Below, piece after piece: positions 1-64,000 of a stretch of DNA of 64,000 nucleotides. Positions within the stretch are counted from its first letter, which is position 1. Every line of letters begins with the position of its first letter. The notes beneath the pieces were generated by a model, which was not told where the DNA came from, ran no database searches, and saw only the letters and a program-made list of their open reading frames with translations. The stretch comes from an uncultured Actinomycetes bacterium (GTDB lineage: Bacteria > Actinomycetota > Thermoleophilia > Gaiellales > Gaiellaceae): positions 28,535 through 92,534 of the forward strand of contig CAVTIQ010000004.1 in assembly GCA_963734825.1 (NCBI GenBank). Reading direction: 5' to 3'. Made by a program: the position numbers and the translations under genes.

Positions 1-158
1 GACTCGACGTCGAACACCGCCTCGACGCGCGTCGACGACTTCTGGGCGTGCTGACCTCCCGGCCCGCTCGATCGCGACACCCTGATCTCGACCTCCGAAA
101 GCGGGAGGGAAACGGAGCGTGTAACGCGAATGGACTCTTGCTTCCGATGCGCGGTCAA
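1..158 (-). CDS. arfB: peptidyl-tRNA hydrolase ArfB (GGQ ribosome-rescue factor), N-terminal part only; the rest lies left of the window
   Basis: Hand translation of the minus strand from TTG at 158-156 gives MTAHRKQESIRVTRSVSLPLSEVEIRVSRSSGPGGQHAQKSSTRVEAVFDVE... The SGPGGQ motif near residue 33 and its flanks match the ArfB/YaeJ layout. It is absent from the ORF track because it is truncated. Confidence 0.6.
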   Translation of the reverse strand, partial: MTAHRKQESIRVTRSVSLPLSEVEIRVSRSSGPGGQHAQKSSTRVEAVFDVE

Positions 159-243
159 CAGGCACACCTCCAGTGATCGTCAGGCCGTCGACGGGTCTCA
201 CCCATGCGCGTAAGCTGCGACCGGCTGCGGACAGCTTGCACAC

Positions 244-1029
244 ATGAGCTACGACTCTTCACTTCCAGCGCCTCCTGACGCGCTCGCCGCCGAGCGCGCT
301 GACGTGCGCGACCTCTCGAACGCGGCGGAGCCTGCGGCTCTGAGCCTGGTCGTTCGCCCGAAGCGTGTCCTGGGCACCATCCTCCTGCTCTGGGTGCCAC
401 TGCTGGCTCTCAGCGTCGGCGGCCAGCTGTATCTGTACGTCTTCGGAGGCACGCACACCCGAGTTCCCAAGCGGCTCAACGTCGACAGCGAGTTGACCCC
501 CGCGTCGTGGTTCCAGTCGATGCTGCTTCTCTCTTGCGCCGTCTTGCTCGCCCTCGCTGCGCTCGCCGCATACCGCACGAAAACGAGATACGTCGGGCAC
601 TGGATCTTCCTCTCGCTCGCATTTGTGTACATCTCGATCGACGAGGCTGCGGCAATCCACGAGCTGTCCATCTCGTATCTCCACGACTGGCTGAATACGA
701 GTGGCATCTTCTTCTTCGCGTGGGTGATCCCCGCGATCATCCTCGTCAGCGTCATGGGAGTCTTCTATCTGTCGTTTCTCGGCCATCTTTCGAAGCACGT
801 ACGAACGCTCTTCCTCTGCGCAGCAGCCGCGTACCTGGGCGGAGCGCTCGGCGGCGATCTCATCGGGGGGTATTGGTTCGACAGGCACGGTGGCACGAAT
901 CTCACTTATGCCCTGATGACCCAGGTCGAGGAGACGCTGGAGACGACGGGGGCTGCGCTACTCGTCTACGCGGTTCTGACTCATCTGATGCTCGGAGTCT
1001 CCGAGTGGAAGGTCCGGCTGCGCAGATAG
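244..1029 (+). CDS. multi-pass integral membrane protein, family not recognised
   Basis: 261-aa ORF with about 6-7 hydrophobic segments (LLLWVPLLALSV, MLLLSCAVLLALAALAAY, IFFFAWVIPAIILVSVMGVFYL). Good GC3 usage. Divergent from arfB. Confidence 0.6.
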   Translation: MSYDSSLPAPPDALAAERADVRDLSNAAEPAALSLVVRPKRVLGTILLLWVPLLALSVGGQLYLYVFGGTHTRVPKRLNVDSELTPASWFQSMLLLSCAVLLALAALAAYRTKTRYVGHWIFLSLAFVYISIDEAAAIHELSISYLHDWLNTSGIFFFAWVIPAIILVSVMGVFYLSFLGHLSKHVRTLFLCAAAAYLGGALGGDLIGGYWFDRHGGTNLTYALMTQVEETLETTGAALLVYAVLTHLMLGVSEWKVRLRR

Positions 1030-1085
1030 CCCGTGAGTCTCGCCCTCCCGGCGAGGGCGACGCGGCGGGTCCTTAGACTCGTCCC

Positions 1086-1880
1086 ATGGCGGACCTCCTG
1101 CTCGACATCGACGGCGTCCTCCATGTTTCGGGAGAGCCTATCCCGGGCGCTGCCGACGCGGTCCAGGAGCTGCGGCGCGCGGGACATGCCATGCGCTTCG
1201 TGTCGAACAACTCGACACGGCCGCGCCACGTCCTCGCCGAAGAGCTCCGGGAGATGGGGTTCGTGATCGAGGATGCGGAGCTCCAGACCACCCCCGGCGC
1301 GGCCGCACGCGAGCTTGCCGGAAAGCGCGTGCTCGCGCTCGTGATGGCGGCGGTCGTCCCGGAGCTCGAGGGCCTCGAGCTCGTCGGCGACCATGCCGAG
1401 GCCGTCCTCATCGGCGGCTGCGACGAGACGCTCGAGCCGAATCAGGTCTTCAGCTACATGAACCTCGCTCGTGCGTTTGCGGAGATCCAGGCGGGAGCTG
1501 CGTTCTACTGCCTGCACAAGAACCGGTGGTGGCAGACCACTCTCGGACCGATGCTCGACGCGGGCGCCTTCGTCGCAGGTCTCGAGTACGCGACCGGAGT
1601 GGAGGCGATCGTGCTCGGGAAGCCCAGCCCTTCGTTCTACGCGGCTGCGCTCGACGCACTCGATGCCGAGCCCGAGCGTACGTGGCTCGTGACCGACGAC
1701 GTCGAGGAGGACGTGCCCGGAGCCCGGCTCTTCGGGATGCGAACCGCGCTCGTCCGCACCGGCAAGTTCCGTCCGGAGGCGCTCGAGGGCTCGCGTGTGT
1801 CGCCGGACATCGTCGTATCGTCGCTCGCGCACTTCCCGGCGCTGCTCGAGGAGGATCTCACCGGGGGCTTCCGGGGATGA
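1086..1880 (+). CDS. HAD-superfamily hydrolase, subfamily IIA (NagD/TIGR01458-like)
   Basis: N-terminal LLDIDGVLH (DxDG motif I), FVSNNS (motif II) and a C-terminal VTDDVEEDV acid motif. 264 aa. Confidence 0.85.
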   Translation: MADLLLDIDGVLHVSGEPIPGAADAVQELRRAGHAMRFVSNNSTRPRHVLAEELREMGFVIEDAELQTTPGAAARELAGKRVLALVMAAVVPELEGLELVGDHAEAVLIGGCDETLEPNQVFSYMNLARAFAEIQAGAAFYCLHKNRWWQTTLGPMLDAGAFVAGLEYATGVEAIVLGKPSPSFYAAALDALDAEPERTWLVTDDVEEDVPGARLFGMRTALVRTGKFRPEALEGSRVSPDIVVSSLAHFPALLEEDLTGGFRG

Positions 1881-2236
1881 AGGTGGGCGTCGACATCATC
1901 GAGATCGAGCGCATCCGGCGTGCGCTTCGGCGCGAGCGCTTCCGCGAGCGCTGCTTCACCGACGCCGAGCGCGAGTACTGCGACTCCCGTGCCGATCCGG
2001 CACAGAGCTACGCGGCCCGCTTCGCGGGCAAGGAGGCGGTCGGGAAGGCGCTCGGCTGCGGTGTCAACTTCACCTGGAAGGACGTCGAGATCGTCGGCCG
2101 CCCGAAGCCGAGCGTTCGCCTGAGCGGCCGAACCGCGGCGTTCGCGGAGAAGGTCAACGCCGGTGCGATCGACCTCTCGATGACCCACTCCCTGGAGATC
2201 GCCGCGGCCGTCTGCGTCGTTCAGCCGCGCGAGTAG
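1877..2236 (+). CDS. acpS: holo-[acyl-carrier-protein] synthase
   Basis: MKVGVDIIEIERIRRAL...FTDAEREYC...YAARFAGKEAVGKALG...MTHSLEIAAAVCVV is the classic AcpS pattern. ATG at 1877 overlaps the upstream TGA (ATGA). Confidence 0.9.
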   Translation: MKVGVDIIEIERIRRALRRERFRERCFTDAEREYCDSRADPAQSYAARFAGKEAVGKALGCGVNFTWKDVEIVGRPKPSVRLSGRTAAFAEKVNAGAIDLSMTHSLEIAAAVCVVQPRE

Positions 2237-2243
2237 GCGAGAC

Positions 2244-3603
2244 ATGCTCGATCCGCTCTACACCGCAGCCGAGATGCGCGCCGCGGAGGAGCGGTATCCC
2301 GGCTACCCAGAGTCGATACCCGAGCTCATGGAGCGAGCCGGGAGCGCCGTGGCACGCGAGGCGATGCGTGCGTACCCCACTGCGAAGACGGTTTGCGTGC
2401 GTGTGCGGCGGAGGCTCGAACGGCGGCGACGGGCGAGTCGCCGCGCGAGTGCTGCGAGACGCCGGGCTCGTCGCGGACGAGACCGACGAGTTCGCCGGCT
2501 ACGACGTGATCGTCGATGCCCTCTTCGGCACCGGCTTTCACGGCGAGCCGAGACCCGACGCTGCTGACCTCATCGCGCGGATCAACGCCGCTTCGGCGTC
2601 CGTGGTCTCGGTGGACCTCCCGTCCGGGGTCGATGCGTCGACGGGAGAGATTGCGGGCGCAGCGGTCGAGGCGGACGTGACGGTCACGTTCCACGGTCTG
2701 AAGGTGGGCCACGTCGTCGCGCCCGGCAGGTTCCATGCCGGCGAGGTCGTGGTCTGCGACATCGGGCTCGAGGCCGGGACGACGGAGTGTCGACGAGCGC
2801 TCCCGGCGCTGCTCGACCTCGTTCCCCGCCGGTCGGCGAAGGACACGAAGTACAGCGCCGGATCCGTTCTCGTCGTCGGTGGCGCGCGCGGGATGACCGG
2901 CGCAGCCTGCCTCACGGCTCTCGCGGCACTGCGGGCCGACGCGGGCTACGTGACCCTGGCCGTTCCGGAGGACGCGCTCCCTGCCGCCGAGTCGCTCGCC
3001 CTCGAGCCGGTGAAGATCGGTTGGCGAGACGACGACGCGGCCGAGGTCATCGAGGACGCTGCCGAACGGGCAGGCGCTCTCGCGCTCGGCCCTGGGCTCG
3101 GACGGAGTGAGGGGCGCGCCGACCTCGTGCGCACCCTTCTCGAGCGCATCGCGCTGCCCGCGGTCGTCGACGCCGACGGCCTCTTCGCCCTCCAGCCGGT
3201 CGAGCGGAGCCACCCGCTTGTGCTCACTCCTCACGCGGGCGAGCTCGGGCGCCTCCTCGATCGCGACTCCGACTGGGTTGCAGCACATCGACTGGAGGCG
3301 GCACGCGAAGCAGCGAGGCGATTCCGCGCCGTCGTCCTCCTGAAAGGAGCGGACACGATCGTCGCCACGCCCGACGCGGGGACGATCGTCTGCGATCTCG
3401 GGCCTCCTGCTCTCGCGACCGCCGGAACCGGGGACGTGCTCACCGGGATCGTCGCCTCGTTCCTCGCCAAGGGGCTCGAGCCGCAGCTGGCTGCCGCTGC
3501 AGCGGCGATCGCGCATGCCCGCGCCGCGCTGCTCGTCCCGCACCGGGCGGGCCTCATCGCCGGCGACCTGCTCACGACGCTCCCCGCTGCCCTCGAAGGC
3601 TGA
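2244..3603 (+). pseudogene. nnr: bifunctional NAD(P)H-hydrate epimerase/dehydratase Nnr (YjeF), interrupted by one apparent +1 frameshift near 2388
   Basis: The N-terminus MLDPLYTAAEMRAAEE...LMERAGSAVAREAMRAYPTAK is in frame 0. From about 2389 the family sequence continues in frame 1: RFACVCGGGSNGGDG...DALFGTGFHG...KYSAGSVLVVGGARGMTGAACL...TPHAGELGRLL...ATAGTGDVLTG. Length is 1360 nt = 1359+1. Confidence 0.85.
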
Positions 3604-4619
3604 TGCACCGATCGCGCTTCACGATCGACCTGGAGGCGGTCCGGCGCAACGCGGAGCGGCTGCAGCGTGCGGCCGGATCGGCGGAGCTGTGGGCTGTGGT
3701 CAAGGCGGACGCATACGGCCACGGCGCCGTCGACGTCTCGCGGGCAGTGCTCGACGCGGGCGGCGCCGCGCTCTGCGTGGCGACCCTCCCGGAAGCGCTC
3801 GAGCTCCGGTTTGCGCTCCCGAGCGCGCGCATCCTCGTCATAGGCCCTGTCGACGACGAGGGAGTCGCGGAGGCGCGGCTTGCTCGACTCGAGCTCGTCG
3901 CCGTCTCGGGTCGCGTCCCCGAAGACATCCCGGTTCACCTCGAGCTCGACACGGGAATGGGGCGCTGGGGTCTGTCCGAGCTGCCGTCACCCGCCCGGAA
4001 CGTCGTCGGAGTAATGAGCCACTTCGCCTCGGCCGAGACGGATCCAGACTTCACATGGATCCAGATCGAGCGATTTCGGGAGGCGACCGACTCGCTCGGC
4101 GGCCTCCAGCGGCACCTTGCGAACAGCGCCGGGACATTGCGCTTTCCGGAGGCAGCCTACGACGCGGTCCGGTGCGGAATCGCGCTCTACGGCATCTCGC
4201 CGTTCGGCACGGACCCGGCCGCCGACGGCCTCGTGCCGGCGCTTCGGTGGGAGTCGCAGCTCGCACTCGTCAAGCGGCTCGACACGGGGGAGAGCGCGGG
4301 TTACGGACGCAGGTTCGTCGCCGAACGTCCGACCTGGATCGGGATCGTCCCTGTCGGCTATGCGGACGGGTTCCGCCGTGACTTGACGGGCACCGAGGTC
4401 CTCGTAGGGGGCGAGCGGCGTCAGGTCGTCGGCACCGTGTCGATGGACGCCTTCGCGGTCGAGCTCTCCGCAGAGCTTCCAACCGGCACGCCGGTGACGC
4501 TGATCGGCGACGGCATCCTTGCCGAGGATCACGCTCGCGTCGCCGGGACCATCGGCTACGAGATCGTGACCGGGCTCGACTCGCGCCCGGAACGTGCACA
4601 GCGGGTCGTGCGGGGATGA
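3603..4619 (+). CDS. alr: alanine racemase
   Basis: VVKADAYGHGAV (PLP-lysine motif) plus MSHFASAE and the GYADGF/VSMD motifs. TGATG overlap with nnr. Confidence 0.9.
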   Translation: MHRSRFTIDLEAVRRNAERLQRAAGSAELWAVVKADAYGHGAVDVSRAVLDAGGAALCVATLPEALELRFALPSARILVIGPVDDEGVAEARLARLELVAVSGRVPEDIPVHLELDTGMGRWGLSELPSPARNVVGVMSHFASAETDPDFTWIQIERFREATDSLGGLQRHLANSAGTLRFPEAAYDAVRCGIALYGISPFGTDPAADGLVPALRWESQLALVKRLDTGESAGYGRRFVAERPTWIGIVPVGYADGFRRDLTGTEVLVGGERRQVVGTVSMDAFAVELSAELPTGTPVTLIGDGILAEDHARVAGTIGYEIVTGLDSRPERAQRVVRG

Positions 4620-5656
4620 CGGTCCACGACAAGCGGGTGCTCGAGGTGCTCGAAGGCGAGGAGGCCTGGATCGTCGGAGGTGCCGTGCGCGATGCGCTGC
4701 TCGGAAGGCCGTTGCTCGACCTCGACGTCGCCTGTCGCGATCCGCAGGCTGCGGCGAGGCGCTTCGCGACGCGCTTCGGGGGCTCCCCGTTCCCGCTGTC
4801 GGAACGGCACGGTGCGTGGCGTGTCGTCGCGGACGGCTCGGAGGAGACGATCGACTTCACGCCGCTGCGAGGGAGCATCGACGAGGACCTCGCAACGCGG
4901 GACTTCACGTTCAACGCGATCGCCGTTCCCGTCGAAGGAGGCGATGCCTACGACCCCTTCGGCGGCCGGGCCGATCTCGAGGCCGGCCGTCTGCGCGTTG
5001 TGTCCGATGACGTCTTCGAGGCCGACCCGCTCAGGTTGCTCCGCGCCGTTCGGCTCGAGGACGAGCTCGGCATCCGCATGGATGAACGAGCCGAGTCGCT
5101 TCTCCGCGCCTCTACGGCACGAGTCGCGGAGCCGGCGGGCGAGCGCATACTCGGCGAGCTGCTGCGGCTCTCCGCCCGGGGCTTCCGGCGGCTCGACGAG
5201 CTCGGTCTGCTCGAGCCGCTCGGCGGTTCGCTCGCTGGGCCGCTCGACGCCCTGGACGACGCCTGGTTCCGGCTGGTGGCCGTGTTCGGCGACCGGCTGC
5301 GACAGCTGCCGATCTCGCGTGATCTCGCGCGCTACACCCGCGCGTTGTGTCGAGCCGAGCCCCCCGAGGCGACGACGCGCGGCATCCATCGGTTCCGCCG
5401 CCGGACGGAGCCGTGGGCCCTCGACGCGCTCGCCTTCGTCGGCGCCTCGGAGCTCGCGTACCTCGTCGAGGCCGCACGGAGCGCCGAGCCCGACGCGCCG
5501 CTCGTGCGAGGTGACGAGCTCGGCCTCGCCCCAGGCCCACAGATCGGACGTATCCTCGCGTCTATCGACGAGGAGCGTGCAGTGGGGTCGATCTCGACGC
5601 GCGAGGAGGCGCTCGCTCTGGCGCGGACCCTCGCCGAGTCCGAGGAGCCGTCGTGA
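4616..5656 (+). CDS. tRNA nucleotidyltransferase / poly(A) polymerase family protein (CCA-adding enzyme-like, no HD domain)
   Basis: WIVGGAVRDALLGRPLLDLDVA...RDFTFNAIAV...DPLRLLRAVR head-domain motifs. ATGA overlap with alr. Confidence 0.8.
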   Translation: MTVHDKRVLEVLEGEEAWIVGGAVRDALLGRPLLDLDVACRDPQAAARRFATRFGGSPFPLSERHGAWRVVADGSEETIDFTPLRGSIDEDLATRDFTFNAIAVPVEGGDAYDPFGGRADLEAGRLRVVSDDVFEADPLRLLRAVRLEDELGIRMDERAESLLRASTARVAEPAGERILGELLRLSARGFRRLDELGLLEPLGGSLAGPLDALDDAWFRLVAVFGDRLRQLPISRDLARYTRALCRAEPPEATTRGIHRFRRRTEPWALDALAFVGASELAYLVEAARSAEPDAPLVRGDELGLAPGPQIGRILASIDEERAVGSISTREEALALARTLAESEEPS

Positions 5657-6330
5657 GCGTCGACCTCAGGATCGCGCTCCAGGAGCAGCGCGCGCCGGAG
5701 ACGGCCGATCGAATCCGCCGGCTGCTGGCGCCGTTCACGGGCTCGGAGCGTGCGCTCGACAGCGGATGCGGCACCGGAGCGATCGCATTCGCGCTTGCTC
5801 CCCATGTCGGCGAGGTCGTGGGCACAGATCTGCGCCTGGGATACCTCGAGGCTGCCCGCGAGCGCGCCCCCGCGAACGTGAGCTTCGTCGAGGGCGACGC
5901 GATGGCGCTTCCGTTCGACTACGCGTCCTTCGACATCGCGGCATGCGTGCGCATGCTTCACCACGTGCACCGTCCGGAGCTCGCGGTCTCCGAGCTTGCG
6001 CGCGTGACCCGGCCGGGTGGCAGGGTTCTCGTCGCTGATCAGCTCGGGTCCGTGGACCCGCTTATCAGCCTCGAGCAGGACCGATTCGAGCGTCTTCGCG
6101 ATCCGAGCCACGAACGGCTCCTTCCCGATGCCGACATCCGCGGCTTCCTCGACGCGAACGACCTCGTTCTGATCTCGTCCGAGATCGTTCGCGAGCGGGT
6201 CGACCTCGAGCAGCGCCTGGACTTCGCCGGCGTCCCGGAGGAGGAGCGGGTTCGTGTCCGTGGGCTTGCGCCCGGGGCCGAGTACGACGTCGAGGTCGGC
6301 TGGTACGTGGCCCGCAAGTCCGGCCCGTAG
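5653..6330 (+). CDS. class I SAM-dependent methyltransferase
   Basis: LDSGCGTGAI (motif I), VVGTDL, GDAMALPFDYASFD, RVTRPGGRVLV. GTGA overlap with the upstream gene. Confidence 0.8.
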   Translation: MSVDLRIALQEQRAPETADRIRRLLAPFTGSERALDSGCGTGAIAFALAPHVGEVVGTDLRLGYLEAARERAPANVSFVEGDAMALPFDYASFDIAACVRMLHHVHRPELAVSELARVTRPGGRVLVADQLGSVDPLISLEQDRFERLRDPSHERLLPDADIRGFLDANDLVLISSEIVRERVDLEQRLDFAGVPEEERVRVRGLAPGAEYDVEVGWYVARKSGP

Positions 6331-6335
6331 AGGCC

Positions 6336-7121
6336 TTAGTCCTGCGTGCCCGGGCGGTACCCATAGCTTCCGACGAGCCGAGCGAGCACGCCGGGGAAGA
6401 GCGCCTGGAAGATGGACACGATGCGGTACGGAAACCACGGGATGGTGACCTCGCGCTTGTCCTTCTCGACAGCCTTCAGGATGGCTTCGGCGACCTCGTC
6501 GGCGTCGATGACGAACCGCCGCATGATCCCGCTCCGGAGGTTGGAGCGCGGTGTGAACCCCTCCGTCTCGACGAAGCCGGGCAGAAGCGTGTGCACACGG
6601 ATTCCCTCCGGCCTCAGCGTTGCCGCCAGCGATCGAGAGAACGCGAGTTGCGCGTGTTTCGCGGCCGCATACGGGCCGGCCGGTGCGAAGGCGATCGTGC
6701 CCGCGACCGAGACGACGTTCACGACGTGGGCCCTGTCGCCCGCCGCGGCTGCACGAAGTCCCGGCAAGAAGGCGCGAGCGCACCAGACGCAACCGAGGTA
6801 GTTGGTCTCGGTAACCCTCTCGATGGTCTCCGGTGAGGTCGAGGCAAAGGTGCCGCGGCCGGGAACGCCTGCGTTGTTGACGAGGAGCACGACGGCTGGA
6901 TGTCGTGTGAGGACGCGGGCGGCGACCTCGTCGACCTGACCGCGGTCGCGAACGTCGCAGACTTCCCATTCGCCCCCGATCTCCGCCGAGATCTGCTCGA
7001 GCCGCTCCTGTCGGCGTGCGAGGAGAACGCAGTGCCAGCCCCTGCGCGCGAGCTCTCGCGCCGTCGCCTCCCCGATCCCCGAGGAGGCTCCGGTGACGAC
7101 CGCTACGCGTCTGTTGCTCAT
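6336..7121 (-). CDS. short-chain dehydrogenase/reductase (SDR) family oxidoreductase
   Basis: VAVVTGASSGIGEATA (TGxxxGIG), NNAG, and YAAAKHA (YxxxK). Confidence 0.85.
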   Translation of the reverse strand: MSNRRVAVVTGASSGIGEATARELARRGWHCVLLARRQERLEQISAEIGGEWEVCDVRDRGQVDEVAARVLTRHPAVVLLVNNAGVPGRGTFASTSPETIERVTETNYLGCVWCARAFLPGLRAAAAGDRAHVVNVVSVAGTIAFAPAGPYAAAKHAQLAFSRSLAATLRPEGIRVHTLLPGFVETEGFTPRSNLRSGIMRRFVIDADEVAEAILKAVEKDKREVTIPWFPYRIVSIFQALFPGVLARLVGSYGYRPGTQD

Positions 7122-7153
7122 CGCGGCGGCACCCTACCGACTAGGCTCCCGGC

Positions 7154-7948
7154 GTGGCCGCCGGCACTGTAGGACAGAGATTCGAGGGAAAGCAGGCGCT
7201 CGTCCTGGGCGTCGCCAACAAGCGCTCGATCGCATGGGCGATTGCAGATCGCCTCGCCTCCGAGGGCGCGCAGGTCGCTTTCACCTACCAGGGTGAGCGG
7301 ATCGAGAAGAGCGTTCGCGATCTCGCCGAGACCGTGTCGAGCCCGCTCGTCACCGAGTGCGACGTGCGCTCGGACGACGACATCCAGCGCGTATTCGCCG
7401 AAGTGGCGGAGACCTTCGGCGGCGGACTCGACATCCTCGTCCACTCCGTCGCCTTCGCGGCCGCCGAGGACCTCGAGGGGCGCTTCGTGGACACACCGCG
7501 CGACCGTTTCTGGATGGCGCTCGACATCAGCGCGTACTCGCTCGTCTCGTGTGCGCGCGCGGCCGAGCCGCTGATGGAAGCGCGCGGTGGGGGCTCGATC
7601 GTGACGATGACCTACCTCGGCGGCGAGCGCGCAGTTCCGCACTACAACGTCATGGGCGTGGCCAAGTCAGCACTCGACTCCTCGGTTCGCTATCTCGCCT
7701 GGGATCTCGGCTTCAAGGACATCCGGGTGAACGCGATCTCGGCCGGGCCGGTCCGCACGCTCGCGGCCCGCTCGATCGCCGGCTTCACCACGATGGAGTC
7801 GATGTTCGAGGAGCGTGCTCCCCTCCACCGCCAGATCGAGGCCGAAGACTGCGGTGCCGCCGCCGCATACCTCCTTTCCAACGAGGCGCGAAACCTCACG
7901 GGGACGACGCTCTACGTGGACGGCGGATACCACTCGATGGGCATGTAG
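7154..7948 (+). CDS. fabI: enoyl-[acyl-carrier-protein] reductase (NADH) FabI
   Basis: GKQALVLGVANKRSIAWAIA..., HSVAFA, YNVMGVAKSALD, RVNAISAGPVRTLAA. GTG start as in the ORF track. Confidence 0.9.
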   Translation: MAAGTVGQRFEGKQALVLGVANKRSIAWAIADRLASEGAQVAFTYQGERIEKSVRDLAETVSSPLVTECDVRSDDDIQRVFAEVAETFGGGLDILVHSVAFAAAEDLEGRFVDTPRDRFWMALDISAYSLVSCARAAEPLMEARGGGSIVTMTYLGGERAVPHYNVMGVAKSALDSSVRYLAWDLGFKDIRVNAISAGPVRTLAARSIAGFTTMESMFEERAPLHRQIEAEDCGAAAAYLLSNEARNLTGTTLYVDGGYHSMGM

Positions 7949-8006
7949 CACTCGCTACCCGGGATGCATAGAGGGCGGGCGCTGCCGTCCGTGCGTGAGC
8001 GTGTCG

Positions 8007-8186
8007 CTACCCGAAGGCTTGTGTGGTCTTCCACGACGACAGGACCCATGTCCACCACAGCGTGCGGCGGCGGCGTGACACTCGCACGGCCTGGCGCCTG
8101 GCCGGCTGGGCCGGTGCCGGGCTCGGGATCTCTTCCGTGGAAGCCAGTGCTCGTGCTGCCACGAGAGCTGCGACGGCCTGTCTCAT
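8007..8186 (-). CDS. candidate small ORF (59 aa), Trp-rich C-terminus; unverified
   Basis: ATG at 8186 is preceded by GAGGAGG with 7-nt spacing. Product: MRQAVAALVAARALASTEEIPSPAPAQPARRQAVRVSRRRRTLWWTWVLSSWKTTQAFG. GC3 is only moderate, so coding status is uncertain. Confidence 0.25.
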   Translation of the reverse strand: MRQAVAALVAARALASTEEIPSPAPAQPARRQAVRVSRRRRTLWWTWVLSSWKTTQAFG

Positions 8187-8314
8187 CTCGGTTCCTCCTC
8201 GTGCGTTTCGGTACTTCGAGCCACCGTAGAGGACGAGCCACGACCTGTCTGTCACCCGCGTGACGTTGCGAGTGTGTCCGTCGTGACGACGCGCTTTGTC
8301 GAAGTCAAGCGGAG

Positions 8315-9517
8315 CTAGACGGCCGCGGGGAGCGCCTCGGTCGCCTCGGCGATCTCGCGAGCGACTTCCGTGATGTCGCGGTTCGAGTTGTAGACCCTGA
8401 GCTGGCGGGCTGCGCTCGAGCCGCGGGCGAGGATCTCGAGGATGCCTTCGAGCTCCCGCTCGGAGCCGAGCTCGCGCGCGTGCGGCTCGATCTCGGCGAC
8501 CGTCCGCCGCACGACCCGGGCGACCGGCACGCGGTTCCGGCGTCCCGAGCCGAGATCCATCACAGGCGCCTCGAGGCCGTAGCGTGCGGCGAGCCACTTG
8601 TTCTCGCTCGTGAGGATCCGGTGGTACGACGGGATCTCCTCTCGCGCATCGAACTTCTCGGAGAGGAGCTTCACGAGCGCCTGGCAGTACGCGGCGATGG
8701 CGACTGCGTCCTCGACGCGCGTTACCGCGTCGCAGATGCGGATCTCGACCGTGCCGAGGCGAGGATGCAGCCTGATGTCCCACCAGATGTGGGTGTAGTC
8801 CGCGATGCAGCCAGAGCGCTCGAGCTGCCCGACGACCTCGGCGTAGTCCATGTAGTCGCGGAAGCGCGGTGGGGGCCCCGACCGCGGGAACGCGGAGAAC
8901 ACCATCTGCCGGCTCGAGGCGAGGCCGGTTGCCTCGCCGCGCCAGAACGGCGAGCTCGCCGAGAGCGCAAGCAGCGGAGCAAGCTGCGGCAGGAGCCCGT
9001 TCACCACCTGGATCGCCTTCTCCGCGTCGTCGACGGCGACGTGGACGTGCATCCCGAAGATGAGCTCGCGGCGCGCCACGTACTGCAGCTGGTCGATGAG
9101 CGCGCGGTAGCGGTCCTTCGCCGTGATCCGCTGGCGCTCGAAGAGGCTGAACGGATGCGTGCCCGCCGACCCCACGCGCATGCCCTGCTCGTGTGCGACT
9201 CCGGTGACGTAGCTGCGCAGCTTGACGAGCTCGCGCTGGACGTCCCCGGCGGTGCGGCATACGGGCGTCGCGATCTCGATGACCGACTGCATGAGCTCCG
9301 GGTTGATCCGAGGCTCGAGCTCGTGTCCGCTGATCGCAGCGAGCATCGTCTCGATGTGCTGGACGAGGTCGAACGTCTGGCCATCGAGCAGCTGGTACTC
9401 CTCCTCGACGCCGAGCGTGTACGGGTCGCTCTGCCCGAACGTGTGGTCGAGCACGCTTCCCGTGTACGACGCGCCCTTTCCGGTGATGGTCGAGGGAATG
9501 GCCTGTTTCGGCGTCAC
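8315..9517 (-). CDS. carboxylate-amine ligase, glutamate-cysteine ligase family 2 (YbdK-like)
   Basis: YTLGVEEEYQLLD...ELMQSVIEIATPVC...FGMHVHV are GCS2 hallmarks. I prefer the GTG at 9517 (GTGA overlap with the RidA stop) over the track ATG at 9553. Confidence 0.85.
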   Translation of the reverse strand: MTPKQAIPSTITGKGASYTGSVLDHTFGQSDPYTLGVEEEYQLLDGQTFDLVQHIETMLAAISGHELEPRINPELMQSVIEIATPVCRTAGDVQRELVKLRSYVTGVAHEQGMRVGSAGTHPFSLFERQRITAKDRYRALIDQLQYVARRELIFGMHVHVAVDDAEKAIQVVNGLLPQLAPLLALSASSPFWRGEATGLASSRQMVFSAFPRSGPPPRFRDYMDYAEVVGQLERSGCIADYTHIWWDIRLHPRLGTVEIRICDAVTRVEDAVAIAAYCQALVKLLSEKFDAREEIPSYHRILTSENKWLAARYGLEAPVMDLGSGRRNRVPVARVVRRTVAEIEPHARELGSERELEGILEILARGSSAARQLRVYNSNRDITEVAREIAEATEALPAAV

Positions 9518-9894
9518 GGAAGCACCGCCTCGACTTCCATCTCGAGTTTCCACGCTGGATCCAGGAGCGATGCGATCACGGTCGTGTTCACGGGTCGCAC
9601 CTCGGCGAACGCCTCGCCGTGCGCGCGTGCGACGCCCTCGAAGTGAACGGGATCGGTGAGGTAGATGCGCGTTCGTACGACGTGCTCGAGCCCGGACCCG
9701 GCGCGCTCGAGCGCCTCCCCGACGATCCGGAGACAGAGGCGCGCCTGCTCGTAGGCGTCGTCGGGAGGAGGCGAGCCGTCCGCCGGGATGGGCGCCGTCC
9801 CGGCGACGTGCACTCGGTCGCCTGCGACCACTGCCCGCGAGTAGCCCATGACCTTCTCGTACGGCGAGTGACCGGTGATCAGGCGGCGTTCCAT
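9514..9894 (-). CDS. RidA/YjgF family reactive-intermediate deaminase-like protein
   Basis: Internal ATG of track ORF 9514..10128: MERRLITGHSPYEKVMGYSRAVVAGDRVHVAGT...VVRTRIYLTD...RPVNTTV. About 126 aa, typical of the family. Confidence 0.8.
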   Translation of the reverse strand: MERRLITGHSPYEKVMGYSRAVVAGDRVHVAGTAPIPADGSPPPDDAYEQARLCLRIVGEALERAGSGLEHVVRTRIYLTDPVHFEGVARAHGEAFAEVRPVNTTVIASLLDPAWKLEMEVEAVLP

Positions 9895-9916
9895 GAGAGG
9901 GCTAGTATCGCGCCGC

Positions 9917-10723
9917 GTGAAGGCCCTCCGCCAGATCGACGGCTGGCCCGTGCCGTTCGCCGCTGCCGGCGCTCTCACGACCGAGGGACGCCCGGAGACG
10001 CACGGCGACGCCGGCCGCCACCTGCGCCTGGCTTCCGTGTCGAAGCCGGTTGCGGCCCTCGCGGTGCTCGTAGCTGCAGAGGAAGGAGTCGTCGACCTCG
10101 ACGAGCCGACCGGACCGCCGGGCTCCACCGTCCGTCACCTCCTCGCGCACGCGTCGGGCCTCCCGTTCGAGGGAACGACGCCGATCGCGCCCCCCGGGCG
10201 GCGGCGGATCTACTCGAACGAAGGCTTCCGCATGCTGGGTGCGCACCTGGCCGCCCGAGCCGAGATGCCCTTCGCCGACTACGTTCGCGCCGCCGTCTGC
10301 GAGCCGCTCGGGATCGGGCTCGATCCCTCTGGCGATCCTGGCTCCGGGATGCACGCCTCGCTCACGGACGTCCTCGCGATCGGGCGCGAGCTACTCGCGC
10401 CGACGATTCTCGCGGAGGAGACGCTCGCGGAGATGGTCGCCGTCCAGTTCCCCGGACTGTCGGGCGTGCTGCCCGACTGGGGTCGCTTCGAGCCGCTCGA
10501 CTGGGGGCTCGGCGTGCAGATCAACACGCGCCCGGCCTCGTGGATGGGTACGAGGCTCTCGCCGCGGGCGTTCGGCCACTTCGGCGGCTCCGGGACCTTC
10601 CTGTGGGTCGATCCCGACGTGGGAGTTGCTTGTGCCGCTCTCTCGAATCGGGAGTTCGGCGACTGGGCGAAGGCGGCGTGGCCGGTTCTCTCGGACGCCG
10701 TCCTCGGCGAGCTTCGCCCCTAG
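9917..10723 (+). CDS. serine hydrolase, beta-lactamase-related (class C/PBP4*-like)
   Basis: LASVSKPV (SxxK) and YSNEGF (YxN). The start is uncertain: the track gives 9875, an ATG lies at 9893, and I chose the GTG at 9917 to avoid overlapping the divergent RidA start. Confidence 0.7.
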   Translation: MKALRQIDGWPVPFAAAGALTTEGRPETHGDAGRHLRLASVSKPVAALAVLVAAEEGVVDLDEPTGPPGSTVRHLLAHASGLPFEGTTPIAPPGRRRIYSNEGFRMLGAHLAARAEMPFADYVRAAVCEPLGIGLDPSGDPGSGMHASLTDVLAIGRELLAPTILAEETLAEMVAVQFPGLSGVLPDWGRFEPLDWGLGVQINTRPASWMGTRLSPRAFGHFGGSGTFLWVDPDVGVACAALSNREFGDWAKAAWPVLSDAVLGELRP

Positions 10724-11091
10724 TCCGCGAACAGCGGACGGATGTGCTCGTCGAACGCCTCGGCGTCACAGCTCGCGACGACACAGGGGGTCATGGCCGT
10801 GACCGTTGCCGTTCGGGGAACACCCATGGCCAGCGCGACCTCCCCGAAATACTCGCCGGCGCGGAGAACACCCCGCTGGCCGAGCGCCGACTGCGATACC
10901 GCCGCCACGCCCGAGAGCAGCACGAAGAAGCGGTCCCCGGGGTCGCCTTCTCGGACGAGCACGGTTCCAGCTGCGACCTCCTCACGCCGCATGCAGTCGG
11001 CGAGCTTCCCGAGGGTCTCTCCCGGGAGCGCCGACAGCAGCCCGACACGGCCGAGCTCGGTCACGTTCGCCGGAACGTGTCGCGGAGACAT
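10720..11091 (-). CDS. stand-alone cyclic-nucleotide-binding domain protein
   Basis: LVREGDPGDRFFVLLSG...GEYFGEVALAMGVPRTATVTA is the cNMP-binding signature (FGE...RTA). Internal ATG at 11091 chosen; the track extension upstream is Arg/Pro-rich. Confidence 0.7.
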   Translation of the reverse strand: MSPRHVPANVTELGRVGLLSALPGETLGKLADCMRREEVAAGTVLVREGDPGDRFFVLLSGVAAVSQSALGQRGVLRAGEYFGEVALAMGVPRTATVTAMTPCVVASCDAEAFDEHIRPLFAD

Positions 11092-11110
11092 CGGCGGGTA
11101 CGGTACCGGC

Positions 11111-11626
11111 GTGGGATTCCTGGCCGGGTGGCGCTCATGTCCACGGTGCGCCGGGGAATTGCACGGAGACGATCGGCGCGCGGAGTGCAAGACCTGTGGG
11201 TCCGTCTACTACGCTCACTCCGCCCCGGCGGTCGCAGCGTTAATCGTGGACGATCAGGGCCGCGTGCTCCTGGCCCGGCGTGCGTATGAGCCTGACGCGG
11301 ATCTCTGGGACGTACTCGGCGGCTTCCTCGAGGAAGGCGAGGATCCGCTCGACGGACTGCGGCGGGAGCTCCTAGAGGAGACAGGCGTCGAGATCGAGCC
11401 CGACGGCTTCCTCGGCACGTTCATCGATACCTATGGCGACGGGCCGACGGCTGCCTACGTGCTCAACCTCGCCTGGCGGGCGCAGATCGTCGCGGGAGAG
11501 CTGCTCGCCGCAGACGACGTCGCGGAGCTCCGCTGGTTCTCGGCCGACGAGTTGCCGCGCCCCGAGGAGTGCGCCTTCCGCTGGGTGGCGCCGTTCCTCG
11601 CCCGCCACGCAAGACCGGCCCCCTGA
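11111..11626 (+). CDS. NUDIX hydrolase with N-terminal zinc ribbon (NudC-like layout)
   Basis: CPRCAGEL...CKTCG zinc ribbon followed by the Nudix box GGFLEEGEDPLDGLRRELLEETG. GTG at 11111 is in frame with track ORF 10742..11626. Confidence 0.8.
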   Translation: MGFLAGWRSCPRCAGELHGDDRRAECKTCGSVYYAHSAPAVAALIVDDQGRVLLARRAYEPDADLWDVLGGFLEEGEDPLDGLRRELLEETGVEIEPDGFLGTFIDTYGDGPTAAYVLNLAWRAQIVAGELLAADDVAELRWFSADELPRPEECAFRWVAPFLARHARPAP

Positions 11627-11644
11627 GGTGTCCTTCGAAGGGGA

Positions 11645-11672
11645 CTGATGGGCCGGTTGCCCGGCCCATCAG
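11645..11672. terminator. bidirectional hairpin between convergent NUDIX and trxA genes
   Basis: Perfect 12-bp stem CTGATGGGCCGG/CCGGCCCATCAG with loop TTGC. Confidence 0.65.
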
Positions 11673-11761
11673 TTAGGGGAGGGGGAGGGGGAAGCCTCGA
11701 ACAAACTTCCTGCAAAGCGTTCCTACCAGGTTATGCGACCCGGCGGAAGGACTACTGAGGC

Positions 11762-12088
11762 TCAGGCGACGAGCTCGGTGAGCCCGAGCATCCGCTCGAG
11801 CGCCGACTTCGGCTGTGCGCCGACTGCGGCTGCCGCAGGTGCGCCGTCCTTGAAGAGGATCATCGTCGGGATCGACATGACCCCGTACTTGACCGAGAGA
11901 GCTTGCTCGTCGTCGATGTTCACCTTCACGAGCTTCAGCTCGTCCTTGCGCTCCTCGACGATCTTCTCGAGCACTGGGGCGACGGCATGGCACGGTCCGC
12001 ACCATTCCGCCCAGAAGTCCACGAGTACCGCCTTGTCCGATGTGAGGACTTCCTGCTCGAACGTCGCCTCGGTTACGTCGATTGCCAT
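11762..12088 (-). CDS. trxA: thioredoxin
   Basis: MAIDVTEATFEQEVL...VLVDFWAEWCGPCHAVAP...VMSIPTMILFKDG. WCGPC active site. 108 aa from the internal ATG at 12088. Confidence 0.92.
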   Translation of the reverse strand: MAIDVTEATFEQEVLTSDKAVLVDFWAEWCGPCHAVAPVLEKIVEERKDELKLVKVNIDDEQALSVKYGVMSIPTMILFKDGAPAAAAVGAQPKSALERMLGLTELVA

Positions 12089-12180
12089 TCGTTCCTTTCC
12101 GTATTCACACGTTCGTCTTCGACAGCAAGACCCTAAACGACCGCGACCCGGCTCTTGTTCCCAGTTCCTAGACTGACGCC

Positions 12181-15100
12181 GTGCCTCCGATCTTCGCACC
12201 ACTCCCGGACAAGCCGGATCACGACGCGCTCGAGCGCGAGATTCTCGACGTCTGGAAGCGCGACGGGACGTTCGAGAAGCTTCGCGAGCAGAACCGCGGC
12301 GGGCCGAGGTTCAGCTTCGTGGACGGGCCCGTCACGGCGAACAAGACGCTCGCCGTGCACACGGCGTGGGGCCGGACGCTCAAGGACGTCTTTCAGCGCT
12401 ACAAGGCCATGCGGGGATTCGAGCAGCGGTACCAGAACGGCTTCGACTGCCAGGGGCTCTGGATCGAGGTGGGCGTTGAGCGCGAGCTCGGGCTCAACTC
12501 GAAGCCGGAGATCGAGGAGTACGGCCTGGCCGAGTTCGCGCGCCGTTGCCGGGAGAAGGTGATCTGGTCGGCGACGGAGCTGACCCGCGGCTGCGAGCGG
12601 CTCGGGCAGTGGATGGACTGGGGAAACGACTACTTCACCTTCTCGGACACCAACATCGAGTACATCTGGCGCTTCCTCAAGCTCATGCACGAGCAGAACC
12701 GCCTCTACCAGGGCCATCGCTCGACGGAGTGGTGCCCACGTTGTGGCACGTCCATCTCGCAGCACGAGCTCTCGCAAAGCGGCGTCTACCAGGACAAGAC
12801 GGATCCGTCGCTGTTCGTACGGTTGCCGCTCCGCGATCGGCCCGGAGAGTCGCTCGTCGTCTGGACGACCACTCCCTGGACGCTGCCCGCCAACGTCGCT
12901 GCCGCGGTGAAGCCGGACGCCGAGTACGTCCTGAAGTCGAACGGAGAGTGGGTTGCGCGTGCGCTCGCGCCGGACGCGACTACGGAGCGAACGGCGCTCG
13001 GCGCAGAGCTCGTCGGCCTCGAGTACGAGGGACCCTTCGACCATCTGCCTGCCGTCCAGGGAACGGAGCATCGAGTCATCCCCTGGGACGACGTCACACT
13101 CGACGAAGGCACGGGAATCGTGCACATCGCCCCGGGCTGTGGCGGCGAGGACTTCGAGCTCTCGAAGGTGCACGACCTACGCGTCCTCACGCCGGTCGAC
13201 GAGTCGGGGCGCTTCTACGACGACTACGGCTGGCTCCACGGTCTCAGTACCGTCGAGGCTTCGGACCAGATCACGGCGGAGCTCGGCGAGCGAGGTCGGC
13301 TCGTGGCCGCGGAGCAGATCGTCCACCGCTACCCGCACTGCTGGCGTTGCGACACGCCGCTCATCTTCCGGATCACCGACGACTGGTTCATCGCCGTCGA
13401 CGGGCTTCGTCCCGCCCTGCTGGAGGCGAACGCAACCGTGGAGTGGACGCCCGCCTACATGGGCAAGCGCATGGACGACTGGCTGCGGAACATGGGGGAT
13501 TGGAACATCTCGCGCCGTCGGTATTACGGACTGCCGCTTCCGATCTATGAGTGCGCGTGCGGCCACGTCACTCTGGTGGGCTCCAAGGCCGAGCTCGCGG
13601 AGCGGGCGGTATCAGGGCTCGACCAACTCGAGGAGCTGCGCCGTCCGTGGGTGGACGAGGTCCCGATTCGCTGCGAAGCGTGCGGGGAGACGGTGCGCCG
13701 GATTCCAGAGGTCGGCGATGTGTGGCTGGACGCGGGCATCGTCCCGTTCTCCACGCTCGGATGGGAGAGCCCCGAGTACGTCCCGCAGGGGTACGCGACC
13801 GGCGCCGCGAAGGGGCTGACGACCGCGGATCTACCCGACCACGCGTACTGGGAGGACTGGTTCCCTGCCGACTGGGTGACCGAGATGCGCGAGCAGATCC
13901 GGCTCTGGTTCTACTCGCAGCTGCTCATGTCCGTGGCTCTCGTCGGCCGCGCTCCGTTCCGCAAGGTGCTCGGCTACGAGAAGATGCTGGACGAGCACGG
14001 CCGGGAGATGCACGGCTCCTGGGGGAACATGATCGAGGCGGAGGACGCGTTCACCCGCATGGGAGCCGACGTCATGCGCTGGCAGTACTGCGGGCAGCCG
14101 CCGAACCAGAACCTCCTCTTCGGCTTCGGGCCGGCACACGAGATCAGACGCCGCCTGCTCACACTCTGGAACTCCGTCAGGTTCCTCGTCGACTACGCCA
14201 ACATCGAGGGCTGGACGCCGACGTGGAGCGAGCTCGAGAGTGGTCCGGCGGGCGAGCTCCAGCCTCTCGACCGGTGGCTCGTCGCCCGCACGGATGCATT
14301 CGTCGCGGAGGCGACAGCCGGGTACGAGGACTGGCTCACCGTGAACGTCGTCCGTGCCTTCGAGTCATTCGTCGACGACGTGTCCAACTGGTACATCCGC
14401 CGCTCCCGACGCCGCTTCTACGGTCGAGCGGGAGGCTACGAAGGCGACGTCACCGCGTTTCGGGTCCTCTGGTACGCGCTCGTCCAGGGCATTCGCGCCG
14501 TCTCCCCGCTCATGCCGTTCCTGACCGATCACCTGTGGCGCGTGCTCACGGCTCCGTGTGCGGATGCACCGTCGTCTGTTCACCTCGCCGGCTGGCCGGA
14601 GCCCTCGGCACCCGACGACGATCTCCTGAAAGAGGTCGCCGAGCTTCGCCGGGTCGTGGAGCTCGGCCGTCAGGCCCGCTCGGGAACGGGGGTCAACCTC
14701 CGCCAGCCGCTGCGTTCGCTCGTCGTCGAAGGAGCGCCACTCGCCGCGTCGCACGCGGGCGAGATCGCCGAGGAGCTCCGGGTGAAGCAGGTCTCGTTCG
14801 GCTCGGTCGACGCGAGCGAGTTGCGCGTGAAGCCGAATCTGCCTGTGCTCGGGCCGAAGCTCGGACGGGCGCTCCAGGACGTGCGTCTCGCGCTCGAGTC
14901 GGGTGACTTCGAAGAGCTTCCCGGTGGCGGCTTTCGCGCAGCGGGCCATGACCTCGGGCCGAACGAGGTGCTCGTCGAGCGGCACGGCAAGGAAGGCTGG
15001 GCCGTGGCAGCCGCCGACGGCGTAACCGTTGCGCTCGAGCTCTCACTCGACGAGGAGTTGGAGCGCGAGGGTCGCGTCTACGAGCTGATCCACGCCGTGA

Positions 15101-15267
15101 ACACGATGCGGAAGGCTGCGGGGCTCGAGCTCACCGACCGCATCGTGCTGACGCTGCCGGAAGACGACACCGACCTTCTCGTCCACGCGGACTGGGTCGC
15201 TCGCGAGACCCTCGCCGGCTCCGTCGAGGCTCGTGGCTCGGAGCTCGTGATCGAGAGATCGGAGTGA
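12181..15267 (+). CDS. ileS: isoleucine--tRNA ligase (type 2 / actinobacterial form)
   Basis: 1028 aa, uninterrupted. PVTANKTLAVHTAWGRTLKD (HIGH-region equivalent), WTTTPWTLPAN, CWRCDTPL, and a C-terminal tRNA-binding region. Confidence 0.95.
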   Translation: MPPIFAPLPDKPDHDALEREILDVWKRDGTFEKLREQNRGGPRFSFVDGPVTANKTLAVHTAWGRTLKDVFQRYKAMRGFEQRYQNGFDCQGLWIEVGVERELGLNSKPEIEEYGLAEFARRCREKVIWSATELTRGCERLGQWMDWGNDYFTFSDTNIEYIWRFLKLMHEQNRLYQGHRSTEWCPRCGTSISQHELSQSGVYQDKTDPSLFVRLPLRDRPGESLVVWTTTPWTLPANVAAAVKPDAEYVLKSNGEWVARALAPDATTERTALGAELVGLEYEGPFDHLPAVQGTEHRVIPWDDVTLDEGTGIVHIAPGCGGEDFELSKVHDLRVLTPVDESGRFYDDYGWLHGLSTVEASDQITAELGERGRLVAAEQIVHRYPHCWRCDTPLIFRITDDWFIAVDGLRPALLEANATVEWTPAYMGKRMDDWLRNMGDWNISRRRYYGLPLPIYECACGHVTLVGSKAELAERAVSGLDQLEELRRPWVDEVPIRCEACGETVRRIPEVGDVWLDAGIVPFSTLGWESPEYVPQGYATGAAKGLTTADLPDHAYWEDWFPADWVTEMREQIRLWFYSQLLMSVALVGRAPFRKVLGYEKMLDEHGREMHGSWGNMIEAEDAFTRMGADVMRWQYCGQPPNQNLLFGFGPAHEIRRRLLTLWNSVRFLVDYANIEGWTPTWSELESGPAGELQPLDRWLVARTDAFVAEATAGYEDWLTVNVVRAFESFVDDVSNWYIRRSRRRFYGRAGGYEGDVTAFRVLWYALVQGIRAVSPLMPFLTDHLWRVLTAPCADAPSSVHLAGWPEPSAPDDDLLKEVAELRRVVELGRQARSGTGVNLRQPLRSLVVEGAPLAASHAGEIAEELRVKQVSFGSVDASELRVKPNLPVLGPKLGRALQDVRLALESGDFEELPGGGFRAAGHDLGPNEVLVERHGKEGWAVAAADGVTVALELSLDEELEREGRVYELIHAVNTMRKAAGLELTDRIVLTLPEDDTDLLVHADWVARETLAGSVEARGSELVIERSE

Positions 15268-15611
15268 GCGAGCACGAGGCGCTACTGCGGAACGCGTACA
15301 TCGCCTTCAACGCACGCGACATCGACAGCGCCTTGGCGCTCATGCATCCAGACGTCGACTGGCCGAACGGCATGGAGGGTGGACGCGAGGTCGGCCACGA
15401 CGCCGTTCGTGCCTACTGGAAGCGGCAGTTCCTGGTCCTCGTGTCACACGTGGAGCCGCAGAGCTTCGAGAGCGATGCCCAGGGTCGGGTCGTCGTCCAG
15501 GTCCATCAGGTCGTCCACAACGTCTGCGGCGAGCCCGTCTCGGACCGCGAGGTCCAGCATGCCTACACCGTCCGCGACGGTCTCATCGAGCGGATGGACA
15601 TCCTCGACTAG
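15264..15611 (+). CDS. NTF2-like (SnoaL/DUF4440-type) small protein
   Basis: 115 aa. The YIAFNARDIDSALALMHPDVDWPN pattern is typical of SnoaL-like folds. GTGA overlap with the ileS stop. Confidence 0.55.
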   Translation: MSEHEALLRNAYIAFNARDIDSALALMHPDVDWPNGMEGGREVGHDAVRAYWKRQFLVLVSHVEPQSFESDAQGRVVVQVHQVVHNVCGEPVSDREVQHAYTVRDGLIERMDILD

Positions 15612-16399
15612 CGCCTGCGGCCCAGCACGAGCAGGTACTCGCGCTCGTGGATCACGCCGTCATCCGTGCGATGGTTCTCCTCGAAGTACTCGACCCAGTC
15701 CCTCCGGAGCTCATCGCTCCGGTCGCCGATCGCCTCGACGAGTGTCTTGGTCGGGCCGTAGGACGTCGAGAACAGCTCCCAGTAATCCTCGCCGGAGTCG
15801 AGGTGAAGCGGCGAGACGTGCGTCTCGAGCTCGAGGTCGAAGCTTCCTCCGAGGAGCTCGGTGACTCGCTGCTCGTCACCCCAGTCGAAGGGACTGCTCG
15901 GCGGCGGAGACGGCTGGTACTTCCCCATGATCTTGAAGAGCTCGGAGAGCCCCCCGCTCGCCGGCGTCCAGTTGGCGAGAGCGATGCGTCCACCCGGCGC
16001 CGTCACCCGGGCGAGCTCTCCCGCGACGGCTTCGTGGTCCGGGGCGAACATCACGCCGCATGTCGACGAGACGACGTCGAAGCTGCCGTCCGCGAGCTCG
16101 AGTCGCTCGCAGTCGCCCACGAAGTACTCGATCTCCAGACCGCGCTCGTCCGCCCGTGCCTTCGCGGTCTCGATGAGGGCCGGCGCCAGATCGACCCCCG
16201 TCACGCTCGCGCCCGCGTCGGCGGCTCGCTCGGCAACGGCGCCGGTGCCGGTGGCAAGGTCGAGCCAGCGCTTGCCCGGCTCTGGGTCCAGGCGCTCGAC
16301 GATCTGTTCGTGGATGTCGATGATCGTCTCGGTGATGCGCTGGTACGGGCCGTTGCCCCAGACGACGCTCTGTCGCGCCTTCAGCTCTTCGTACGCCAT
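15608..16399 (-). CDS. class I SAM-dependent methyltransferase
   Basis: WLDLATGTGAVA (motif I), VTGVDLAP, GSFDVVSSTCGVMF, APGGRIALANW. Confidence 0.8.
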   Translation of the reverse strand: MAYEELKARQSVVWGNGPYQRITETIIDIHEQIVERLDPEPGKRWLDLATGTGAVAERAADAGASVTGVDLAPALIETAKARADERGLEIEYFVGDCERLELADGSFDVVSSTCGVMFAPDHEAVAGELARVTAPGGRIALANWTPASGGLSELFKIMGKYQPSPPPSSPFDWGDEQRVTELLGGSFDLELETHVSPLHLDSGEDYWELFSTSYGPTKTLVEAIGDRSDELRRDWVEYFEENHRTDDGVIHEREYLLVLGRRR

Positions 16400-16469
16400 G
16401 CCTGTTCCCTCCTTTGAAGACCGTGGTTCTCCTCGACCTCAGGACGACGCTCCGCCGCAATTTCTTCCG

Positions 16470-17423
16470 TTACCCACTCTGCGCGAGCTCGAGCTCGCGG
16501 CGGAGCTCGATCGGGAGGCGGAACGTCACGTCCTCCTCGACCAGCCGGTACGGCTCGATGTCGGTCACCCCGCGTGCGCGGAACCAGTCGCAGACTCGGG
16601 TTACGAGCTTCTCGGGCGCCGACGCCCCCGAGGTGATCCCGACCGTCTGCGCCCCTTCGAGCCACGTCTCGTCGATCTCCGACTCGTCGTCGATCAGGTA
16701 CGCGGCGGTACCGGCGGCGCGCGCCGTCTCGACGAGCCGGTTCGAGTTCGACGAGTTCGCCGAGCCGATCACGAGCAGCACCTCGATCTCCGGGAGCATC
16801 TCCTTCACGGCCCATTGCCGGTTGGAGGTCGCGTAGCAGATGTCCTCCTTACGCGGTGCCCGTATGTCCGGGAACCGTTGCCGCAACGTGGTGATGATCT
16901 CGGCGGTCTCGTCGACCGAGAGCGTCGTCTGGGTCACGTACGCGAGCTTCGAGCCCGCCGGGAGTGAAAGCGCCAACGCCTCCTCGACCGTCTGGACGAG
17001 AACCGTCGCATCGGGCGCCTCGCCCATCGTCCCGACGACCTCCTCGTGCCCTTCGTGGCCGATGAGGACGACGGTGTAGCCGTCGTCGGCGTAGCGCCGC
17101 GCCTGGACGTGCACCTTGGTCACGAGCGGGCAGACGGCGTCGATGACGTTGTGCTCCAGGCGCGCCGAGTTCTGGAACACGGTGGGAGCGACTCCGTGTG
17201 CCGAGTAGACGACGGTGGCACCCGCCGGAACCTCCGTCTCCTCCTCCACGAAGATCGCCCCGCGCGCTTCGAGATCGCGGACGACATGGATGTTGTGGAC
17301 GATCTGCTTGCGCACGTAGACGGGGGCGCCGTAGTGGTCGAGCGCCTTCTCCACCGTTTCGACCGCGCGCTCGACCCCGGCGCAATAGCCGCGGGGCGAG
17401 GCGAGGAGAACCTTCGTCACCAC
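16470..17423 (-). CDS. ispH: 4-hydroxy-3-methylbut-2-enyl diphosphate reductase
   Basis: KVLLASPRGYCAGVERAV...VYVRKQIVHN...SAHGVAP...CPLVTKVH...IGHEGHEEV. GTG start at 17423 (or 17420), just below the upstream stop at 17434. Confidence 0.9.
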   Translation of the reverse strand: MVTKVLLASPRGYCAGVERAVETVEKALDHYGAPVYVRKQIVHNIHVVRDLEARGAIFVEEETEVPAGATVVYSAHGVAPTVFQNSARLEHNVIDAVCPLVTKVHVQARRYADDGYTVVLIGHEGHEEVVGTMGEAPDATVLVQTVEEALALSLPAGSKLAYVTQTTLSVDETAEIITTLRQRFPDIRAPRKEDICYATSNRQWAVKEMLPEIEVLLVIGSANSSNSNRLVETARAAGTAAYLIDDESEIDETWLEGAQTVGITSGASAPEKLVTRVCDWFRARGVTDIEPYRLVEEDVTFRLPIELRRELELAQSG

Positions 17424-17433
17424 TCGGAACAGG

Positions 17434-18381
17434 CTAGCGGGCCGACTGGGCCAGGAAGATGCCCGCGAGCACGATCGCGCCTCCGACGAGCTGCATCGCT
17501 CCCAGGGTCTCGCCGAGCCAGAGCCAGGCGATGACGGTCGCCACGACCGGCTCGAGTGTTGCAACGATCGAGGCGCGAGTCGCGTTGATGTGGCGAAGTG
17601 CCCCGGTGAGAAGCGAGAACGTGATCATCGTGCCGACGATGACGATGAAGCCGACGAGGACCCAGACCGGGCTGGAGTACTCCGAGAGGTTCCCCTGGAG
17701 CGAGACGGTGTCGTCGAGAACGCCCCACGGGAACTGCCAGAGCGGTTGGACGATCGCCCACAAGAGCGCGGCGAAGAGGAAGCCGTAGAACGAGAGCGAG
17801 GCCGGATCCCGGTGTCGACGCTCCCGCTCGGCCATGAGGAGGTAGACCGTGAGCGCGATTGCCCCGCCGAACGCGGCGGTGACGCCGACCGTGCTGAACG
17901 CGACTCCGGTCCAGAGCTCGACGACGAGCGTGAGACCGGTGAGGCAGAGGGCGACGGCCACCCAGATCCGCCGCCGGATCTGCTCCTTGTAGACGAACCG
18001 CGCGAAGAGCGCGACGAAGAGTGGCGCGGTGAACTCGATGAGCAGTGCGACGCCGACCGGCAGGTTGTGGATCGCCACGAAGTAGAGCCACTGGACGAAG
18101 GCCACGCCGATGAGCCCGAAGACGAGGAGGAACAGAAGCTCGCGCCGACCCACGCGAAGGCGTGATGGCGCGAACACGAGGAGGAACGCGAGGAAGCCGA
18201 GCGTGGCGCAGGTCGCGCGGATCTGTGCGAGCTCGAGGGAGGAGAGCCCGGACTCGAGGACGACCTTGGAGACGCTGCCGTTGACGGCGAAGAGCGTCGC
18301 GGCGCTTGCCACCATCGCGTACCCGAGCGTCGTGCGGTCGTCGGGCGTCTCCTCCGGCAGCAAGGTGGGGGCGTCGACCAT
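17434..18381 (-). CDS. EamA/DMT-superfamily transporter
   Basis: 315 aa, about 10 TM segments with two-fold internal repetition typical of EamA domains. Confidence 0.8.
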   Translation of the reverse strand: MVDAPTLLPEETPDDRTTLGYAMVASAATLFAVNGSVSKVVLESGLSSLELAQIRATCATLGFLAFLLVFAPSRLRVGRRELLFLLVFGLIGVAFVQWLYFVAIHNLPVGVALLIEFTAPLFVALFARFVYKEQIRRRIWVAVALCLTGLTLVVELWTGVAFSTVGVTAAFGGAIALTVYLLMAERERRHRDPASLSFYGFLFAALLWAIVQPLWQFPWGVLDDTVSLQGNLSEYSSPVWVLVGFIVIVGTMITFSLLTGALRHINATRASIVATLEPVVATVIAWLWLGETLGAMQLVGGAIVLAGIFLAQSAR

Positions 18382-18458
18382 CGGGCGAGGCTACCGGGCG
18401 CATGTGCTGGCCCGTTGGTCTTGGATCCACTGTCCGATCTGATGTCTAGAGTGACAAC

Positions 18459-18866
18459 GTGGAGAGGCGATGCAGCAGATGCAACCAGCGCAAGTGTCTC
18501 GCTGAGTTTCATCGCTCCCGTGGTGGGCACCAGACGTGGTGCAAGGCGTGCCGTCGTGAGTATGACTCTGAGTACTGGCGGCGCACGCGCGTCGAACGGA
18601 TTCAGAAGCGCAAGATGCACCGTCGCGAGTTACTTGCATGGTATCGAGGCCTCAAGCAGGGAAGGCCGTGTGCTGACTGTGGCGGCACCTTCCATCACAC
18701 CGCCATGCACTGGGATCACCTCCCTGGAGAGACGAAGAGGCGAGAGATAAGCAACATGGTCCTACGGGGGTTCCGGCGTGGAACGATCCTGGAGGAGATA
18801 GCCAAGTGCGAGTTGGTCTGCGCGAACTGCCATGCTGTGCGCACGTTCGCGCGCAACGGGGTGTAG
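18459..18866 (+). CDS. free-standing HNH (His-Me finger) endonuclease-like protein with N-terminal Cys4 ribbon
   Basis: CSRCNQRK...WCKACRREY, then CADCGG..HHTAMHWDH...KCELVCANCHAVRT (HNH/CxxC pairs). Codon usage is visibly AT-richer than the neighbours (AGA, AGT, TAT, TGT). The stop TAG lies inside tRNA-Pro. Confidence 0.7.
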   Translation: MERRCSRCNQRKCLAEFHRSRGGHQTWCKACRREYDSEYWRRTRVERIQKRKMHRRELLAWYRGLKQGRPCADCGGTFHHTAMHWDHLPGETKRREISNMVLRGFRRGTILEEIAKCELVCANCHAVRTFARNGV

Positions 18867-18930
18867 CTCAGCCTGGTAGAGCGCTGCGTTTGGGACGCAG
18901 AGGTCGCGGGTTCAGATCCCGCCGCCCCGA
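18857..18930 (+). tRNA. tRNA-Pro (anticodon TGG)
   Basis: Hand-folded cloverleaf: CGGGGTG/CGCCCCG acceptor, GCTC..GAGC D stem, CTGCG-TTTGGGA-CGCAG anticodon arm, GCGGG-TTCAGAT-CCCGC T arm. 74 nt, no encoded CCA. Confidence 0.9.
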
Positions 18931-18933
18931 TAC

Positions 18934-18963
18934 GAAGAAGCCCCGCAAGTGCGGGGCTTCTTC
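18934..18963. terminator. hairpin shared by tRNA-Pro (+) and the convergent MIP channel gene (-)
   Basis: GAAGAAGCCCCGC-AAGT-GCGGGGCTTCTTC, a 13-bp perfect stem followed by TCT. Confidence 0.7.
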
Positions 18964-18984
18964 TCTGACGGCCGATCGCGAGTC

Positions 18985-19680
18985 CTACGCGACGGCGGCT
19001 CTCTCGGTACGTCCCACGAGGTAGCCCCAGACGGCTCCGCCGATCACTCCGCCTGCGAGGGGGCCGATGAGGTAGATCCAAACGTCGCCCCAGTCCTGGT
19101 TGTAGAGCACCGGATCGAGCGAGCGCGCGGGGTTGAACGAGCCACCCGATGCGGGCCCGACCGTGGTCGCTGCCGTGAAGATGAAGAGACCGATGAGGAG
19201 CGGCGCCATGACGCCCTTCCACGCCGCCCGCCCATCAGTGGCGACGGTGAGGATCACCATGACGAAGAGCGCTGTGGCGATGAGCTCGAGCACGAGCGCG
19301 GCCCAGTCGTCGATCCCGATGCCCGGGGTGGTATCGAGAGCGTCGGTCACCTGGCTCGTATAGACGAGCGCCATGACCAGCACCGCCACGAATCCGCCGA
19401 CGAGCTGCGCGATCCAGTACGGGATCACGTCGCGGCTCGGGAACTTCCCGGCGACGGCGAGACCGGCGCTGACCGCCGGGTTGAAGTGGCCGCCCGAGAG
19501 ATGGCCGAACGCCGTGATTGCAAGAGCGAGCCCGAGACCGAAGCCGAACGCGATCCCGAGCGGCCCGATCGCGTCCATACCGATGTCGGTGGATACGGCG
19601 ATCCCGCTGAAGCCGAGGAAGAAGAAGAGAAACGTTCCGACTGCTTCCGCCCCCAGGCGGACGCCGAGTGGCTGATCCAT
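18985..19680 (-). CDS. MIP-family channel (aquaporin/glycerol facilitator)
   Basis: Two NPA boxes (HFNPAVS and SFNPARS) and six TM segments. ATG at 19680 inside track ORF 18985..20079. Confidence 0.9.
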   Translation of the reverse strand: MDQPLGVRLGAEAVGTFLFFFLGFSGIAVSTDIGMDAIGPLGIAFGFGLGLALAITAFGHLSGGHFNPAVSAGLAVAGKFPSRDVIPYWIAQLVGGFVAVLVMALVYTSQVTDALDTTPGIGIDDWAALVLELIATALFVMVILTVATDGRAAWKGVMAPLLIGLFIFTAATTVGPASGGSFNPARSLDPVLYNQDWGDVWIYLIGPLAGGVIGGAVWGYLVGRTERAAVA

Positions 19681-19764
19681 TACCCAGTCCTCCTTCGTGT
19701 GTGCCGAAGCAGTGTTTTCGTTGCGAGGCGGCGGTCTCCTCGCGCGCGGGCCTAGGCTCCCTGC

Positions 19765-20775
19765 GTGAACGTCGGTCTCGTCGTCGCGGTCGGGCTCGCG
19801 TTTGCGTTCGCGTTCACGAACGGCTTCCACGACGCGTCGAACTCGATCGCGACCCTGGTCGCGACCCGGGCGGCGCGACCGATCTTCGCTCTGATGCTGG
19901 CAGCGGCCGGGAACTTCATCGGCCCTCTCCTCATCGGATCCGCGGTCGCGAACACCATCGCGGGAATCGCGAACGTCGATCCGGGTGACACGGTCGAGGT
20001 CTCGATCGCCGCGTTGCTCGCCGCAGTGGGCTGGAATTCCCTCACCTGGTATCGCGGCCTTCCGTCCAGCTCGAGCCACGCCCTCATCGGCGGCTTCATC
20101 GGGGCGGCGATCGCTGAGGCCGGGTTTGGCGCGGTCAACTGGGGCGGCTTCGACGGTTGGCGGCCCGTCGGCGTTTTCGGCGTGCTCGTCGCGCTCGCGG
20201 TCTCTCCCTTTCTCGGCGCGGCTGCCGCGTACGTCGTCCTGCGGCTACTCCGCGCGGCGCTCAGACGCGCCACGCGCCGGTTCCGGCAGCCGGTGCTCGA
20301 GGCGCAGTGGGTCACGTCCGGCGTGCTCGCGCTCAGCAACGGCGCGAACGATGCGCAGAAGACTGCCGGCGTCGTCGCGGCCGTGCTCCTGGCCGAGGGC
20401 GTGACGTCGTCGCTGGCTGCGCCGCTCTGGGCGGTCGTGGGTGCCGCCGCCGCGCTCACGCTCGGCACGACGCTCGGCGGCTGGCGGATCGCGCGAACGA
20501 TCGGCCGGAGGATCTACGACATACGGGCGCTCGACGGTCTCGCGAGCCAGGCGGGCGCTTCCTGCGTCGTCCTCGGAGCCTCGATCGCGGGAGCCCCGGT
20601 GTCGACGACACACGTCGTCGCATCGTCCGTCGTCGGCACCGGAGGCGGGCGGGGACGCTGGGGGCGCGTCCGTTGGGCGATCGTGCGGGAGATGGGGGTA
20701 GCCTGGGTGACCACGATTCCCGCTACCGCCCTGGTTGCGGCTGGTTTCCTCGGGCTCTGGAGAGTGATCTCGTGA
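19765..20775 (+). CDS. inorganic phosphate transporter, PiT (PHO4) family
   Basis: FAFAFTNGFHDASNSIAT and a second GANDAQKTAG repeat are the PiT signature pair. Confidence 0.9.
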   Translation: MNVGLVVAVGLAFAFAFTNGFHDASNSIATLVATRAARPIFALMLAAAGNFIGPLLIGSAVANTIAGIANVDPGDTVEVSIAALLAAVGWNSLTWYRGLPSSSSHALIGGFIGAAIAEAGFGAVNWGGFDGWRPVGVFGVLVALAVSPFLGAAAAYVVLRLLRAALRRATRRFRQPVLEAQWVTSGVLALSNGANDAQKTAGVVAAVLLAEGVTSSLAAPLWAVVGAAAALTLGTTLGGWRIARTIGRRIYDIRALDGLASQAGASCVVLGASIAGAPVSTTHVVASSVVGTGGGRGRWGRVRWAIVREMGVAWVTTIPATALVAAGFLGLWRVIS

Positions 20776-21383
20776 GGACGCGACGCTGGTTCCTTCCCGA
20801 CTCCCCCGATGTGATCGGGATGCTCCGGGAGCAGGCTTCGGTAGCGCTCGAGGGTGTGGACGCGCTCGTCGCGTGGGCGCGTGGCGACCAGTCGAAGGCC
20901 GGCGTCATTCGGGCGCTCGAGCACAAGGGCGACGAGCTCAAGCGCGAGCTGGAGACGGCGCTCACCACCGCCTTCACGACGCCGCTCGAGCCCGAGGACA
21001 TCTACACGCTGTCCCGAGGAATCGACTGGATCCTCAACCTGTCGAAGGACCTCGTGCGCGAAAGCGAGGTGATGGCGTGCCCTCCTGACGCTGCGCTCGC
21101 CGAGATGTGCCAGGCATTCGCGGACGCGGTGCACCTCCTGGGGGAAGCGATCGACTGCCTCGAGGCGAGATCCGGCGAGACGACCGACAAGGCGAACGCG
21201 GCACTCCACGCGGAGCGGCAGATCGAGAAGGTCTACCGGGATTCGATGGCGGCCCTCCTCGACCTCGACGACCTGCGCGAGGTGACCGCGCGGAGGGAGC
21301 TCTACCGACGCGTCGCCCGGATGGGCGAGGTCGTCGTCGAGGTGGCCGAGCGCGTCTGCTACGCGGTCGTCAAGGAAGGGTGA
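20772..21383 (+). CDS. DUF47 / PhoU-like phosphate-transport accessory protein
   Basis: FLPDSPDVIGMLREQAS...HKGDELKRELETAL...PLEPEDIYTLSRGIDWI. GTGA overlap with the PiT stop. Read from the 20157..21383 frame. Confidence 0.75.
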   Translation: MRTRRWFLPDSPDVIGMLREQASVALEGVDALVAWARGDQSKAGVIRALEHKGDELKRELETALTTAFTTPLEPEDIYTLSRGIDWILNLSKDLVRESEVMACPPDAALAEMCQAFADAVHLLGEAIDCLEARSGETTDKANAALHAERQIEKVYRDSMAALLDLDDLREVTARRELYRRVARMGEVVVEVAERVCYAVVKEG

Positions 21384-22048
21384 TATCGCTGGCACGGCTC
21401 GCCGTCGTTTCCGCCATGGTCGCCACGCTGGCTCTGGCGGCGCTGGTCCTGACGGCGCCAGGACACGGCGCGTCAGCGCCTGTCGTGTCGATCGCGCCGA
21501 TCGGGCCGTCGCTCCGCTCGGCGATGACAGGTGTGTCCTGGCGGCCCGGATGCCCCGTGGCGCTCCGCGATCTACGCGTCGTCACGGCTCGTCACGTCGG
21601 ATTCGACGGCCGGGTGCACACGGGACGCCTCATCGTCCACCGCGACGTCGCCGCCGACGTGGCGCGCGTGCTCCGCCGGCTCTACGCGGCGCGCTTCCCG
21701 ATCCGCCGCATGGTCCCGATCGATGCATACGGAGCGAGTGACTTTCGCTCGATCGAGGCCGACAACACCTCGGCGTTCAACTGTCGCTACGTGGACGGGA
21801 CGACCCGCTGGTCGGAGCACGCATACGGCCGTGCGGTCGACCTCAACCCGATCGAGAACCCGTATGTGAGCGGAGGAAGCACGTCTCATCGCGCGAGCGT
21901 CCCGTACGTCGACCGTACGCCTTGCCGCAAGGGCATGGCGTGTCCCGGCAACTCCGTGGTCAAGGCGTTCGCGGCGGTGGGCTGGGGGTGGGGCGGCGAC
22001 TGGTCCGGGGACAAGGACTACCAGCACTTCTCCGCCAGCGGCCGCTAG
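21380..22048 (+). CDS. secreted M15-family D-Ala-D-Ala carboxypeptidase/peptidase (VanY-like)
   Basis: N-terminal signal/TM LARLAVVSAMVATLALAALVL. SEHAYGRAVDLNP (HxxxxxxD) and DYQHF zinc-ligand motifs. GTG at 21380 overlaps the DUF47 stop. Confidence 0.7.
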   Translation: MISLARLAVVSAMVATLALAALVLTAPGHGASAPVVSIAPIGPSLRSAMTGVSWRPGCPVALRDLRVVTARHVGFDGRVHTGRLIVHRDVAADVARVLRRLYAARFPIRRMVPIDAYGASDFRSIEADNTSAFNCRYVDGTTRWSEHAYGRAVDLNPIENPYVSGGSTSHRASVPYVDRTPCRKGMACPGNSVVKAFAAVGWGWGGDWSGDKDYQHFSASGR

Positions 22049-22072
22049 AGCGGCTCGGCCCGACGACGTTCA

Positions 22073-22145
22073 AGCGGGCGGCCGGGTTCGAACCGGCGAC
22101 ATCCAGCTTGGAAGGCTGGCGCTCTACCAACTGAGCTACGCCCGC
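22073..22145 (-). tRNA. tRNA-Gly (anticodon TCC)
   Basis: Reverse complement folds as GCGGGCG-TA-GCTC..GAGC-CCAGC-CTTCCAA-GCTGG-..-GCCGG-TTCGAAC-CCGGC-CGCCCGC-T. 73 nt. Confidence 0.9.
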
Positions 22146-22164
22146 GTCCGGTTAGCGTAGCGCC

Positions 22165-22953
22165 GTGGACCCGTACGCGTGGTCGTGGAATCCCGAGGCC
22201 CTCGTCGTCGTCCCGCTCCTCACCCTCGCGTACCTCGTCGCGCTCCGGACCTACCCCGCGCCTCGGTGGCGGGTCGCCTGCTTCCTCGGCGCGATGGCAC
22301 TCGTGCTGGCCGTGAGCGCAACGCCGGTCCACACGCTGGCGATGCACTACCTCCTGACGGTTCATCTGCTGCAGAACGTCGTGCTCGCCGAGTGGGCGCC
22401 GCTGCTCGTCGTCCTCGGGCTTCCACCGGCGCTCGCCGCAGCCATGACGCGCTCCGCTCCGATGCGTGTCCTCACGCACCCGCTCGTCGCGCTTCCGCTC
22501 TGGCTCGCGAACTACATGGTCTGGCACCTGCCGTGGGTCTACGACGCGGCACTCGAGAACCCGAACACCGTGCTCCATCTCGAGCACGCGCTCTACTTCG
22601 TCACCGGCGTTCTCATGTGGTGGTGCGTCGTCCAGGACGCCCCGCACCGGCTGGGCGCGGGCGCCCGCGCCGGCTACGTCCTCGCCGCGTTCGTCCTGGG
22701 GAGCCCGATCGGTCTCGTGCTCGCGCTCGTCCCGAGCGCCATCTACGACTTCTACGTCCACGCCCATCACCGGGTGTGGGGACTCTCGGCGCTCGAGGAC
22801 CAGCAGATCGCGGGCGTCCTGATGTCCGTGGAGCAGGCAGCCGTGTTCTTCGCGGTCTTCGCGTTCTGGTTCCTGCGCTTCCTGGAAGACGAGGAGCGGC
22901 GAGCGGACGAGGACGGCCTCGACGCGCAGTACCCTCAGGGAACGCGCCCGTAG
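22165..22953 (+). CDS. ctaG: cytochrome c oxidase assembly protein CtaG (Caa3_CtaG membrane family)
   Basis: 262 aa polytopic protein. HYLLTVHLLQNVVLAEWAPLL...WHLPWVYDAAL...HLEHALYFVTGVLMWW fits the family. The stop TAG lies inside tRNA-Arg. Confidence 0.75.
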   Translation: MDPYAWSWNPEALVVVPLLTLAYLVALRTYPAPRWRVACFLGAMALVLAVSATPVHTLAMHYLLTVHLLQNVVLAEWAPLLVVLGLPPALAAAMTRSAPMRVLTHPLVALPLWLANYMVWHLPWVYDAALENPNTVLHLEHALYFVTGVLMWWCVVQDAPHRLGAGARAGYVLAAFVLGSPIGLVLALVPSAIYDFYVHAHHRVWGLSALEDQQIAGVLMSVEQAAVFFAVFAFWFLRFLEDEERRADEDGLDAQYPQGTRP

Positions 22954-23016
22954 CTCAGTGGACAGAGCGGCGGACTTCTAATCCGCGGGTCGGAGGTTCG
23001 AATCCTCCCGGGCGCA
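22944..23016 (+). tRNA. tRNA-Arg (anticodon TCT)
   Basis: GCGCCCG-TA-GCTC..GAGC-GCGGA-CTTCTAA-TCCGC-GGGTC-GGAGG-TTCGAAT-CCTCC-CGGGCGC-A. 73 nt. Confidence 0.9.
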
Positions 23017-23051
23017 CTGCCCTCGCGTCGCCTGGACTAACGTTGAGAGCC

Positions 23052-23955
23052 GTGACGGTCAGCAATCCCCAAGGCGGACTGTTCGCCCTCGGTACGGCGT
23101 CGCATGCCTATCTCGAGTTCGACGCCGACCCCGGCGCTGCGACGCGCGACCTGGTCGCTGCGATCTCGTCGCTGCGCGAGCCGAGGACGACCATGGGCGG
23201 CGTGAACTTCGTCGCGGCTTCCGGCCCGAGCTGTGGCGCGAGCTCATGCCTGCCGATGCGCCCGCCGGCCTCGCCGGCTTCAACGAGGACGTCGTCGGTG
23301 TGGACGGCTTCACGATGCCGGCGACCCAGCACGATGCTGTGCTCTGGCTCTCGGGGAGCGCGTACGACGTTGTGTTCGACGTCGGGCGGAGCGCGATCGT
23401 CGCGCTCGACGGGGTGGCCACGCTCGTCGCGGAGACGTCCAGCTGGCCGTACCGTCACGACCTCGACCTGACCGGGTTCATCGACGGGACCGAGAATCCG
23501 ACGCTCCTCGAGGCACCGCAGGTCGTGCTCGTTCCGGACGGCGAGCCTGGATCCAGTGGGACGGTCCTGCTGCTTCAGAAGTGGGCGCACGACGCGACCG
23601 CCTGGGAGTGCGTTGCCGGTCGACGAGCAGGAGCTCGTGATCGGCAGGCGGAAGATCGACAGCGAGGAGCTCGAGGACAAGCCGGACGACTCGCATGTCG
23701 CGAGCACGGATCAGGATCGGTTCGGCGACATCTTCCGCCGGAACACGCCGTACGGCACGATCGCCGACCACGGCACGATGTTCGTGGGGTTCTGCTCCAC
23801 GCGCGAGCCGCTGGCAGACGATGCTCGAGAGCATGGCGGGCCTGACCAGTGGCACACGCGATGCGTTGACGCGGTACACGACGCCGTTGAGCGGCGCCTA
23901 CTACTTCGTCCCGTCGGCCGAGGCGCTCATGCGCGCCGGCGACTCACTCGGCTGA
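23052..23955 (+). pseudogene. Dyp-type (YfeX/EfeB-like) peroxidase with three frameshifts
   Basis: Family sequence runs through frames 0, 2, 0, 1. Segments: VTVSNPQGGLFALGTASHAYLEFD...GGVNFVA | FRPELWRELMPA...GFIDGTENP...LLLQKWAHDATAWE | ALPVDEQELVIGRRKIDSEEL...SHVASTDQ...IFRRNTPYG...GTMFVGFCSTREPLA | MLESMAGLTSGTRDALTRYTTPLSGAYYFVPS. Jumps are at about 23217-23219, 23609 and 23811-23820. 904 nt = 903+1. Confidence 0.85.
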
Positions 23956-23993
23956 CGCGCTCAGAGTCCGTGAAGTACGCCCCTGGCCCCTCC

Positions 23994-24113
23994 CTTGGGG
24001 AGGAGCTGCTCATCAGCGAGACCACCGTGAAGACGCACGTGACGCACATCCTCTCGAAGCTCGAACTCCGGGATCGTGTGCAGGCGGTCGTGCTCGAGTA
24101 CCAGACCGGGCTC
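23994..24113 (+). pseudogene. orphan C-terminal LuxR/GerE helix-turn-helix remnant (NarL-type response-regulator tail)
   Basis: LGEELLISETTVKTHVTHILSKLELRDRVQAVVLEYQTGL is in frame with track ORF 23556..24167. No receiver domain or plausible start lies upstream; the Dyp gene ends at 23955. Confidence 0.5.
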
Positions 24114-24177
24114 GATCTCGGGCGACGCGTTGCGGTCAACCAGTCACGACGCAGCGTGACTGCTTGAACGCCGCACG

Positions 24178-24250
24178 TCTCGGATCGCTGAAAGGCGGAG
24201 CAGGCGGACGTCTAATCCGCGGGTCGCAGGTTCGAATCCTGCCGGGCGCA
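24178..24250 (+). pseudogene. degenerate copy of tRNA-Arg(TCT); the 3' 48 nt are conserved and the 5' part is eroded
   Basis: 24203-24250 matches 22969-23016 at 45/48 positions. Two of the three differences are a compensatory G:C to C:G swap in the T stem. The 5' acceptor strand (TCTCGGA) cannot pair with CGGGCGC, and position 33 is G. Confidence 0.7.
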
Positions 24251-24427
24251 TCCCTGTATCGGCCCCGATTTCAAACGAATTGCCCGCAAATGAGCCGCAC
24301 TTTGCCGCGAGCACGGTTGCTGAGCCGGCGTGCTCGAGCCCACTGAGGTCGCACGGGTCTCAGCAGGGTCGGCCGGCGCCTCGACCCATCGCCGAACCCG
24401 CCACCCCGAGGCAGTTGCCGCGCTGGT

Positions 24428-27329
24428 CTACGGCGCGCGGTCGGCGCGCTCGACGACGCGCGCCACTTCCACGCGCGATGCGACGCCGAGCTTGCGGAAG
24501 GTGTTGCGCAGGTGGGTTTCGACCGTCTTCGAGCTGAGAAAGAGCTCGGCCGCGATCTGAGGGTTGGTCTTTCGGTCGACGACGAGTCGAGCGATCTGAA
24601 GCTCGCGCTCGGTGAGCGACTCGACGCCTGATCCATCTGCCTTGCCCGGGCGGGTGCGCCGGTGGACCGACCGTCCGAGCTTCCGGAGCTCCCGTTCGGC
24701 CTGCTGTCGATAGCGGTGCGAGCCGAAGGACTCGAACGCCGCCGCAGCGAGCTCCAGCTCGGCCGCTGCGCGATCAGGCTCGGCCGCCTCGGCGAGCGCT
24801 TGACCGGCGATCAGCCGCGACGTTGCGGCGTCGAAGACGTTCCCGACCTCCTCGAGCGCCGCTGCAGCGCTCAGCGCCCGCTCGGCCGCGGCCGACGGCT
24901 CGCCGTCGTCGAGATCGAGCGCCGCGGCGGCGAGGGCTGCCATCGCGCCCGCCATCGGGAGACCCACGGTCTCGGCGCAGACCTGCGCAGCCGCTGCGGC
25001 GTGCTCGGCTTCGTCGCGCCGACCCGCCGCGAGGAAAGCAGCGGGTGAGAAGCTCGAGGTACCTGGCCCGCCAACCTCCTCCGATCAACCGCAGCTCGTT
25101 CCCGCCGGCGAACTCCACGAACAACTCGGCACACCGCTCTGGGTGGCCCGTCTCGAGTCGTGCGTAGGCCAGTGCGACCGCCGCGTGCGCAGGGACTGGA
25201 CCGGGGTCGAGCTGCTGCGCGAGATCGAACGCCTCTACTGCGGTCGCGAGCGCCAGGTCGATGTCACCGGCAGCGAACGCTGCGTAGGAGCGGTTGAAGA
25301 GGTTCCAGGCGAGCCCTTGCGGGTTGTCGACCAGACGCGCGGCTGCGATCGCGCCGTCGAGCACCTCGCCTGCCTCCGCCATCCGGCCTCGAACCCAGAG
25401 GCTGCCTCCGAGCATGGGGACGATGAGCGGGAAGAGATCGCCCTTTCCGATGGTACGGCCGATCCTCAGCGCGCGCTCGGCGTGAGACCCTGCCCCTGCG
25501 AAGTTCTCGAGGTAGAACTCGGCCGTGGCCTGATGCGCGAGCGCGTCGAGCCGACCGCCGATTTCGTCGTCCGCGAGACCGTCAATGAGCACGGCGGCGT
25601 CGGCGGAATATCTCAGCCCCTCAGCCGCGCGACCCCCAACCGCACTTGCGAGGGCACGTCCAGCGAGCGCCGCTGCGAGCAGCGCCTGATCGCCGAGCAG
25701 CTCGGCCGCGTCGACCGCCCGGCCAGCCCAGGTCCGCATCGCGTCGTAGTCGCCGCGGTAGAGGCTGTCACCGACGAGCTCGATCATCAGCTCGACACCT
25801 TCCGCGGAAGCGGGGTCTCGGAGCTCGGCGAGCGCAGCCTCGAGGTGGGCGTGCGCCTCGTTGTACCGGCCGAGGAGGTGCTCGACGCGCGCACACGCAG
25901 CGGTGAGGCGGACGCGCAACGACTCTGCCTCCTGCGGGACGATGGTCATGCTCTCGAGGAGTGCTGCGTGGCTCTCCCCGAGCTGGCCGGTGGCGGCGAG
26001 CGCCTCGGAACGGGCCAGCAGCAGCTCGACGCGCCGGTCGCCCGGCGCAGCCGCCGGGAGGAGACGGAGGGCGGCCGCGAACCATCGCGCAGCGCTCGCG
26101 GGCGCACGGGGGGCCGCCGCCAATCCAGCCTCGCGCAGCAGCGCAACCGCGGCCTCGTCGCCCTGACGCGCGGAGCGTTCGACGTGGTGCGCGATCGCCG
26201 AGGTCAGTGAACCTCGGCGGGCAAGAGCGTCGGCGCAGCGCTCGTGCGCACCGAGCCGCCAGCCGCCGGGCATCGACTCATACACCGCGCGGCGCACGAG
26301 CGGATGTCGGAACCGGAAACGCCGGGGAACGTCCGTCGGGCGGACGAGATCCAGGCGCAGCAGCTCGTCGAGCGCGTCGATCGCTGGAGCCTCGGCGGTG
26401 CTGGCGGCCGCTGCGGCCAGCTCGGGGTCGAAGGGGTCTCCCGCGACGGCGGCGCCCTCGAGGATGAGGCGTGCCTGCTCGGAGAGCAGAGCGAGCTCCT
26501 CAGTGAGCGCGGCGGCGACTGCAGCGGGTACGTCAACGCCTGCGAGCGCAGGCTCGTCGGGCGGTGCAGGCATGTCGGAACGGCTGGCCGACCGTGCGAG
26601 CTGCTCGAGGTAGAAGGGATTGCCGCCGCTGTCTTCGTAGAGGCTGGTTGCGTCCATTCGGTCGCCGATCAGCTCGCGGGCGTCCTCGGGGCTCAGCGCC
26701 CTCAGTTCAATGCGCACGATCGTGCCGGCGCGGTGCGCCCGTTCAACCGCAGAGCTGAGCCGCTCGCCCATCTGTCGCGGCCGCACCGCCATCGCGATGA
26801 ATACTCGAGCCGCGGGCGGTCGATGGAGGAGCGCACTGAGCAGCTCGACCGACGCCGAATCTGCCCAGTGGACGTCGTCGAGCACGAGTACCAGCGGCTG
26901 GGTCTGCGCGAGTGTCTCGAGCAGTGTGCAAACGGCGCGGTGGCTGCGGTAGCGCTCGTGCTGGATCGCCGTCCTGCGCCCGATCGCGAGGCTTGCCAAT
27001 GATGGGAAGACGGTCGCGAGTTCTGCGCGTACATCACCGTCGAGGCCGTCGAGGCGCTGCGGGTCGAGGCCGTGGACGTACTCGTCGAGCGCGTCGACGA
27101 AGACCCAGAACGGCAAGTCGAGCTCGAGCTCCCCGGCCCGCCCCGAGAGGACGAGGTACCCGCGCGCGTCGGCACGGGCGGCAAGCTCGGCGAGGAGGCG
27201 CGTCTTGCCGATTCCCGGCTCGCCGACCAACTCGAGCGCCGCGGATTCTCCCCCGCCGACTTGGGCGAGGAGACGGTCGACCGAATCGACCTCTGACGCG
27301 CGTCCGACGAGGTGGGTGGCAAGTGTCAT
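24428..27329 (-). pseudogene. LAL/MalT-type large ATP-binding LuxR-family regulator, one frameshift near 25040
   Basis: N-terminus LELVGEPGIGKTRLLAEL (P-loop), a long TPR-like middle, and a C-terminal LTERELQIARLVVDRKTNPQIAAELFLSSKTVETHLRNTFRKLGV (LuxR HTH) in a different frame (track ORFs 24774..27329 and 24428..24967). The hand-read joining frame gives ...YLELLTR|AFLAAGRRDEAEHAAAAAQVCAETVGLPMAG. 2902 nt = 2901+1. Confidence 0.85.
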
Positions 27330-27354
27330 CTGTGGCTTTCGGATTCACCCTAGA

Positions 27355-27396
27355 TCAGGGCTGGTGGATCGAGAAATCAGGGTGGCCGATTCAGGG
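27355..27396. promoter_or_regulatory. three direct TCAGGG(Y)(K)G repeats in the divergent LAL / small-protein intergenic region
   Basis: gATCAGGGCTGG (27355), aATCAGGGTGGC (27377), aTTCAGGGTGCC (27391), all inside the 113-nt gap between 27329 and 27443. Confidence 0.3.
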
Positions 27397-27442
27397 TGCC
27401 CGCCCGATGTGGGGCCGACGGCTCCGCGGCATTGTCGGACAC

Positions 27443-27685
27443 ATGCCCAGCTACCTGCTTCACCACCACCACGAGCCGAACGAGTGCGGCGTTGCCTTCG
27501 CCGCCTTCCGCGGCTTCGAGAGCCCGCTTCGTCACAAGGGCGCGCTGGCCTCCTGCCATTCCGGCGGCCATTCGATGTGGTGGACGGTGGACGCCTCAAG
27601 CGAGGAGAACGCGCTCGCGCAGTTGCCCTACTTCGTCGCCGAGCGCACAACGGCCGTCCCGGTCAACGAGGTGCTGATCCCGTGA
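27443..27685 (+). CDS. small conserved hypothetical protein (80 aa), His/Cys-rich
   Basis: MPSYLLHHHHEPNECGVAFAAFRGFESPLRHKGALASCHSGGHSMWWTVDA...LPYFVAERTTAVPVNEVLIP. High GC3. Resembles a small actinobacterial protein family I recall only as hypothetical. Confidence 0.55.
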   Translation: MPSYLLHHHHEPNECGVAFAAFRGFESPLRHKGALASCHSGGHSMWWTVDASSEENALAQLPYFVAERTTAVPVNEVLIP

Positions 27686-27720
27686 CCGTCCGACGCAGCC
27701 GCAACCCAGAAGGAGGAGTC

Positions 27721-27999
27721 ATGAGCGCACCTTGTCAGCACGACACCTGGAGCGAGCTCGCGGTCCGCGAGAACGACGGCCTCGCGGTCTCGCTCTTCTG
27801 GAGCAAGGCAACTGACCGCGTGCGAGTCGTCGTCGTCGACCAGATGTTCAAGGAGGAGCTCCACGTCGACGTCCCCGCCGCGTGTGCCCTGGATGCCTAC
27901 TACCACCCGTTCGCCTATGCGGCCGGACGCGGACTCGAACCCAGTTACGGCATTTCCGAGCCCTCGACGCCTAGCCATCCCGAAAGGAGCGCAGCCTGA
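27721..27999 (+). CDS. small conserved hypothetical protein (92 aa)
   Basis: GAAGGAGGAGTC precedes ATG 27721. Product: MSAPCQHDTWSELAVRENDGLAVSLFWSKATDRVRVVVVDQMFKEELHVDVPAACALDAYYHPFAYAA... The stop overlaps the MFS ATG (TGATG). Confidence 0.55.
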   Translation: MSAPCQHDTWSELAVRENDGLAVSLFWSKATDRVRVVVVDQMFKEELHVDVPAACALDAYYHPFAYAAGRGLEPSYGISEPSTPSHPERSAA

Positions 28000-29567
28000 T
28001 GACGATCGACCCCATCCAGCACGCCCGTCGTTGGAAGACGCTCGGCGTGCTCTCGCTGAGCCTGGTGATCATCGGGCTCGACAACACCATTCTCAACGTC
28101 GCTCTTCCGACGCTGCAGGACGAGTTCGACGCCTCCGCTTCGAAGCTGCAGTGGATGGTCGACTCCTATCTATTGGTCTTCGCGGGCTTGCTGCTCCTCT
28201 TCGGCACGCTCGGCGATCGCTTCGGGCGCAAGCTGGCGCTGCAGGCCGGCGTGTCGATCTTCGGGCTCGCGAGTCTCGGCGCTCTCGTCGCGGACTCGGC
28301 TGACCAGGTCATCGTGGTCCGCGCGGCGATGGGTGTCGGCGCGGCGTTGATCATGCCCGCCACGCTCTCGATCATCGCCAACGTCTTCACCGGCGAGGAG
28401 CGCGGTAAGGCGATCGCGATCTGGGCCGCCCTGGCGGCGGTGGGGATCGGGCTCGGCCCGCTGGCGGGCGGACTGCTGCTCGAGTGGTTCGACTGGCCGT
28501 CCGTGTTCCTGGTCAACGTGCCGTTCGCGGTCGCGGCGCTGCTGCTCGGCATCCGCTACGTGCCCGAGAGCCGTGATCCCCAGCCAGGCTCGTTCGACCT
28601 GCTCGGTGCCGCACTCTCGGCCGCCGGCTTCAGCATCCTCGTGTACGCGATCATCGAGGCGCCCGAGCACGGTTGGACCTCCGGTCTCGTGCTCGGATCG
28701 CTCGCGGTGAGCGTTGCGCTGCTGGGCTCCTTCCTCTGGTGGGAGTCGCGCATCAAGGATCCGATGCTCGACCTCGGCTTCTTCCGCAACGCTCGTTTCA
28801 GCGTGGGCACAGCGGCCGTCAGCGTCGCCTTCTTCGCGATGCTCGGCGCGATCTTCGTGCTGACCCAGTACCTGCAGTTCGCTCACGGGTACAGCGCGAT
28901 CGAGGCGGGCGCGATCATGAGCCCAATGGCGCTCGGGCTGATGCTCGGCGCCGGCTCATCGAGCAAGGCCGTGCACCGGCTCGGCACCGCACGCGTCGTC
29001 ACAGCTGGTCTGGCCGGGCTCGCGCTCCTCTTGGCGCTGACGATGCTCTGGGAGTCGAACACCGGCGCACTCGTGCTCGCTGCCTGGTTCTTCGGGCTTG
29101 CACTCTCGATGGGCTGGGTGATGGCACCCGCAACGGAAGCCGTCGTCGGAGCGGTGCCGGCCGCAAAGTCCGGCGTCGCCTCGGCCACGAACACCGTCGC
29201 GCGGATGGTCTCGGGGGCGCTCGGCGTGGCGGTGATCGGCTCGCTCGTCGGCTCCATCTACTCGAACGACGTCGATGGCTCGCTCGATGCTCTACCTCCG
29301 GAGGCGCAGGCCGCCGCAGAGAGCTCGATCGGCGCCGCGAGCGCGATTGCTTCCCAGCTCCCATCGGGCGCGGCCTCCCACCTGCTCGCCACGACGGGCG
29401 ACGCCTTCACGCAGGCAATGGGCTTGGGCCTCCTCGTCGCCGCGGCACTTGCTGCCGCCACGGCGGTGATCGTGGCTCGTCTCATGCCGTCGAGCGAGGC
29501 CGTCGCTGCAGCGACGGTCGGCAGCCGAACACCCCGATCGAGGACGCGACGTCGACGGATTGCCACC
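27999..29567 (+). CDS. MFS transporter, DHA2 (EmrB/QacA, 14-TMS) family; there is no stop codon, so the frame continues into the next feature
   Basis: LSLSLVIIGLDNTILNVALPTL, WMVDSYLLVFAGLLLLFGTLGDRFGRK, and 14 hydrophobic segments ending ...GLGLLVAAALAAATAVIVARLMP, followed by the basic linker RTPRSRTRRRRIAT. Confidence 0.8.
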
Positions 29568-31125
29568 ATGGTCGTGCTTGTAGCGCTCGTATTCGCCGGA
29601 GCCCTCTTCGCCAGTCATTCGGGAGCCTCCGATGCCGCTGGCGCCGCTTCGACTACATCGGGAGCACCTTCGGCCGCGCGTGACTTTGGCGCGATAGACG
29701 CGTTCGTCGAAAGCGAGATGGATGCGCAGCGCATCCCGGGCCTGGCCCTCGGGATCGTGGAGGGCGATCGAGTCGTCCACATCCGGGGATTTGGAGAGGC
29801 CGACTCGTCGGGGCGGCCCGTGTTGCCTCAAACGCCATTCGTCATCGGTTCTCTGAGCAAGTCCGTCACTGCCCTCGCGATCATGCAGCTCGTCGAGGCA
29901 GGGAAGGTCGAGCTCGATGCGCCCGTGCGCCGGTACATCCCCTGGTTCCGCGTGGCCGACGAAGAGGCATCAGCTCGAATCACCGTTCGCCACCTGCTGA
30001 ACCAGACCAGTGGCCTGTCGACGAAGACGGGAAGGTCGTTCCAGGGAGACGGCGATACGAGTGCGGGTGCGCTCGAGCGAGCCGTCCGCAAGTTGAGCAC
30101 CGTCGAGCTGACCAAACCGGTCGGTGTCGCCCACCAATACAGCACGATCAACTACTCGGTGCTCGGGCTCGTCGTGCAAACGGTGAGCCGGACAGTCGTA
30201 CGAGCGCTACATCCAGGAGCACATCTTCGGTCCTCTCGAGATGCGGCATTCCTTCACCTCCGAGGCCGAGGCGAAGCCCCAGGGTTTGGCTCGCGGCCAC
30301 CACTACTGGTTCGGCTGGCCCGTCGCCGCGGACCTGCCGTACAACCGCGGCCTTCTCCCTGCCGGCTACCTCATCTCGAGCGCCGAGGACATGTCGCACT
30401 ACCTGATCGCCCAGCTCAATCGCGGTCGGTACGGCGACGCAGCAGTCCTCTCGCCGGCAGGGACAGCCGAACTACACAAGCCTGCCGTCCCAACGCCCGA
30501 ATCCGGGACGTCGTACGGCATGGGCTGGTTCGTCGGGCCGATCAACGGCATCCCTGCGGTCTTTCATCAGGGCGAGACCTTCAACTACCACGCGAACGTC
30601 GTGCTCATCCCCGGAAGCAATCGCGGAGTCGTCGTGCTGATGAATGCCGAGAACTCGGTGGATCTCTTCGTGCGCGGACGCATGGGAACGGTCGCGGAGG
30701 GGGTCGCCAGCCTTCTCGAAGGGCGCGAGCCGCAACCTCCTCCGTCGAGCACGGGCATCTTCGTGGTCTACGCCGCGCTCCTCGGCGTGATCGCTCTCCA
30801 GATCGGCGGGATCGTCCGTTCCGCGGCGGCTCTGCGGCGTCGGCGTCCTCCCTCGGGCCGCTTCGGATGGAAGGTGCGCACGGGCCTCGCGCTGGCGCTG
30901 AACCTCTGCTGGGCGTTCTTCGTTCTCGTGCTGTTGCCGAAGCAATTCGGGTTGTCGCTCCTGACCCTGGCCCAGGGACTACCCGACCTCTCCTATGCAC
31001 TGCTTGCAAGCGGTGTGATCGCACTCGGATGGGGCGTCTCGAGAACCGTGTGGGCCTACTTCGCTTTCCGCCAGGGCGGCGGCGTTCGGCTGACTTCTTC
31101 CCCACCTATCGCCCAGCTGCCGTGA
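29568..31125 (+). pseudogene. membrane-anchored serine hydrolase (beta-lactamase family) with C-terminal TM bundle; in frame with the upstream MFS; one +1 frameshift at about 30189
   Basis: MVVLVALVFAGALFASHSG (TM/signal), FVIGSLSKSVTA (SxxK), YSTINY (YxN). Then ...LGLVVQTVS|GQSYERYIQEHIFGPLEMRHSF... continues in track ORF 30241..31125, which ends with about 4 TM segments. An extra C sits at 30189. Confidence 0.8.
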
Positions 31126-31160
31126 ATACCGAATTCGATCCACGACAGGGAGGTAAGAGC

Positions 31161-31596
31161 ATGCGCATCGAGCAAACATTCTTCGTGAGTCGGCCGCCGG
31201 AGGTCGTCTTCGACTACGTCACGAACCCGGCGCTCCTTGCCGATTGGCAAACGTCCAAGACGTCGGTGGAGCAGCTCACGGAAGGCGCCGCAGGGGCTGG
31301 GAACGCGTTTCCGGGAGCGGACGAAGCCCCCGGGCGGCAAGGAGTTCGAGCAGATCGTCGAGTTCACCGAGTTCGACCGACCTGTGCGGGTCCACGCGCA
31401 CATCGTCGAGGGGCCATACCCGATCGACGGAACGTGGTCGTTCGAGCCCGACGGCGATGGGACGCGGGTGCACTTCGTGGCCGACGGCGAGCTTCGCGGC
31501 GTGATGCGGGCGCTCCAGCCGGTCGCGAAGCGCTTCATCGCCCGCCAGATGGCCGGTTACCACGAGAACCTTCGCCGCAACGTCGAGGCCGGCTAG
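31161..31596 (+). pseudogene. SRPBCC (START/polyketide-cyclase-like) family protein with one +1 frameshift near 31284-31287
   Basis: GGGAGG then ATG 31161. MRIEQTFFVSRPPEVVFDYVTNPALLADWQTSKTSVEQLTEG | PQGLGTRFRERTKPPGGKEFEQIVEFTEFDRPVRVHAHIVEGPYPIDGTWSFEPDGDGTRVHF... 436 nt = 435+1. Confidence 0.75.
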
Positions 31597-31681
31597 CCGT
31601 GAGAAACGTCAGTACCGCACGAGCTGGATCTGCGCACCCCTCGTCACGCCCGGATAGCGGTCCGACTGCGGGGCACGTCTC

Positions 31682-32947
31682 GTGACGACCGTCAACCCAG
31701 CAAAGCGCGTCGCCGGCCGTGAATATCGAGTCTTCCTGCTGGCGGTCGGTCTCGTCGGTCTTCACATCGTCGATGACAACTTCCTCCAGCCAGAGCCGGG
31801 GACATCAGCTGGAGATCACCTGGCCAGCGGACTCGTCCCGATCGCCGTCCTCGCGGCCTGCGCGGTCGCCTATCCGCGCCTGCGCGCAGGCGCGCGTGCC
31901 TACGTGTCGATGACGCTCGGCGCTCTCGCGATCGCGATCGGGACGCCCGGGATGTACCACCTCGTAGACGGCAACGCATCGAGCGACGACTACACGGGAC
32001 TGCTCGCCATCGTCGCGGGCGTTGCTCTTCTCATTGCCGGGCCGGTGATTCTGTGGAAGGCGCGCCGTAAGGGCGGGAGCCGGCGACGGCGGTACCTCCG
32101 TAGGTCGTTGCTTGCCGTCGGGGCCGTGGCAATCGGGCTCGCGACCTTCTGGTTCATCGTCTTCCCGGTCGGCTTTCCCTACATCTACACCCACGTCGGC
32201 CAGACTGCGACTGCTCCCGATCTCACCGTCCCTTCTGAGAGCGTGACAGTCACTACCAGCGACTCACTCGACCTGGCCGCGACGTATGTCCCGTCCAAGA
32301 ACGGCGCCGCGGTGATCGTCTTTCCAGGAGCGACGCGAGTCGAGGAGGCGCAGATGATCGCCCGCCATGGGTACGGCGTGCTGCTGCTCGAGCCGCGCGG
32401 CCAGGGAGCGAGCGAGGGAGACACGGTGCGCTGGGCGGGGGACCGCGACCTGCATGCCGGTGTCGACTACCTGACGAGCCGTCCCGACGTCGATGCCGAG
32501 CGCATCGGGGCCATCGGCTTCTCGATCGGCGGCGAGCAGCTGCTCGAGGCTGCCGCGCAGTCGACTGCGATCAAGGCGGTCGTGTCCGAGGGTGCGGGCA
32601 GCCGTGTCGGTGATGAAGACGTGTCAGGCCCGGCACGTCTGCTCGCGGAACCGAACCTGGCCGTGATGACGGCAGCCCTGACGGTCTTCTCGAACCATGG
32701 CCCTCCGCCGCCGATCGTGGATCGGATCGGGCGAATCGCGCCGCGTTCCGTCTTCCTGATCTACGCCGACCCAGGACTTGGCGGCGAGAGCACGCGGCAG
32801 CCCAAGTACTACGAAGCCGCCGGCGAGCCGAAGGCGATCTGGAAGGTGCCGGGCTCTACGCACACGGGCGGCATCGACGCGCAACCCGCCGAATACGAGC
32901 GCCGGGTGATCGCGTTCTTCGACCGCGCGCTGCTCGGGACGGGATGA
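31682..32947 (+). CDS. membrane-anchored alpha/beta hydrolase (dienelactone-hydrolase/peptidase S9-like)
   Basis: About 5 N-terminal TM segments, then the VIVFPGATR...LLLEPRGQGASEG...IGAIGFSIGGE (GxSxG) nucleophile elbow. Confidence 0.7.
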   Translation: MTTVNPAKRVAGREYRVFLLAVGLVGLHIVDDNFLQPEPGTSAGDHLASGLVPIAVLAACAVAYPRLRAGARAYVSMTLGALAIAIGTPGMYHLVDGNASSDDYTGLLAIVAGVALLIAGPVILWKARRKGGSRRRRYLRRSLLAVGAVAIGLATFWFIVFPVGFPYIYTHVGQTATAPDLTVPSESVTVTTSDSLDLAATYVPSKNGAAVIVFPGATRVEEAQMIARHGYGVLLLEPRGQGASEGDTVRWAGDRDLHAGVDYLTSRPDVDAERIGAIGFSIGGEQLLEAAAQSTAIKAVVSEGAGSRVGDEDVSGPARLLAEPNLAVMTAALTVFSNHGPPPPIVDRIGRIAPRSVFLIYADPGLGGESTRQPKYYEAAGEPKAIWKVPGSTHTGGIDAQPAEYERRVIAFFDRALLGTG

Positions 32948-33090
32948 TCCACGCCTGTTCGGCGGCTCCTTGCTCATTGCGCTCAGACGCGGGCTGGCGC
33001 CCGAGCACGGCGTCTTCGAGATCGCCTGCCGCTAGCAAATAGAGTGAGCCCGGTCGGGCGTTTCGACATGAACTGAGCTCGGGAGGCCAG

Positions 33091-34719
33091 ATGGCGGACG
33101 AAGACGTTCCCGTTCTGATCGTGGGCGGCAGCCTCGTCGGGCTGTCGACAGCGGTCTTCCTCGGTCATCACGGCGTGCCGTCGCTCGTTCTCGAGCGGCA
33201 TCGGGGCACGGCGATCCACCCGCGGGCCGCGCTCGTCAACCAGCGCTCGGTCGAGACGTACCGGGCCGTCGGGCTCCAGGCGGACATCGAGGACGCCGCG
33301 GCCCGGGAGTTCGTCCAGAACGGCGCGATCGTGTCGGTCGAGAGCCTCGGCGGGAAGGAGCTCGACTGGTACTTCCGATTCATCAACGAAGGCGTGGAGG
33401 ACATCAGCCCGTCCCCGCGCCTCTTCGTCACGCAGATCGGGCTCGAGCCGATTCTGCTCGAAGCCGCCGAGCGTCTGGGAGCCCGCATCCGCTACGCGTC
33501 CGACGCCGTCTCGGTCGAGCAGGACGCTGACGGTGTGACGGCCGTCGTCCGGCCGCGCGACGGTGGTCCCGACAGCACGGTGCGAGCGAGGTACCTGATC
33601 GCGGCCGATGGTGCACACAGCCCGATCCGCGAGCGACTCGGCATTCGGAAGCTCGGGCACGGCAGCTTCTCGGACAGCATCACGATCTACTTCCGAGCAG
33701 ACGTCAGTCGGCTGATGGGCGATCGAAATCTCAGCGTCGTCTACGTCTTCGGGCCTGGGCTGCAAGGGTTCTTCCGGTTCTCCATCGATCTGCAGGCGGG
33801 CTTCCTCGTCGTCAACTCCACCACCGACGCCGACGGGAACCGGTCGGTCCGGATCGGCGAGGACATGAGCGCGCCGACGTGCATCGCCTATGTGCGAGAA
33901 GCGCTCGGGGATCCGGATCTCGCGGTCGAGATCGAGAACGTCCAGCGCTGGTCCGCGTCGGCGGAATACGCGGAGCGGCTTCGGGAAGGCCGTGTGTTCG
34001 TCGCGGGTGACGCGGCGCACGTGATGCCTCCCACCGGAGGATTCGGCGGAAACGCGGGAATCCAGGACGGGTACGACCTCGCCTGGAAGCTCGCCCACGT
34101 ACTCGACGGCCGGGCAGACGAGTCCTTGCTCGAGACGTACGACGCCGAGCGCCAGCCGGTCGGAGCACTCACCACCGAGCAGGCGTACACGCGTTACGTG
34201 CTCCGGCTCGATCCCGCCCTCGGCAAGGACGATCTCATGCCTATCGTCGAGGAGGCGACGGTCGAGCTCGGCTACGGGTACCGGTCAGCAGGGATCGTCA
34301 GCGAGACGTCCGACGCCGACGCGCTGTGGGAGGACCCGCGCGAGCCCTCGGCGCGCCCGGGCTTTCGGGCGCCGCACGCGCCCGTCACGGTCGCCGGTGT
34401 CGAGCAGTCGACTCTGGATCTTTTCGGACACGACTTCGTCGTACTCGCCGGATCGAGCGGGGAGGACTGGTGCTCGGGTGCGCAAGCGGCGAGCGGCTCG
34501 CTCGGAGTTACCGTGAATCCGCTTCGAATAGGCACGGACGTGAGCGACGCGGACGGGCAGCTCGAGGCTCTCTACGGCACCGGCCCGGACGGCGCCGTGC
34601 TCGTCCGTCCGGACGGGTTCGTCTGCTGGCGCAGCGCCACGGGCCACACGAACCCCGCAGGAGAGCTCACAGCCGCTCTGGACGCGGCTCTTGGCCGCGG
34701 CGTCTCTTCCGCTGTCTGA
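33091..34719 (+). CDS. FAD-dependent aromatic-ring monooxygenase (PheA/TfdB, RdmE-like class A flavoprotein)
   Basis: VLIVGGSLVGLSTAVFL (GxGxxG), YLIAADGAHSPIR (DG motif), VFVAGDAAHVMPPTGGFGGN (GD motif), and a C-terminal thioredoxin-like extension. 542 aa, intact. Confidence 0.85.
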   Translation: MADEDVPVLIVGGSLVGLSTAVFLGHHGVPSLVLERHRGTAIHPRAALVNQRSVETYRAVGLQADIEDAAAREFVQNGAIVSVESLGGKELDWYFRFINEGVEDISPSPRLFVTQIGLEPILLEAAERLGARIRYASDAVSVEQDADGVTAVVRPRDGGPDSTVRARYLIAADGAHSPIRERLGIRKLGHGSFSDSITIYFRADVSRLMGDRNLSVVYVFGPGLQGFFRFSIDLQAGFLVVNSTTDADGNRSVRIGEDMSAPTCIAYVREALGDPDLAVEIENVQRWSASAEYAERLREGRVFVAGDAAHVMPPTGGFGGNAGIQDGYDLAWKLAHVLDGRADESLLETYDAERQPVGALTTEQAYTRYVLRLDPALGKDDLMPIVEEATVELGYGYRSAGIVSETSDADALWEDPREPSARPGFRAPHAPVTVAGVEQSTLDLFGHDFVVLAGSSGEDWCSGAQAASGSLGVTVNPLRIGTDVSDADGQLEALYGTGPDGAVLVRPDGFVCWRSATGHTNPAGELTAALDAALGRGVSSAV

Positions 34720-34754
34720 GGCGAGATTCTTGCCCTCGAGACGGGGCGGCGCCG

Positions 34755-35450
34755 TCACATGCACATCCAACCGCCGTCGACCACGAGGTTGATGCCGTTG
34801 ATGGCCTGGTTCTCCAGCAGGAAGTGTGATGCGCCGACGACCTCCGCCATTGTCACGAGGCGTCCGATCGGCGTCCGGTCGACGAGCGCCTTGTGCCGTT
34901 CCGGTGCCATGTCGCGCCACTGCGGGCTGTCGCCGACGATCGCTGGGTGGATCGCGTTGACGCGTATCGGCGCGAGTTCCCACACGAGCGTCCGCACGAG
35001 TGCGGTCACGCCGCCGTTGACCGTCGTCACCGTCGTCGAGCCCGGGTACGGCCGATCGCGTGCCAGCCCTCCGTAGAAGAGGATGCTCGAGTCGTCGTGG
35101 AGCCGCGGCGCGAGCACGTGGATCACCTCCGTGAAGCCGACCAGCTTGAGCGTGACGAGCCGGAGCGCAGCGTCGATGTCGTACTCGCGCACCTTGTTCA
35201 CGTCGCGCTCGATCGCGACGAGGACGAGGTGGTCGACGTCGCCCACATCGGCAAGCGCGCCCGCGATCGTGTGCGGATCCGCGAGATCGAACCCGATGCC
35301 GCGCGTCGCGCCGCCGATCTCCTGCGCCGCAGTCTCCGCCCGGGACTGGTCCCTGCCGGTCACGACCACCTCGCGGCCCTCGTCGGCGTACGACACCGCG
35401 AGCTCACGGCCCATCCCCTGCGTGCCGCCAACGATGACGACGTTGCCCAT
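34755..35450 (-). CDS. SDR-family oxidoreductase
   Basis: VVIVGGTQGMGRELA, a Rossmann beta-alpha pattern, NAIHPAIV. 231 aa. Confidence 0.75.
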   Translation of the reverse strand: MGNVVIVGGTQGMGRELAVSYADEGREVVVTGRDQSRAETAAQEIGGATRGIGFDLADPHTIAGALADVGDVDHLVLVAIERDVNKVREYDIDAALRLVTLKLVGFTEVIHVLAPRLHDDSSILFYGGLARDRPYPGSTTVTTVNGGVTALVRTLVWELAPIRVNAIHPAIVGDSPQWRDMAPERHKALVDRTPIGRLVTMAEVVGASHFLLENQAINGINLVVDGGWMCM

Positions 35451-35476
35451 GCTCTCTCCCTTCGCTCAGAGCTGAA

Positions 35477-35514
35477 GGCCCCGGTCCGCGAGCGAACGCT
35501 CGCGGACCGGGGCC
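35477..35514 (-). terminator. strong hairpin downstream of the amidohydrolase gene
   Basis: Perfect 18-bp stem GGCCCCGGTCCGCGAGCG-AA-CGCTCGCGGACCGGGGCC, 13 nt after the stop at 35528. No U tract. Confidence 0.55.
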
Positions 35515-35527
35515 GAGTACTAGCGAC

Positions 35528-36895
35528 CTAGACGGCTGCCGACGCCCCGGCTGCCCAGTCCGGCAGCAGCTCGCCTTCGCCGAGGATGTGATTCCGAGAC
35601 TCGTCGAGCTTGGAGAACGTCTTCTTGAGGTCGACGTCGACGAGCTTCCCGTGGCGCTTCACGGCCTGCCCGGCGACGAAGACCGAGTCCACGTTCGACG
35701 TGTCGGAGAAGACGACGATCGTCCCGATGGGGTCGACCATCGGAGCCGTGTTGATCGCCTTGACGTTCAGGAGGACGATGTCCGCCTGCTTCTTCGGCGT
35801 GAGCGATCCGACCTTGTCCTCGAGCGCGCACGCGCGGGCGCCCTCGATCGTGGCGAACTCGAGCACGTCCCGATGCGTCAGCTTCGGTGCGAACGCCTCG
35901 TCGGGCGTATCTGTGTGCGCGCCGATCCGCTCGTAGACGAGGGCGGTGCGCATCTGCGTGAACATCTCTCCGGGGACGCTCGAGACGACGTCGACCGAGA
36001 GCGACGGCCGAACGCCGCGATCGAGGAGCCTGCCCGTCGGCGGCGGGCCGTGGCCCATGAGCATCTCGACGTACGGTGCGATCGAGGCCGTCCCGCCGGT
36101 CGATGCGATGAGGTCGAGCTCCTCGTCCGTCGAGTCCGTGCAGTGGATGTACGTCGTGTCGGGGCCGAGCAGTCCGAGGTCGTGCATGTTCTTGACGTGG
36201 GTCACGTGGACCGTCGTCAGTCGCATGCCGACGTGCACGCTGATCCGGATGCCCAGGTCGCGCGCGAGTTCCCAGTCGTGCTTGGCGACCTCGAAGTTCG
36301 AGTTGCCGGGCGCCCGAGCGGCAAGCGCTAGCGTCAGGAGCTGATCTTCCGAGGAGAAGTACGTCTCGGCAATGCGTCGGATGTCCTCCGGGTGATCCAG
36401 GTCGCTGAACGACCACCACTCGCCGCCGGTCGGCACACCGTGTGCGTAGATCGCGCGAATACCGGCGTCCTTCAGACCCTGGACGGCTGCGTCGGAGTGG
36501 TCGGGCGTGTTGTTGATGTGCGACCAGTCGAGCAGCGTGGTCACGCCCCCGTTCATCGCCTCGAGGGAGCCTGCGTAGTTGCCGACGTGGACGTCCTCGG
36601 GCCGGTAGTGGCCGCCGACGCTGCCGAGCATGACGGCGAAGTAGTTGTCGAGCGTGCAACACGGGAGGACGCCGCGCACGGGCGTCTGCCAGGTGTGCCG
36701 GTGCGTGTCCACGAATCCCGGCATGACGATCATCCCCGTCGCATCGATCTCCTCCGCGTCCGATACGCCGAGGTCGGGACCGACGTCCACGATGACGCCG
36801 TCCTCGACGAGGACTTCGCCGTGTGGGATCTCGCCGATGGCGGGGTCCATCGAGACGACGAACCCGTTCCGGAAAACAAGGCGCTGCGAACTCAT
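35528..36895 (-). CDS. amidohydrolase-superfamily protein (metal-dependent deaminase/hydrolase, cytosine/guanine-deaminase-like)
   Basis: IVMPGFVDTHRHTWQ (HxH metal site), later VHVG...H and FSDTSN/D motifs. 455 aa, intact. Confidence 0.8.
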   Translation of the reverse strand: MSSQRLVFRNGFVVSMDPAIGEIPHGEVLVEDGVIVDVGPDLGVSDAEEIDATGMIVMPGFVDTHRHTWQTPVRGVLPCCTLDNYFAVMLGSVGGHYRPEDVHVGNYAGSLEAMNGGVTTLLDWSHINNTPDHSDAAVQGLKDAGIRAIYAHGVPTGGEWWSFSDLDHPEDIRRIAETYFSSEDQLLTLALAARAPGNSNFEVAKHDWELARDLGIRISVHVGMRLTTVHVTHVKNMHDLGLLGPDTTYIHCTDSTDEELDLIASTGGTASIAPYVEMLMGHGPPPTGRLLDRGVRPSLSVDVVSSVPGEMFTQMRTALVYERIGAHTDTPDEAFAPKLTHRDVLEFATIEGARACALEDKVGSLTPKKQADIVLLNVKAINTAPMVDPIGTIVVFSDTSNVDSVFVAGQAVKRHGKLVDVDLKKTFSKLDESRNHILGEGELLPDWAAGASAAV

Positions 36896-37217
36896 GCCAC
36901 TCTCCTTGGCCGGCGGAACATCGAAATCGCGTCAGCGCTCGGGGCGCGCCCGCCTGCGGCAGGCCGCTGCGCGCTGCCGGATGTACAGCGAGCATAAACA
37001 CCCTGGCGTGAACGCGTCAACAGGGTCGTGATCGAGACTTTCCTTGTCGACGGACGGTTTTGCGCCCTGTCGAGCCTCACTTGGGATGGCTTGGACGAGC
37101 GGCACGATCGCGGCGGCGCGTTCGGTCATGGTTGACACTCCTCGTCGGACGTGCTCAGAATGGACTCCTGGTCGCGGCTAGCTCCTCACCGTTCTGCCGC
37201 TCTGGATCGAGTGGTCC

Positions 37218-38283
37218 GTGAGCCCCACGGGTGACACCGACGGCGTGACCATGGGGCGCTCCGCGCAACTGATCGCGAGTGGTCTCGTGGCAGCGCGCTT
37301 CCTGCCGATCTGGCTCGCCATGGGAGCGCTCCTCGTCGTCGCAGCGCTCTTCGCACCCAGCACGCTCGAGAACACGTCGTGGTCCTACATCCTCCCGTTC
37401 GGGACCATCCTCGCGATCGCCGCGCTCGGGCAGATGCTCGTGGTTATGCAGGCGGGCATCGACCTCTCGACCGCCGGCGTGATCTCCCTCTGCGCGAACG
37501 TGCTCGTCGGCGTGAGCGTGGGTTCCAACCATGGTCTGGCGGTGGGAATGCTCGTCTGCGTCGGCCTGGGGGCGCTCGTGGGCCTTGTCAACGGAGTCCT
37601 CGTCGGAATCGTGAGGCTGAATCCACTGATCGTGACGCTGGCTGTCGGGCAGATCGTGCTCGCGTACAGCTCGAAGTACGCGCGCGAGAACACGGTTTCG
37701 TTGCAGGTGCCGGAATCGCTCTCGTCGTGGGCGGCGGAAGAAGCCTCTCGGGATCAGCACCGTCTTCTGGACGGGCGCGGCGATCGCGATCGCCGTCGCG
37801 CTCGCGCTTCGCTACACGACCGCCGGCAGGCGCTTCCAGGCAGTGGGTGCGAACCCGAGAGCTGCGTGGATGGCCGGACTGCGCGTCCGAACACACGTGG
37901 TGTTCGCGTACACGGCGGCGGGCGTTCTCTACGCAGTCGCGGCGATCTTGCTCGCGGCCGTGCGCATCAGCATCGACTCGGGCTTCGGCGCCGCGTATCT
38001 CCTCGCGCCGATCGCCGCAGTTGTCCTCGCGGGCGCTGCGCTCTCGGGTGGACTGGCGAGTGCGACGTCGACCTGGATGGCGGCACTCGCGCTCACGTTC
38101 CTCACGGAGATGCTGCTCATCTTCGGGCTCTCGGCGGCGTTGCAGTTCATCGTGTTCGGCGCAGCAATCATCGTCGGGATGCTGGTTTCGGGGGACCGGG
38201 TAGCGTCTCTTCTCGGCCGCCTCCTTCGTACGATCGAAGCATCGGCTGGAACTCGCCCCAAAGCGGGGGAAAACACGAGCTGA
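37218..38283 (+). pseudogene. ABC sugar-type permease (BPD_transp_2, RbsC/XylH-like) with one +1 frameshift near 37731-37738
   Basis: Track ORFs 37218..38414 (N-half, TM-rich) and 37843..38283 (C-half). The hand-read joining frame gives ...SLSSWA|KKPLGISTVFWTGAAIAIAVALALRYTTAGRRFQAVGANPRAAWMAG. 1066 nt = 1065+1. Confidence 0.8.
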
Positions 38284-38307
38284 GGCAGGCTCACGAAAGG
38301 AGACACG

Positions 38308-39601
38308 ATGGAGGATCGGAAGGAGTCCGGGGGGTCCCGGAAACGCCCAGTGGTCTTGGGCGTGCTAGCGCTTCTCGTGCTCGGAGCCGCGCTCGCGCTC
38401 GTCTCCGCGAGTAGCGGAAGCACCAGCAAGCCACAGACCGCCGCCGCCAAGCCGGTCGTGGTCATCAGCACCGGCAAGGGATTCGGCGAGGTGTACGCGG
38501 CGAAGAGGTCGACGCTCGCGCACACGCTCTTCAAGGCGAAGCTGCTCCCGAAGGACAAGATGTCGCGCAACATCGCGTTGGCCGGGCTCGGCCGTGCGGA
38601 CAGGAAGGTCAACGAGGCGCTGGCGCTCAAGTGCTGGAAGAACAACGGCTGTAGCACCGGGACGGGCGGCAAGCTCACCGTCGCGTATCTCGAGCAGTTC
38701 GGCGAGAACGTCTACCGGCAGATGTCGAAGATGGAGTTCATCCTCCAGGCGCTGACGTATCCGCAGGTCGGCGAGATCATCTACTCGAGCGCTCACAGTG
38801 GACTTCAACGAAGGCGTTCGCCGACTGGAAAGCGGCGATCGCCCAGGGTGTCGACCTGATCGTCACCTATCCGGACTTCGGCGACGCCATGATCCCGGTG
38901 ATGAAGCAGGCGACCGACGCCGGAATCCCCGTTGCGACGTATGCCTGGGGCTACGTCAGCGAGCCCGGCAAGAACTACCTGACGGTCGTCGGTGAGGACA
39001 CCTGCGCGATCGGCAAGACGTGGGCGTACGTCATGAACAACCGGGTCAAGTCCGGAAACATCGCCTTGCTCGGTGGCTTCCCGGGGAATCCGCTCTCGGC
39101 GGGCTGGCAGAAGTGCGAGCCGCCCGCGCTCAGATCGTCGATCGACGTCGTCGCGACGGAGCCCACCAACTGGGATCCCTCGAAGGTGCAGCAGGTCGTG
39201 GCCGGGATCCTCGCGAAGTATCCCGACATCAAGGGCTGGAGCTACGAGTACGGGCTCGGCATGGGCCAGGGCGGGTACGCGGCGTACAAGGCCGCGGGGA
39301 AGCCGTTCAACAGGGCGTCTTCACGTTCCGCACGGACGACGTCGGCATGGGCTGCCTCTTCAACCAGCTCAATGAACCCGAAGCTCGAGATGTACTACAC
39401 AGCTCCTTCAACTCGCATATCCGCGTCGCCTTCACGGCCGCGATGATGAAGCTGAAGGGGGCGAAGATCCCGCCCAAGATCGTGTTCCCGATCGAGCTGC
39501 AGAACCAGCGCGTGCGTGACTCCTGCGTCAAGGGGTATCCGCAGGAGGCATCTGCCACGTCGCTGATTCCGCTCAGCTTGCTCAAGAAGATGTACCCGTA
39601 G
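38308..39601 (+). pseudogene. ABC periplasmic sugar-binding-type lipoprotein/solute-binding protein with at least two (probably four) frameshifts
   Basis: Signal VVLGVLALLVLGAALALVSASSG. Frames run 1, 0, 2: ...GEIIYSSA(H) | QWTSTKAFADWKAAIAQGVDLIVTYPDFGDAMIPVMKQATDAGIPVATYAW... | GVFTFRTDDVGMGCLFNQL...SSFNSHIRVAFTAAMMKLKG... Jumps are at about 38794-38796 and 39312-39314. 1294 nt = 1296-2. Confidence 0.75.
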
Positions 39602-39692
39602 GAAGAACCGGAAACAGAAGAACCCGAACGATGTCGACTCCGGGGCCTGCAGGGGAAGCCACCTTTCCCCTGCGGGCCCTCTTTGGGAAGAC

Positions 39693-41258
39693 GTGGTGAG
39701 CCACGCTCCCGACGAAAGTGGGTCGTCGACCACCACCGTGCTCACTCTGCGCGGCGTGTCCAAGGCGTTCGGCGCGGTACAGGCGCTTCGTGACGTCAGC
39801 GTCGACTGCCGTGCCGGCGAGATCCACGCCCTCGTCGGGGAGAACGGGTCCGGGAAATCGACATTGCTCGGGATAGCCAGCGGGTTCCTCGCTCCCGACG
39901 AGGGCACCGTCGTCGATCGGGCGAGACGGAGCGCCGACGAGTCTCACCCGCCGAGAGCCGGAGGCTCGGTCTCGGCATCGCCTATCAGACCTACTCGCAC
40001 GTGTTGCACCTGTCGGTGGCCGAGAACCTCTACCTCGCGGCACCGTCCGACCTCCGACCGACGTACGGACGCATGGATCGATGGGCGGCCGACCGGCTGG
40101 CCGAGTTCGATCTCGACATCTCGCCGACCGCGCCGACGGGGGCGCTGTCACTCGCGGAGAGACAGCTCCTCGAGGTCGTCAAGGCACTGCTGGCTCAGCC
40201 GAAGGTGCTGCTTCTCGACGAGCCGACGACAGCGCTCGGGCCCGAGGACGTCGACCGACTGCACGCGCTGGTTCACGAGCGGAGCCGCGCCGGCGTCGGG
40301 ATCGTCTACGTCAGCCACCGGCTTCCCGAGGTTCTCGGCATCGCCGATCGGATAAGCGTTCTCCGCGACGGCGTGTGCCAGGGGACGTTCGAGGCGGCCT
40401 CGATGTCGGAGGAGAGCCTCGTCGCTCTGATGATCGGACGTCCACTCCAGCTTGCGTTTCCGCGAGCGACACGACCGCGAGGAGCGACGCGACGTGCTGC
40501 TCACGGTCTCGGGACTACGGGGTGACCGGTTCGGGCCGATCGACCTCGAGGTGGCGAGCGGCGAGATCGTCGGAATCGCGGGCGCGGAGGGTAACGGGCA
40601 GGTCCAGTTCCTCCGAGCGCTCGCCGGCGCGGAGCGGGCCACGGGGACGGCGACCTGCGACGGGAAGCAGCTCGACTCGAGCTCGCCGGTCGGACCACTC
40701 CGCGCCGGAGTCGTGCTGCTGAGCGGCGACCGCGTGTCCGAGTCGCTCTTCCCCGTTCTGAGCGTCCGAGTGAACTCGACGATTCAGGTGCTGCGCCGGC
40801 TCGGAGGCTTCGGGCTCCTCAGTCGCAGACGCGAGCGGCGCGTGGTCGACGACCTCGTGCAGCGCCTCAGCATTCGAACGGCGTCGATCGAGCAGTCGGT
40901 GCAAACGCTCTCGGGCGGAAATCAGCAGAAGGTCTCGCTCACGCGACCGTTCCTGCGCGGTGACGTCAAGGTCATCCTCGCCGAGGAGCCGACGCAGGGC
41001 GTCGACGTCGCCGCACGGTTCGACATCTACGGCGCTTTGCGCGAAAAGGCGAAGGAGGGGGTCGCAACGATCGTCAAGTCGAGCGACCCGCTCGAGCTCG
41101 CCGGCCTCTGCGACCGCGTCGTCGTGATGTCGCGCGGAAAGATCGTCGAGGAGATCCCGGGCGACGAGCTCGGGGAGCGCCGGATCGTCGAAGCGATCGT
41201 GGGCTCGCGGGCCGGTGCCCGAGAGACGGCACCCGAAGGGTCGGACCGGTCGGAGTGA
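39693..41258 (+). pseudogene. ABC sugar-type ATPase with tandem nucleotide-binding domains (RbsA/MglA-like), two frameshifts (-1 near 39915-39917, +1 at 40463)
   Basis: GENGSGKSTL (Walker A) | ...GLGIAYQTYSHVLHLSVAENL...LSLAERQLLEVVKAL...LLLDEPTTAL | ERHDREERRDVLLTVSGL...GAEGNGQ...LSGGNQQKV...ILAEEPTQGVD. Spread over three track ORFs (39693, 40001, 40452). Net length 1566 = 522 codons. Confidence 0.85.
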
Positions 41259-41271
41259 GGATCGTGCGTCG

Positions 41272-42279
41272 ATGAGGCTCGGCAGGTTCAGCGGCGCGTT
41301 GCCGCTCGTCCTGATGACCGTGCTGATCGTCGCCGTCGGTGCCTTTGCGACCGTCCGTCAGGACGCCTTCCTCACGAGCTTCAACCTCAACAACCTGCTC
41401 CTCCTGACTCTGCCGTTGGCATTCGTCTCCCTTGGACAGACGTTCGCCCTCCTCGTCGGCGGATTCGACGTCTCGGTGGCGGCGCTCATGACGTTCTGCG
41501 TCGTCGTCGCGTCCTACACGCTGTCGTACGACACGTCGGGATGGAAGCTGTTTCCCGGAGCCCTGGTGGTCGTCGCGGTGGGACTGGCGACCGGGGTCTT
41601 CAACGCCGTCCTCGTCTGCGTCCTGAAGCTTCCGTCGATCATCGCCACGCTCGGGACGTTCAGCATCCTCGAAGGCGCGTCGCTTCTTCTCCGCGATCAT
41701 CCCGAGGGCCCCATCTCGAGCGACGTCATCAGCGGTCTCACGAAGGACGTCAGCTTCGTCCCGATCGCCTTCATCGTCGTCGTCGTGCTGGCCATCCTCG
41801 GCGACGTGTGCCTCTATCGAACGCGCGCGGGCCTGGCGCTCCGGGCGGTCGGCCTCGACGAGACGTCATCGCGTCGGCTCGGCATGGCAACCGGCCGCAT
41901 GGTGTTCCTCGCCTTCGTCATGTGCTCCGTGATGGCGTCGCTCGCTGGTTTCTTCCTCGCGGCCCAGGTCCAGATCGGCTCGCCGCTCATCGGCAACTTC
42001 GGGCTCGAGAGCATCGCTTGCGCCGTCCTCGGCGGAGCGAGCCTCGCGGGAGGTAGAGGATCCTTCGTCGGGGCGCTGCTGGCGGCGCTCTTCCTCTCGC
42101 TGATCGACAACGTCCTGCCGCTGTTCCACCAGCCGACGGAGTACGCGGAGATAACGATCGGCGCACTGATCCTGCTGGCGCTCGTGCTCTACCAGGGCCC
42201 CGAGCTTCTCGCCCGCCTCCGCACGAGCTGGGGAGGCGTCGGCCGCCTACAGGCCGGCGAGGAGGAAGCGCCGGGCTGA
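41272..42279 (+). CDS. ABC sugar-type permease (BPD_transp_2), intact
   Basis: ATG at 41272 inside track ORF 41215..42279. 335 aa, about 9-10 TM, with GGFDVSVAA and TRAGLALRAVGLDETSSRRLG motifs like the first permease. Confidence 0.8.
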   Translation: MRLGRFSGALPLVLMTVLIVAVGAFATVRQDAFLTSFNLNNLLLLTLPLAFVSLGQTFALLVGGFDVSVAALMTFCVVVASYTLSYDTSGWKLFPGALVVVAVGLATGVFNAVLVCVLKLPSIIATLGTFSILEGASLLLRDHPEGPISSDVISGLTKDVSFVPIAFIVVVVLAILGDVCLYRTRAGLALRAVGLDETSSRRLGMATGRMVFLAFVMCSVMASLAGFFLAAQVQIGSPLIGNFGLESIACAVLGGASLAGGRGSFVGALLAALFLSLIDNVLPLFHQPTEYAEITIGALILLALVLYQGPELLARLRTSWGGVGRLQAGEEEAPG

Positions 42280-42309
42280 CGGAGCTCGCCGGCCGGGACT
42301 TTCGACCGG

Positions 42310-42972
42310 TTAGTCGCCGGCCGGCGACAACCGAGCGGTTCCGGCGCGCGGATCGGCGTCCCTGCCGATGACCACCCAGATCGCATGGACGGGCTCGTCG
42401 CCGATCGCCCACAGCCGGTGCGGCGACGACGAGTCGAACGCGATCGACCCGCCCGGCCCCAGCTCGTACGCCTCGAAGCCGACCTGCACGCCGAGCATCC
42501 CGCTCGTGACGTAGCCGTACTCCTTGCCGCCGTGTGTCGTCAGCGCGTCCTCCGGGCACGACGCGGCTCCCACCGGATAGACGACGTAGAGGAACTCGAC
42601 GTCGCGATCGCTGTCACGGGTCAGCCGTTCCCAGCGTACGCCGGACGCGAGGTTGATCACCTGCCGCGTCTCCGGTCGCTCGGCCAAGCCGCTGCCGACC
42701 TGGGGAGGCACCCGCTCCTCGGTCGGTGAGTCGCCGAAGACATCGCTCATCGTCATGCCGAGCTCGGTGACGAGTGCGTAGAGGGTGCTGACCGACGGAT
42801 TCACGCGGTCGAGCTCGATCTGCGAGACGAGGCTCGGCGAGACTCCGACGCGACGCGCGAGCTCACGAAGTCCGATTCCGCGCCGCTCTCGTTCCGTGCG
42901 GAGGCGGCTGCCGACCTTCGACGCCTCGAAGTTGCGGTCGAGGGGTCCTGAGTGCGGCGCGGGGTCGCTCAT
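42310..42972 (-). CDS. XRE-family HTH regulator with C-terminal cupin domain
   Basis: LRTERERRGIGLRELARRVGVSPSLVSQIELDRVNPSVSTLYALVTELG (HTH_3) plus GKEYGYVTSGMLGV...GGSIAFDSSSPHRLW (cupin_2). Confidence 0.85.
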   Translation of the reverse strand: MSDPAPHSGPLDRNFEASKVGSRLRTERERRGIGLRELARRVGVSPSLVSQIELDRVNPSVSTLYALVTELGMTMSDVFGDSPTEERVPPQVGSGLAERPETRQVINLASGVRWERLTRDSDRDVEFLYVVYPVGAASCPEDALTTHGGKEYGYVTSGMLGVQVGFEAYELGPGGSIAFDSSSPHRLWAIGDEPVHAIWVVIGRDADPRAGTARLSPAGD

Positions 42973-42991
42973 CGAGAGGAGGTCTCCTGCA

Positions 42992-43969
42992 TCACGTTCG
43001 CTCTACCGCAGGCGATGCCGTATCTCCGGTCGCGATCCGGTCCGGCCCCGGCAGGAACGCGTCCTCGAGCGGCGGGCTGTACGGGATGGGCGTGTCAGGT
43101 GTGGCGATGCGCCAGGCGTCGTCGAGGTAGCCGAGCGCGTGCTCCGTGACGGAGGCGAGCACCTCGCCCGCCCAGCCGCCCGTCAGCGGCCCTTCCTCGA
43201 CGACCACGATCCGGCCGGTCTTTCGAACGGAGGTGAGGACGGTCTCGAGGTCGAACGGGCGAAGCGTTCGCAGGTCGATCACCTCGACCGACACTCGATC
43301 CTCCTCGAGGGCGTCCGCCGCCTCGAGGCCGTCGTGGACGCTCTTCATCGCGGCGACGAGCGTGATGTCGCTCCCCTCACGAACCACCGCTGCCTCTCCG
43401 AGTCGGCCGTGCCCGCCGTCGACTTCGCCCTCGAGCGTGTACAGGCGCTTGTGCTCGAAGAAGAGCACCGGGTTGTCGTCGCGGATGGCGGCCTTCAGCA
43501 GCGCCTTCGCGTCGGCCGGCGTGGACGGGCACGCGATCTTGAGCCCTGGCACGCCCATGAACCACGACACGGGCATCTGCGAGTGAATGGCGCCGAAGCG
43601 TCCCCCGGCTCCGACGACGGACCGGACCACGAGCGGGACGCTGACCTGCTCCTGCGTCAGGAACCAGTACTTCGTCGACTGGTTGACGAGGCTGTCCATC
43701 GCGAGCGTGAGGAAGTCGCCGAACATGATCTCGATCACCGGTCGGAGGCCGTGCACAGCCGACCCGAACGCGGCGCCGGCAAGCGCGAGCTCGGAGATCG
43801 GCGTGTCGAAGACTCGCTCGGGGCCGTACTTGTCGTAGAGGCCGGTCGTCGTCGCGAACACGCCGCCCGCAACGGCGACGTCCTCGCCGAAGAGGATCAC
43901 CCGCTCGTCGGCGGCAAGCTCTTCGTCGAGCGCATCGCGGATCGCGGTGCGAAAGGCGAGTGTCGGCAT
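42992..43969 (-). CDS. 2-oxoacid (pyruvate/acetoin/branched-chain) dehydrogenase E1 component, beta subunit
   Basis: AIRDALDEELAADERVILFGEDV...GVFATTTGLYDKYGPERVFDTPISE...EIMFGDF. 325 aa. Confidence 0.9.
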   Translation of the reverse strand: MPTLAFRTAIRDALDEELAADERVILFGEDVAVAGGVFATTTGLYDKYGPERVFDTPISELALAGAAFGSAVHGLRPVIEIMFGDFLTLAMDSLVNQSTKYWFLTQEQVSVPLVVRSVVGAGGRFGAIHSQMPVSWFMGVPGLKIACPSTPADAKALLKAAIRDDNPVLFFEHKRLYTLEGEVDGGHGRLGEAAVVREGSDITLVAAMKSVHDGLEAADALEEDRVSVEVIDLRTLRPFDLETVLTSVRKTGRIVVVEEGPLTGGWAGEVLASVTEHALGYLDDAWRIATPDTPIPYSPPLEDAFLPGPDRIATGDTASPAVERT

Positions 43970-43987
43970 GTCAGTTTCCTCGTTTCA

Positions 43988-45172
43988 TCACAGGAGCAAC
44001 AGCGGTCGCTCCAGCAACTCGCGTAGCCGGGACAGGAACTCCGCACCGTGGGCGCCGTAGACGACCCGGTGATCGCAGGTGAGGTTGACGGTCATGAGGT
44101 CGCGGAAGCTGAAGCCGTCGGTGCCGTCTTCGAACGGCGCGCGCCGCGCCGCGCCGACGGCGAGAATCGCGACCTGGGGTAGGTCGATGATCGCGGTGAA
44201 CGAGCGGACGCCGAGCATGCCGAGATTCGAGACCGTGAACGTGCCGTGCTGCAGGTCCTCCGGGCCGAGCGATCGACGACGTGCGGCCTCGGCGAGGCGT
44301 CTCGTGTCCGCGGCGATCTCGGCCAGCGACTTCTCATCCGCGTCCGAGACGACGGGCACGAGCAACGCGTCGTCCGTGGCAACGGCGATCCCGACGTTGA
44401 TGCGTGAGTAGCACTCGATCTTGCCGTCGACCCACGAGGCGTTGAACCGGGGGAACTCGCGCAGCGTTCTGGCCGCCGCCTTCACCACGAAGTCGTTGAG
44501 CGACGGGCCGCTGTCGCCCTCGGTGCGTGCCCCGCGCCGCAACGCGGCGATGAGCGACACATCGATGTCGGCCGAAACCGTGAAGCACGGAACCGTGGTC
44601 GCCGACTCGACCATCCGGCGCGCGATCGTCGATTGCGTCGTCGACAGCTCGACGATGCGGACGTCGCCTCTCCCGGTCGTCGTACCGTGCGGCGCGCTCG
44701 CGTCACCAGTGGATGCAGCTCTCGTCACGTCGTCACCTGTGATGCGGCCGCCGGGGCCAGTTCCGGTGATGCCGTGCAGCGAGACGCCGAGCTCGACCGC
44801 AGTCCGCTTCGCCACCGGCGTCGCGTTGGGGCGTTGTACGGGTGATCCGTCGCCGGAGGAGGGCGGCGGAGCTGGGGGGGTGACGGGGCGTAGTTCCGGC
44901 ACTTCGCGCGGCGGCTCGCTGCTCGCAGCGCGCTCGCCATTGGCCAGGGTCGCGATCGGATCGCCGACCGCCACGGTGGCTCCCTCCGGGACGAGGATCG
45001 AAGCGAGGGTGCCGGCCAGCTCGGCTTCGTAGACGACGGTCGCCTTGTCGGTCTCCACCTCGATCAGGCCGTCGCCCCGCTCGAAGGCATCGCCGGGCGA
45101 CTTCAGCCAGCGGATGATGACCGCGTCGGCCATCGAGTCGGACAGCTTCGGCATCGTCAGCTCATGGGCCAT
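43988..45172 (-). CDS. dihydrolipoamide acyltransferase (E2) of a 2-oxoacid dehydrogenase complex
   Basis: Lipoyl domain MPKLSDSMADAVIIRWL...EVETDKATV, subunit-binding domain ATPVAKRTAVELGVSLHGITGTGPGGRITGDDV, and catalytic LTCDHRVVYGAHGAEFL. Confidence 0.9.
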   Translation of the reverse strand: MAHELTMPKLSDSMADAVIIRWLKSPGDAFERGDGLIEVETDKATVVYEAELAGTLASILVPEGATVAVGDPIATLANGERAASSEPPREVPELRPVTPPAPPPSSGDGSPVQRPNATPVAKRTAVELGVSLHGITGTGPGGRITGDDVTRAASTGDASAPHGTTTGRGDVRIVELSTTQSTIARRMVESATTVPCFTVSADIDVSLIAALRRGARTEGDSGPSLNDFVVKAAARTLREFPRFNASWVDGKIECYSRINVGIAVATDDALLVPVVSDADEKSLAEIAADTRRLAEAARRRSLGPEDLQHGTFTVSNLGMLGVRSFTAIIDLPQVAILAVGAARRAPFEDGTDGFSFRDLMTVNLTCDHRVVYGAHGAEFLSRLRELLERPLLLL

Positions 45173-45179
45173 GACGGCG

Positions 45180-46160
45180 TCAGTCCTTGAACTCGCGAGA
45201 CGTCAGCTTGCTCGGGAACGGTGCCGCGAGGCCGCTCGCGCGCATTCGATCGAGCTCCCGTGTCATCTCACTCTCGAGCTCGTCGAGGTCCGCGGCGACG
45301 ACGCCCTCCGCCTCGAGCTGCGCGCGGAGGACGACGATCGGGTCCCGCGCGCGCCATTGCTCGAGCTCGCCTTCGGGTCGATATGCGCCGGGGTCGCTGC
45401 GCGAGTGTCCGACGAAGCGGTAGGTGATCGCCTCGAGGAACACCGGTCCGTCTCCCGCACGGGCATGGGCCACCGCTCGCTCGGCCGCCGCACGCACGGT
45501 CCACACGCTCATCCCGTCGATCGTCTCGGCGGGCACACCCATGACCTCCGCGCGCGCGCAGATCTCACCCGCGGTCACAGAGCGGTACGGCGTGTACTCG
45601 CCGTAGCCGTTGTTCTCGCAGACGAGGACGAGCGGCAGCTTGAAGACCTGACAGAAGTTGAGGCACTCGAAGACGTACCCCTGGTTCATCGTCCCGTCGC
45701 CGAAGTACGCGACCGCGACGCCGCCCGTGGTTCGCTTCAGCGCGAGGGCCGCTCCCGTCGCCGCCGCGATGCTCCCACCGACGATTCCGAACGAACCGAT
45801 GAGCCGATCGCCGGGCGAGTTCACGTTCATCGAGCCTGCGCGCCCGCCGTTGATACCGGACTCACGCCCGAGCATCTCGTCGAGCAGCGCCTGCGGGTCC
45901 ACACCGAGTGCCAGTGCGTGACCGTGCCCCCGATAGGTCGCCGCCACACGGTCGCGCTCTTCGAGGATGCTCGCGACACCGGTCGCGATCGCCTCCTGCC
46001 CGGAGTACAGATGCGTCGTTCCGTAGACCTCCCCCGCCAGGAAGAGCGACTGGACGAGCTCCTCGAAGCCGCGGATGAGGAGCATCTGCCGGTAGATCCG
46101 CGTGTACAGCTCGAGGTCGTCGAGGACTCCCGTTGCCGGCTGTTCCCTCACGACGTTCAT
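45180..46160 (-). CDS. 2-oxoacid dehydrogenase E1 component, alpha subunit (ThDP-binding)
   Basis: ATG at 46160 inside track ORF 45180..46982. YRQMLLIRGFEE...YRGHGHAL...GIVGG...YFGDGTMNQGYVFECLNF...VCENNGYG (GDG-X-NN ThDP motif). The upstream extension in the track is Arg/Pro-rich junk. Confidence 0.9.
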   Translation of the reverse strand: MNVVREQPATGVLDDLELYTRIYRQMLLIRGFEELVQSLFLAGEVYGTTHLYSGQEAIATGVASILEERDRVAATYRGHGHALALGVDPQALLDEMLGRESGINGGRAGSMNVNSPGDRLIGSFGIVGGSIAAATGAALALKRTTGGVAVAYFGDGTMNQGYVFECLNFCQVFKLPLVLVCENNGYGEYTPYRSVTAGEICARAEVMGVPAETIDGMSVWTVRAAAERAVAHARAGDGPVFLEAITYRFVGHSRSDPGAYRPEGELEQWRARDPIVVLRAQLEAEGVVAADLDELESEMTRELDRMRASGLAAPFPSKLTSREFKD

Positions 46161-47101
46161 CCGACACCTGCGTTCGACTCGGAGGCCAGGCGCTCGGCGA
46201 GGTAGCTCCAGTCTCGCTCGTGACGGTACGAGTGGCGCGGAGGAGGCCCGGGCGCCGAGGTCTCGAGCCACCGCACCGTCCGTCCCTCCGTCTCGTAGAA
46301 GGCATGCACGCAACCGGTTCCGGTCCAGAAGGCGTCGCCGGGCCGGAGCGTGTACCGGTCTCCGTCCGCGACGACGTCGACCTCGCCCTCGAGCATGTAG
46401 TAGGACTCCTCGAACGGGTGGTCGTGAGGGTTGGCGCAGGCTCTCGGCTGGTAGTCGACCATGAACATCGTGTGGAGCTGCGCATCCAGGCGCTGGTCGA
46501 CGAGCATCTTCACGGCGATCCCGCTGTAGGCGAGAACGGCGGTCGCCATGCTCCCCGACACCGTCGGCGCACCCATCGCCTGGCCGCTCTTCAGGCGATC
46601 GAGGTCCGTCTCGCCTTCGGTCAGCAGGAAGAGGTTGTGGTTGCGCGGGTCGCGCGCGTCGAGCTCGGCGGCGGAACCATTCGGCGCCGGTCCCAGGAAG
46701 AACGTGTCGCTTGCGTCGACGCGCGGCCGCGGCGAGGCCATCTCGATCCACAGCGCGCTCTCGGTGGAGCGAAACGCATGGGGCGTTCCCACGGGTATCG
46801 CGCCGCACGCGCCGGGCCGGAGCCTCACGCCGCGCCCTTCCAGGTAGAGCACCGGCTCGCCCTCGAGCACGTAGAAGCTCGTCTCGAAGGAGTGCAGGTG
46901 CTCGTCGACATGGCCGTCGACGAGCGAGACCAGCGTCAGCGCCATGTGCGTCGAGCCGAGCGTGCCGTCGACGAGCCGGCACGCCGTCAAGCCGCTCGAG
47001 CGGCCGGGCAGGGCGTCGGCGAGCTCGATGTCCTCGCGCCGGACGAGGCGATATCCCGGCCGCCCGTCCGCGAGCTCGCGGGTTCCCGTGTCGCCGGTCA
47101 C
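46157..47101 (-). CDS. bicupin protein (two metal-type cupin barrels), function unknown
   Basis: GTG 47101 (GTGA overlap with the M24 stop). Cupin 1 is GHVDEHLHSFETSFYVLEGE...GAIPVGTPHAF. Cupin 2 is NPHDHPFEESYYMLEGEV...TGTGCVHAF. The stop overlaps the E1alpha ATG (ATGA). Confidence 0.75.
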   Translation of the reverse strand: MTGDTGTRELADGRPGYRLVRREDIELADALPGRSSGLTACRLVDGTLGSTHMALTLVSLVDGHVDEHLHSFETSFYVLEGEPVLYLEGRGVRLRPGACGAIPVGTPHAFRSTESALWIEMASPRPRVDASDTFFLGPAPNGSAAELDARDPRNHNLFLLTEGETDLDRLKSGQAMGAPTVSGSMATAVLAYSGIAVKMLVDQRLDAQLHTMFMVDYQPRACANPHDHPFEESYYMLEGEVDVVADGDRYTLRPGDAFWTGTGCVHAFYETEGRTVRWLETSAPGPPPRHSYRHERDWSYLAERLASESNAGVG

Positions 47102-48465
47102 CGCGGTACGGCCGCCGGCTCGACGACGGCGGAAGATGCGACGGCCGCCGCGAGACCCGGAGTGCCGTCGCGCTTGCCGTCGTCGGGCTCCTTGATGAGA
47201 TCGGCGCCGCGCACGTACTGGCGGCCTGCGACCAGCAGCTCGTCGGCCGGGAAGCGCGTGATCACATCGCAGCCGGTCGCCGTCACGACGACCTCTTCCT
47301 CGATTCGCGCCGCCGACCGGCCGTCCGTCGCGGCGCAGTACGTCTCGAGGGCGAAGACCATTCCTTCCTCGAGCGCGACCGGGTGCTCGAGGGAGTGGAC
47401 GCGCGAGATCATCGGAGACTCGTAGAGCCCCACGCCGATCCCGTGCCCGAACTGGAGGCCGAAGCAGGTCTCCTCGTCCGGGAAGCCGAGCTCCGCGGCG
47501 GTCGGCCACACCTCCGCGATCTTGTCCGTCGTCATGCCCGGCCGAACGAGCCCGATCGCCGCGTCGAGCCATTCGCGGCACTGCTTGTAGGCATCGAGCT
47601 GCGCGTGGCTGACGCCACCCACGTTGAACGTGCGGTAGTAGCACGTTCGGTAGCCCATGAACGAGTGGATGATGTCGAAGAACGCCTGGTCTCCCGGCCG
47701 CAGCAGCCGGTCGGAGAAGACGTGGGGATGCGGGTTGCAGCGGTCGCCCGAGACGGCGTTGACCGCCTCCACCTGCTCCGAGCCCATCTCGAACAGAAGC
47801 TGATGCGCGCGGGCCACGATCTCGTGCTCGTAGACGCCGGGCCGCAGCATCCGGTAGATCTCCTCGTAGACCGCGTCGACGAGCCCGGCGGACTGGTCGA
47901 GAAGCGTGATCTCCTGGTCGGTCTTGATCTTGCGTGCCTCGAGGAGCACCTGGGATCCGTCTGTGATCTGCACTCCGGCGCGTTGCAGCGCCTCGATCGT
48001 GACGAGGTCCGCCATGTCGATTCCGAGCGGCTCGTCCTGGAGGCCGGCCTCGCGCAGCTCGTGCGCGATCTTCGCACCGAGCCGGTCCGGGACCCCGGTC
48101 TCGACGGGCATCGCGCCGCGCATCGGCGAGACGCCGGCGCGGAAGTTCTCCGGCGGGAGCCAGGGCGCGAACAGCTGGTGGTGGCGGGCGGCGGACCCGA
48201 AGTCCCAGAGGATCGGGTCAGCACCGCGCATCAGCAGCGTGAAACGCGCGTTCTTGTCCCGCGCCCACTCGCCGATGTGCGTGCTCGTGACATAGCGGAT
48301 GTTGTTCGGGTCGAAGAGGAGCACCGCCCCGAGGTCCGAGGCCTCGAGGGACGCTTTGGCTCGGTCGAGACGCTCCTGGCGCAGTCGCGGGAAGTCGATA
48401 CGTTGCTCCCAGTCCACTGCGCGCGTCGCGTCGGGGGAGCCGACGGTCCTGCTTCGCGTGGTCAC
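47098..48465 (-). CDS. M24-family metallohydrolase (creatinase/Xaa-Pro peptidase fold with creatinase-type N-domain)
   Basis: AGGAGG then 7 nt then GTG 48465. LLFDPNNIRYVTS (creatinase_N), then the pita-bread motifs FFDIIHSF.GY..., GHGIGVGLYESP, MVFALETY, IEEEVVVT. Confidence 0.8.
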   Translation of the reverse strand: MTTRSRTVGSPDATRAVDWEQRIDFPRLRQERLDRAKASLEASDLGAVLLFDPNNIRYVTSTHIGEWARDKNARFTLLMRGADPILWDFGSAARHHQLFAPWLPPENFRAGVSPMRGAMPVETGVPDRLGAKIAHELREAGLQDEPLGIDMADLVTIEALQRAGVQITDGSQVLLEARKIKTDQEITLLDQSAGLVDAVYEEIYRMLRPGVYEHEIVARAHQLLFEMGSEQVEAVNAVSGDRCNPHPHVFSDRLLRPGDQAFFDIIHSFMGYRTCYYRTFNVGGVSHAQLDAYKQCREWLDAAIGLVRPGMTTDKIAEVWPTAAELGFPDEETCFGLQFGHGIGVGLYESPMISRVHSLEHPVALEEGMVFALETYCAATDGRSAARIEEEVVVTATGCDVITRFPADELLVAGRQYVRGADLIKEPDDGKRDGTPGLAAAVASSAVVEPAAVPR

Positions 48466-49409
48466 CGCACTACCTCCTGATCGGGATGCTCGCTCACAGT
48501 CGAAAGCGGCGTCGCGGTCGTGTCGAGGCCGCACGTGCTTCGCAGATACCGGAAGAGCGCGATGAAGTCGTCGTCGGCGTACCCGGCATCGGAAGCAGCT
48601 CGAAGGTAGGTCTTCAGCTCTCGCGCCATCGGTAGCTCGACGCCGGCTTCGTCGGCCGCGTCGAGCACGAGATCGATGTCCTTCTCCATCAGGGCTGTCG
48701 TGAACGTCGCGGAGAAGTCGTCGCGAAGGAGAGCCTCGGTCTTGTACTTCACGAAGGGCGCCCCGGCGGCGGAGCTCCCCATTACTTCGAGAAGCGCGGC
48801 CCGGGACACGCCGGCGGTCTCACCGAGGACGAGCGCCTCGGACATCATCTGCGCGAGCGCCGCGATCATGAGGTTGATCGCGAGCTTCACGATGCGCGCC
48901 TGCTCTTCGTCCCCGACGTGATGGATGGTCGGGCCGATCGCACGGAGCACGGGCTCGACATCCTCGAGCGTGGAGCGCTCACCGGAGACGATGAAGCTCA
49001 GGTTCCCGGCGCGCACGACGCTCGGATTACCGCTGACGGGTGCGCGCAGGTAGCGAACCGACGCCGTCTCGGCAAGCGAGGCAGTGCGCCCCGAGGCGCC
49101 GGGCGAGACGGTGCTCGTGTCGACGAGCACGATGCCTGGCCGAGCGGCTGCGATGACCCGCGCGGTCACGTCCTCGAACGCCTCGTCGTTCGCGAGCGAG
49201 GTGATGACCACGTCGACCTGCTGGACGAGCTCCTCCGGCGTCGTCGCGACGACGGCGCCGCGGGCCTCGAGAGCCTCTGCCTTCTCCGGTGTCCGGTTGC
49301 TGACCACGAGCGGGTAGCCGGCGTCGAGGAGGCGCTCTGCAATCGCGGTGCCCATGTTGCCGAGACCGATCAACCCCACGGCGAGACGCGGGTCGGGAGA
49401 AGCGCGCAC
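48462..49409 (-). CDS. NAD(P)-dependent 3-hydroxyisobutyrate/6-phosphogluconate-dehydrogenase-like oxidoreductase
   Basis: VGLIGLGNMGTAIAERL (GxGxxG)...VSNRT...VDTSTVSP...APVSG...KLAINL. The start may be a few codons inside the track ATG. Confidence 0.85.
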   Translation of the reverse strand: MRASPDPRLAVGLIGLGNMGTAIAERLLDAGYPLVVSNRTPEKAEALEARGAVVATTPEELVQQVDVVITSLANDEAFEDVTARVIAAARPGIVLVDTSTVSPGASGRTASLAETASVRYLRAPVSGNPSVVRAGNLSFIVSGERSTLEDVEPVLRAIGPTIHHVGDEEQARIVKLAINLMIAALAQMMSEALVLGETAGVSRAALLEVMGSSAAGAPFVKYKTEALLRDDFSATFTTALMEKDIDLVLDAADEAGVELPMARELKTYLRAASDAGYADDDFIALFRYLRSTCGLDTTATPLSTVSEHPDQEVVR

Positions 49410-49595
49410 TGTCCAGTATGAATAAACGAAGGCCGGCGGCTGGTCAAGCCGAAGCGATGCAACGCAGCCCTCGGGTCATGGTGTTACGGCGCCGCTCTGT
49501 ACAGCCAGACGACACGGCCGCCCCTGGTGGCGTTTCCGTCCCCGCTCGTAAGTTCGGACGCGATCCCCCCGTCGCGGTCGCTCGAGAAGCACCTT

Positions 49596-50591
49596 TCAAC
49601 CGACCAGTTGCCGCTCGAGCAGCTCGCCGAGATCGGCTACGACGAGATCCGCGCCGCGAGCGTGAAGCTTTCGCGCTTCCCCGTCGCGGTCGATCGCGAC
49701 GACCGTCTCGAAGCCGCCCGCGCGTCCCGCATCGACTCCGTCCGTGGTCGTCTCGAAGACGACGGTCCGCGCGGGCTCGACGCCCATGTGACGGCAGGCG
49801 GCGAGCAACATGTCGGGTGCGGGCTTTCGCCGGAGGTTCTCGGAGCGCGCCGTGTTCCCGTCGACGCAGTCGTCGATCAAGGCGGTGAGTCGTGCTCGCT
49901 CGAGCAGCATTCGTGTGCTCGTGCTTCCTGAGACGACGGCGCAACGGATCTTGGCATCGTGCGCCAGCTCCAGATAGAGGCGAGCGCCTTCGTACGCGCT
50001 CACAGGACGCTGCTCGAGCTGCTCCAGGAGCGCACGGCTCTTCGCATTGGCGAGCCCGTTTACCGTCTCGATGCCCGCTGGATCGTCCGGTGACCCGTCC
50101 GAAAGGGCGATGCCTCGAGTTGCGAGGAATTCGCGCACGCTCTCCGTCCGCGTCCTCCCGTGAACGTGCCGTGGGTAGTCGACGCCGATGCTGAAGGACG
50201 CGTACGGAATCCCCGTGCGGCCGATCCGCTCGGCGAGGAACTCGTCGAAGGTCTTGCGCCATGCCTCGGCGTGGATGGACGCGCTCGGGACGAGGACGCC
50301 GTCGACGTTGAAGACGCATGCAACCGCGTCCTGCGGAACCCCGAGGAGACGCTTCGCCTCGCGCGGCGAAGCAACGACGCGAACGAGGAAGTGCTTCATC
50401 TGTCGCTCGCGTGCAAGCGCATCGAGCAGGCGTACGACAGCTCCGCGCTCCTCGGCAAGTCGCTGACCCCGCAGACGGAGCTCGTCCGGCGCGAGATCAT
50501 GGCTGGCGGCCGCGAGCGCTGCCTGGGCAGCCTCGAAGGCAAGTCGCCACCCCCCGATGAGGGAGTCGAGGTCGACAGGCGCCTCGGTCAC
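49596..50591 (-). CDS. HAD-IA family hydrolase (beta-phosphoglucomutase-like) with an approximately 90-aa helical N-terminal extension
   Basis: VFNVDGVL (motif I), VVSGST (motif II), KPAPDML, FETTTDGVDAG (motif IV-like). Confidence 0.75.
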   Translation of the reverse strand: MTEAPVDLDSLIGGWRLAFEAAQAALAAASHDLAPDELRLRGQRLAEERGAVVRLLDALARERQMKHFLVRVVASPREAKRLLGVPQDAVACVFNVDGVLVPSASIHAEAWRKTFDEFLAERIGRTGIPYASFSIGVDYPRHVHGRTRTESVREFLATRGIALSDGSPDDPAGIETVNGLANAKSRALLEQLEQRPVSAYEGARLYLELAHDAKIRCAVVSGSTSTRMLLERARLTALIDDCVDGNTARSENLRRKPAPDMLLAACRHMGVEPARTVVFETTTDGVDAGRAGGFETVVAIDRDGEARKLHARGADLVVADLGELLERQLVG

Positions 50592-50627
50592 TTCTGGAGT
50601 CTTATGGGTCGGCGCGTTGGCAGCCGC

Positions 50628-52820
<2,193 letters not shown>

Positions 52821-52906
52821 CCCGGCAGTTTGCCAGAAAGCGGAGGGGTCACTCCGGTTGGCGAGGAGCTTCCGCTTCGTCGCCCGGTCGAGCGGCTCGC
52901 TGCCTG

Positions 52907-53925
52907 CTATTGAGGTGGGCCGGACACGAGACGCACGCTCGCCGCGTTGGCTCCCGTGTAGGGGTCGATCCACGTCAGCCGCACTTTGCGGCCGGGGGAG
53001 AGCTGGACGACCAGTTTCCGGAGGCTCGTCGACGATGTCACGCGTCGTCCGGCGAAGGATGTGATCAGGTCGTTGGCACCGATACCGGCCTTGTCGGCGG
53101 GCGATTCGGCAGCCACACCGTCGACCAACGCTCCCCGGACGGTCTGGCCTTCGAAGTCCGACCGGCCGAGCGAGACACCGAGGAAGGCGGTGGGGCCGAC
53201 GTGCACCGTTGCCGAGGGGCGAACGGTCTCGACCTGACTCACGATGCCCAGTGCGGAGTTGATGGGGACCGCGAAGCCCTCACCGCCACCGTCCGGATAC
53301 CGCAGGCTGGCCGTCGCCGCCGCGTCGACACCGATGACGCGTCCGTTGCTCAGGAGCGGCCCGCCGGAGTCGCCGGGCCGGAGTGGAGCGCTCGTCTGGA
53401 TCAGGTCGGTCAACCGGGTGGAGCTTCCGTCCTCGCCGTCGATCGTGATCGAGCGTCCGATTCCCGTCAACCTGCCGGCCTTCACGGTCAGCGTGCCGGT
53501 TCCCCCGGCGTTGCCCACGGCCGTGACCCGGCCTCCGATCTCGAGGCCCGACGACTCTCCAATGAGCGCCGTCTGCAGGCCGCGGGCGTTCCGAAGCTGA
53601 GGAGTGCGATGTCCTTCGAGATGCTGTAGCCGGCGACCGTGGCCGTGTAGGTTCTGCCGGCCGAGACGTCGGTGACGCGTATGGACGTGGCACCCCGGAT
53701 GACGTGGTTGTTCGTGAGCACCTCGCCCGAGGACGTGAGCACGATTCCTGTGCCCGCGGCTGAATCCCCGAACGCGAGCCTCGTGTTCACCACGACGACG
53801 CCCGTCCTCACGGTTCGCGTGCTGGACGACGTGTCGCGCGGCAGGCCGAGCGCAGCCGACGCGCCCGCGACGAGCACGGCGATGGCGACCGTGAACGTCA
53901 GCGCGATCCTCTGAAGCCGCTTCAT
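52907..53925 (-). pseudogene. secreted S1C (HtrA/trypsin-like) serine protease with C-terminal PDZ domain, one -1 frameshift near 53597
   Basis: MKRLQRIALTFTVAIAVLVAGASA signal. GTGIVLTSSGEVLTNNHVI (His), SKDIALL (Asp) | LRNARGLQTALIGESSGLEIGGRVTAVGNAGG...PGDSGGPLL (Ser), then the PDZ GVAAESPADKAGIGANDLITSFAG. 1019 nt = 1020-1. Confidence 0.85.
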
Positions 53926-54085
53926 CGGGTTCGCTTCGTCTCTATCGCTCTCGCACCCACGATCTCTAGGACAGCAGGCGTGGCTAAGAGCTGTCTGAGG
54001 ATTTCGCGAGGGCGCGGTTAAGAACTCGACCGTGCATCTGAGCGACAGCTCGACGCCCAGGGTTCGGACCCGCGGCGGATGATGC

Positions 54086-54959
54086 CTACGGAGCGACCAC
54101 GACGGCACTCAACGCGCTTCGCTGGGAGGTCGAGCCGCCTGCGTTCGTCGCGGTCACCAGCGAGTAGACCTTGGAGCCGACATCCGCCGCGCCGAGGACG
54201 TAGGACTGCCCGCTCGCGTTGGCGATGGTCGTGCAGTTGCCTCCGTTCGCGTCGCAGCGACGCCACGCATAGGCGTAGGTGATCGGCGCCGTCCCGGTCC
54301 AGGTACCGCTCGAGCTCGTGAGCGTCTGGCCGTCGCGCGCAGTCCCGGAGAGTGCCGGCCAGGCGGTGTTGACCGGCTTGGCCGCGCTCACGACGGCACT
54401 CAACGCGCTTCGCTGCGAGGTCAGAGCCGCCTGCGTTCGTCGCGGTCACGAGCGAGTACACCTTGGAGCCGACATCCGCCGCGCCGAGGACGTACGACTG
54501 CCCGCTCGCGTTGGCGATGGTCGTGCAGTTGCCTCCGTTCGCGTCGCAGCGGCGCCAGGCATAGGCGTAGGTGATCGGCGCCGTCCCGGTCCAGGTGCCG
54601 CTCGAGCTCGTGAGCGTCTGGCCGTCGCGCGCAGTCCCGGAGAGTGCCGGCCAGGCGGTGTTGACCGGCTTGGCCGCGCTCACGACGGCACTCAACGCGC
54701 TTCGCTGGGAGGTCGAGCCGCCTGCGTTCGTCGCGGTCACCAGCGAGTACACCTTGGAGCCGACATCCGCCGCGCCGAGGACGTACGACTGCCCGCTCGC
54801 GTTGGCGATGGTCGTGCAGTTGCCTCCGTTCGCGTCGCAGCGGCGCCAGGCATAGGCGTAGGTGATCGGCGCCGTCCCGGTCCAGGTGCCGCTCGAGCTC
54901 GTGAGCGTCTGGCCGTCACGCGCAGTCCCGGAGAGTGCTGGCCAGGCCGTGTTGACCGG
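54086..54959 (-). repeat. tandem coding repeat, 3 units of 291/292/291 nt, roughly 95-98 percent identical between units
   Basis: Unit starts (minus strand) are at 54959, 54668 and 54376. The three track ORFs beginning MIGAVPVQVPLELVSVWPSRAVPESAGQAVLTG at 54279, 54571 and 54862 (opposite strand) show spacings of 292 and 291. Confidence 0.9.
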
Positions 54960-55995
54960 AGCAGAGGGTGGGGGTGCTTGCGCGGTGGCATACGACGTGT
55001 TCGACACCTTCAGTGACGAGACGTCGACGGCCTCGAACGCCGAGCCGGGGATCGACTTGAGGGCGTTCAGGTCCGAGTTGTTCCAGCCCGAGTCCGGCGC
55101 GCCGCTCATGTAGAACGGCGAGCCGTTGTCGGCCAGGACCATGCCGTGTTTCTTGAGCGCACGGAGGATCACCTGGTTCTGCGCTGAGAAGTGGCTGATG
55201 TCATAGCTCGCCTTGAGCCGGAACCACGCGCCCATCGGCGGATCCGACGAACCGCCGGAGCCCGCCTTGTGGCTCGCCGGCCAGACGTAGCCGTTGACGG
55301 TCTTCGGCGCGGTGAAGCGGATGACGTGGTCGATCTCTCCGGCGGCCACCTCGTCGTAGCGGACGAGGCCCGGCAGGATCGGCAGCCCTGCCGCGTCGCC
55401 GGAGGTCCACCCGGCGGGGCGCATCGCGTTCGAGGTGAGACTCCAGGTCGCGCCCGATCCGGCCGTCCAGGACGACGCCGTTTCCCTGCGGGTACGCGCT
55501 GAAGAGCTCCCAGAGACGGCAGGCATCACGGTCGACGACGAGGACATGGCGATCGCCGGTCGAGCTCGGGCCTCCCTCGATCGGAGCGTCGGGAGGAATT
55601 GGATACGGGCCTGGGTCGCTCTCGTCGTCGTAGTCGAACGACACGGGCACCTTCGACTGGGTGCCGGGCACTGTCGTGTACGGGATGCCGATCGGGCCAC
55701 CGTCCCACAGGCCGGAACCGAAGTCCGCCTTGAGCCCGGCGGTCGGGCCGATGCTCGAGATCCAGGTCGCCGACTGCGCATGAACGGGCAGTCCCGACAC
55801 GTCGGCGTGCCAGAAGGAGTCGGCAGGAGTCATGGCGCACGACGGTGCGCTCGGTACCGGCTTGCCTTCGGCGAGAGCAGCCGGGACCAGCGAGACGAGG
55901 ACCAGCAGCAGGACGATGTTCGCGATCCGTGCGGTCCCGCTCACTGTCGCACCGTACGGTCGACCCGCGCTCCGGGTATCGCCGGAAAGGGGCAC
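54086..55995 (-). pseudogene. secreted protein: N-terminal domain of unknown family plus three 97-aa Ig-like tandem repeats; two +1 frameshifts (about 55476 and 54423)
   Basis: Signal IANIVLLLVLVSLVPAALA. Conserved-looking domain ...GIPYTTVPGTQSKVPVSFDYDDESDPGPYPIP...DRHVLVVDRDACRLWELFSAYPQGNG | SSWTAGSGATWSLTSNAMRPAGWTSGDAAGLPILPGLVRYDEV...HVIRFT...MVLADNGSPFYMSG. Then 3x PVNTAWPALSGTARDGQTLTSSSGTWTGTAPITYAYAWRRCDANGGNCTTIANASGQSYVLGAADVGSKVYSLVTATNAGGSTSQRSALSAVV. 1910 nt = 1908+2. Confidence 0.75.
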
Positions 55996-56068
55996 GTTCG
56001 CTCGGATGCGGCGAGCCCTGGGGGAGGCGGCGTCACGACTGAGAGCATCTACGGTGAAGGATGTGACG

Positions 56069-57562
56069 ATGCCCGCGATCGTCCCCCGGTGGGAATGGCG
56101 CGCCTTCGGCGCCGGCTTCGGCGCTGCGGAGGAGCGGATTGCCGCTCTCGGACCGAAGCGTGTCGAGGAGAGCGACGAGCTCTATCTGCTCTCGGTCGAG
56201 GGCGGTGACACCGTCAAGGTTCGCGACGGGGCCATGGACGTCAAGCATCTCGAGCAGGTGAACGCCGAAGGGCTCGAGCAGTGGCGGCCGGTGATGAAGG
56301 GCGTCTTTCCCCTCGCCGCCGCGGATGTCCGCTCGGTGCTCGGGGGTCTGCACGTCGCAGTCCCGCCGCTGGCTCGTACCGCCTACACGCTCGGGGAGTT
56401 GGTGGACGAGCTCGTGCGGCCGAGTGACGAGCTGCTCGCGGTCGAAGTACACAAGCGACGCGAGCGGTACGCGATCCGTGGCTTCATGGCAGAGCTGACC
56501 GAGGTTTGTACGGAGAGCGTCTCGACGCGCACGATCGCGGTCGAGTCCGAGGATCCGAGTCGTGTCCTCGCGACCGTACGCGAGCTCGGGTTGGGCCGGT
56601 TCCGAACGTCAGCTTTCCCCGCGGGCTCAAGGCGCTCCTGGGCTTTGGCGCGCCTCGGTACGCAGTGGTCGACGTCGGCACGAACTCGGTCAAGTTTCTC
56701 CTCGCCGAGCGGACGCCCGATGGCGGCTGGCGAAGCGTGGATGATCGCGCCGAGGTCACGCGACTCGGGGAGGGTCTCCAGGAGACCGGTCGGCTCAATC
56801 CGGAGCCGATGGCGCGGACCGTCGAGGCGATCGCGACCATGGTCGACGAGGCGCGGCGACGTGATGCCGTTGCCATCGCGCTCGTCGGGACCGCGGGTCT
56901 GCGAATCGCATCGAACAGCAAGGAGTTCGTCGGACGCCGTAGAGGCTCGCTGCGGTGTCCGCGTGGAGGTCATCACCGGAGAGGAGGAAGGCAGGCTCGC
57001 CTACCTCGCCGTCAAGTCGGCTCTCGGTCCCGCCCGCGGCTCGCTCGTCGTCTTCGATACGGGGGGAGGCAGCTCGCAGTTCACGTTCGGCGACGGGGAA
57101 GCCGTTGCCGAGCAGTTCAGCGTGAACGTCGGTGCTGCGCGCTTCACCGACCAGTTCGGCCTCGACGGACCGGTCACCGAGGATGTGTTGGCCGGGGCGC
57201 TGGACTCGATCGCCGCCGATCTCGGGCGCCTGGACGGACGGCTCTCGCCCGACACGCTCGTCGGGATGGGTGGCGCTGTCACGAATCTCGCCGCAGTGAG
57301 GCACGAGCTCGCGGCGTACGACCCGGGTGTCGTTCAGGGCACCGTGCTCGAGCGCGCGGAGGTCGATCGGCAGATCGAGCTGTACCGCACGCGCACCGCC
57401 GACGAACGGCGTCAAATAGTCGGTCTGCAGCCGAAGCGAGCCGAGGTCATCCTCGCCGGCGCGTGCATTGTGCGTACGGTGATGGCGAAGCTCGCGCGGG
57501 GATCGCTTACCGTGAGCGATCGTGGGCTGCGACATGGCCTGCTCGTCGAGCGGTTCGGATAG
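56069..57562 (+). pseudogene. CYTH-like (triphosphate tunnel) domain fused to Ppx/GppA-family exopolyphosphatase; compensating -1 (about 56600-56602) and +1 (56932) frameshifts
   Basis: MPAIVPRWEWRAFG...VKVRDG...EVHKRRERYAI...AELTEV...IAVESED (CYTH-like strand pattern) | PNVSFPRGLKALLGFGAPRYAVVDVGTNSVKFLLAE...LVGTAGLRIASNSKEFV | DAVEARCGVRVEVITGEEEGRLAYLAV...VVFDTGGGSSQF...MGGAVTNLA (ASKHA phosphatase motifs). There is no stop between the two domains. 1494 nt = 498 codons net. Confidence 0.75.
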
Positions 57563-57595
57563 AGACTTTCGGGGTACGCGAGAAGGGAGACCGAT

Positions 57596-58366
57596 ATGGC
57601 AACCGGAACGAAGAGGCTCTTGGAGATGTCGGGCGAGGAGCTCGGGGAGCTCATTGCGCTCGTCGGCGGGGCGGACACCGTCGAGTTGAAGACGACGATC
57701 CCGGAGAGTGCCCAGCGATCGGCGGTCGCGGCGTTGAAGATCGATCCGCTGGAGGCTCAGATCCGGCAGGTGTTCTTCTTCGATACTCCTGATCTGGCAC
57801 TCAGTGCGGGCGGCCTCGCGGTTCGCGCTCGGAGGATCCAGGGACGGTCCGGAGACACGGTCGTGAAGCTCAGGCCGGTCGTGCCGGACGAGCTCCCGGA
57901 TGACCTGCGTCGTTCGGGGAGCGTCGGCGTCGAGGTCGACGCGATGCCTGGTGGCTACGTGTGCTCCGCCTCCATGAAGGGCAAGGCGTCGAACGAGGAC
58001 GTTCGAGAGGCTGTCGGTGGTTCGCGTTCCGTGAGCAAGCTGTTCTCGAAGGAACAGCGCTCGTTCCTGCAGGCTCATGCCCCGGCGGCAGTAGCACTGG
58101 ACGATCTCTCGATTCTCGGCCCGATCTTCGTCTTGAAGCTGAAGTTCAAGCCTCGTGGCTACGAGCGCACACTCGTCGGAGAGATGTGGCTCTACCCGGA
58201 TGGGTCGAGGATCTTCGAGCTCTCGACCAAGTGCCTTCCCGGTGAGGCGCTCCAGGTCGCACTCGAAACTCGCGCGTACCTCAATGATCTCGGTCTCGAC
58301 CTCACGGGTGAACAGCAGACGAAGACGAAGTCCGCGCTCGAGTTCTTCGCCGGCGAGCTTGCATGA
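57596..58366 (+). CDS. CYTH-domain protein (CyaB/triphosphatase-like), intact
   Basis: VELKTTIP (ExK-type start strand), LAVRARR, DTVVKLRP, VEVDAM, MWLYPDGSRIFELSTK. Alternating basic/acidic beta-strand pattern of the triphosphate tunnel fold. 256 aa. Confidence 0.6.
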   Translation: MATGTKRLLEMSGEELGELIALVGGADTVELKTTIPESAQRSAVAALKIDPLEAQIRQVFFFDTPDLALSAGGLAVRARRIQGRSGDTVVKLRPVVPDELPDDLRRSGSVGVEVDAMPGGYVCSASMKGKASNEDVREAVGGSRSVSKLFSKEQRSFLQAHAPAAVALDDLSILGPIFVLKLKFKPRGYERTLVGEMWLYPDGSRIFELSTKCLPGEALQVALETRAYLNDLGLDLTGEQQTKTKSALEFFAGELA

Positions 58367-58402
58367 CCACACGCATCGAGCGCTGAGGACCAACCGCCCG
58401 CG

Positions 58403-60067
58403 CTAGGACGCCGTCGCGTCGAGCCGCGAGTGCTCGAGGCGGGACGACGTGACGTCTGCGAGCGCCGCGGCTGCGGCTGGGCCGGCTACCGCTGCGAGGA
58501 ACGTCGCGGCATCGATCGCGTATCCCGCGACGTGCGTCAGCGCGACGACCGTCGCCGTACGCGGCACGCGCCGGACGAGGGCGATCTCGCCCACACCGTC
58601 GCCCGGGCCGCAGACCCGGAGAGAGCGCCCTTCGTCGATCGCTTCGACCTCGCCCTCCGCGACCAGGAGGTAGTAGTCCCCCGGCTCGCCCTTCTGCATG
58701 ACGACGTCTCCCGGCTCGAAGGAGACGCGTTCGAGGCTCTCGGCGAGCTGGTCGAGCGCGGTCAACGGCAGCGGCGCGAAGAGGGGGTTGCTGCGCAGGA
58801 GCGCCAGGAGGTCGTCGGTGAGCGCGCCTCGGCGCGTCCGCGTGTGGATCGGGTGCCACGTGACGATGGCGAGGATCGGCAGGATCGCACCGGCCACGAC
58901 GAACGCAGCGCGCGGTCCGACCACGGCGATGAGCGCGGGCGCGACCAGGCTGCCGAGGAGCAGGCCTGCGCCGAGGCCTCCTTCCAGGACGCCGAAGACG
59001 GTCACACGATCCTCGTTCTCCACCCCCCGCTGGACGAGCGTGAATCCCGAGACATCGAGGACCGCGTTGGACACGCCCGTGACGAACAGCGCGGCCAGTG
59101 CGAGAAGAGCCACTGGCCAGCCTCCGATGAGGATCAGTGGTAGTCCCCAGCCTGCCAACGCGATCCCGAAGACCGCAGTCAGCCGCCCTACCCCGACGAG
59201 CCCGAGCGCGCCGAGCGCACCCACGAGACCACCCAGCCCGATCGCCGCATTCAGGAGCCCGACTCCGGTGTCGCCCATGTCGAGGAGCTCGATCGACGCC
59301 ACGACGATCAGGGTGATGAGAAGGCCGCGTACGAAGATCTGGGCGACGAAGGAGCCCATGATGAGCGCTGCGCCCGGGTACTGGCGTAGGACGCGAGAGG
59401 CATCGGCGAGGCGGAAGCGTGCGGTCGGTCCCGCTTCAGCTCCTCCGCGTGCATCCGCGGCGCGCTCGAAGCGAAGTCCCGTAACCGCGGCCGCGGCCCC
59501 GGCGAACCCGCCGGCCACGAGCAGGCTCGCGGCCGCCGATCCGGTCAAGGCGACGAGCGCGCCGGCGATGAGTGGCCCGGCGAATGTTCCAAGACCCTCG
59601 CCGGTGCTCGATGCGACGTTTGCCGCGACGAGCTCGCCAGGGGTGCGCGCGAACGCCGGCAACAGCGCGTTCTGAATCGGTCGGACGAGCGATCCCGCGC
59701 CGGCGACGACCGCGGCGAGCACGTACGTCACCTCGAGAGGCAGGTCCGCGGCGATCACGATGGCCGTGAGAACGACACCGGCAGTCCGCAGGAGATTGAT
59801 CGCAGTGAGCATCCGATCGCCGCGGAAGCGCTGGACGAGCGTGCTCGCGAACGGGGCGATGACGATCGCGGGCAGGACGCGAACCGCACCGAGCACGCCA
59901 ACGGCGAGCGCGCCGCCGGCGTCGTAGGCAACGACGAGCAGGATGACCAGGAACGCCCAATCCGCCGCAGTGCCGGCCGTCCACGCGATCTCGACCCTCC
60001 GGATGGCGCTGTTCCCGAGGACGTCGCGGAGCGCTCCACCCACGGCGACGACTGACGCGCCGCCCAT
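58403..60067 (-). CDS. MFS transporter (EntS/MFS_3-like, about 12 TMS) fused to a C-terminal cyclic-nucleotide-binding domain
   Basis: TM-rich N-terminal 410 aa, then LLRSNPLFAPLPLTALDQLAE...VMQKGEPGDYYLLVAEGEVE...GDGVGEIALVRRVPRTATVVA (FGE/RTA-type cNMP signature). 554 aa, intact. Confidence 0.8.
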   Translation of the reverse strand: MGGASVVAVGGALRDVLGNSAIRRVEIAWTAGTAADWAFLVILLVVAYDAGGALAVGVLGAVRVLPAIVIAPFASTLVQRFRGDRMLTAINLLRTAGVVLTAIVIAADLPLEVTYVLAAVVAGAGSLVRPIQNALLPAFARTPGELVAANVASSTGEGLGTFAGPLIAGALVALTGSAAASLLVAGGFAGAAAAVTGLRFERAADARGGAEAGPTARFRLADASRVLRQYPGAALIMGSFVAQIFVRGLLITLIVVASIELLDMGDTGVGLLNAAIGLGGLVGALGALGLVGVGRLTAVFGIALAGWGLPLILIGGWPVALLALAALFVTGVSNAVLDVSGFTLVQRGVENEDRVTVFGVLEGGLGAGLLLGSLVAPALIAVVGPRAAFVVAGAILPILAIVTWHPIHTRTRRGALTDDLLALLRSNPLFAPLPLTALDQLAESLERVSFEPGDVVMQKGEPGDYYLLVAEGEVEAIDEGRSLRVCGPGDGVGEIALVRRVPRTATVVALTHVAGYAIDAATFLAAVAGPAAAAALADVTSSRLEHSRLDATAS

Positions 60068-60069
60068 GC

Positions 60070-61449
60070 CTAGCGGGGGAGGTGCAGTCCGAGCATACGG
60101 GGAAGCGAGGCGACGAGCCCGGTGATCAGGTCCGGGTTTCGGCCCGCGTCCTCGGCGGCGTCCTTCCGCACGAGCGCACGGCGGATCAGCGAGCCGCCGA
60201 CGTAGCGGAAGGGCTCTGGCGGGAAGAGCTTGCGGTCGGGCTCCACGATCGCGAGCGACGTCAGGTCGTCGCTGTGGTCGAGGGCGAGCCGGGCGAGGAT
60301 CTCTCCGCCGAGGTAGGACGGGCCGACGCCGTTCCCCGTGAACCCGTACCCGTGATGGACACGCGCGCGGCTACCGAAGATCGGCAGGTGCGTGGGGGAG
60401 ACGTCGATCGGGCCGCCCCAGGCATGCGTGATCTTCCTATCGCGCAGCTGCGGGAAGAAACGAACGAGGCTCCTGCGAGTGCGTTCGATGACGCCGGGGT
60501 CGAGCTCCAGCCGTCGCGACACCTTGCCGGCGAAGCCCATCGTGCCTCCGCCCCAGCCGAAGGCGATGCGGCCGTCACGCGTGGTCCGCATGTAGTGGAC
60601 GAGAGTGCGGCCGTCGACGATCGCCTCGCCGCCCGTCCAGCCGAGCTCCTCGAGCACGTCCGGGACCGGCTCGGTGAGAACGATGTGGCTCGACGCGACC
60701 GCGAGCGAGAGCCGGTAGCCGGCGAAGCTCGTCGTCGCGGAGTTGACGGCGAGCACAGCCGCGCGAGCCCGCACGCGGCCGTGGCGCGTCTCCACGCTTC
60801 CGTCCTCGTGGAGTCGGGTTGCCAGCGTCCGCTCGTGGATCCGGACGCCGCGCTCGAGGAGCCGACGCCGCAACCCCAATGCGAGACGCGCCGGCTGCAG
60901 CGTCGCGTTGAGTCGATGCGATGCACCGCCCAGGAAGATCGGCGAGTCGCAGCGGGCGCGCACGTCGTCGGCGCTCAGCGTGACGATCTCGTCCGGCGCA
61001 CCGAGATCGGCGCACGAGCGCACGTCTTCGTCCCAGCACCCGAGCTGCGACGGGGTCGTTGCGACGTTGAGCATCGGCGCTTCCCTGAACCACGCGTCGA
61101 CGCCGTTCGTCTCGCACCACGTGCGGATGCCGTGGACGGCCGTCTCGGACGCCCGGCACACGGCGAGCGCTTCGGCGTCGCTCGCGCGTTCCCGGAGCGT
61201 TGTGACGTCCCACCAGAGCGTCTCGCAGAAGCCGCCGTTCCGGCCGCTCGGGCCGTGTCCGCATACCGATGCCTCGAGCAGGACGACGTCGAGCTCTGGC
61301 TCGAGCTCGAGGAGCTGCCAGGCCGTCCACATGCCGAGGTACCCACCACCCACCACGACCACGTCCGCCTGGACTTCGCCTTCGAGCGCCGGAGTTGCGC
61401 TCACCTCTCCGGCCTCCTCGAGCCACCATCCGTGCCGGGTGTGGCGCAT
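60070..61449 (-). CDS. FAD-dependent oxidoreductase (DAO / glycine-sarcosine oxidase-like family)
   Basis: ATG 61449 inside track ORF 60070..61590. DVVVVGGGYLGMWTAWQL (GxGxxG)...LLEASVCGHGPSGRNGG... 459 aa. Confidence 0.8.
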   Translation of the reverse strand: MRHTRHGWWLEEAGEVSATPALEGEVQADVVVVGGGYLGMWTAWQLLELEPELDVVLLEASVCGHGPSGRNGGFCETLWWDVTTLRERASDAEALAVCRASETAVHGIRTWCETNGVDAWFREAPMLNVATTPSQLGCWDEDVRSCADLGAPDEIVTLSADDVRARCDSPIFLGGASHRLNATLQPARLALGLRRRLLERGVRIHERTLATRLHEDGSVETRHGRVRARAAVLAVNSATTSFAGYRLSLAVASSHIVLTEPVPDVLEELGWTGGEAIVDGRTLVHYMRTTRDGRIAFGWGGGTMGFAGKVSRRLELDPGVIERTRRSLVRFFPQLRDRKITHAWGGPIDVSPTHLPIFGSRARVHHGYGFTGNGVGPSYLGGEILARLALDHSDDLTSLAIVEPDRKLFPPEPFRYVGGSLIRRALVRKDAAEDAGRNPDLITGLVASLPRMLGLHLPR

Positions 61450-61781
61450 CAGGCGTGAGCCGGAGCGCGACGTGCCAGCGCGATGCTGCCGGCGACCACG
61501 ACGGCGACCGCCACGGGAACGATGAGCGTCACGACCAGCGGGAACCCTCCGGCAGCGGCTCCGACCGAGACGAGGAATGCACGACCCCACCCTTCCGGCA
61601 CGAGGAGCTGGCCGACGAGCATGAGGCAGGCGCCGCCGAGGAGGAAGGCGAGCCAGAAGGCGACGTTCCGCCCCGACGCGAAGTCGAGGGCGAACAGCCC
61701 GATGATCGCGGCCAGCCCGTACAGGGCACTGAGCACGAAGACGAGGTATCTCGTCGTGGCAGCCAGGCTCTCGCCCTTCAT
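61449..61781 (-). CDS. small membrane protein (110 aa, 3-4 TM), unknown family
   Basis: YLVFVLSALYGLAAIIGLFAL, VAFWLAFLLGGACLMLVGQLLV, LVVTLIVPVAVAVVVAGSIAL. The stop shares one base with the oxidoreductase ATG. Confidence 0.5.
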   Translation of the reverse strand: MKGESLAATTRYLVFVLSALYGLAAIIGLFALDFASGRNVAFWLAFLLGGACLMLVGQLLVPEGWGRAFLVSVGAAAGGFPLVVTLIVPVAVAVVVAGSIALARRAPAHA

Positions 61782-61811
61782 CGGAGGCGAAGCCTACGCT
61801 GTCGAATCAGG

Positions 61812-61885
61812 GGTGGCGGACGGGACTCGAACCCGCGACCACCGGGACCACAACCCGGGGCTCTACCAACTGAGCTACCGCCACC
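61812..61885 (-). tRNA. tRNA-His (anticodon GTG) with encoded G-1
   Basis: Reverse complement: G-GTGGCGG-TA-GCTC..GAGC-CCGGG-TTGTGGT-CCCGG-..-GCGGG-TTCGAGT-CCCGT-CCGCCAC-C. The extra 5' G opposite discriminator C is the His identity feature. Confidence 0.9.
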
Positions 61886-62108
61886 GCGCCCGGGACAGGA
61901 TACCGCGGCATTCCTTGTGCCTTTGGCGCGTTTGACGGCTGGGGCGCGAGCCCGTACCCTCCGAGGGTCGTCGAGCGAGAGGAGGACGCAATGAAAGTCA
62001 ATAGCGCCAACTCCCTCCGGCTCGACGCTGTCCTCAGCTAGAAGCGCTTCGCTCAGGTCGGCCGCGAGCCGCGGTCAGGTTCTCCACCCCGAGTGAAGGA
62101 GTCTTACG

Positions 62109-63188
62109 TTGTCTGATGGAACCCTGGCCGCGCGAGAGCTGGTCAAGCTGGGCTGGACCGACGAGCTCGACGCGGCCTTCCAAACCTATGCAGAGCGCGG
62201 CTTCGAGCCGGCTCGAGTCGTCGCGGAGCACCGCGGCGGCTACTACGTGCGCGGCGAGCGCGGAGACCGGTTGGGGCACGCTCGCGGTCGCCTGCGCGAT
62301 CACGAGATCATGGGCGGCATGCCCGCGGTCGGCGACTGGGTCGCCGTTTGCGATGCGCCCGGAGATCGTGCGGCGATCGAGGCCCTTCTCCCACGCCGGA
62401 CGAAGGTCTCGCGCAAGACGCCGTGGCTCAAGTCGGAGGAGCACATACTCGTTGCGAACGTCGACATGGTGTTCCTCGTCACCGGCCTCGACCACGACTT
62501 CAACCCGCGGCGACTGGAGCGGTATCTCGTCGCGGCGTGGGACAGCGGCGCCGATCCGGTCGTCCTGCTGACGAAGCTCGACGTCTGCGACGACTTCGAC
62601 AAGCTCGCGGAAGCCGAGGCGATTGCGATTGGAGTCCCGGTCCTCGCTCTCAGCAACGTCACGGGCGAGGGGATCGACGAGGTGCGGGCGCTCCTGCGTC
62701 CGGCCCGAACCTTCGTCCTCCTCGGATCGTCGGGGACCGGGAAGTCGACGCTCGTGAACCGGCTTGCCGGTCGCACGGTCATGGCGACGGGCGACCTCCG
62801 CAACGATGGGCGCGGGCGGCATACAACTCGCCACCGCCAGCTGCTCGTCCTCCGAGACGGCGCGATCCTCATCGACACGCCTGGGCTGCGAGAGCTGCAG
62901 GTGTGGGAAGGCGATGTCGACAGCGCGTTCGCGGACATCGCCGAGCTCGCGACACAGTGTCGGTTCAACGACTGCTCGCACGGGTCGGAGCCGGACTGCG
63001 CGGTTCAGGAGGCACTCGAGACCGGTGTCCTCGATCCCGATCGCTGGGCGAGCTACGGAAAGCTCGAACGTGAGCTGAGATCGGTCGAGGCCCGGTCGAG
63101 CAAGCGGGTCGGCCGCGAGCTCAAGCGGCGTTGGCGCCAGCGTGCGCGCGAGACGCGGCAGGCGCGTCGCTACGGAGGCAAGCCCTGA
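62109..63188 (+). CDS. rsgA: ribosome small-subunit-dependent GTPase A
   Basis: Circularly permuted GTPase order: LTKLD (G4), LLGSSGTGKSTLVN (G1), DTPG (G3), and the C-terminal zinc motif CRFNDCSHGSEPDCAV. TTG start as in the track. Confidence 0.9.
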   Translation: MSDGTLAARELVKLGWTDELDAAFQTYAERGFEPARVVAEHRGGYYVRGERGDRLGHARGRLRDHEIMGGMPAVGDWVAVCDAPGDRAAIEALLPRRTKVSRKTPWLKSEEHILVANVDMVFLVTGLDHDFNPRRLERYLVAAWDSGADPVVLLTKLDVCDDFDKLAEAEAIAIGVPVLALSNVTGEGIDEVRALLRPARTFVLLGSSGTGKSTLVNRLAGRTVMATGDLRNDGRGRHTTRHRQLLVLRDGAILIDTPGLRELQVWEGDVDSAFADIAELATQCRFNDCSHGSEPDCAVQEALETGVLDPDRWASYGKLERELRSVEARSSKRVGRELKRRWRQRARETRQARRYGGKP

Positions 63189-63197
63189 GCCAGAGTC

Positions 63198-64000
63198 CTA
63201 GTGGCCTGATACGGCGTGCGGCACGTACGGCTCCTCGAGCCGTGCGATCTCGTCGTCGCTGAGCGCGAGCTGCTCGGCCGCGAGCGCGTCCTCGAGGTGC
63301 TCGACCTTCGTCGCGCCGACGATCGGCGCGGTGACTCCCGGCTTGTGCAGGAGCCATGCGAGCGCGACCTGCGCCGACGGGAACGCCGCGTTCGGCCGCG
63401 ACCTCCGAGACGCGATCGACCACGTCGAAGTCGACCTCCGGCGTATAGAGGCTGTCGCCGAACGAGTCCGTCCGCGAACGCGTCGTCAGGCGTTCGCCCT
63501 CACGCGTCCGGTGCCGGCGAGGAGCCCGCGCGCGAGCGGGCTCCAGGGCAGGACCCCGACGCCCTGGTCGATGCACTGCGGGATCATCTCCCGCTCCTCC
63601 TCGCGGTAGACGAGGTTGTAGTGGTTCTGCATCGAGACGAACCGCGTTCGCCGCGACGCGCTGCGCCTTCGCGAACTGCCATGCGTACATGCTGCTCGCG
63701 CCGATGTAGCGCGCCTTGCCGGCCCTGACGACGTCGTGCAGCGCCTCCATCGTCTCCTCGATCGGCGTCAGCGGATCCCAGCGATGGATCTGGTAGAGGT
63801 CGACGTAGTCGAGGCCGAGCCGCTCGAGCGAGGCGTCGATCGACGCGAGGATGTGCTTGCGGGAGAGGCCGCGCCCGTTCTCGCCCGGCATCGTCCGCCC
63901 GTGGACCTTCGTCGCGAGGACGTACTCCTCGCGCATGCCGAAGAGCTTCGAGAGGAGGCGGCCGGTCACCACCTCGCTCCCGCCGCCGTTGTAGACGTCG
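63198..64000 (-). pseudogene. aldo/keto reductase (AKR, potassium-channel-beta-like subgroup), N-terminus beyond the right edge; three frameshifts (about 63645, 63508, 63378)
   Basis: ...[61 protein letters not shown] | [45 protein letters not shown] | [43 protein letters not shown] | SAQVALAWLLHKPGVTAPIVGATKVEHLEDALAAEQLALSDDEIARLEEPYVPHAVSGH-stop (63198). Confidence 0.85.

What the first reader, a model, noticed from the sequence alone, without database searches (positions are those of the whole stretch)
22944..24250. tRNA-Arg and a degenerate tRNA-Arg copy bracket a 1.2-kb graveyard (triple-frameshifted Dyp peroxidase plus orphan LuxR tail)
The intact tRNA-Arg(TCT) lies at 22944..23016. 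Its 3' 48 nt recur at 24203..24250 with 45/48 identity.
- Two of the three differences are a compensatory base-pair swap in the T stem (GGAGG/CCTCC versus GCAGG/CCTGC).
- The 5' half of the second copy is eroded: the acceptor cannot pair, the D stem has a mismatch, and G replaces U33.

Direct repeats of a tRNA 3' half are the classic scars (attL/attR) of integrase-mediated insertion. Here they enclose only a decayed Dyp gene and a 40-aa LuxR HTH remnant. That is consistent with an old integrated element, or a tRNA gene duplication, that has since been eroded.

The region to the right (24.4-42 kb) is the most pseudogene-rich, accessory part of the window.
Basis: partly seen in the sequence, partly recalled or inferred. 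Interest (0 to 1): 0.6.

Follow-up and report, generated by a model that had tools for sequence, protein, structure and literature searches.

The report
Integration scar at a tRNA-Arg hotspot
The partial second copy of tRNA-Arg is the ordinary scar left when foreign DNA inserted into the tRNA gene; this tRNA is a recurrent insertion site across the whole genus (uncultured soil Gaiellaceae), so the case is a good example of a known process and not a new one.

Summary
An intact tRNA-Arg(TCT) lies at 22944-23016. Its last 48 nt recur at 24203-24250 with 45/48 identity. This second copy is not a tRNA gene.

- The T-stem "compensatory swap" did not evolve in place. GGAGG/CCTCC and GCAGG/CCTGC are both common alleles of the intact tRNA in the genus (18 and 19 of 37). 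The inserted DNA therefore rewrote the 3' half of the tRNA, and the fragment keeps the earlier allele.
- The "eroded 5' half" is the arm of the inserted element. Thirty-eight fragments from relatives lose similarity to the tRNA at the same point, around positions 26-29.
- A relative, G014, shows the empty site: its intact tRNA with the GCAGG allele runs directly into the sequence found right of 24250.
- The copy is also the left junction of the accessory island to its right.

No integrase lies on this contig. In the genus, 30 of 87 genomes carry arrays of 2-7 copies that separate cargo modules almost always lacking an integrase. A metagenomic phage carries a tyrosine integrase next to the matching attP.

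The three Dyp frameshifts are present in the sequence.

This is a new member of a known kind, of modest interest.

The parts
22944..23016 (+). Intact tRNA-Arg(TCT) with T-stem allele GGAGG/CCTCC. By the integration model its 3' part, downstream of the crossover, was supplied by the inserted DNA.
   Evidence: ARAGORN; Rfam 75.3 bits; allele survey.
22969..23016 (+). Left copy of the 48-nt direct repeat (the att core inside the tRNA, positions 26-73).
23052..23955 (+). Dyp-type peroxidase gene, complete from start to stop but read in three frames. The indels are -1 near 23215, +1 near 23610 and +1 near 23815.
   Evidence: DNA alignment with intact orthologues from G006, G014 and G038; tblastn; Pfam pieces; no excess amino-acid change.
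23956..23996 (+). Junction stretch between the Dyp stop and the start of regulator homology. It has no homology to the regulator genes of relatives. The deletion or rearrangement breakpoint lies at about 23990-24005.
   Evidence: Alignment with G021, G004 and G009; match limits.
23997..24167 (+). The 3' end only (last 30 residues of the HTH domain plus a tail) of a NarL-type LuxR-family response-regulator gene. The tail is itself shifted by a 1-nt indel relative to relatives.
   Evidence: Pfam GerE positions 27-56/57; alignment.
24168..24202 (+). Element arm (P arm) left of the att core. It includes a D-arm-like stretch, GCTGAAAGGCGGAGCA. Similar arms sit before fragments in G006 and G066.
   Evidence: Rfam partial match 24187-24242; flank comparison, score 17 against a shuffle mean of 8.6 (sd 1.6) and a shuffle maximum of 17.
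24203..24250 (+). Right copy of the repeat: a displaced tRNA 3' half with allele GCAGG/CCTGC and G at position 33. It is attR of the 1.2-kb islet and, at the same time, the left junction of the island to the right.
24251..24297 (+). Flank homologous to the sequence that directly follows the intact tRNA-Arg in G014, G024 and G011. It contains the motif GCCCGCAAATGAGCC.
   Evidence: BLASTN, 86% over 100 nt to G014 and 82% over 95 nt to G024; local score 24 against a shuffle mean of 9.3 (sd 1.8).
24428..31125 (.). Context: a large LuxR-family regulator (AAA_16-TPR-GerE, minus strand, one frameshift) transcribed divergently from an MFS-serine hydrolase gene (plus strand). In G006 the homologous pair is the whole content of a module lying between tRNA-Arg and its repeat.
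   Evidence: Pfam; BLASTN, 79% over 3.3 kb to L035; ORFs of L035.

Best explanation
The 48-nt copy at 24203-24250 is the displaced original 3' half of tRNA-Arg(TCT). DNA carrying an attP-like site, which included its own copy of the tRNA 3' half, recombined with the tRNA gene, most likely through a tyrosine integrase. The crossover fell between tRNA positions 33 and 50. The working tRNA at 22944-23016 is therefore a hybrid: its 5' part is resident, and its 3' part (GGAGG/CCTCC allele) was imported. The old 3' half (GCAGG/CCTGC allele) was pushed 1.2 kb downstream, still attached to its former downstream flank.

What now lies between the copies is integrase-less cargo: a Dyp peroxidase gene and the last part of a response-regulator gene. 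At least one internal deletion has shaped it. The sequence to the right of the copy is itself an older accessory module, so the locus is a small tandem array.

Shown directly: the repeat, the two alleles, the shared fragment boundary, the empty-site homologue, the lack of an integrase nearby, and a phage with int next to a matching attP.

Inferred: the order of events, the position of the crossover, and whether the islet lost its own integrase or was moved by one supplied in trans.
For: - The repeat is real and unique in the genome.
- Both T-stem alleles occur in intact tRNA-Arg(TCT) genes of the genus: 19 GCAGG and 18 GGAGG among 37 distinct loci (list).
- Thirty of 87 genomes with a hit carry 2-7 copies on one contig and strand, spaced 0.2-74 kb. 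Many of these arrays mix the two alleles.
- Thirty-eight fragments are 95-100% identical to the tRNA from position 37 on (partly a consequence of how they were selected). Identity falls to 76-79% at positions 26-28, to 32-79% at positions 19-25, and to about background at positions 18 and below. The boundary is therefore a fixed one.
- G014 has the intact GCAGG-allele tRNA directly followed by the homologue of window 24251-24297, which is the empty site.
- The islet's right end resembles a junction in G021, where a full-length regulator gene and its 3' flank (80% identical to window 24003-24150) are followed by an att fragment.
- A 3.5-kb module in G081 and G119 is 92-96% identical. The homology starts and stops exactly at the att cores, and the flanks are unrelated. 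Such modules therefore move as units.
- An IMG/VR phage contig of 37.4 kb with terminal repeats has a tyrosine integrase (PF00589, 60.9 bits). About 290 nt after that gene lies a copy of the tRNA 3' end, identical from about position 28 to position 73, the same boundary as the genomic fragments.
Against: - No tyrosine integrase lies on the window's 130-kb contig.
- None was found in 892 kb around tRNA-Arg in relatives by tblastn with 7 queries.
- HMM searches of 10 relatives found only one integrase inside an array, and none of the five searched had a serine recombinase there.
- The flank just after the intact tRNA (23017-23051) lacks the CCTGCAAAT motif that follows most att copies in the genus.
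- No terminal repeat closes the island to the right.
- Recombination has not been observed; everything rests on comparative sequence.
Confidence: 0.8

Rival explanations
1. The 1.2-kb islet never had its own integrase. It is one of many att-delimited cargo modules in this genus that are excised, carried and re-inserted by an integrase supplied in trans, for example by a temperate phage using the same tRNA-Arg site (cis-mobilisation after tandem accretion). This refines the best explanation and does not oppose it.
For: - Modules between att copies in relatives carry unrelated cargo and almost never a recombinase.
- Conserved arms flank the cores: about 100 nt on the left and about 45 nt on the right.
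- The G081/G119 module is bounded exactly by att sites.
- A phage carries int next to a matching attP.
- Many modules are small, 0.2-8 kb.
Against: - The truncated regulator gene shows that this particular islet has suffered a deletion, so an integrase could have been lost with it.
- No excision product or helper element has been observed.
- tblastn can miss very divergent recombinases.
Confidence: 0.35
2. The second copy is the eroded remnant of a tandem duplication of the whole tRNA-Arg gene.
For: Weak similarity extends back to the D arm: Rfam model positions 10-63 at 21.1 bits; local alignment.
Against: - The acceptor 5' strand is absent, pairing at 2 of 7 positions.
- The same D-arm-like stretch occurs in the arms of fragments in G006, G088, G099 and G012.
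- The boundary is shared by 38 fragments.
- The T stem carries a different, naturally occurring allele and not random decay.
- G014 provides an empty site.
Confidence: 0.04
3. The arrangement is an assembly artefact: a chimeric join of two strains or species at the shared tRNA sequence in a metagenome-assembled genome.
For: Relatives are metagenome-assembled genomes, many from Nanopore-only assemblies (PMC12313526). The two alleles exist in different species.
Against: - A chimeric join would not create a tRNA fragment with an element arm.
- The same architecture recurs in 30 genomes from short-read and long-read assemblies.
- The repeat spacing of 1.2 kb is far below long-read length.
Confidence: 0.03
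4. Side question: the three Dyp frameshifts are consensus errors of a long-read assembly in a strain-variable, low-coverage region, and the gene is intact in the organism.
For: - Read across the shifts, the protein has only 7 lineage-specific changes at sites invariant in three intact orthologues. Those orthologues show 7, 13 and 20 such changes, so constraint has not been relaxed.
- There are no in-frame stops.
- MAGs of this kind were polished with a single Medaka round (PMC12313526).
Against: - Elsewhere in the genome, sampled genes show few frame breaks: about 2 in about 68 kb on other contigs.
- The indels are not in long homopolymers.
- The neighbouring regulator gene is truly truncated.
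- Whether this genome is itself a Nanopore assembly is not told.
Confidence: 0.5

Closest known systems
Genomic islands and prophages integrated in the 3' end of tRNA genes by tyrosine integrases (attL/attR direct repeats)
   Same: An intact tRNA on one side and a direct repeat of its 3' part on the other. The tRNA is reconstituted by the element's copy. The repeat boundary lies in the anticodon arm. A phage with int next to a matching attP exists.
   Different: There is no integrase in or near the islet or on the contig. The insert is only 1.2 kb of cargo.
CIMEs (cis-mobilizable elements) and tandem accretion, described for ICESt1-related elements of Streptococcus thermophilus and reviewed in PMC5704250
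   Same: The elements keep attL and attR but lack integration and transfer genes, and they sit in tandem arrays at one tRNA or gene end. This is the definition quoted.
   Different: Derivation from a decayed ICE or IME is not shown here. The cargo is ordinary metabolic and regulatory genes. The host is an uncultured Gaiellaceae lineage. Mobilisation has not been tested.
Microbacterium phage Min1 (EF579802.1)
   Same: A temperate actinobacterial phage with a tRNA-Arg-like stretch, 82.5% identical over 57 nt, at the 3' end of its integrase gene, in the same orientation.
   Different: Different host group and only moderate identity. It was not found in this genus.
Integron cassette arrays
   Same: Arrays of promoter-poor cargo units separated by a repeated recombination site, with the recombinase absent from the units.
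   Different: No integrase gene is fixed at the head of the array: the upstream genes are ctaG and, in some relatives, a PhoD-like gene. The sites are tRNA halves with arms and not attC hairpins. Modules reach tens of kb.

Membership tests
tRNA-targeted integration scar (attL/attR) | Direct repeat identical or nearly identical to the 3' part of an adjacent intact tRNA gene, in the same orientation | tested here: met
   45/48 identity, a unique pair in the genome.
tRNA-targeted integration scar (attL/attR) | The repeat boundary is fixed and shared by independent insertions at the same tRNA | tested here: met
   Thirty-eight fragments lose identity to the tRNA at positions 26-29. The fragments were selected with a pattern covering positions 37-73, so only the left boundary is informative.
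tRNA-targeted integration scar (attL/attR) | An empty site exists in a relative | tested here: met
   In G014 the intact tRNA (GCAGG allele) is directly followed by the homologue of 24251-24297. G014 is a different species, so this is homology and not identity.
tRNA-targeted integration scar (attL/attR) | A cognate integrase is encoded within or next to the insert | tested here: not met
   No PF00589 hit on contig C4. The islet holds only the Dyp gene and a regulator tail.
tRNA-targeted integration scar (attL/attR) | A free element carries attP with the same core next to an integrase | tested here: met
   IMG/VR UViG_3300036900_000306: the core lies about 290 nt after the integrase gene. Its activity on this site has not been tested.
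CIME (cis-mobilizable element) | Retains attL and attR but has no integration or transfer genes | tested here: met
   definition from PMC5704250.
CIME (cis-mobilizable element) | Derived by decay from an ICE or IME | tested here: inconclusive
   A deletion breakpoint is present, but no relic of conjugation or integration genes.
CIME (cis-mobilizable element) | Can be excised and transferred with a helper element | not testable with these tools
   The only evidence is indirect: the G081/G119 module is bounded exactly by att sites.
Functional tRNA gene (second copy) | Full cloverleaf that scores above detection thresholds | tested here: not met
   ARAGORN gives no call. Rfam gives 21.1 bits, below the 29-bit cut-off, with no acceptor stem.
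Intact Dyp-type peroxidase gene | A single open frame covering the Dyp domain | tested here: not met
   The domain is split over three frames. Whether this reflects the organism or the assembly is open.
Integron-like array | An integrase gene and a primary site at the head of the array | tested here: not met
   The upstream neighbours are tRNA-Gly and ctaG, plus a PhoD-like gene in some relatives.

The most novel reading that the evidence does not exclude
In this Gaiellaceae genus, tRNA-Arg(TCT) heads an array of att-delimited cargo modules that lack an integrase. The modules are exchanged between species as discrete units by a phage-type tyrosine integrase acting in trans. Each arrival rewrites the 3' half of the tRNA, so the tRNA's T-stem allele is itself inherited horizontally. 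The window's islet would be one decayed unit of such a system.
Probability: 0.3. Interest if true: 0.55.

Novelty: new member of a known kind. Interest (0 to 1): 0.32.

Why it matters
For this window, the result explains the odd second tRNA piece. It also marks where the stable chromosome ends (ctaG and tRNA-Arg) and the accessory DNA begins. The "compensatory mutation" turns out to record DNA exchange between species and not local RNA evolution.

More broadly, Gaiellaceae are abundant soil bacteria, known here only from metagenome-assembled genomes, and their mobile elements are essentially undescribed. A single tRNA that collects integrase-less gene modules in about a third of the genomes would be a useful handle on how these organisms trade accessory genes. 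It would also be a ready marker for finding islands in their genomes.

The Dyp result is a caution: frame breaks in long-read metagenome assemblies should not be read as pseudogenes without checking the reads.

Tried and rejected
Neither the three indels nor continuity across the repeat could be checked.
- Third att copy: an nhmmer profile of the core found none that would close the island on the right.
- Downstream synteny: genes downstream of the arrays in relatives map to other contigs of this genome, so there is no conserved downstream backbone to define the far end.
- tblastx of the island against relatives was dominated by high-GC noise and was dropped.
- Cognate integrase: none on the window contig. 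The best genus homologue of the phage integrase (G011, 48% identity) lies on the opposite strand to tRNA-Arg(TCT), so it does not fit this site; a different tRNA-like match lies about 11 kb upstream of it. No serine recombinases lie in the arrays.
- A conserved gene after the tRNA that might be a novel recombinase: none. Downstream ORFs of 19 genomes do not cluster across genomes.
- The 1.5-kb gene between ctaG and the tRNA in some relatives looks like a PhoD-type phosphatase (by eye; not run through Pfam) and not an integrase.
- Dyp context elsewhere: three genus orthologues and 80 metagenome loci have no tRNA-Arg core nearby. Dyp is therefore not a usual passenger at this site.
- Plasmid collection: only generic tRNA-like hits.
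- Base composition: no GC anomaly across the islet or the island.
- Earlier notes of this scan: no look-alike stretch in other genomes.
Full report
**1. The observation**

ARAGORN finds four tRNAs in the window, among them tRNA-Arg(tct) at 22944-23017. Rfam scores 22944-23016 at 75.3 bits. The last 48 nt (22969-23016) occur once more, at 24203-24250, with three mismatches. No shuffle of the window gave a second match, and the pair is also found as a direct repeat.

In the whole 3.5-Mb assembly there are only these two copies.
- T to G at tRNA position 33;
- G to C at position 50, together with C to G at position 64, which keeps that T-stem pair.

The second copy is not a tRNA gene:
- ARAGORN is silent on it.
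- Rfam gives 21.1 bits against a cut-off of 29, covering model positions 10-63 only.
- The stretch that would be the 5' acceptor strand pairs at 2 of 7 positions (read).

**2. What lies between the copies**

A Dyp-type peroxidase gene begins at a GTG at 23052, 36 nt after the tRNA, and ends at 23955. A DNA alignment with intact orthologues from three genomes of the group shows three single-base indels: -1 near 23215, +1 near 23610 and +1 near 23815. It shows no other damage. The four pieces match Pfam Dyp_perox_C positions 3-53, 55-126 and 132-165 in successive frames.

From about 23997 the sequence is the last part of a NarL-type response-regulator gene (GerE positions 27-56 of 57). In G021 a homologous full-length regulator gene and its 3' flank (80% identical to window 24003-24150) are followed by an att fragment. 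Upstream of about 24005 the window has no homology to that gene, so a deletion or rearrangement breakpoint sits there.

**3. The organism and the wider pattern**

Relatives found through the neighbouring ctaG gene are uncultured Gaiellaceae metagenome-assembled genomes, many of them from the Microflora Danica project.

A pattern search for the 40-nt core in 108 genomes of the genus hit 87. Thirty of these have 2-7 copies on one contig and strand, spaced 0.2-74 kb (my count from that list). I fetched more than 30 such loci.
- Intact tRNA-Arg(TCT) genes carry either GGAGG/CCTCC (18 loci) or GCAGG/CCTGC (19 loci), so both T-stem forms are normal alleles.
- Many arrays mix the two alleles, for example G009, G012, G017, G090, G112 and G114.
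- Thirty-eight partial copies, the window's included, lose identity to the tRNA over the same short stretch. Identity is about 76-79% at positions 26-28 and close to background below position 18. A subset keeps a D-arm-like GGACAGAGC. The high identity from position 37 on partly reflects how the fragments were selected, so only the left boundary counts as evidence.

A fixed boundary with conserved non-tRNA arms is what site-specific recombination produces. Erosion of duplicated genes would not produce it.

**4. The empty site and the order of events**

The 47 nt to the right of the window's fragment (24251-24297) are homologous to the sequence that directly follows the intact tRNA-Arg in three relatives:
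- G014: 86% over 100 nt including the core; local score 24 against a shuffle mean of 9.3, sd 1.8;
- G024 and, more weakly, G011.

G014 carries the GCAGG allele, as the window's fragment does. G014 therefore shows the state before the 1.2-kb insertion: tRNA with GCAGG, followed by TCCCTGT...GCAAATGAGCC.

By the standard integration model (established knowledge of tyrosine integrases that target tRNA genes), the DNA to the right of the crossover in the displaced fragment is the old tRNA end. The intact gene now ends in sequence that came with the insert. The differences at positions 33, 50 and 64 place the crossover between positions 33 and 50. This placement is inference.

**5. The region to the right**

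The same flank carries a variant of a motif (CCTGCAAAT and about 30 further conserved nt) that follows most att copies in the genus when another module comes next.

The first genes to the right are a large LuxR-type regulator and, transcribed divergently from it, an MFS-serine hydrolase gene. In G006 the homologous pair (79% over 3.3 kb) is the entire content of a module lying between tRNA-Arg and its repeat, although in the opposite orientation.

The fragment is therefore also the left junction of an older accessory module, and the locus is a small tandem array. I found no repeat closing that module and no conserved downstream backbone.

**6. The missing integrase**

- There is no PF00589 match on the window's 130-kb contig.
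- HMM searches of ten relatives found one tyrosine integrase inside an array (in G012, 11 kb from the nearest att copy). The five of them also searched for serine recombinases had none there.
- tblastn with seven tyrosine recombinases found nothing in 892 kb around tRNA-Arg in relatives.
- The genes following the tRNA differ from genome to genome.

Even so, the modules behave as units. A 3.5-kb module encoding an NmrA-like protein, a MerR/B12-type regulator and a fasciclin protein (family names judged by eye from the translations; not run through Pfam) is 92-96% identical in G081 and G119. The homology starts and stops exactly at the att cores, and the flanks are unrelated.

A source of integrase exists. 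A 37.4-kb IMG/VR phage contig with terminal repeats carries a 419-aa tyrosine integrase. About 290 nt after the gene lies a copy of the tRNA-Arg(TCT) 3' end, in the same orientation and with the same left boundary as the genomic fragments.

This fits the description of cis-mobilizable elements and tandem accretion (PMC5704250). Whether the window's islet lost its own integrase by deletion or never had one is open. I put the second option at about one in three.

**7. Is the Dyp gene really dead?**

For assembly error:
- Read across the shifts, the protein has 7 lineage-specific changes at sites invariant in the three intact orthologues. Those orthologues have 7, 13 and 20, so there is no sign of relaxed constraint.
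- Three independent indels without extra substitutions would be unusual for natural decay but is typical of long-read consensus error (my own knowledge).
- Microflora Danica MAGs are Nanopore-only assemblies polished once with Medaka (PMC12313526).

Against assembly error:
- A sample of genes on other contigs shows only about 2 frame breaks in about 68 kb.
- The indels are not in long homopolymers.
- The neighbouring regulator gene is truly truncated.
- I am not told how this particular genome was sequenced.

I leave this question at even odds.

**8. Verdict**

The repeat is a real att scar at a tRNA that serves as an insertion hotspot across the genus. The tRNA-duplication idea is rejected. 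The compensatory pair is an imported allele. The "eroded 5' half" is element-arm sequence. This is a new example of a well-known kind of feature, found in a poorly studied lineage. The integrase-less arrays across the genus are the part that deserves follow-up.

Noticed in passing
Relatives: L023 1480-5037 (G081) and L027 993-4464 (G119): A 3.5-kb integrase-less module is 92-96% identical in two species. The homology is bounded exactly by the tRNA-Arg att cores, and the flanks are unrelated.
   Followed up: partly
L086 808-2067 and about 2353-2415 (IMG/VR UViG_3300036900_000306): A phage contig with terminal repeats carries a tyrosine integrase, followed about 290 nt later by a copy of the tRNA-Arg(TCT) 3' end identical from about position 28 to 73. 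It is a candidate attP and helper for this site.
   Followed up: partly
After tRNA-Arg in most genus members, e.g. L065 10868-10912 and L082 12400-12444: A conserved stretch of about 45 nt (T.GAA.T.CCTGCAAAT.G.C.ACTTCT...) follows the tRNA and internal att copies, although the genes after it differ in every genome. Its role is unknown; integrase arm site, promoter and RNA are all possible.
   Followed up: partly
window 27999-31125 and L035 1284-4448 (G006): In G006 the MFS transporter and the serine hydrolase form one 1054-aa open frame.
   Followed up: partly
window 24428-27329, minus strand: The large LuxR-family regulator (AAA_16, TPR, GerE) is split between two frames near 24774-25084.
   Followed up: no
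G000 contig C6 883571-884229 (outside the window): A tRNA-like match lies next to a truncated 180-aa tyrosine integrase, which is 40% identical to the phage integrase. This is probably another decayed integration site.
   Followed up: no
G000 contigs C5 about 687079 and C8 about 322020 (outside the window): Two further clean frame breaks occur in genes that are homologous to accessory genes found in relatives' tRNA-Arg modules.
   Followed up: no
Relatives G076, G001, G077, G010 (one search list): Some fragments carry mixed T-stem halves, such as GCAGG with CCTCC. These would mispair, which suggests crossovers or gene conversion inside the T arm between the two alleles.
   Followed up: no
L046 (G014) and loci L009-L020: In many relatives a gene of about 1.5 kb that looks like a PhoD-type phosphatase sits between ctaG and tRNA-Arg. 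It is absent in this window and in G006, G009, G011, G012 and G024.
   Followed up: partly
L053 2501-2557 (Microbacterium phage Min1, EF579802.1): A tRNA-Arg-like stretch, 82.5% identical over 57 nt, overlaps the 3' end of the phage's integrase gene in the same orientation.
   Followed up: no

What the first reader, a model, noticed from the sequence alone, without database searches (positions are those of the whole stretch)
42310..49409. Intact, tightly coupled seven-gene operon joining an M24 hydrolase and a bicupin to a 2-oxoacid dehydrogenase with atypical E1alpha-E2-E1beta order and no E3
On the minus strand the genes run: HIBDH-like dehydrogenase, M24 creatinase-fold hydrolase, bicupin, E1alpha, E2, E1beta, XRE-cupin regulator.

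The junctions are GTGA (48462-48465), GTGA (47098-47101), ATGA (46157-46160), then gaps of 7, 18 and 19 nt, so the genes look co-translated.

Several things are unusual:
- E2 is inserted between the two E1 subunits. The common order is E1alpha-E1beta-E2.
- No lipoamide dehydrogenase is present.
- The complex is combined with a metal bicupin (EHLHSFE and HDHPFEE sites) and an M24 enzyme.
- The regulator is encoded last rather than divergently.

In a neighbourhood full of pseudogenes this 7.1-kb block has no lesion, which implies active selection. It looks like a catabolic pathway for an N-substituted or amidino/osmolyte-type compound: hydrolysis by M24, conversion by the cupin, oxidative decarboxylation of the resulting 2-oxoacid, and reduction or oxidation of a 3-hydroxyacid. 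I cannot name the substrate.
Basis: partly seen in the sequence, partly recalled or inferred. Interest (0 to 1): 0.6.

Follow-up and report, generated by a model that had tools for sequence, protein, structure and literature searches.

The report
Conserved M24–thiamine-enzyme catabolic operon, substrate unknown
The seven genes are real and belong to a larger, widely conserved but uncharacterised breakdown pathway of abundant soil bacteria, in which an unusual hydrolase-fold enzyme is repeatedly paired with a thiamine-dependent carbon-carbon cleaving enzyme; its substrate is still unknown.

Summary
The seven minus-strand genes, their GTGA/GTGA/ATGA overlaps and their 7, 18 and 19 nt gaps are confirmed. 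The genome is a Gaiellaceae (Thermoleophilia) assembly.

The association is conserved. Of 80 Gaiellaceae loci, 53 have the same E1alpha-E2-E1beta order, 12 have a lipoyl domain fused to E1beta with no E2 core, and 7 have no E1/E2. Orthologues 55-62% identical occur in other Actinomycetota and on Roseobacter and Streptomyces plasmids. There the M24 gene again sits beside E1alpha/beta or a split transketolase.

The real unit is about 14.7 kb. It also includes a sugar-type ABC importer, a deaminase-type amidohydrolase and an SDR.

The M24 enzyme is neither DddP nor a standard peptidase. Its second metal-binding Asp is an invariant Cys, and DddP's catalytic residues are absent.

The missing E3 is trivial, because lpd lies in a canonical complex elsewhere. 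The "intact among pseudogenes" argument fails. The assembly carries indel errors (rpoB is frameshifted), and the E1beta 3' end is itself frameshifted.

The substrate remains unknown. First readers of this scan noted the same module in at least eight other genomes.

Verdict: an uncharacterised, ecologically widespread catabolic module, of moderate to high interest.

The parts
49497..49504 (.). Palindrome CTGTACAG, within the conserved GCTGTACA motif upstream of the operon. Candidate operator.
   Evidence: GCTGTACA(G/N) is found in 66 of 74 aligned upstream regions of Gaiellaceae loci.
49410..49429 (-). Conserved AT-rich box TCGTTTATTCATACTGGACA that abuts the GTG start of the first gene. Likely the -10 region and operator of a leaderless transcript. 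A TTGAC motif lies about 20 nt upstream.
   Evidence: The box occurs with at most 3 mismatches in 69 of 74 loci, ending 0-1 nt before the start codon. It occurs only once in the 3.5 Mb genome.
48462..49409 (-). Beta-hydroxyacid dehydrogenase (HIBDH/GarR family), 315 aa. First gene of the operon.
   Evidence: Pfam NAD_binding_2 plus NAD_binding_11. The best NCBIfam matches are 2-hydroxy-3-oxopropionate reductase (180 bits) and HIBADH (162 bits), both below cut-off. The catalytic Lys-x-x-x-Asn (KLAIN) is visible in the sequence. The gene lies next to or near M24 in many taxa.
47098..48465 (-). M24 pita-bread-fold enzyme with a creatinase-type N-terminal domain, 455 aa. Metal ligands are D264, C275, H341, E374 and E389.
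   Evidence: Pfam Peptidase_M24 at 121 bits. DddP scores 114 bits against a cut-off of 600. The PDB gives full-length matches only to DddP 4b28 and 4s01. Cys275 is invariant in 23 orthologues and present in 22 of 27 distant homologues. Identity is 80-94% across Gaiellaceae.
46157..47101 (-). Bicupin, 314 aa. Both domains carry a 3-His/1-Glu type metal motif.
   Evidence: Pfam Cupin_2, two copies. AlphaFold model with pLDDT 71. The nearest Foldseek hits are YxaG quercetinase (TM 0.65), ureidoglycine aminohydrolase and the YlbA type, at 15-19% identity.
45180..46160 (-). TPP-dependent E1 alpha subunit of the PDH/acetoin ('y') type, 326 aa.
   Evidence: Pfam E1_dh at 212 bits. TIGR03182 scores 302 bits, below the 394 cut-off. 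The nearest PDB entry is human PDHA1. The GDG..NN and YRFVGHSRSD motifs are present.
43988..45172 (-). E2 acyltransferase (lipoyl domain, E3-binding domain, catalytic domain), 394 aa, placed between E1alpha and E1beta. The catalytic motif is DHRVVYG.
   Evidence: Pfam Biotin_lipoyl, E3_binding and 2-oxoacid_dh. Tyr replaces the canonical Asp of DHRxxDG in 53 of 53 Gaiellaceae orthologues. The genome's own paralogues keep DHRxxDG.
42992..43969 (-). E1 beta subunit, 325 aa as read. The 3' end is frameshifted by a +1 nt insertion near 43027.
   Evidence: Pfam Transket_pyr plus Transketolase_C. PRK09212 scores 313 bits against a cut-off of 321. The conserved C-terminus ...EIRRRLR* of 14 orthologues lies in another frame in the window.
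42310..42972 (-). XRE-family HTH plus cupin regulator (PuuR-like architecture), 220 aa. Last gene of the operon.
   Evidence: Pfam HTH_3/HTH_31 plus Cupin_2. Conserved at 75-89% in Gaiellaceae loci and at 45-56% next to the cluster in other families.
42286..42327 (.). GC-rich inverted repeat (11 nt arms, 20 nt loop) between the convergent operons. Possible bidirectional terminator.
   Evidence: the repeat finder. Function not tested.
41215..42279 (+). ABC importer permease 2 (BPD_transp_2), convergent with the operon.
   Evidence: Pfam. Conserved in 63 of 80 Gaiellaceae loci, including those without E1/E2.
39693..41258 (+). ABC importer ATPase with tandem nucleotide-binding domains. In this assembly it is split by frame breaks near 39918 and 40435-40465.
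   Evidence: Pfam ABC_tran on both pieces. Indels relative to L009. The gene is intact (510-563 aa) in relatives L014, L036, L037, L041 and L062.
38308..39446 (+). Substrate-binding protein (Peripla_BP_4, CUT2 type, with a long N-terminal extension). Split by frame breaks in this assembly.
   Evidence: Pfam. Intact (424-497 aa) in relatives. PDB matches are weak and only to CUT2 sugar-binding proteins.
37218..38414 (+). ABC importer permease 1, with a frame break near 37721.
   Evidence: 44-54% identical to permease 1 of L148, in two pieces. Frame break from the detector.
35528..36931 (-). Deaminase-type amidohydrolase (COG0402-like, NCBIfam NF006056/PRK08204), 467 aa.
   Evidence: NF006056 scores 586 bits, above the 391 cut-off. 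The next best matches are 5'-deoxyadenosine deaminase, chlorohydrolase and 8-oxoguanine deaminase. It is 46% identical to the in-operon amidohydrolase of L148.
34755..35465 (-). Short-chain dehydrogenase/reductase, 236 aa.
   Evidence: 58% identical to the SDR that lies between the bicupin and HIBDH genes in L148. NCBIfam PRK07041 scores 146 bits, below cut-off.

Best explanation
This is a dedicated, substrate-inducible catabolic gene cluster of about 14.7 kb for an imported small polar compound that I cannot yet name.

Proposed sequence of events:
1. A CUT2-type ABC system imports the compound.
2. A deaminase-type amidohydrolase and the Cys-containing M24 enzyme cleave C-N (or similar carbon-heteroatom) bonds in a substrate that is not a peptide.
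3. The bicupin, the SDR and the beta-hydroxyacid dehydrogenase convert the product into a 2-oxo acid or 2-ketol.
4. The TPP-dependent E1alpha/beta cleaves the C-C bond next to that carbonyl.
5. In Gaiellaceae the cluster's own E2 captures the acyl group on lipoate and releases it as acyl-CoA. Lipoate is re-oxidised by the E3 encoded in the canonical complex elsewhere in the genome.
6. The XRE-cupin protein, encoded last, probably senses the substrate or an intermediate. It would act at the conserved box that overlaps the leaderless start of the first gene.

Shown: gene content, gene order, the conservation and modular variation of the cluster, the atypical M24 and E2 active-site motifs, the E3 elsewhere, and the conserved promoter box.

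Inferred: the direction and order of the reactions, C-N cleavage by M24, regulation at the box, and sharing of E3.
For: - **Conservation of order.** Of 80 Gaiellaceae loci, 53 are type a (E1alpha-E2-E1beta), 12 type b, 7 type c and 8 uninformative. The same convergent ABC importer is present in about 63 of them.
- **The set recurs after rearrangement.** M24 (55-62% identity), E1alpha/beta, bicupin, HIBDH, SDR, amidohydrolases, XRE-cupin and the four-gene importer recur in other Actinomycetota families. In L148 twelve of them lie on one strand, with the XRE-cupin gene divergent upstream.
- **M24 sits beside a TPP enzyme.** This holds in 16 of 20 loci fetched from other families (14 with E1alpha/beta, 2 more with a split transketolase). 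With about 7 E1alpha copies per 3.5 Mb genome, chance would give roughly 2%.
- **Plasmid versions.** Phaeobacter carries SDR-M24-E1alpha-E1beta-lipoyl protein-ALDH-E2 core-LpdA. Streptomyces carries HIBDH-M24-ALDH-VOC-E1alpha/beta fusion-E2.
- **M24 active site.** D-C-H-E-E with an invariant Cys.
- **E2 motif.** DHRVVYG is specific to the cluster's E2.
- **E3.** lpd lies at C3:597011-598378, next to a canonical E1/E2 set.
- **Promoter.** A unique conserved box abuts the GTG start in 69 of 74 loci.
Against: - No enzyme of the cluster reaches an equivalog cut-off, except the 'hypothetical' amidohydrolase subfamily, so no reaction is assigned.
- The M24-linked E1 genes do not form one resolved clade. 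At least three or four lineages appear, plus transketolase. Either different TPP enzymes were recruited or the deep branches are unresolved.
- Many orthologous clusters lack E2. Seven Gaiellaceae loci lack E1/E2 altogether, so the E1/E2 step is accessory rather than core.
- Four M24 orthologues of one family (L149-L152) have unrelated neighbours.
- There is no expression evidence for a single transcript.
Confidence: 0.7

Rival explanations
1. The TPP module works like acetoin dehydrogenase or transketolase. It would cleave a 2-ketol, or hydroxypyruvate-like C3 unit, derived from a sugar-like or cyclitol-like substrate, rather than decarboxylating an ordinary 2-oxo acid. The products would be an acyl- or glycolyl-lipoate plus an aldehyde, and the HIBDH-type reductase or a GabD-like aldehyde dehydrogenase would handle the aldehyde. 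This refines the best explanation; it does not exclude it.
For: - In two genomes a second M24 copy lies next to a split transketolase instead of E1alpha/beta (L137, L155).
- A GabD-like aldehyde dehydrogenase (56-64% identical between Phaeobacter and Actinobacteria) follows E1beta directly in L139, L143 and L154, and lies in the cluster in L157 and L160; L121 carries one too.
- The transporters are sugar-type (CUT2), and LacI regulators recur.
- E1alpha is of the PDH/acetoin 'y' type.
- It is established knowledge that transketolase takes ketoses and hydroxypyruvate as donors.
Against: - No kinase, isomerase or aldolase typical of sugar pathways is present.
- The amidohydrolases and the M24 enzyme have no obvious role on a plain sugar.
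- The bicupin shows no KduI/IolB match.
- The aldehyde dehydrogenase is absent from the Gaiellaceae cluster.
Confidence: 0.35
2. This is a non-orthologous analogue of ureide or amidine catabolism, with allantoin-regulon logic.
- The amidohydrolase(s) and an M24 amidinohydrolase would strip nitrogen from an N-rich heterocycle or guanidino compound.
- The bicupin would act like ureidoglycine aminohydrolase.
- The resulting glyoxylate or C3 oxo acid would be handled by a TPP enzyme plus a tartronate-semialdehyde-reductase-like HIBDH.
For: - The best NCBIfam hits of the HIBDH-like protein are 2-hydroxy-3-oxopropionate reductases.
- The bicupin's structural neighbours include ureidoglycine aminohydrolase, the 'glyoxylate-induced protein' and YlbA.
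- The amidohydrolase belongs to the guanine/8-oxoguanine/cytosine deaminase clade.
- Creatinase and ectoine hydrolase, both M24-fold enzymes, cleave amidine or guanidine C-N bonds (established knowledge).
- Haloferax places its M24 homologue beside hydantoinase A/B, a TPP protein and a cupin.
Against: - All similarities are far below family cut-offs.
- No urease, allophanate hydrolase or glycerate kinase is seen in the cluster.
- E1-type enzymes are not known glyoxylate carboligases.
- The binding protein is of the sugar type.
Confidence: 0.2
3. M24 is an amidase for N-(2-hydroxyacyl) amides such as pantothenate, that is, the orphan enzyme pantothenase. The HIBDH-type enzyme and the aldehyde dehydrogenase would oxidise the released hydroxy acid. 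E1/E2 would decarboxylate the resulting 2-oxo acid, as in the classical Pseudomonas pantothenate route that ends in 2-oxoisovalerate.
For: - M24 and HIBDH are tightly paired, with overlapping stop and start codons, in several taxa.
- A succinate-semialdehyde-type aldehyde dehydrogenase lies in several clusters.
- One marine homologue is flanked by an isocitrate/tartrate-dehydrogenase-family gene.
- The gene for pantothenase was still unknown in 2023 (PMC10393543).
- M24 aminopeptidases bind the alpha-substituent of the N-terminal acyl group at the metal centre (established knowledge).
Against: - The Gaiellaceae cluster has no aldehyde dehydrogenase or dimethylmalate dehydrogenase.
- The bicupin, SDR, deaminase-type amidohydrolases and sugar-type importer are left unexplained.
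- E1alpha is of the PDH type, not the BCKDH type.
Confidence: 0.08
4. This is an ordinary pyruvate, acetoin or branched-chain 2-oxoacid dehydrogenase operon, and the M24, bicupin and HIBDH neighbours are incidental.
For: - The E1alpha, E1beta and E2 scores lie close to the PDH-family models.
- The genome has several paralogous complexes.
Against: - The neighbourhood is conserved across families, phyla and plasmids despite rearrangement.
- All three subunits score below the equivalog cut-offs.
- The E2 carries an atypical DHRVVYG motif.
- A canonical complex with E3 exists elsewhere in the genome.
Confidence: 0.04

Closest known systems
DddP, the DMSP lyase of the M24 fold (PDB 4b28, 4rzy/4s01)
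   Same: It is the only solved structure that matches the M24 protein over its full length, including the N-terminal domain, and it is the best NCBIfam hit. Both are M24-fold proteins that are not peptidases by context.
   Different: - The score is 114 bits against a cut-off of 600.
- DddP's invariant metal ligand Asp307 is Cys275 here, and Asp297 is Ile.
- The proposed catalytic residues Asp377 and Tyr366 are Tyr348 (variable: H, W or Y) and Phe335 here (PMC4108388).
- The gene context has no DMSP or acrylate genes.
Creatinase and ectoine hydrolase DoeA (M24-fold amidino/amidine hydrolases)
   Same: They share the two-domain creatinase/prolidase architecture. They act on small substrates that are not peptides and lie in catabolic operons.
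   Different: Similarity is very weak (DoeA 34 bits in the PDB search and 54-66 bits in NCBIfam, against cut-offs of 575-613). None of the partner genes of those pathways (DoeB/C/D, sarcosine oxidase) is present.
Acetoin dehydrogenase (AcoABCL) and PDH complexes of the alphaproteobacterial/mitochondrial type
   Same: - The E1 is a heterotetramer type with the 'y'-type alpha subunit, and the E2 carries lipoyl, E3-binding and catalytic domains.
- The type b variant (lipoyl domain fused to E1beta) mirrors alphaproteobacterial PdhB (NCBIfam PRK11892; the lipoyl part scores 61 bits and the E1beta part 296 bits).
   Different: - The gene order is E1alpha-E2-E1beta and there is no E3 in the operon.
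- The E2 motif is DHRVVYG instead of DHRxxDG.
- All scores fall below the equivalog cut-offs.
- The genes are embedded in an M24/bicupin/HIBDH operon.
- In relatives the E2 is optional or is split.
Allantoin/glyoxylate regulon of E. coli (AllB amidohydrolase, AllC metallohydrolase, AllE/YlbA bicupin, Gcl TPP enzyme, GlxR HIBDH-family reductase)
   Same: The same five kinds of protein fold are combined in one catabolic unit. The bicupin's structural neighbours include AllE-type proteins, and the best hits of the HIBDH-like protein are GlxR/GarR models.
   Different: No component is orthologous. The metallohydrolase is M24 rather than M20, the TPP enzyme is an E1 rather than Gcl, and the amidohydrolase is of the deaminase type rather than the allantoinase type. 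The resemblance is one of logic only and has not been tested.

Membership tests
DddP DMSP lyase (NCBIfam NF043017) | Whole-protein score above the curated cut-off of 600 bits | tested here: not met
   The score is 114.4 bits. The orthologue in L148 scores 120 bits.
DddP DMSP lyase (NCBIfam NF043017) | Invariant metal ligands Asp295, Asp297, Asp307, His371, Glu406 and Glu421 (PMC4108388) | tested here: not met
   In the alignment to 4b28, the residues are D264, I266, C275, H341, E374 and E389. The Cys is invariant in the family.
DddP DMSP lyase (NCBIfam NF043017) | Invariant putative catalytic residues Tyr366 and Asp377 (PMC4108388) | tested here: not met
   The aligned residues are Phe335 and Tyr348. 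Position 348 varies (Y, H or W) among orthologues.
Canonical M24 peptidases (prolidase, aminopeptidase P, methionine aminopeptidase) | Five metal ligands D, D, H, E, E | tested here: not met
   The second Asp is Cys275 in all 23 orthologues and in 22 of 27 distant homologues.
Canonical M24 peptidases (prolidase, aminopeptidase P, methionine aminopeptidase) | Pita-bread catalytic domain (Pfam PF00557) | tested here: met
   121.5 bits against a cut-off of 23, covering profile positions 3-208 of 208.
Pyruvate dehydrogenase complex, heterotetrameric E1 type | E1alpha, E1beta and E2 reach the NCBIfam equivalog or subfamily cut-offs | tested here: not met
   E1alpha scores 302 bits (cut-off 394), E1beta 313 (cut-off 321) and E2 325 (cut-off 445).
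Pyruvate dehydrogenase complex, heterotetrameric E1 type | TPP-binding GDG..NN motif and the YR..GHS..D loop in E1alpha; a lipoyl-lysine (DKA) in E2 | tested here: met
   GDGTMN...CENN and YRFVGHSRSD are present. ETDKAT is present in E2.
Pyruvate dehydrogenase complex, heterotetrameric E1 type | Canonical E2 catalytic motif DHRxxDG | tested here: not met
   The motif is DHRVVYG here and in 53 of 53 Gaiellaceae orthologues. The genome's own paralogues have DHRxxDG.
Pyruvate dehydrogenase complex, heterotetrameric E1 type | Dedicated or shared dihydrolipoyl dehydrogenase (E3) available | tested here: met
   There is none in the operon. An lpd gene at G000:C3:597011-598378 scores 492 bits (cut-off 409), next to an E2 gene and an E1alpha gene.
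Acetoin dehydrogenase (AcoABCL) | Activity on acetoin, and co-occurrence with butanediol dehydrogenase and AcoR/AcoX | not testable with these tools
   The libraries returned no AcoA/AcoB-specific model among the hits. An SDR is nearby, but its BudC score is only 69 bits.
3-hydroxyisobutyrate / tartronate-semialdehyde reductase family | Two-domain NAD_binding_2 plus NAD_binding_11 fold with the catalytic Lys | tested here: met
   Pfam scores of 139 and 84 bits. The K-x-x-x-N motif (KLAIN) is read directly from the translation.
3-hydroxyisobutyrate / tartronate-semialdehyde reductase family | Equivalog score for a named substrate (GarR/GlxR, HIBADH, LtnD, YihU) | tested here: not met
   The scores are 180, 162, 138 and 123 bits, against cut-offs of 291-397.
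(S)-ureidoglycine aminohydrolase / YlbA bicupins | Sequence-model score above cut-off | tested here: not met
   About 20 bits against cut-offs of 200-445. The resemblance is in fold only (TM 0.63 on the query and 0.76 on the target, 15% identity).

The most novel reading that the evidence does not exclude
The Cys-containing M24 family may be the signature enzyme of a catabolic pathway that has not yet been described. It is widespread in dominant soil Actinobacteria (Gaiellaceae, Streptomyces, Rhodococcus), on plasmids of marine Roseobacters and in haloarchaea. In this reading, an amide, amidine or sulfonium-type bond is broken by an M24 enzyme that is not a peptidase, and the product passes directly to a TPP-dependent C-C cleaving enzyme (E1alpha/beta, split transketolase or an ALS-like enzyme, recruited independently). 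The M24 enzyme could then be a long-orphaned activity such as pantothenase, or a new amidinohydrolase or lyase.
Probability: 0.45. Interest if true: 0.8.

Novelty: new variant of a known kind. Interest (0 to 1): 0.6.

Why it matters
- **Abundance.** Gaiellaceae are common in the soil metagenomes that dominate the hits. The M24 protein of this cluster is very strongly conserved (80-94% identity across many species). It is so frequent in metagenomes that a search for relatives saturated at 8000 hits.
- **Recurrence.** The same module recurs in cultured, genetically tractable bacteria such as Phaeobacter inhibens, Tritonibacter, Streptomyces, Rhodococcus opacus, Paenarthrobacter and Haloferax volcanii. 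The unknown substrate can therefore be found by experiment.
- **Possible gains.** Identifying the substrate would:
  - assign a function to an M24 subfamily with an unprecedented Asp-to-Cys metal ligand;
  - explain why 'orphan' E1alpha/beta pairs without E2/E3 are so common next to it;
  - possibly close an orphan-enzyme gap.
- **Evolution of the complex.** The Gaiellaceae variants (full E2 between the E1 genes, a lipoyl-E1beta fusion, or no E1/E2) form a natural series for studying how 2-oxoacid dehydrogenase modules are built and lost.

Tried and rejected
- **M24 structure.** The AlphaFold model built from 18 close homologues failed (pLDDT 42, pTM 0.34), so I made no fold comparison. More diverse sequences could not be handed to that tool.
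- **Bicupin structure.** Foldseek returned only generic bicupins at 15-19% identity, so no function follows.
- **Reads and RNA.** I could therefore not test whether the frameshifts in the importer and in E1beta are assembly errors, or whether the operon is one transcript.
- **Literature.** Searches for DddP homologues in Actinobacteria, PRK08204, Phaeobacter plasmid genes and pantothenase found no description of this cluster. One search was rejected for a term that was too short.
- **E1 phylogeny.** The trees did not resolve whether the M24-linked E1 genes are monophyletic. The Phaeobacter and Streptomyces sequences sit on long branches.
- **Ideas considered and set aside.** I rejected DMSP lyase because the active-site residues are missing. 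I also dropped an imine-reductase role for the HIBDH-like protein because its catalytic Lys is present. Two further ideas were set aside:
  - sulfonate catabolism, because TauE or LLM/flavin reductase neighbours appear in only one to two loci each;
  - an IolB-like role for the bicupin, because there is no KduI/IolB match.
- **Promoter and terminator scan.** The consensus scan was uninformative for this high-GC genome.

Full report
**1. Observation**

The window has about 68% GC. It lies in a 3.5 Mb, 10-contig genome whose closest relatives are Gaiellaceae/Thermoleophilia metagenome-assembled genomes.

ORF listing and direct reading of the minus strand confirm seven co-directional genes:

| Gene | Coordinates | Length |
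|---|---|---|
| HIBDH-like | 49409-48462 | 315 aa |
| M24 | 48465-47098 | 455 aa |
| bicupin | 47101-46157 | 314 aa |
| E1alpha | 46160-45180 | 326 aa |
| E2 | 45172-43988 | 394 aa |
| E1beta | 43969-42992 | 325 aa |
| XRE-cupin | 42972-42310 | 220 aa |

- No protein reaches an equivalog cut-off. M24 scores best against DddP (114 bits, cut-off 600). E1alpha scores 302 (cut-off 394), E1beta 313 (cut-off 321) and E2 325 (cut-off 445). The best HIBDH-like hit is 2-hydroxy-3-oxopropionate reductase (180 bits, cut-off 397).

**2. The block is not lesion-free, and the 'pseudogene neighbourhood' is doubtful**

- Relative to its closest relative (L009), the window has a +1 nt insertion near 43027.
- All 14 orthologues examined end E1beta with ...RIA-EIRRRLR*. 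In the window that ending (EIRHRLR*) lies in another frame, and the protein ends ...TGDTASPAVERT*.
- rpoB, which is essential, is split by a 1-nt frame change in this assembly. rpoC, secA, ileS and uvrA are intact.
- A crude codon-position detector finds about 350 frame breaks genome-wide, roughly 1 per 10 kb on every large contig. It finds 10 in the window, 4 of them in the ABC importer.
- At these rates a clean 7 kb stretch is expected about one time in three. Intactness therefore says nothing about selection.
- The importer genes are intact in five relatives. The cluster of breaks in the window's importer exceeds the genome average and could be real decay or a local assembly problem.

**3. 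Conservation within Gaiellaceae**

- A scan of species-representative genomes found more than 560 relatives of the M24 protein. The 80 loci kept are 80-94% identical to it.
- tblastn of all seven proteins against these loci shows the same order in most of them.
- A domain-level classification gives:

| Type | Architecture | Loci |
|---|---|---|
| a | E1alpha-E2-E1beta | 53 |
| b | lipoyl domain fused in frame to the N-terminus of E1beta; no E3-binding or catalytic domain | 12 |
| c | bicupin followed directly by the regulator; no E1/E2 | 7 |
| – | truncated contigs | 6 |
| – | other | 2 |

- The convergent ABC importer (permease 1, binding protein, ATPase, permease 2) is present in about 63 loci, including types b and c. 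The window's upstream HAD, MFS and TetR genes are not conserved.
- The E1alpha-E2-E1beta order is therefore real and lineage-typical. Type b has the architecture of alphaproteobacterial PdhB. Types a and b differ by the presence of the E2 core between the lipoyl domain and E1beta.
- The cluster's E2 carries DHRVVYG in place of the canonical DHRxxDG in 53 of 53 orthologues. The genome's three other E2 genes are canonical.

**4. Conservation beyond Gaiellaceae, and the true extent of the unit**

- In an even sample of 400 Actinomycetota genomes, 73 have an M24 homologue at E <= 1e-30. About 58 matches in some 52 genomes are 54-62% identical.
- I fetched 20 such loci with 9 kb flanks. Fourteen have E1alpha/beta within 5 kb of M24, usually immediately downstream and without E2. 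Two more have a split transketolase immediately upstream of M24. Four, all from one family, have unrelated neighbours.
- Loci of one family (for example L148) place twelve genes on one strand: amidohydrolase, permease 1, binding protein, ATPase, permease 2, amidohydrolase, M24, E1alpha, E1beta, bicupin, SDR and HIBDH. An XRE-cupin gene lies nearby.
- The window has the same extra parts next to its importer. An amidohydrolase lies at 35528-36931 (NF006056, 586 bits, above cut-off; 46% identical to that of L148). An SDR lies at 34755-35465 (58% identical). The conserved unit in the window therefore spans about 34755-49429.
- A GabD-like aldehyde dehydrogenase follows E1beta directly in L139, L143 and L154. 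It also lies in the Phaeobacter and Streptomyces clusters, and L121 carries one.
- Plasmid records give annotated, cultured carriers:
  - Phaeobacter inhibens pP92_e carries SDR-M24-E1alpha-E1beta-(two-lipoyl protein)-ALDH-(E2 core)-LpdA. A sugar ABC system and an HIBDH-like gene lie alongside.
  - Streptomyces sp. YIM 121038 carries HIBDH-M24-ALDH-VOC-(E1alpha/beta fusion)-(E2 without a lipoyl domain).
- Haloferax volcanii pHV4 has a 34% identical homologue with the same GYRSCYYR motif. It lies a few kb from an ALS-type TPP protein, an NAD(P) oxidoreductase, a cupin and hydantoinase A/B. This is suggestive only.
- With about seven E1alpha paralogues per genome, chance adjacency would be about 2%. 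The M24-TPP enzyme linkage is far beyond chance.

**5. What the E1 trees say**

- Trees combined the M24-linked E1alpha and E1beta sequences with the genome's own paralogues.
- They show a well-supported Thermoleophilia clade and a second clade from the other Actinomycetota families sampled.
- The Phaeobacter sequence sits on a long branch. The Streptomyces fusion groups with the E1 genes of L141 and L142, which also lie about 3 kb from M24.
- The deep nodes are unresolved, so a single origin is neither shown nor excluded.
- Both actinobacterial clades, including the versions without E2, keep the YR..GHS..D loop and the GDG..CENN motif.

**6. The M24 enzyme**

- Only DddP structures match it over its full length.
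- It fails every DddP-defining feature reported by Hehemann et al. (PMC4108388): Asp307 is Cys275, Asp297 is Ile266, Tyr366 is Phe335 and Asp377 is Tyr348.
- Cys275 is invariant in 23 orthologues and present in 22 of 27 homologues at 32-45% identity.
- It also departs from true peptidases, which have D, D, H, E, E.
- It is therefore a distinct M24 subfamily with a D-C-H-E-E site. By analogy with creatinase, DoeA and DddP, it most likely acts on a small substrate that is not a peptide. That last step is inference.

**7. Other points**

- E3 is not missing from the organism. A bona fide lpd (492 bits) lies beside an E2 gene and an E1alpha gene on contig C3. Sharing of E3 between complexes is established biology.
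- The first gene is preceded by a conserved box, TCGTTTATTCATACTGGACA. It ends at the GTG start in 69 of 74 loci and occurs once in the genome. A TTGAC motif lies about 20 nt upstream and a GCTGTACA motif about 90 nt upstream. This fits a leaderless transcript and an operator for the regulator encoded last. Function was not tested.
- The bicupin model (pLDDT 71) resembles quercetinase YxaG and ureidoglycine aminohydrolase/YlbA only at fold level.

**8. Interpretation**

- The evidence supports a dedicated catabolic pathway whose invariant core is the M24(Cys) enzyme. Its usual partners are a beta-hydroxyacid dehydrogenase and a TPP-dependent C-C cleaving enzyme.
- Accessory parts vary: E2, a lipoyl fusion, an aldehyde dehydrogenase, the bicupin, the SDR, amidohydrolases, and sugar-type or Liv-type importers.
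- I cannot name the substrate. Three sub-hypotheses are listed as rivals with low to moderate confidence: a ketol or hydroxypyruvate-type intermediate from a sugar-like compound; ureide or amidine catabolism with allantoin-like logic; and an N-(2-hydroxyacyl) amide such as pantothenate, whose hydrolase gene was still unknown in 2023.
- The 'ordinary PDH with incidental neighbours' reading is contradicted.

**9. Relation to earlier notes of this scan**

A sequence look-up shows that first readers noted the same motif and module in at least eight other genomes. Their notes describe Cys at the second Asp, orphan E1alpha/beta next to M24, and M24 plus HIBADH pairs around lacI. None was followed up. 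My own alignments and locus comparisons reach the same observations independently.

Noticed in passing
G000:C6:563700-563960 (outside the window): The essential gene rpoB is split by a single-base frame change (…EPVDPED / TGKFLHEQV…). This shows that the assembly contains indel errors, so pseudogene calls anywhere in this genome need read support.
   Followed up: partly
window 37218-41258: The ABC importer carries at least 4 frame breaks in about 4 kb. That is well above the genome average of about 1 per 10 kb, and the same genes are intact in five relatives. This is either real decay of the importer or a locally poor assembly.
   Followed up: partly
L030, L035, L039, L055, L064, L066, L085-L087 (about 13.1-14.6 kb in each locus): In 12 Gaiellaceae loci the lipoyl domain is fused in frame to E1beta and the E2 core is absent. 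These loci are paraphyletic on the E1 trees. The likely history is either repeated in-frame loss of the E2 core or its insertion into a PdhB-like fusion.
   Followed up: partly
L137 7057-10332; L155 8934-12345: Two genomes (G067, G164) each hold two copies of the M24 gene. One copy lies next to E1alpha/beta and an aldehyde dehydrogenase. The other lies next to a split transketolase (N- and C-terminal subunits) and, in L137, HIBDH and LacI.
   Followed up: partly
L157 15271-18892 (Phaeobacter inhibens pP92_e); L160 15371-18389 (Streptomyces sp. YIM 121038): The E2 architecture is unusual in both M24-linked plasmid systems. Phaeobacter has a separate protein with two lipoyl domains plus a catalytic-domain-only E2, with an aldehyde dehydrogenase gene between them. 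Streptomyces has a fused E1alpha/beta and an E2 that lacks a lipoyl domain.
   Followed up: no
L011 13294-14491: The E2 gene of this relative (a long-contig MAG) is split into two frames. This is another sign that such assemblies carry indel errors.
   Followed up: no
window 50628-52173: The MFS transporter upstream of the operon is read as two overlapping ORFs (N-terminal and C-terminal halves). The detector places a frame break near 50849. The gene is not part of the conserved cluster.
   Followed up: no
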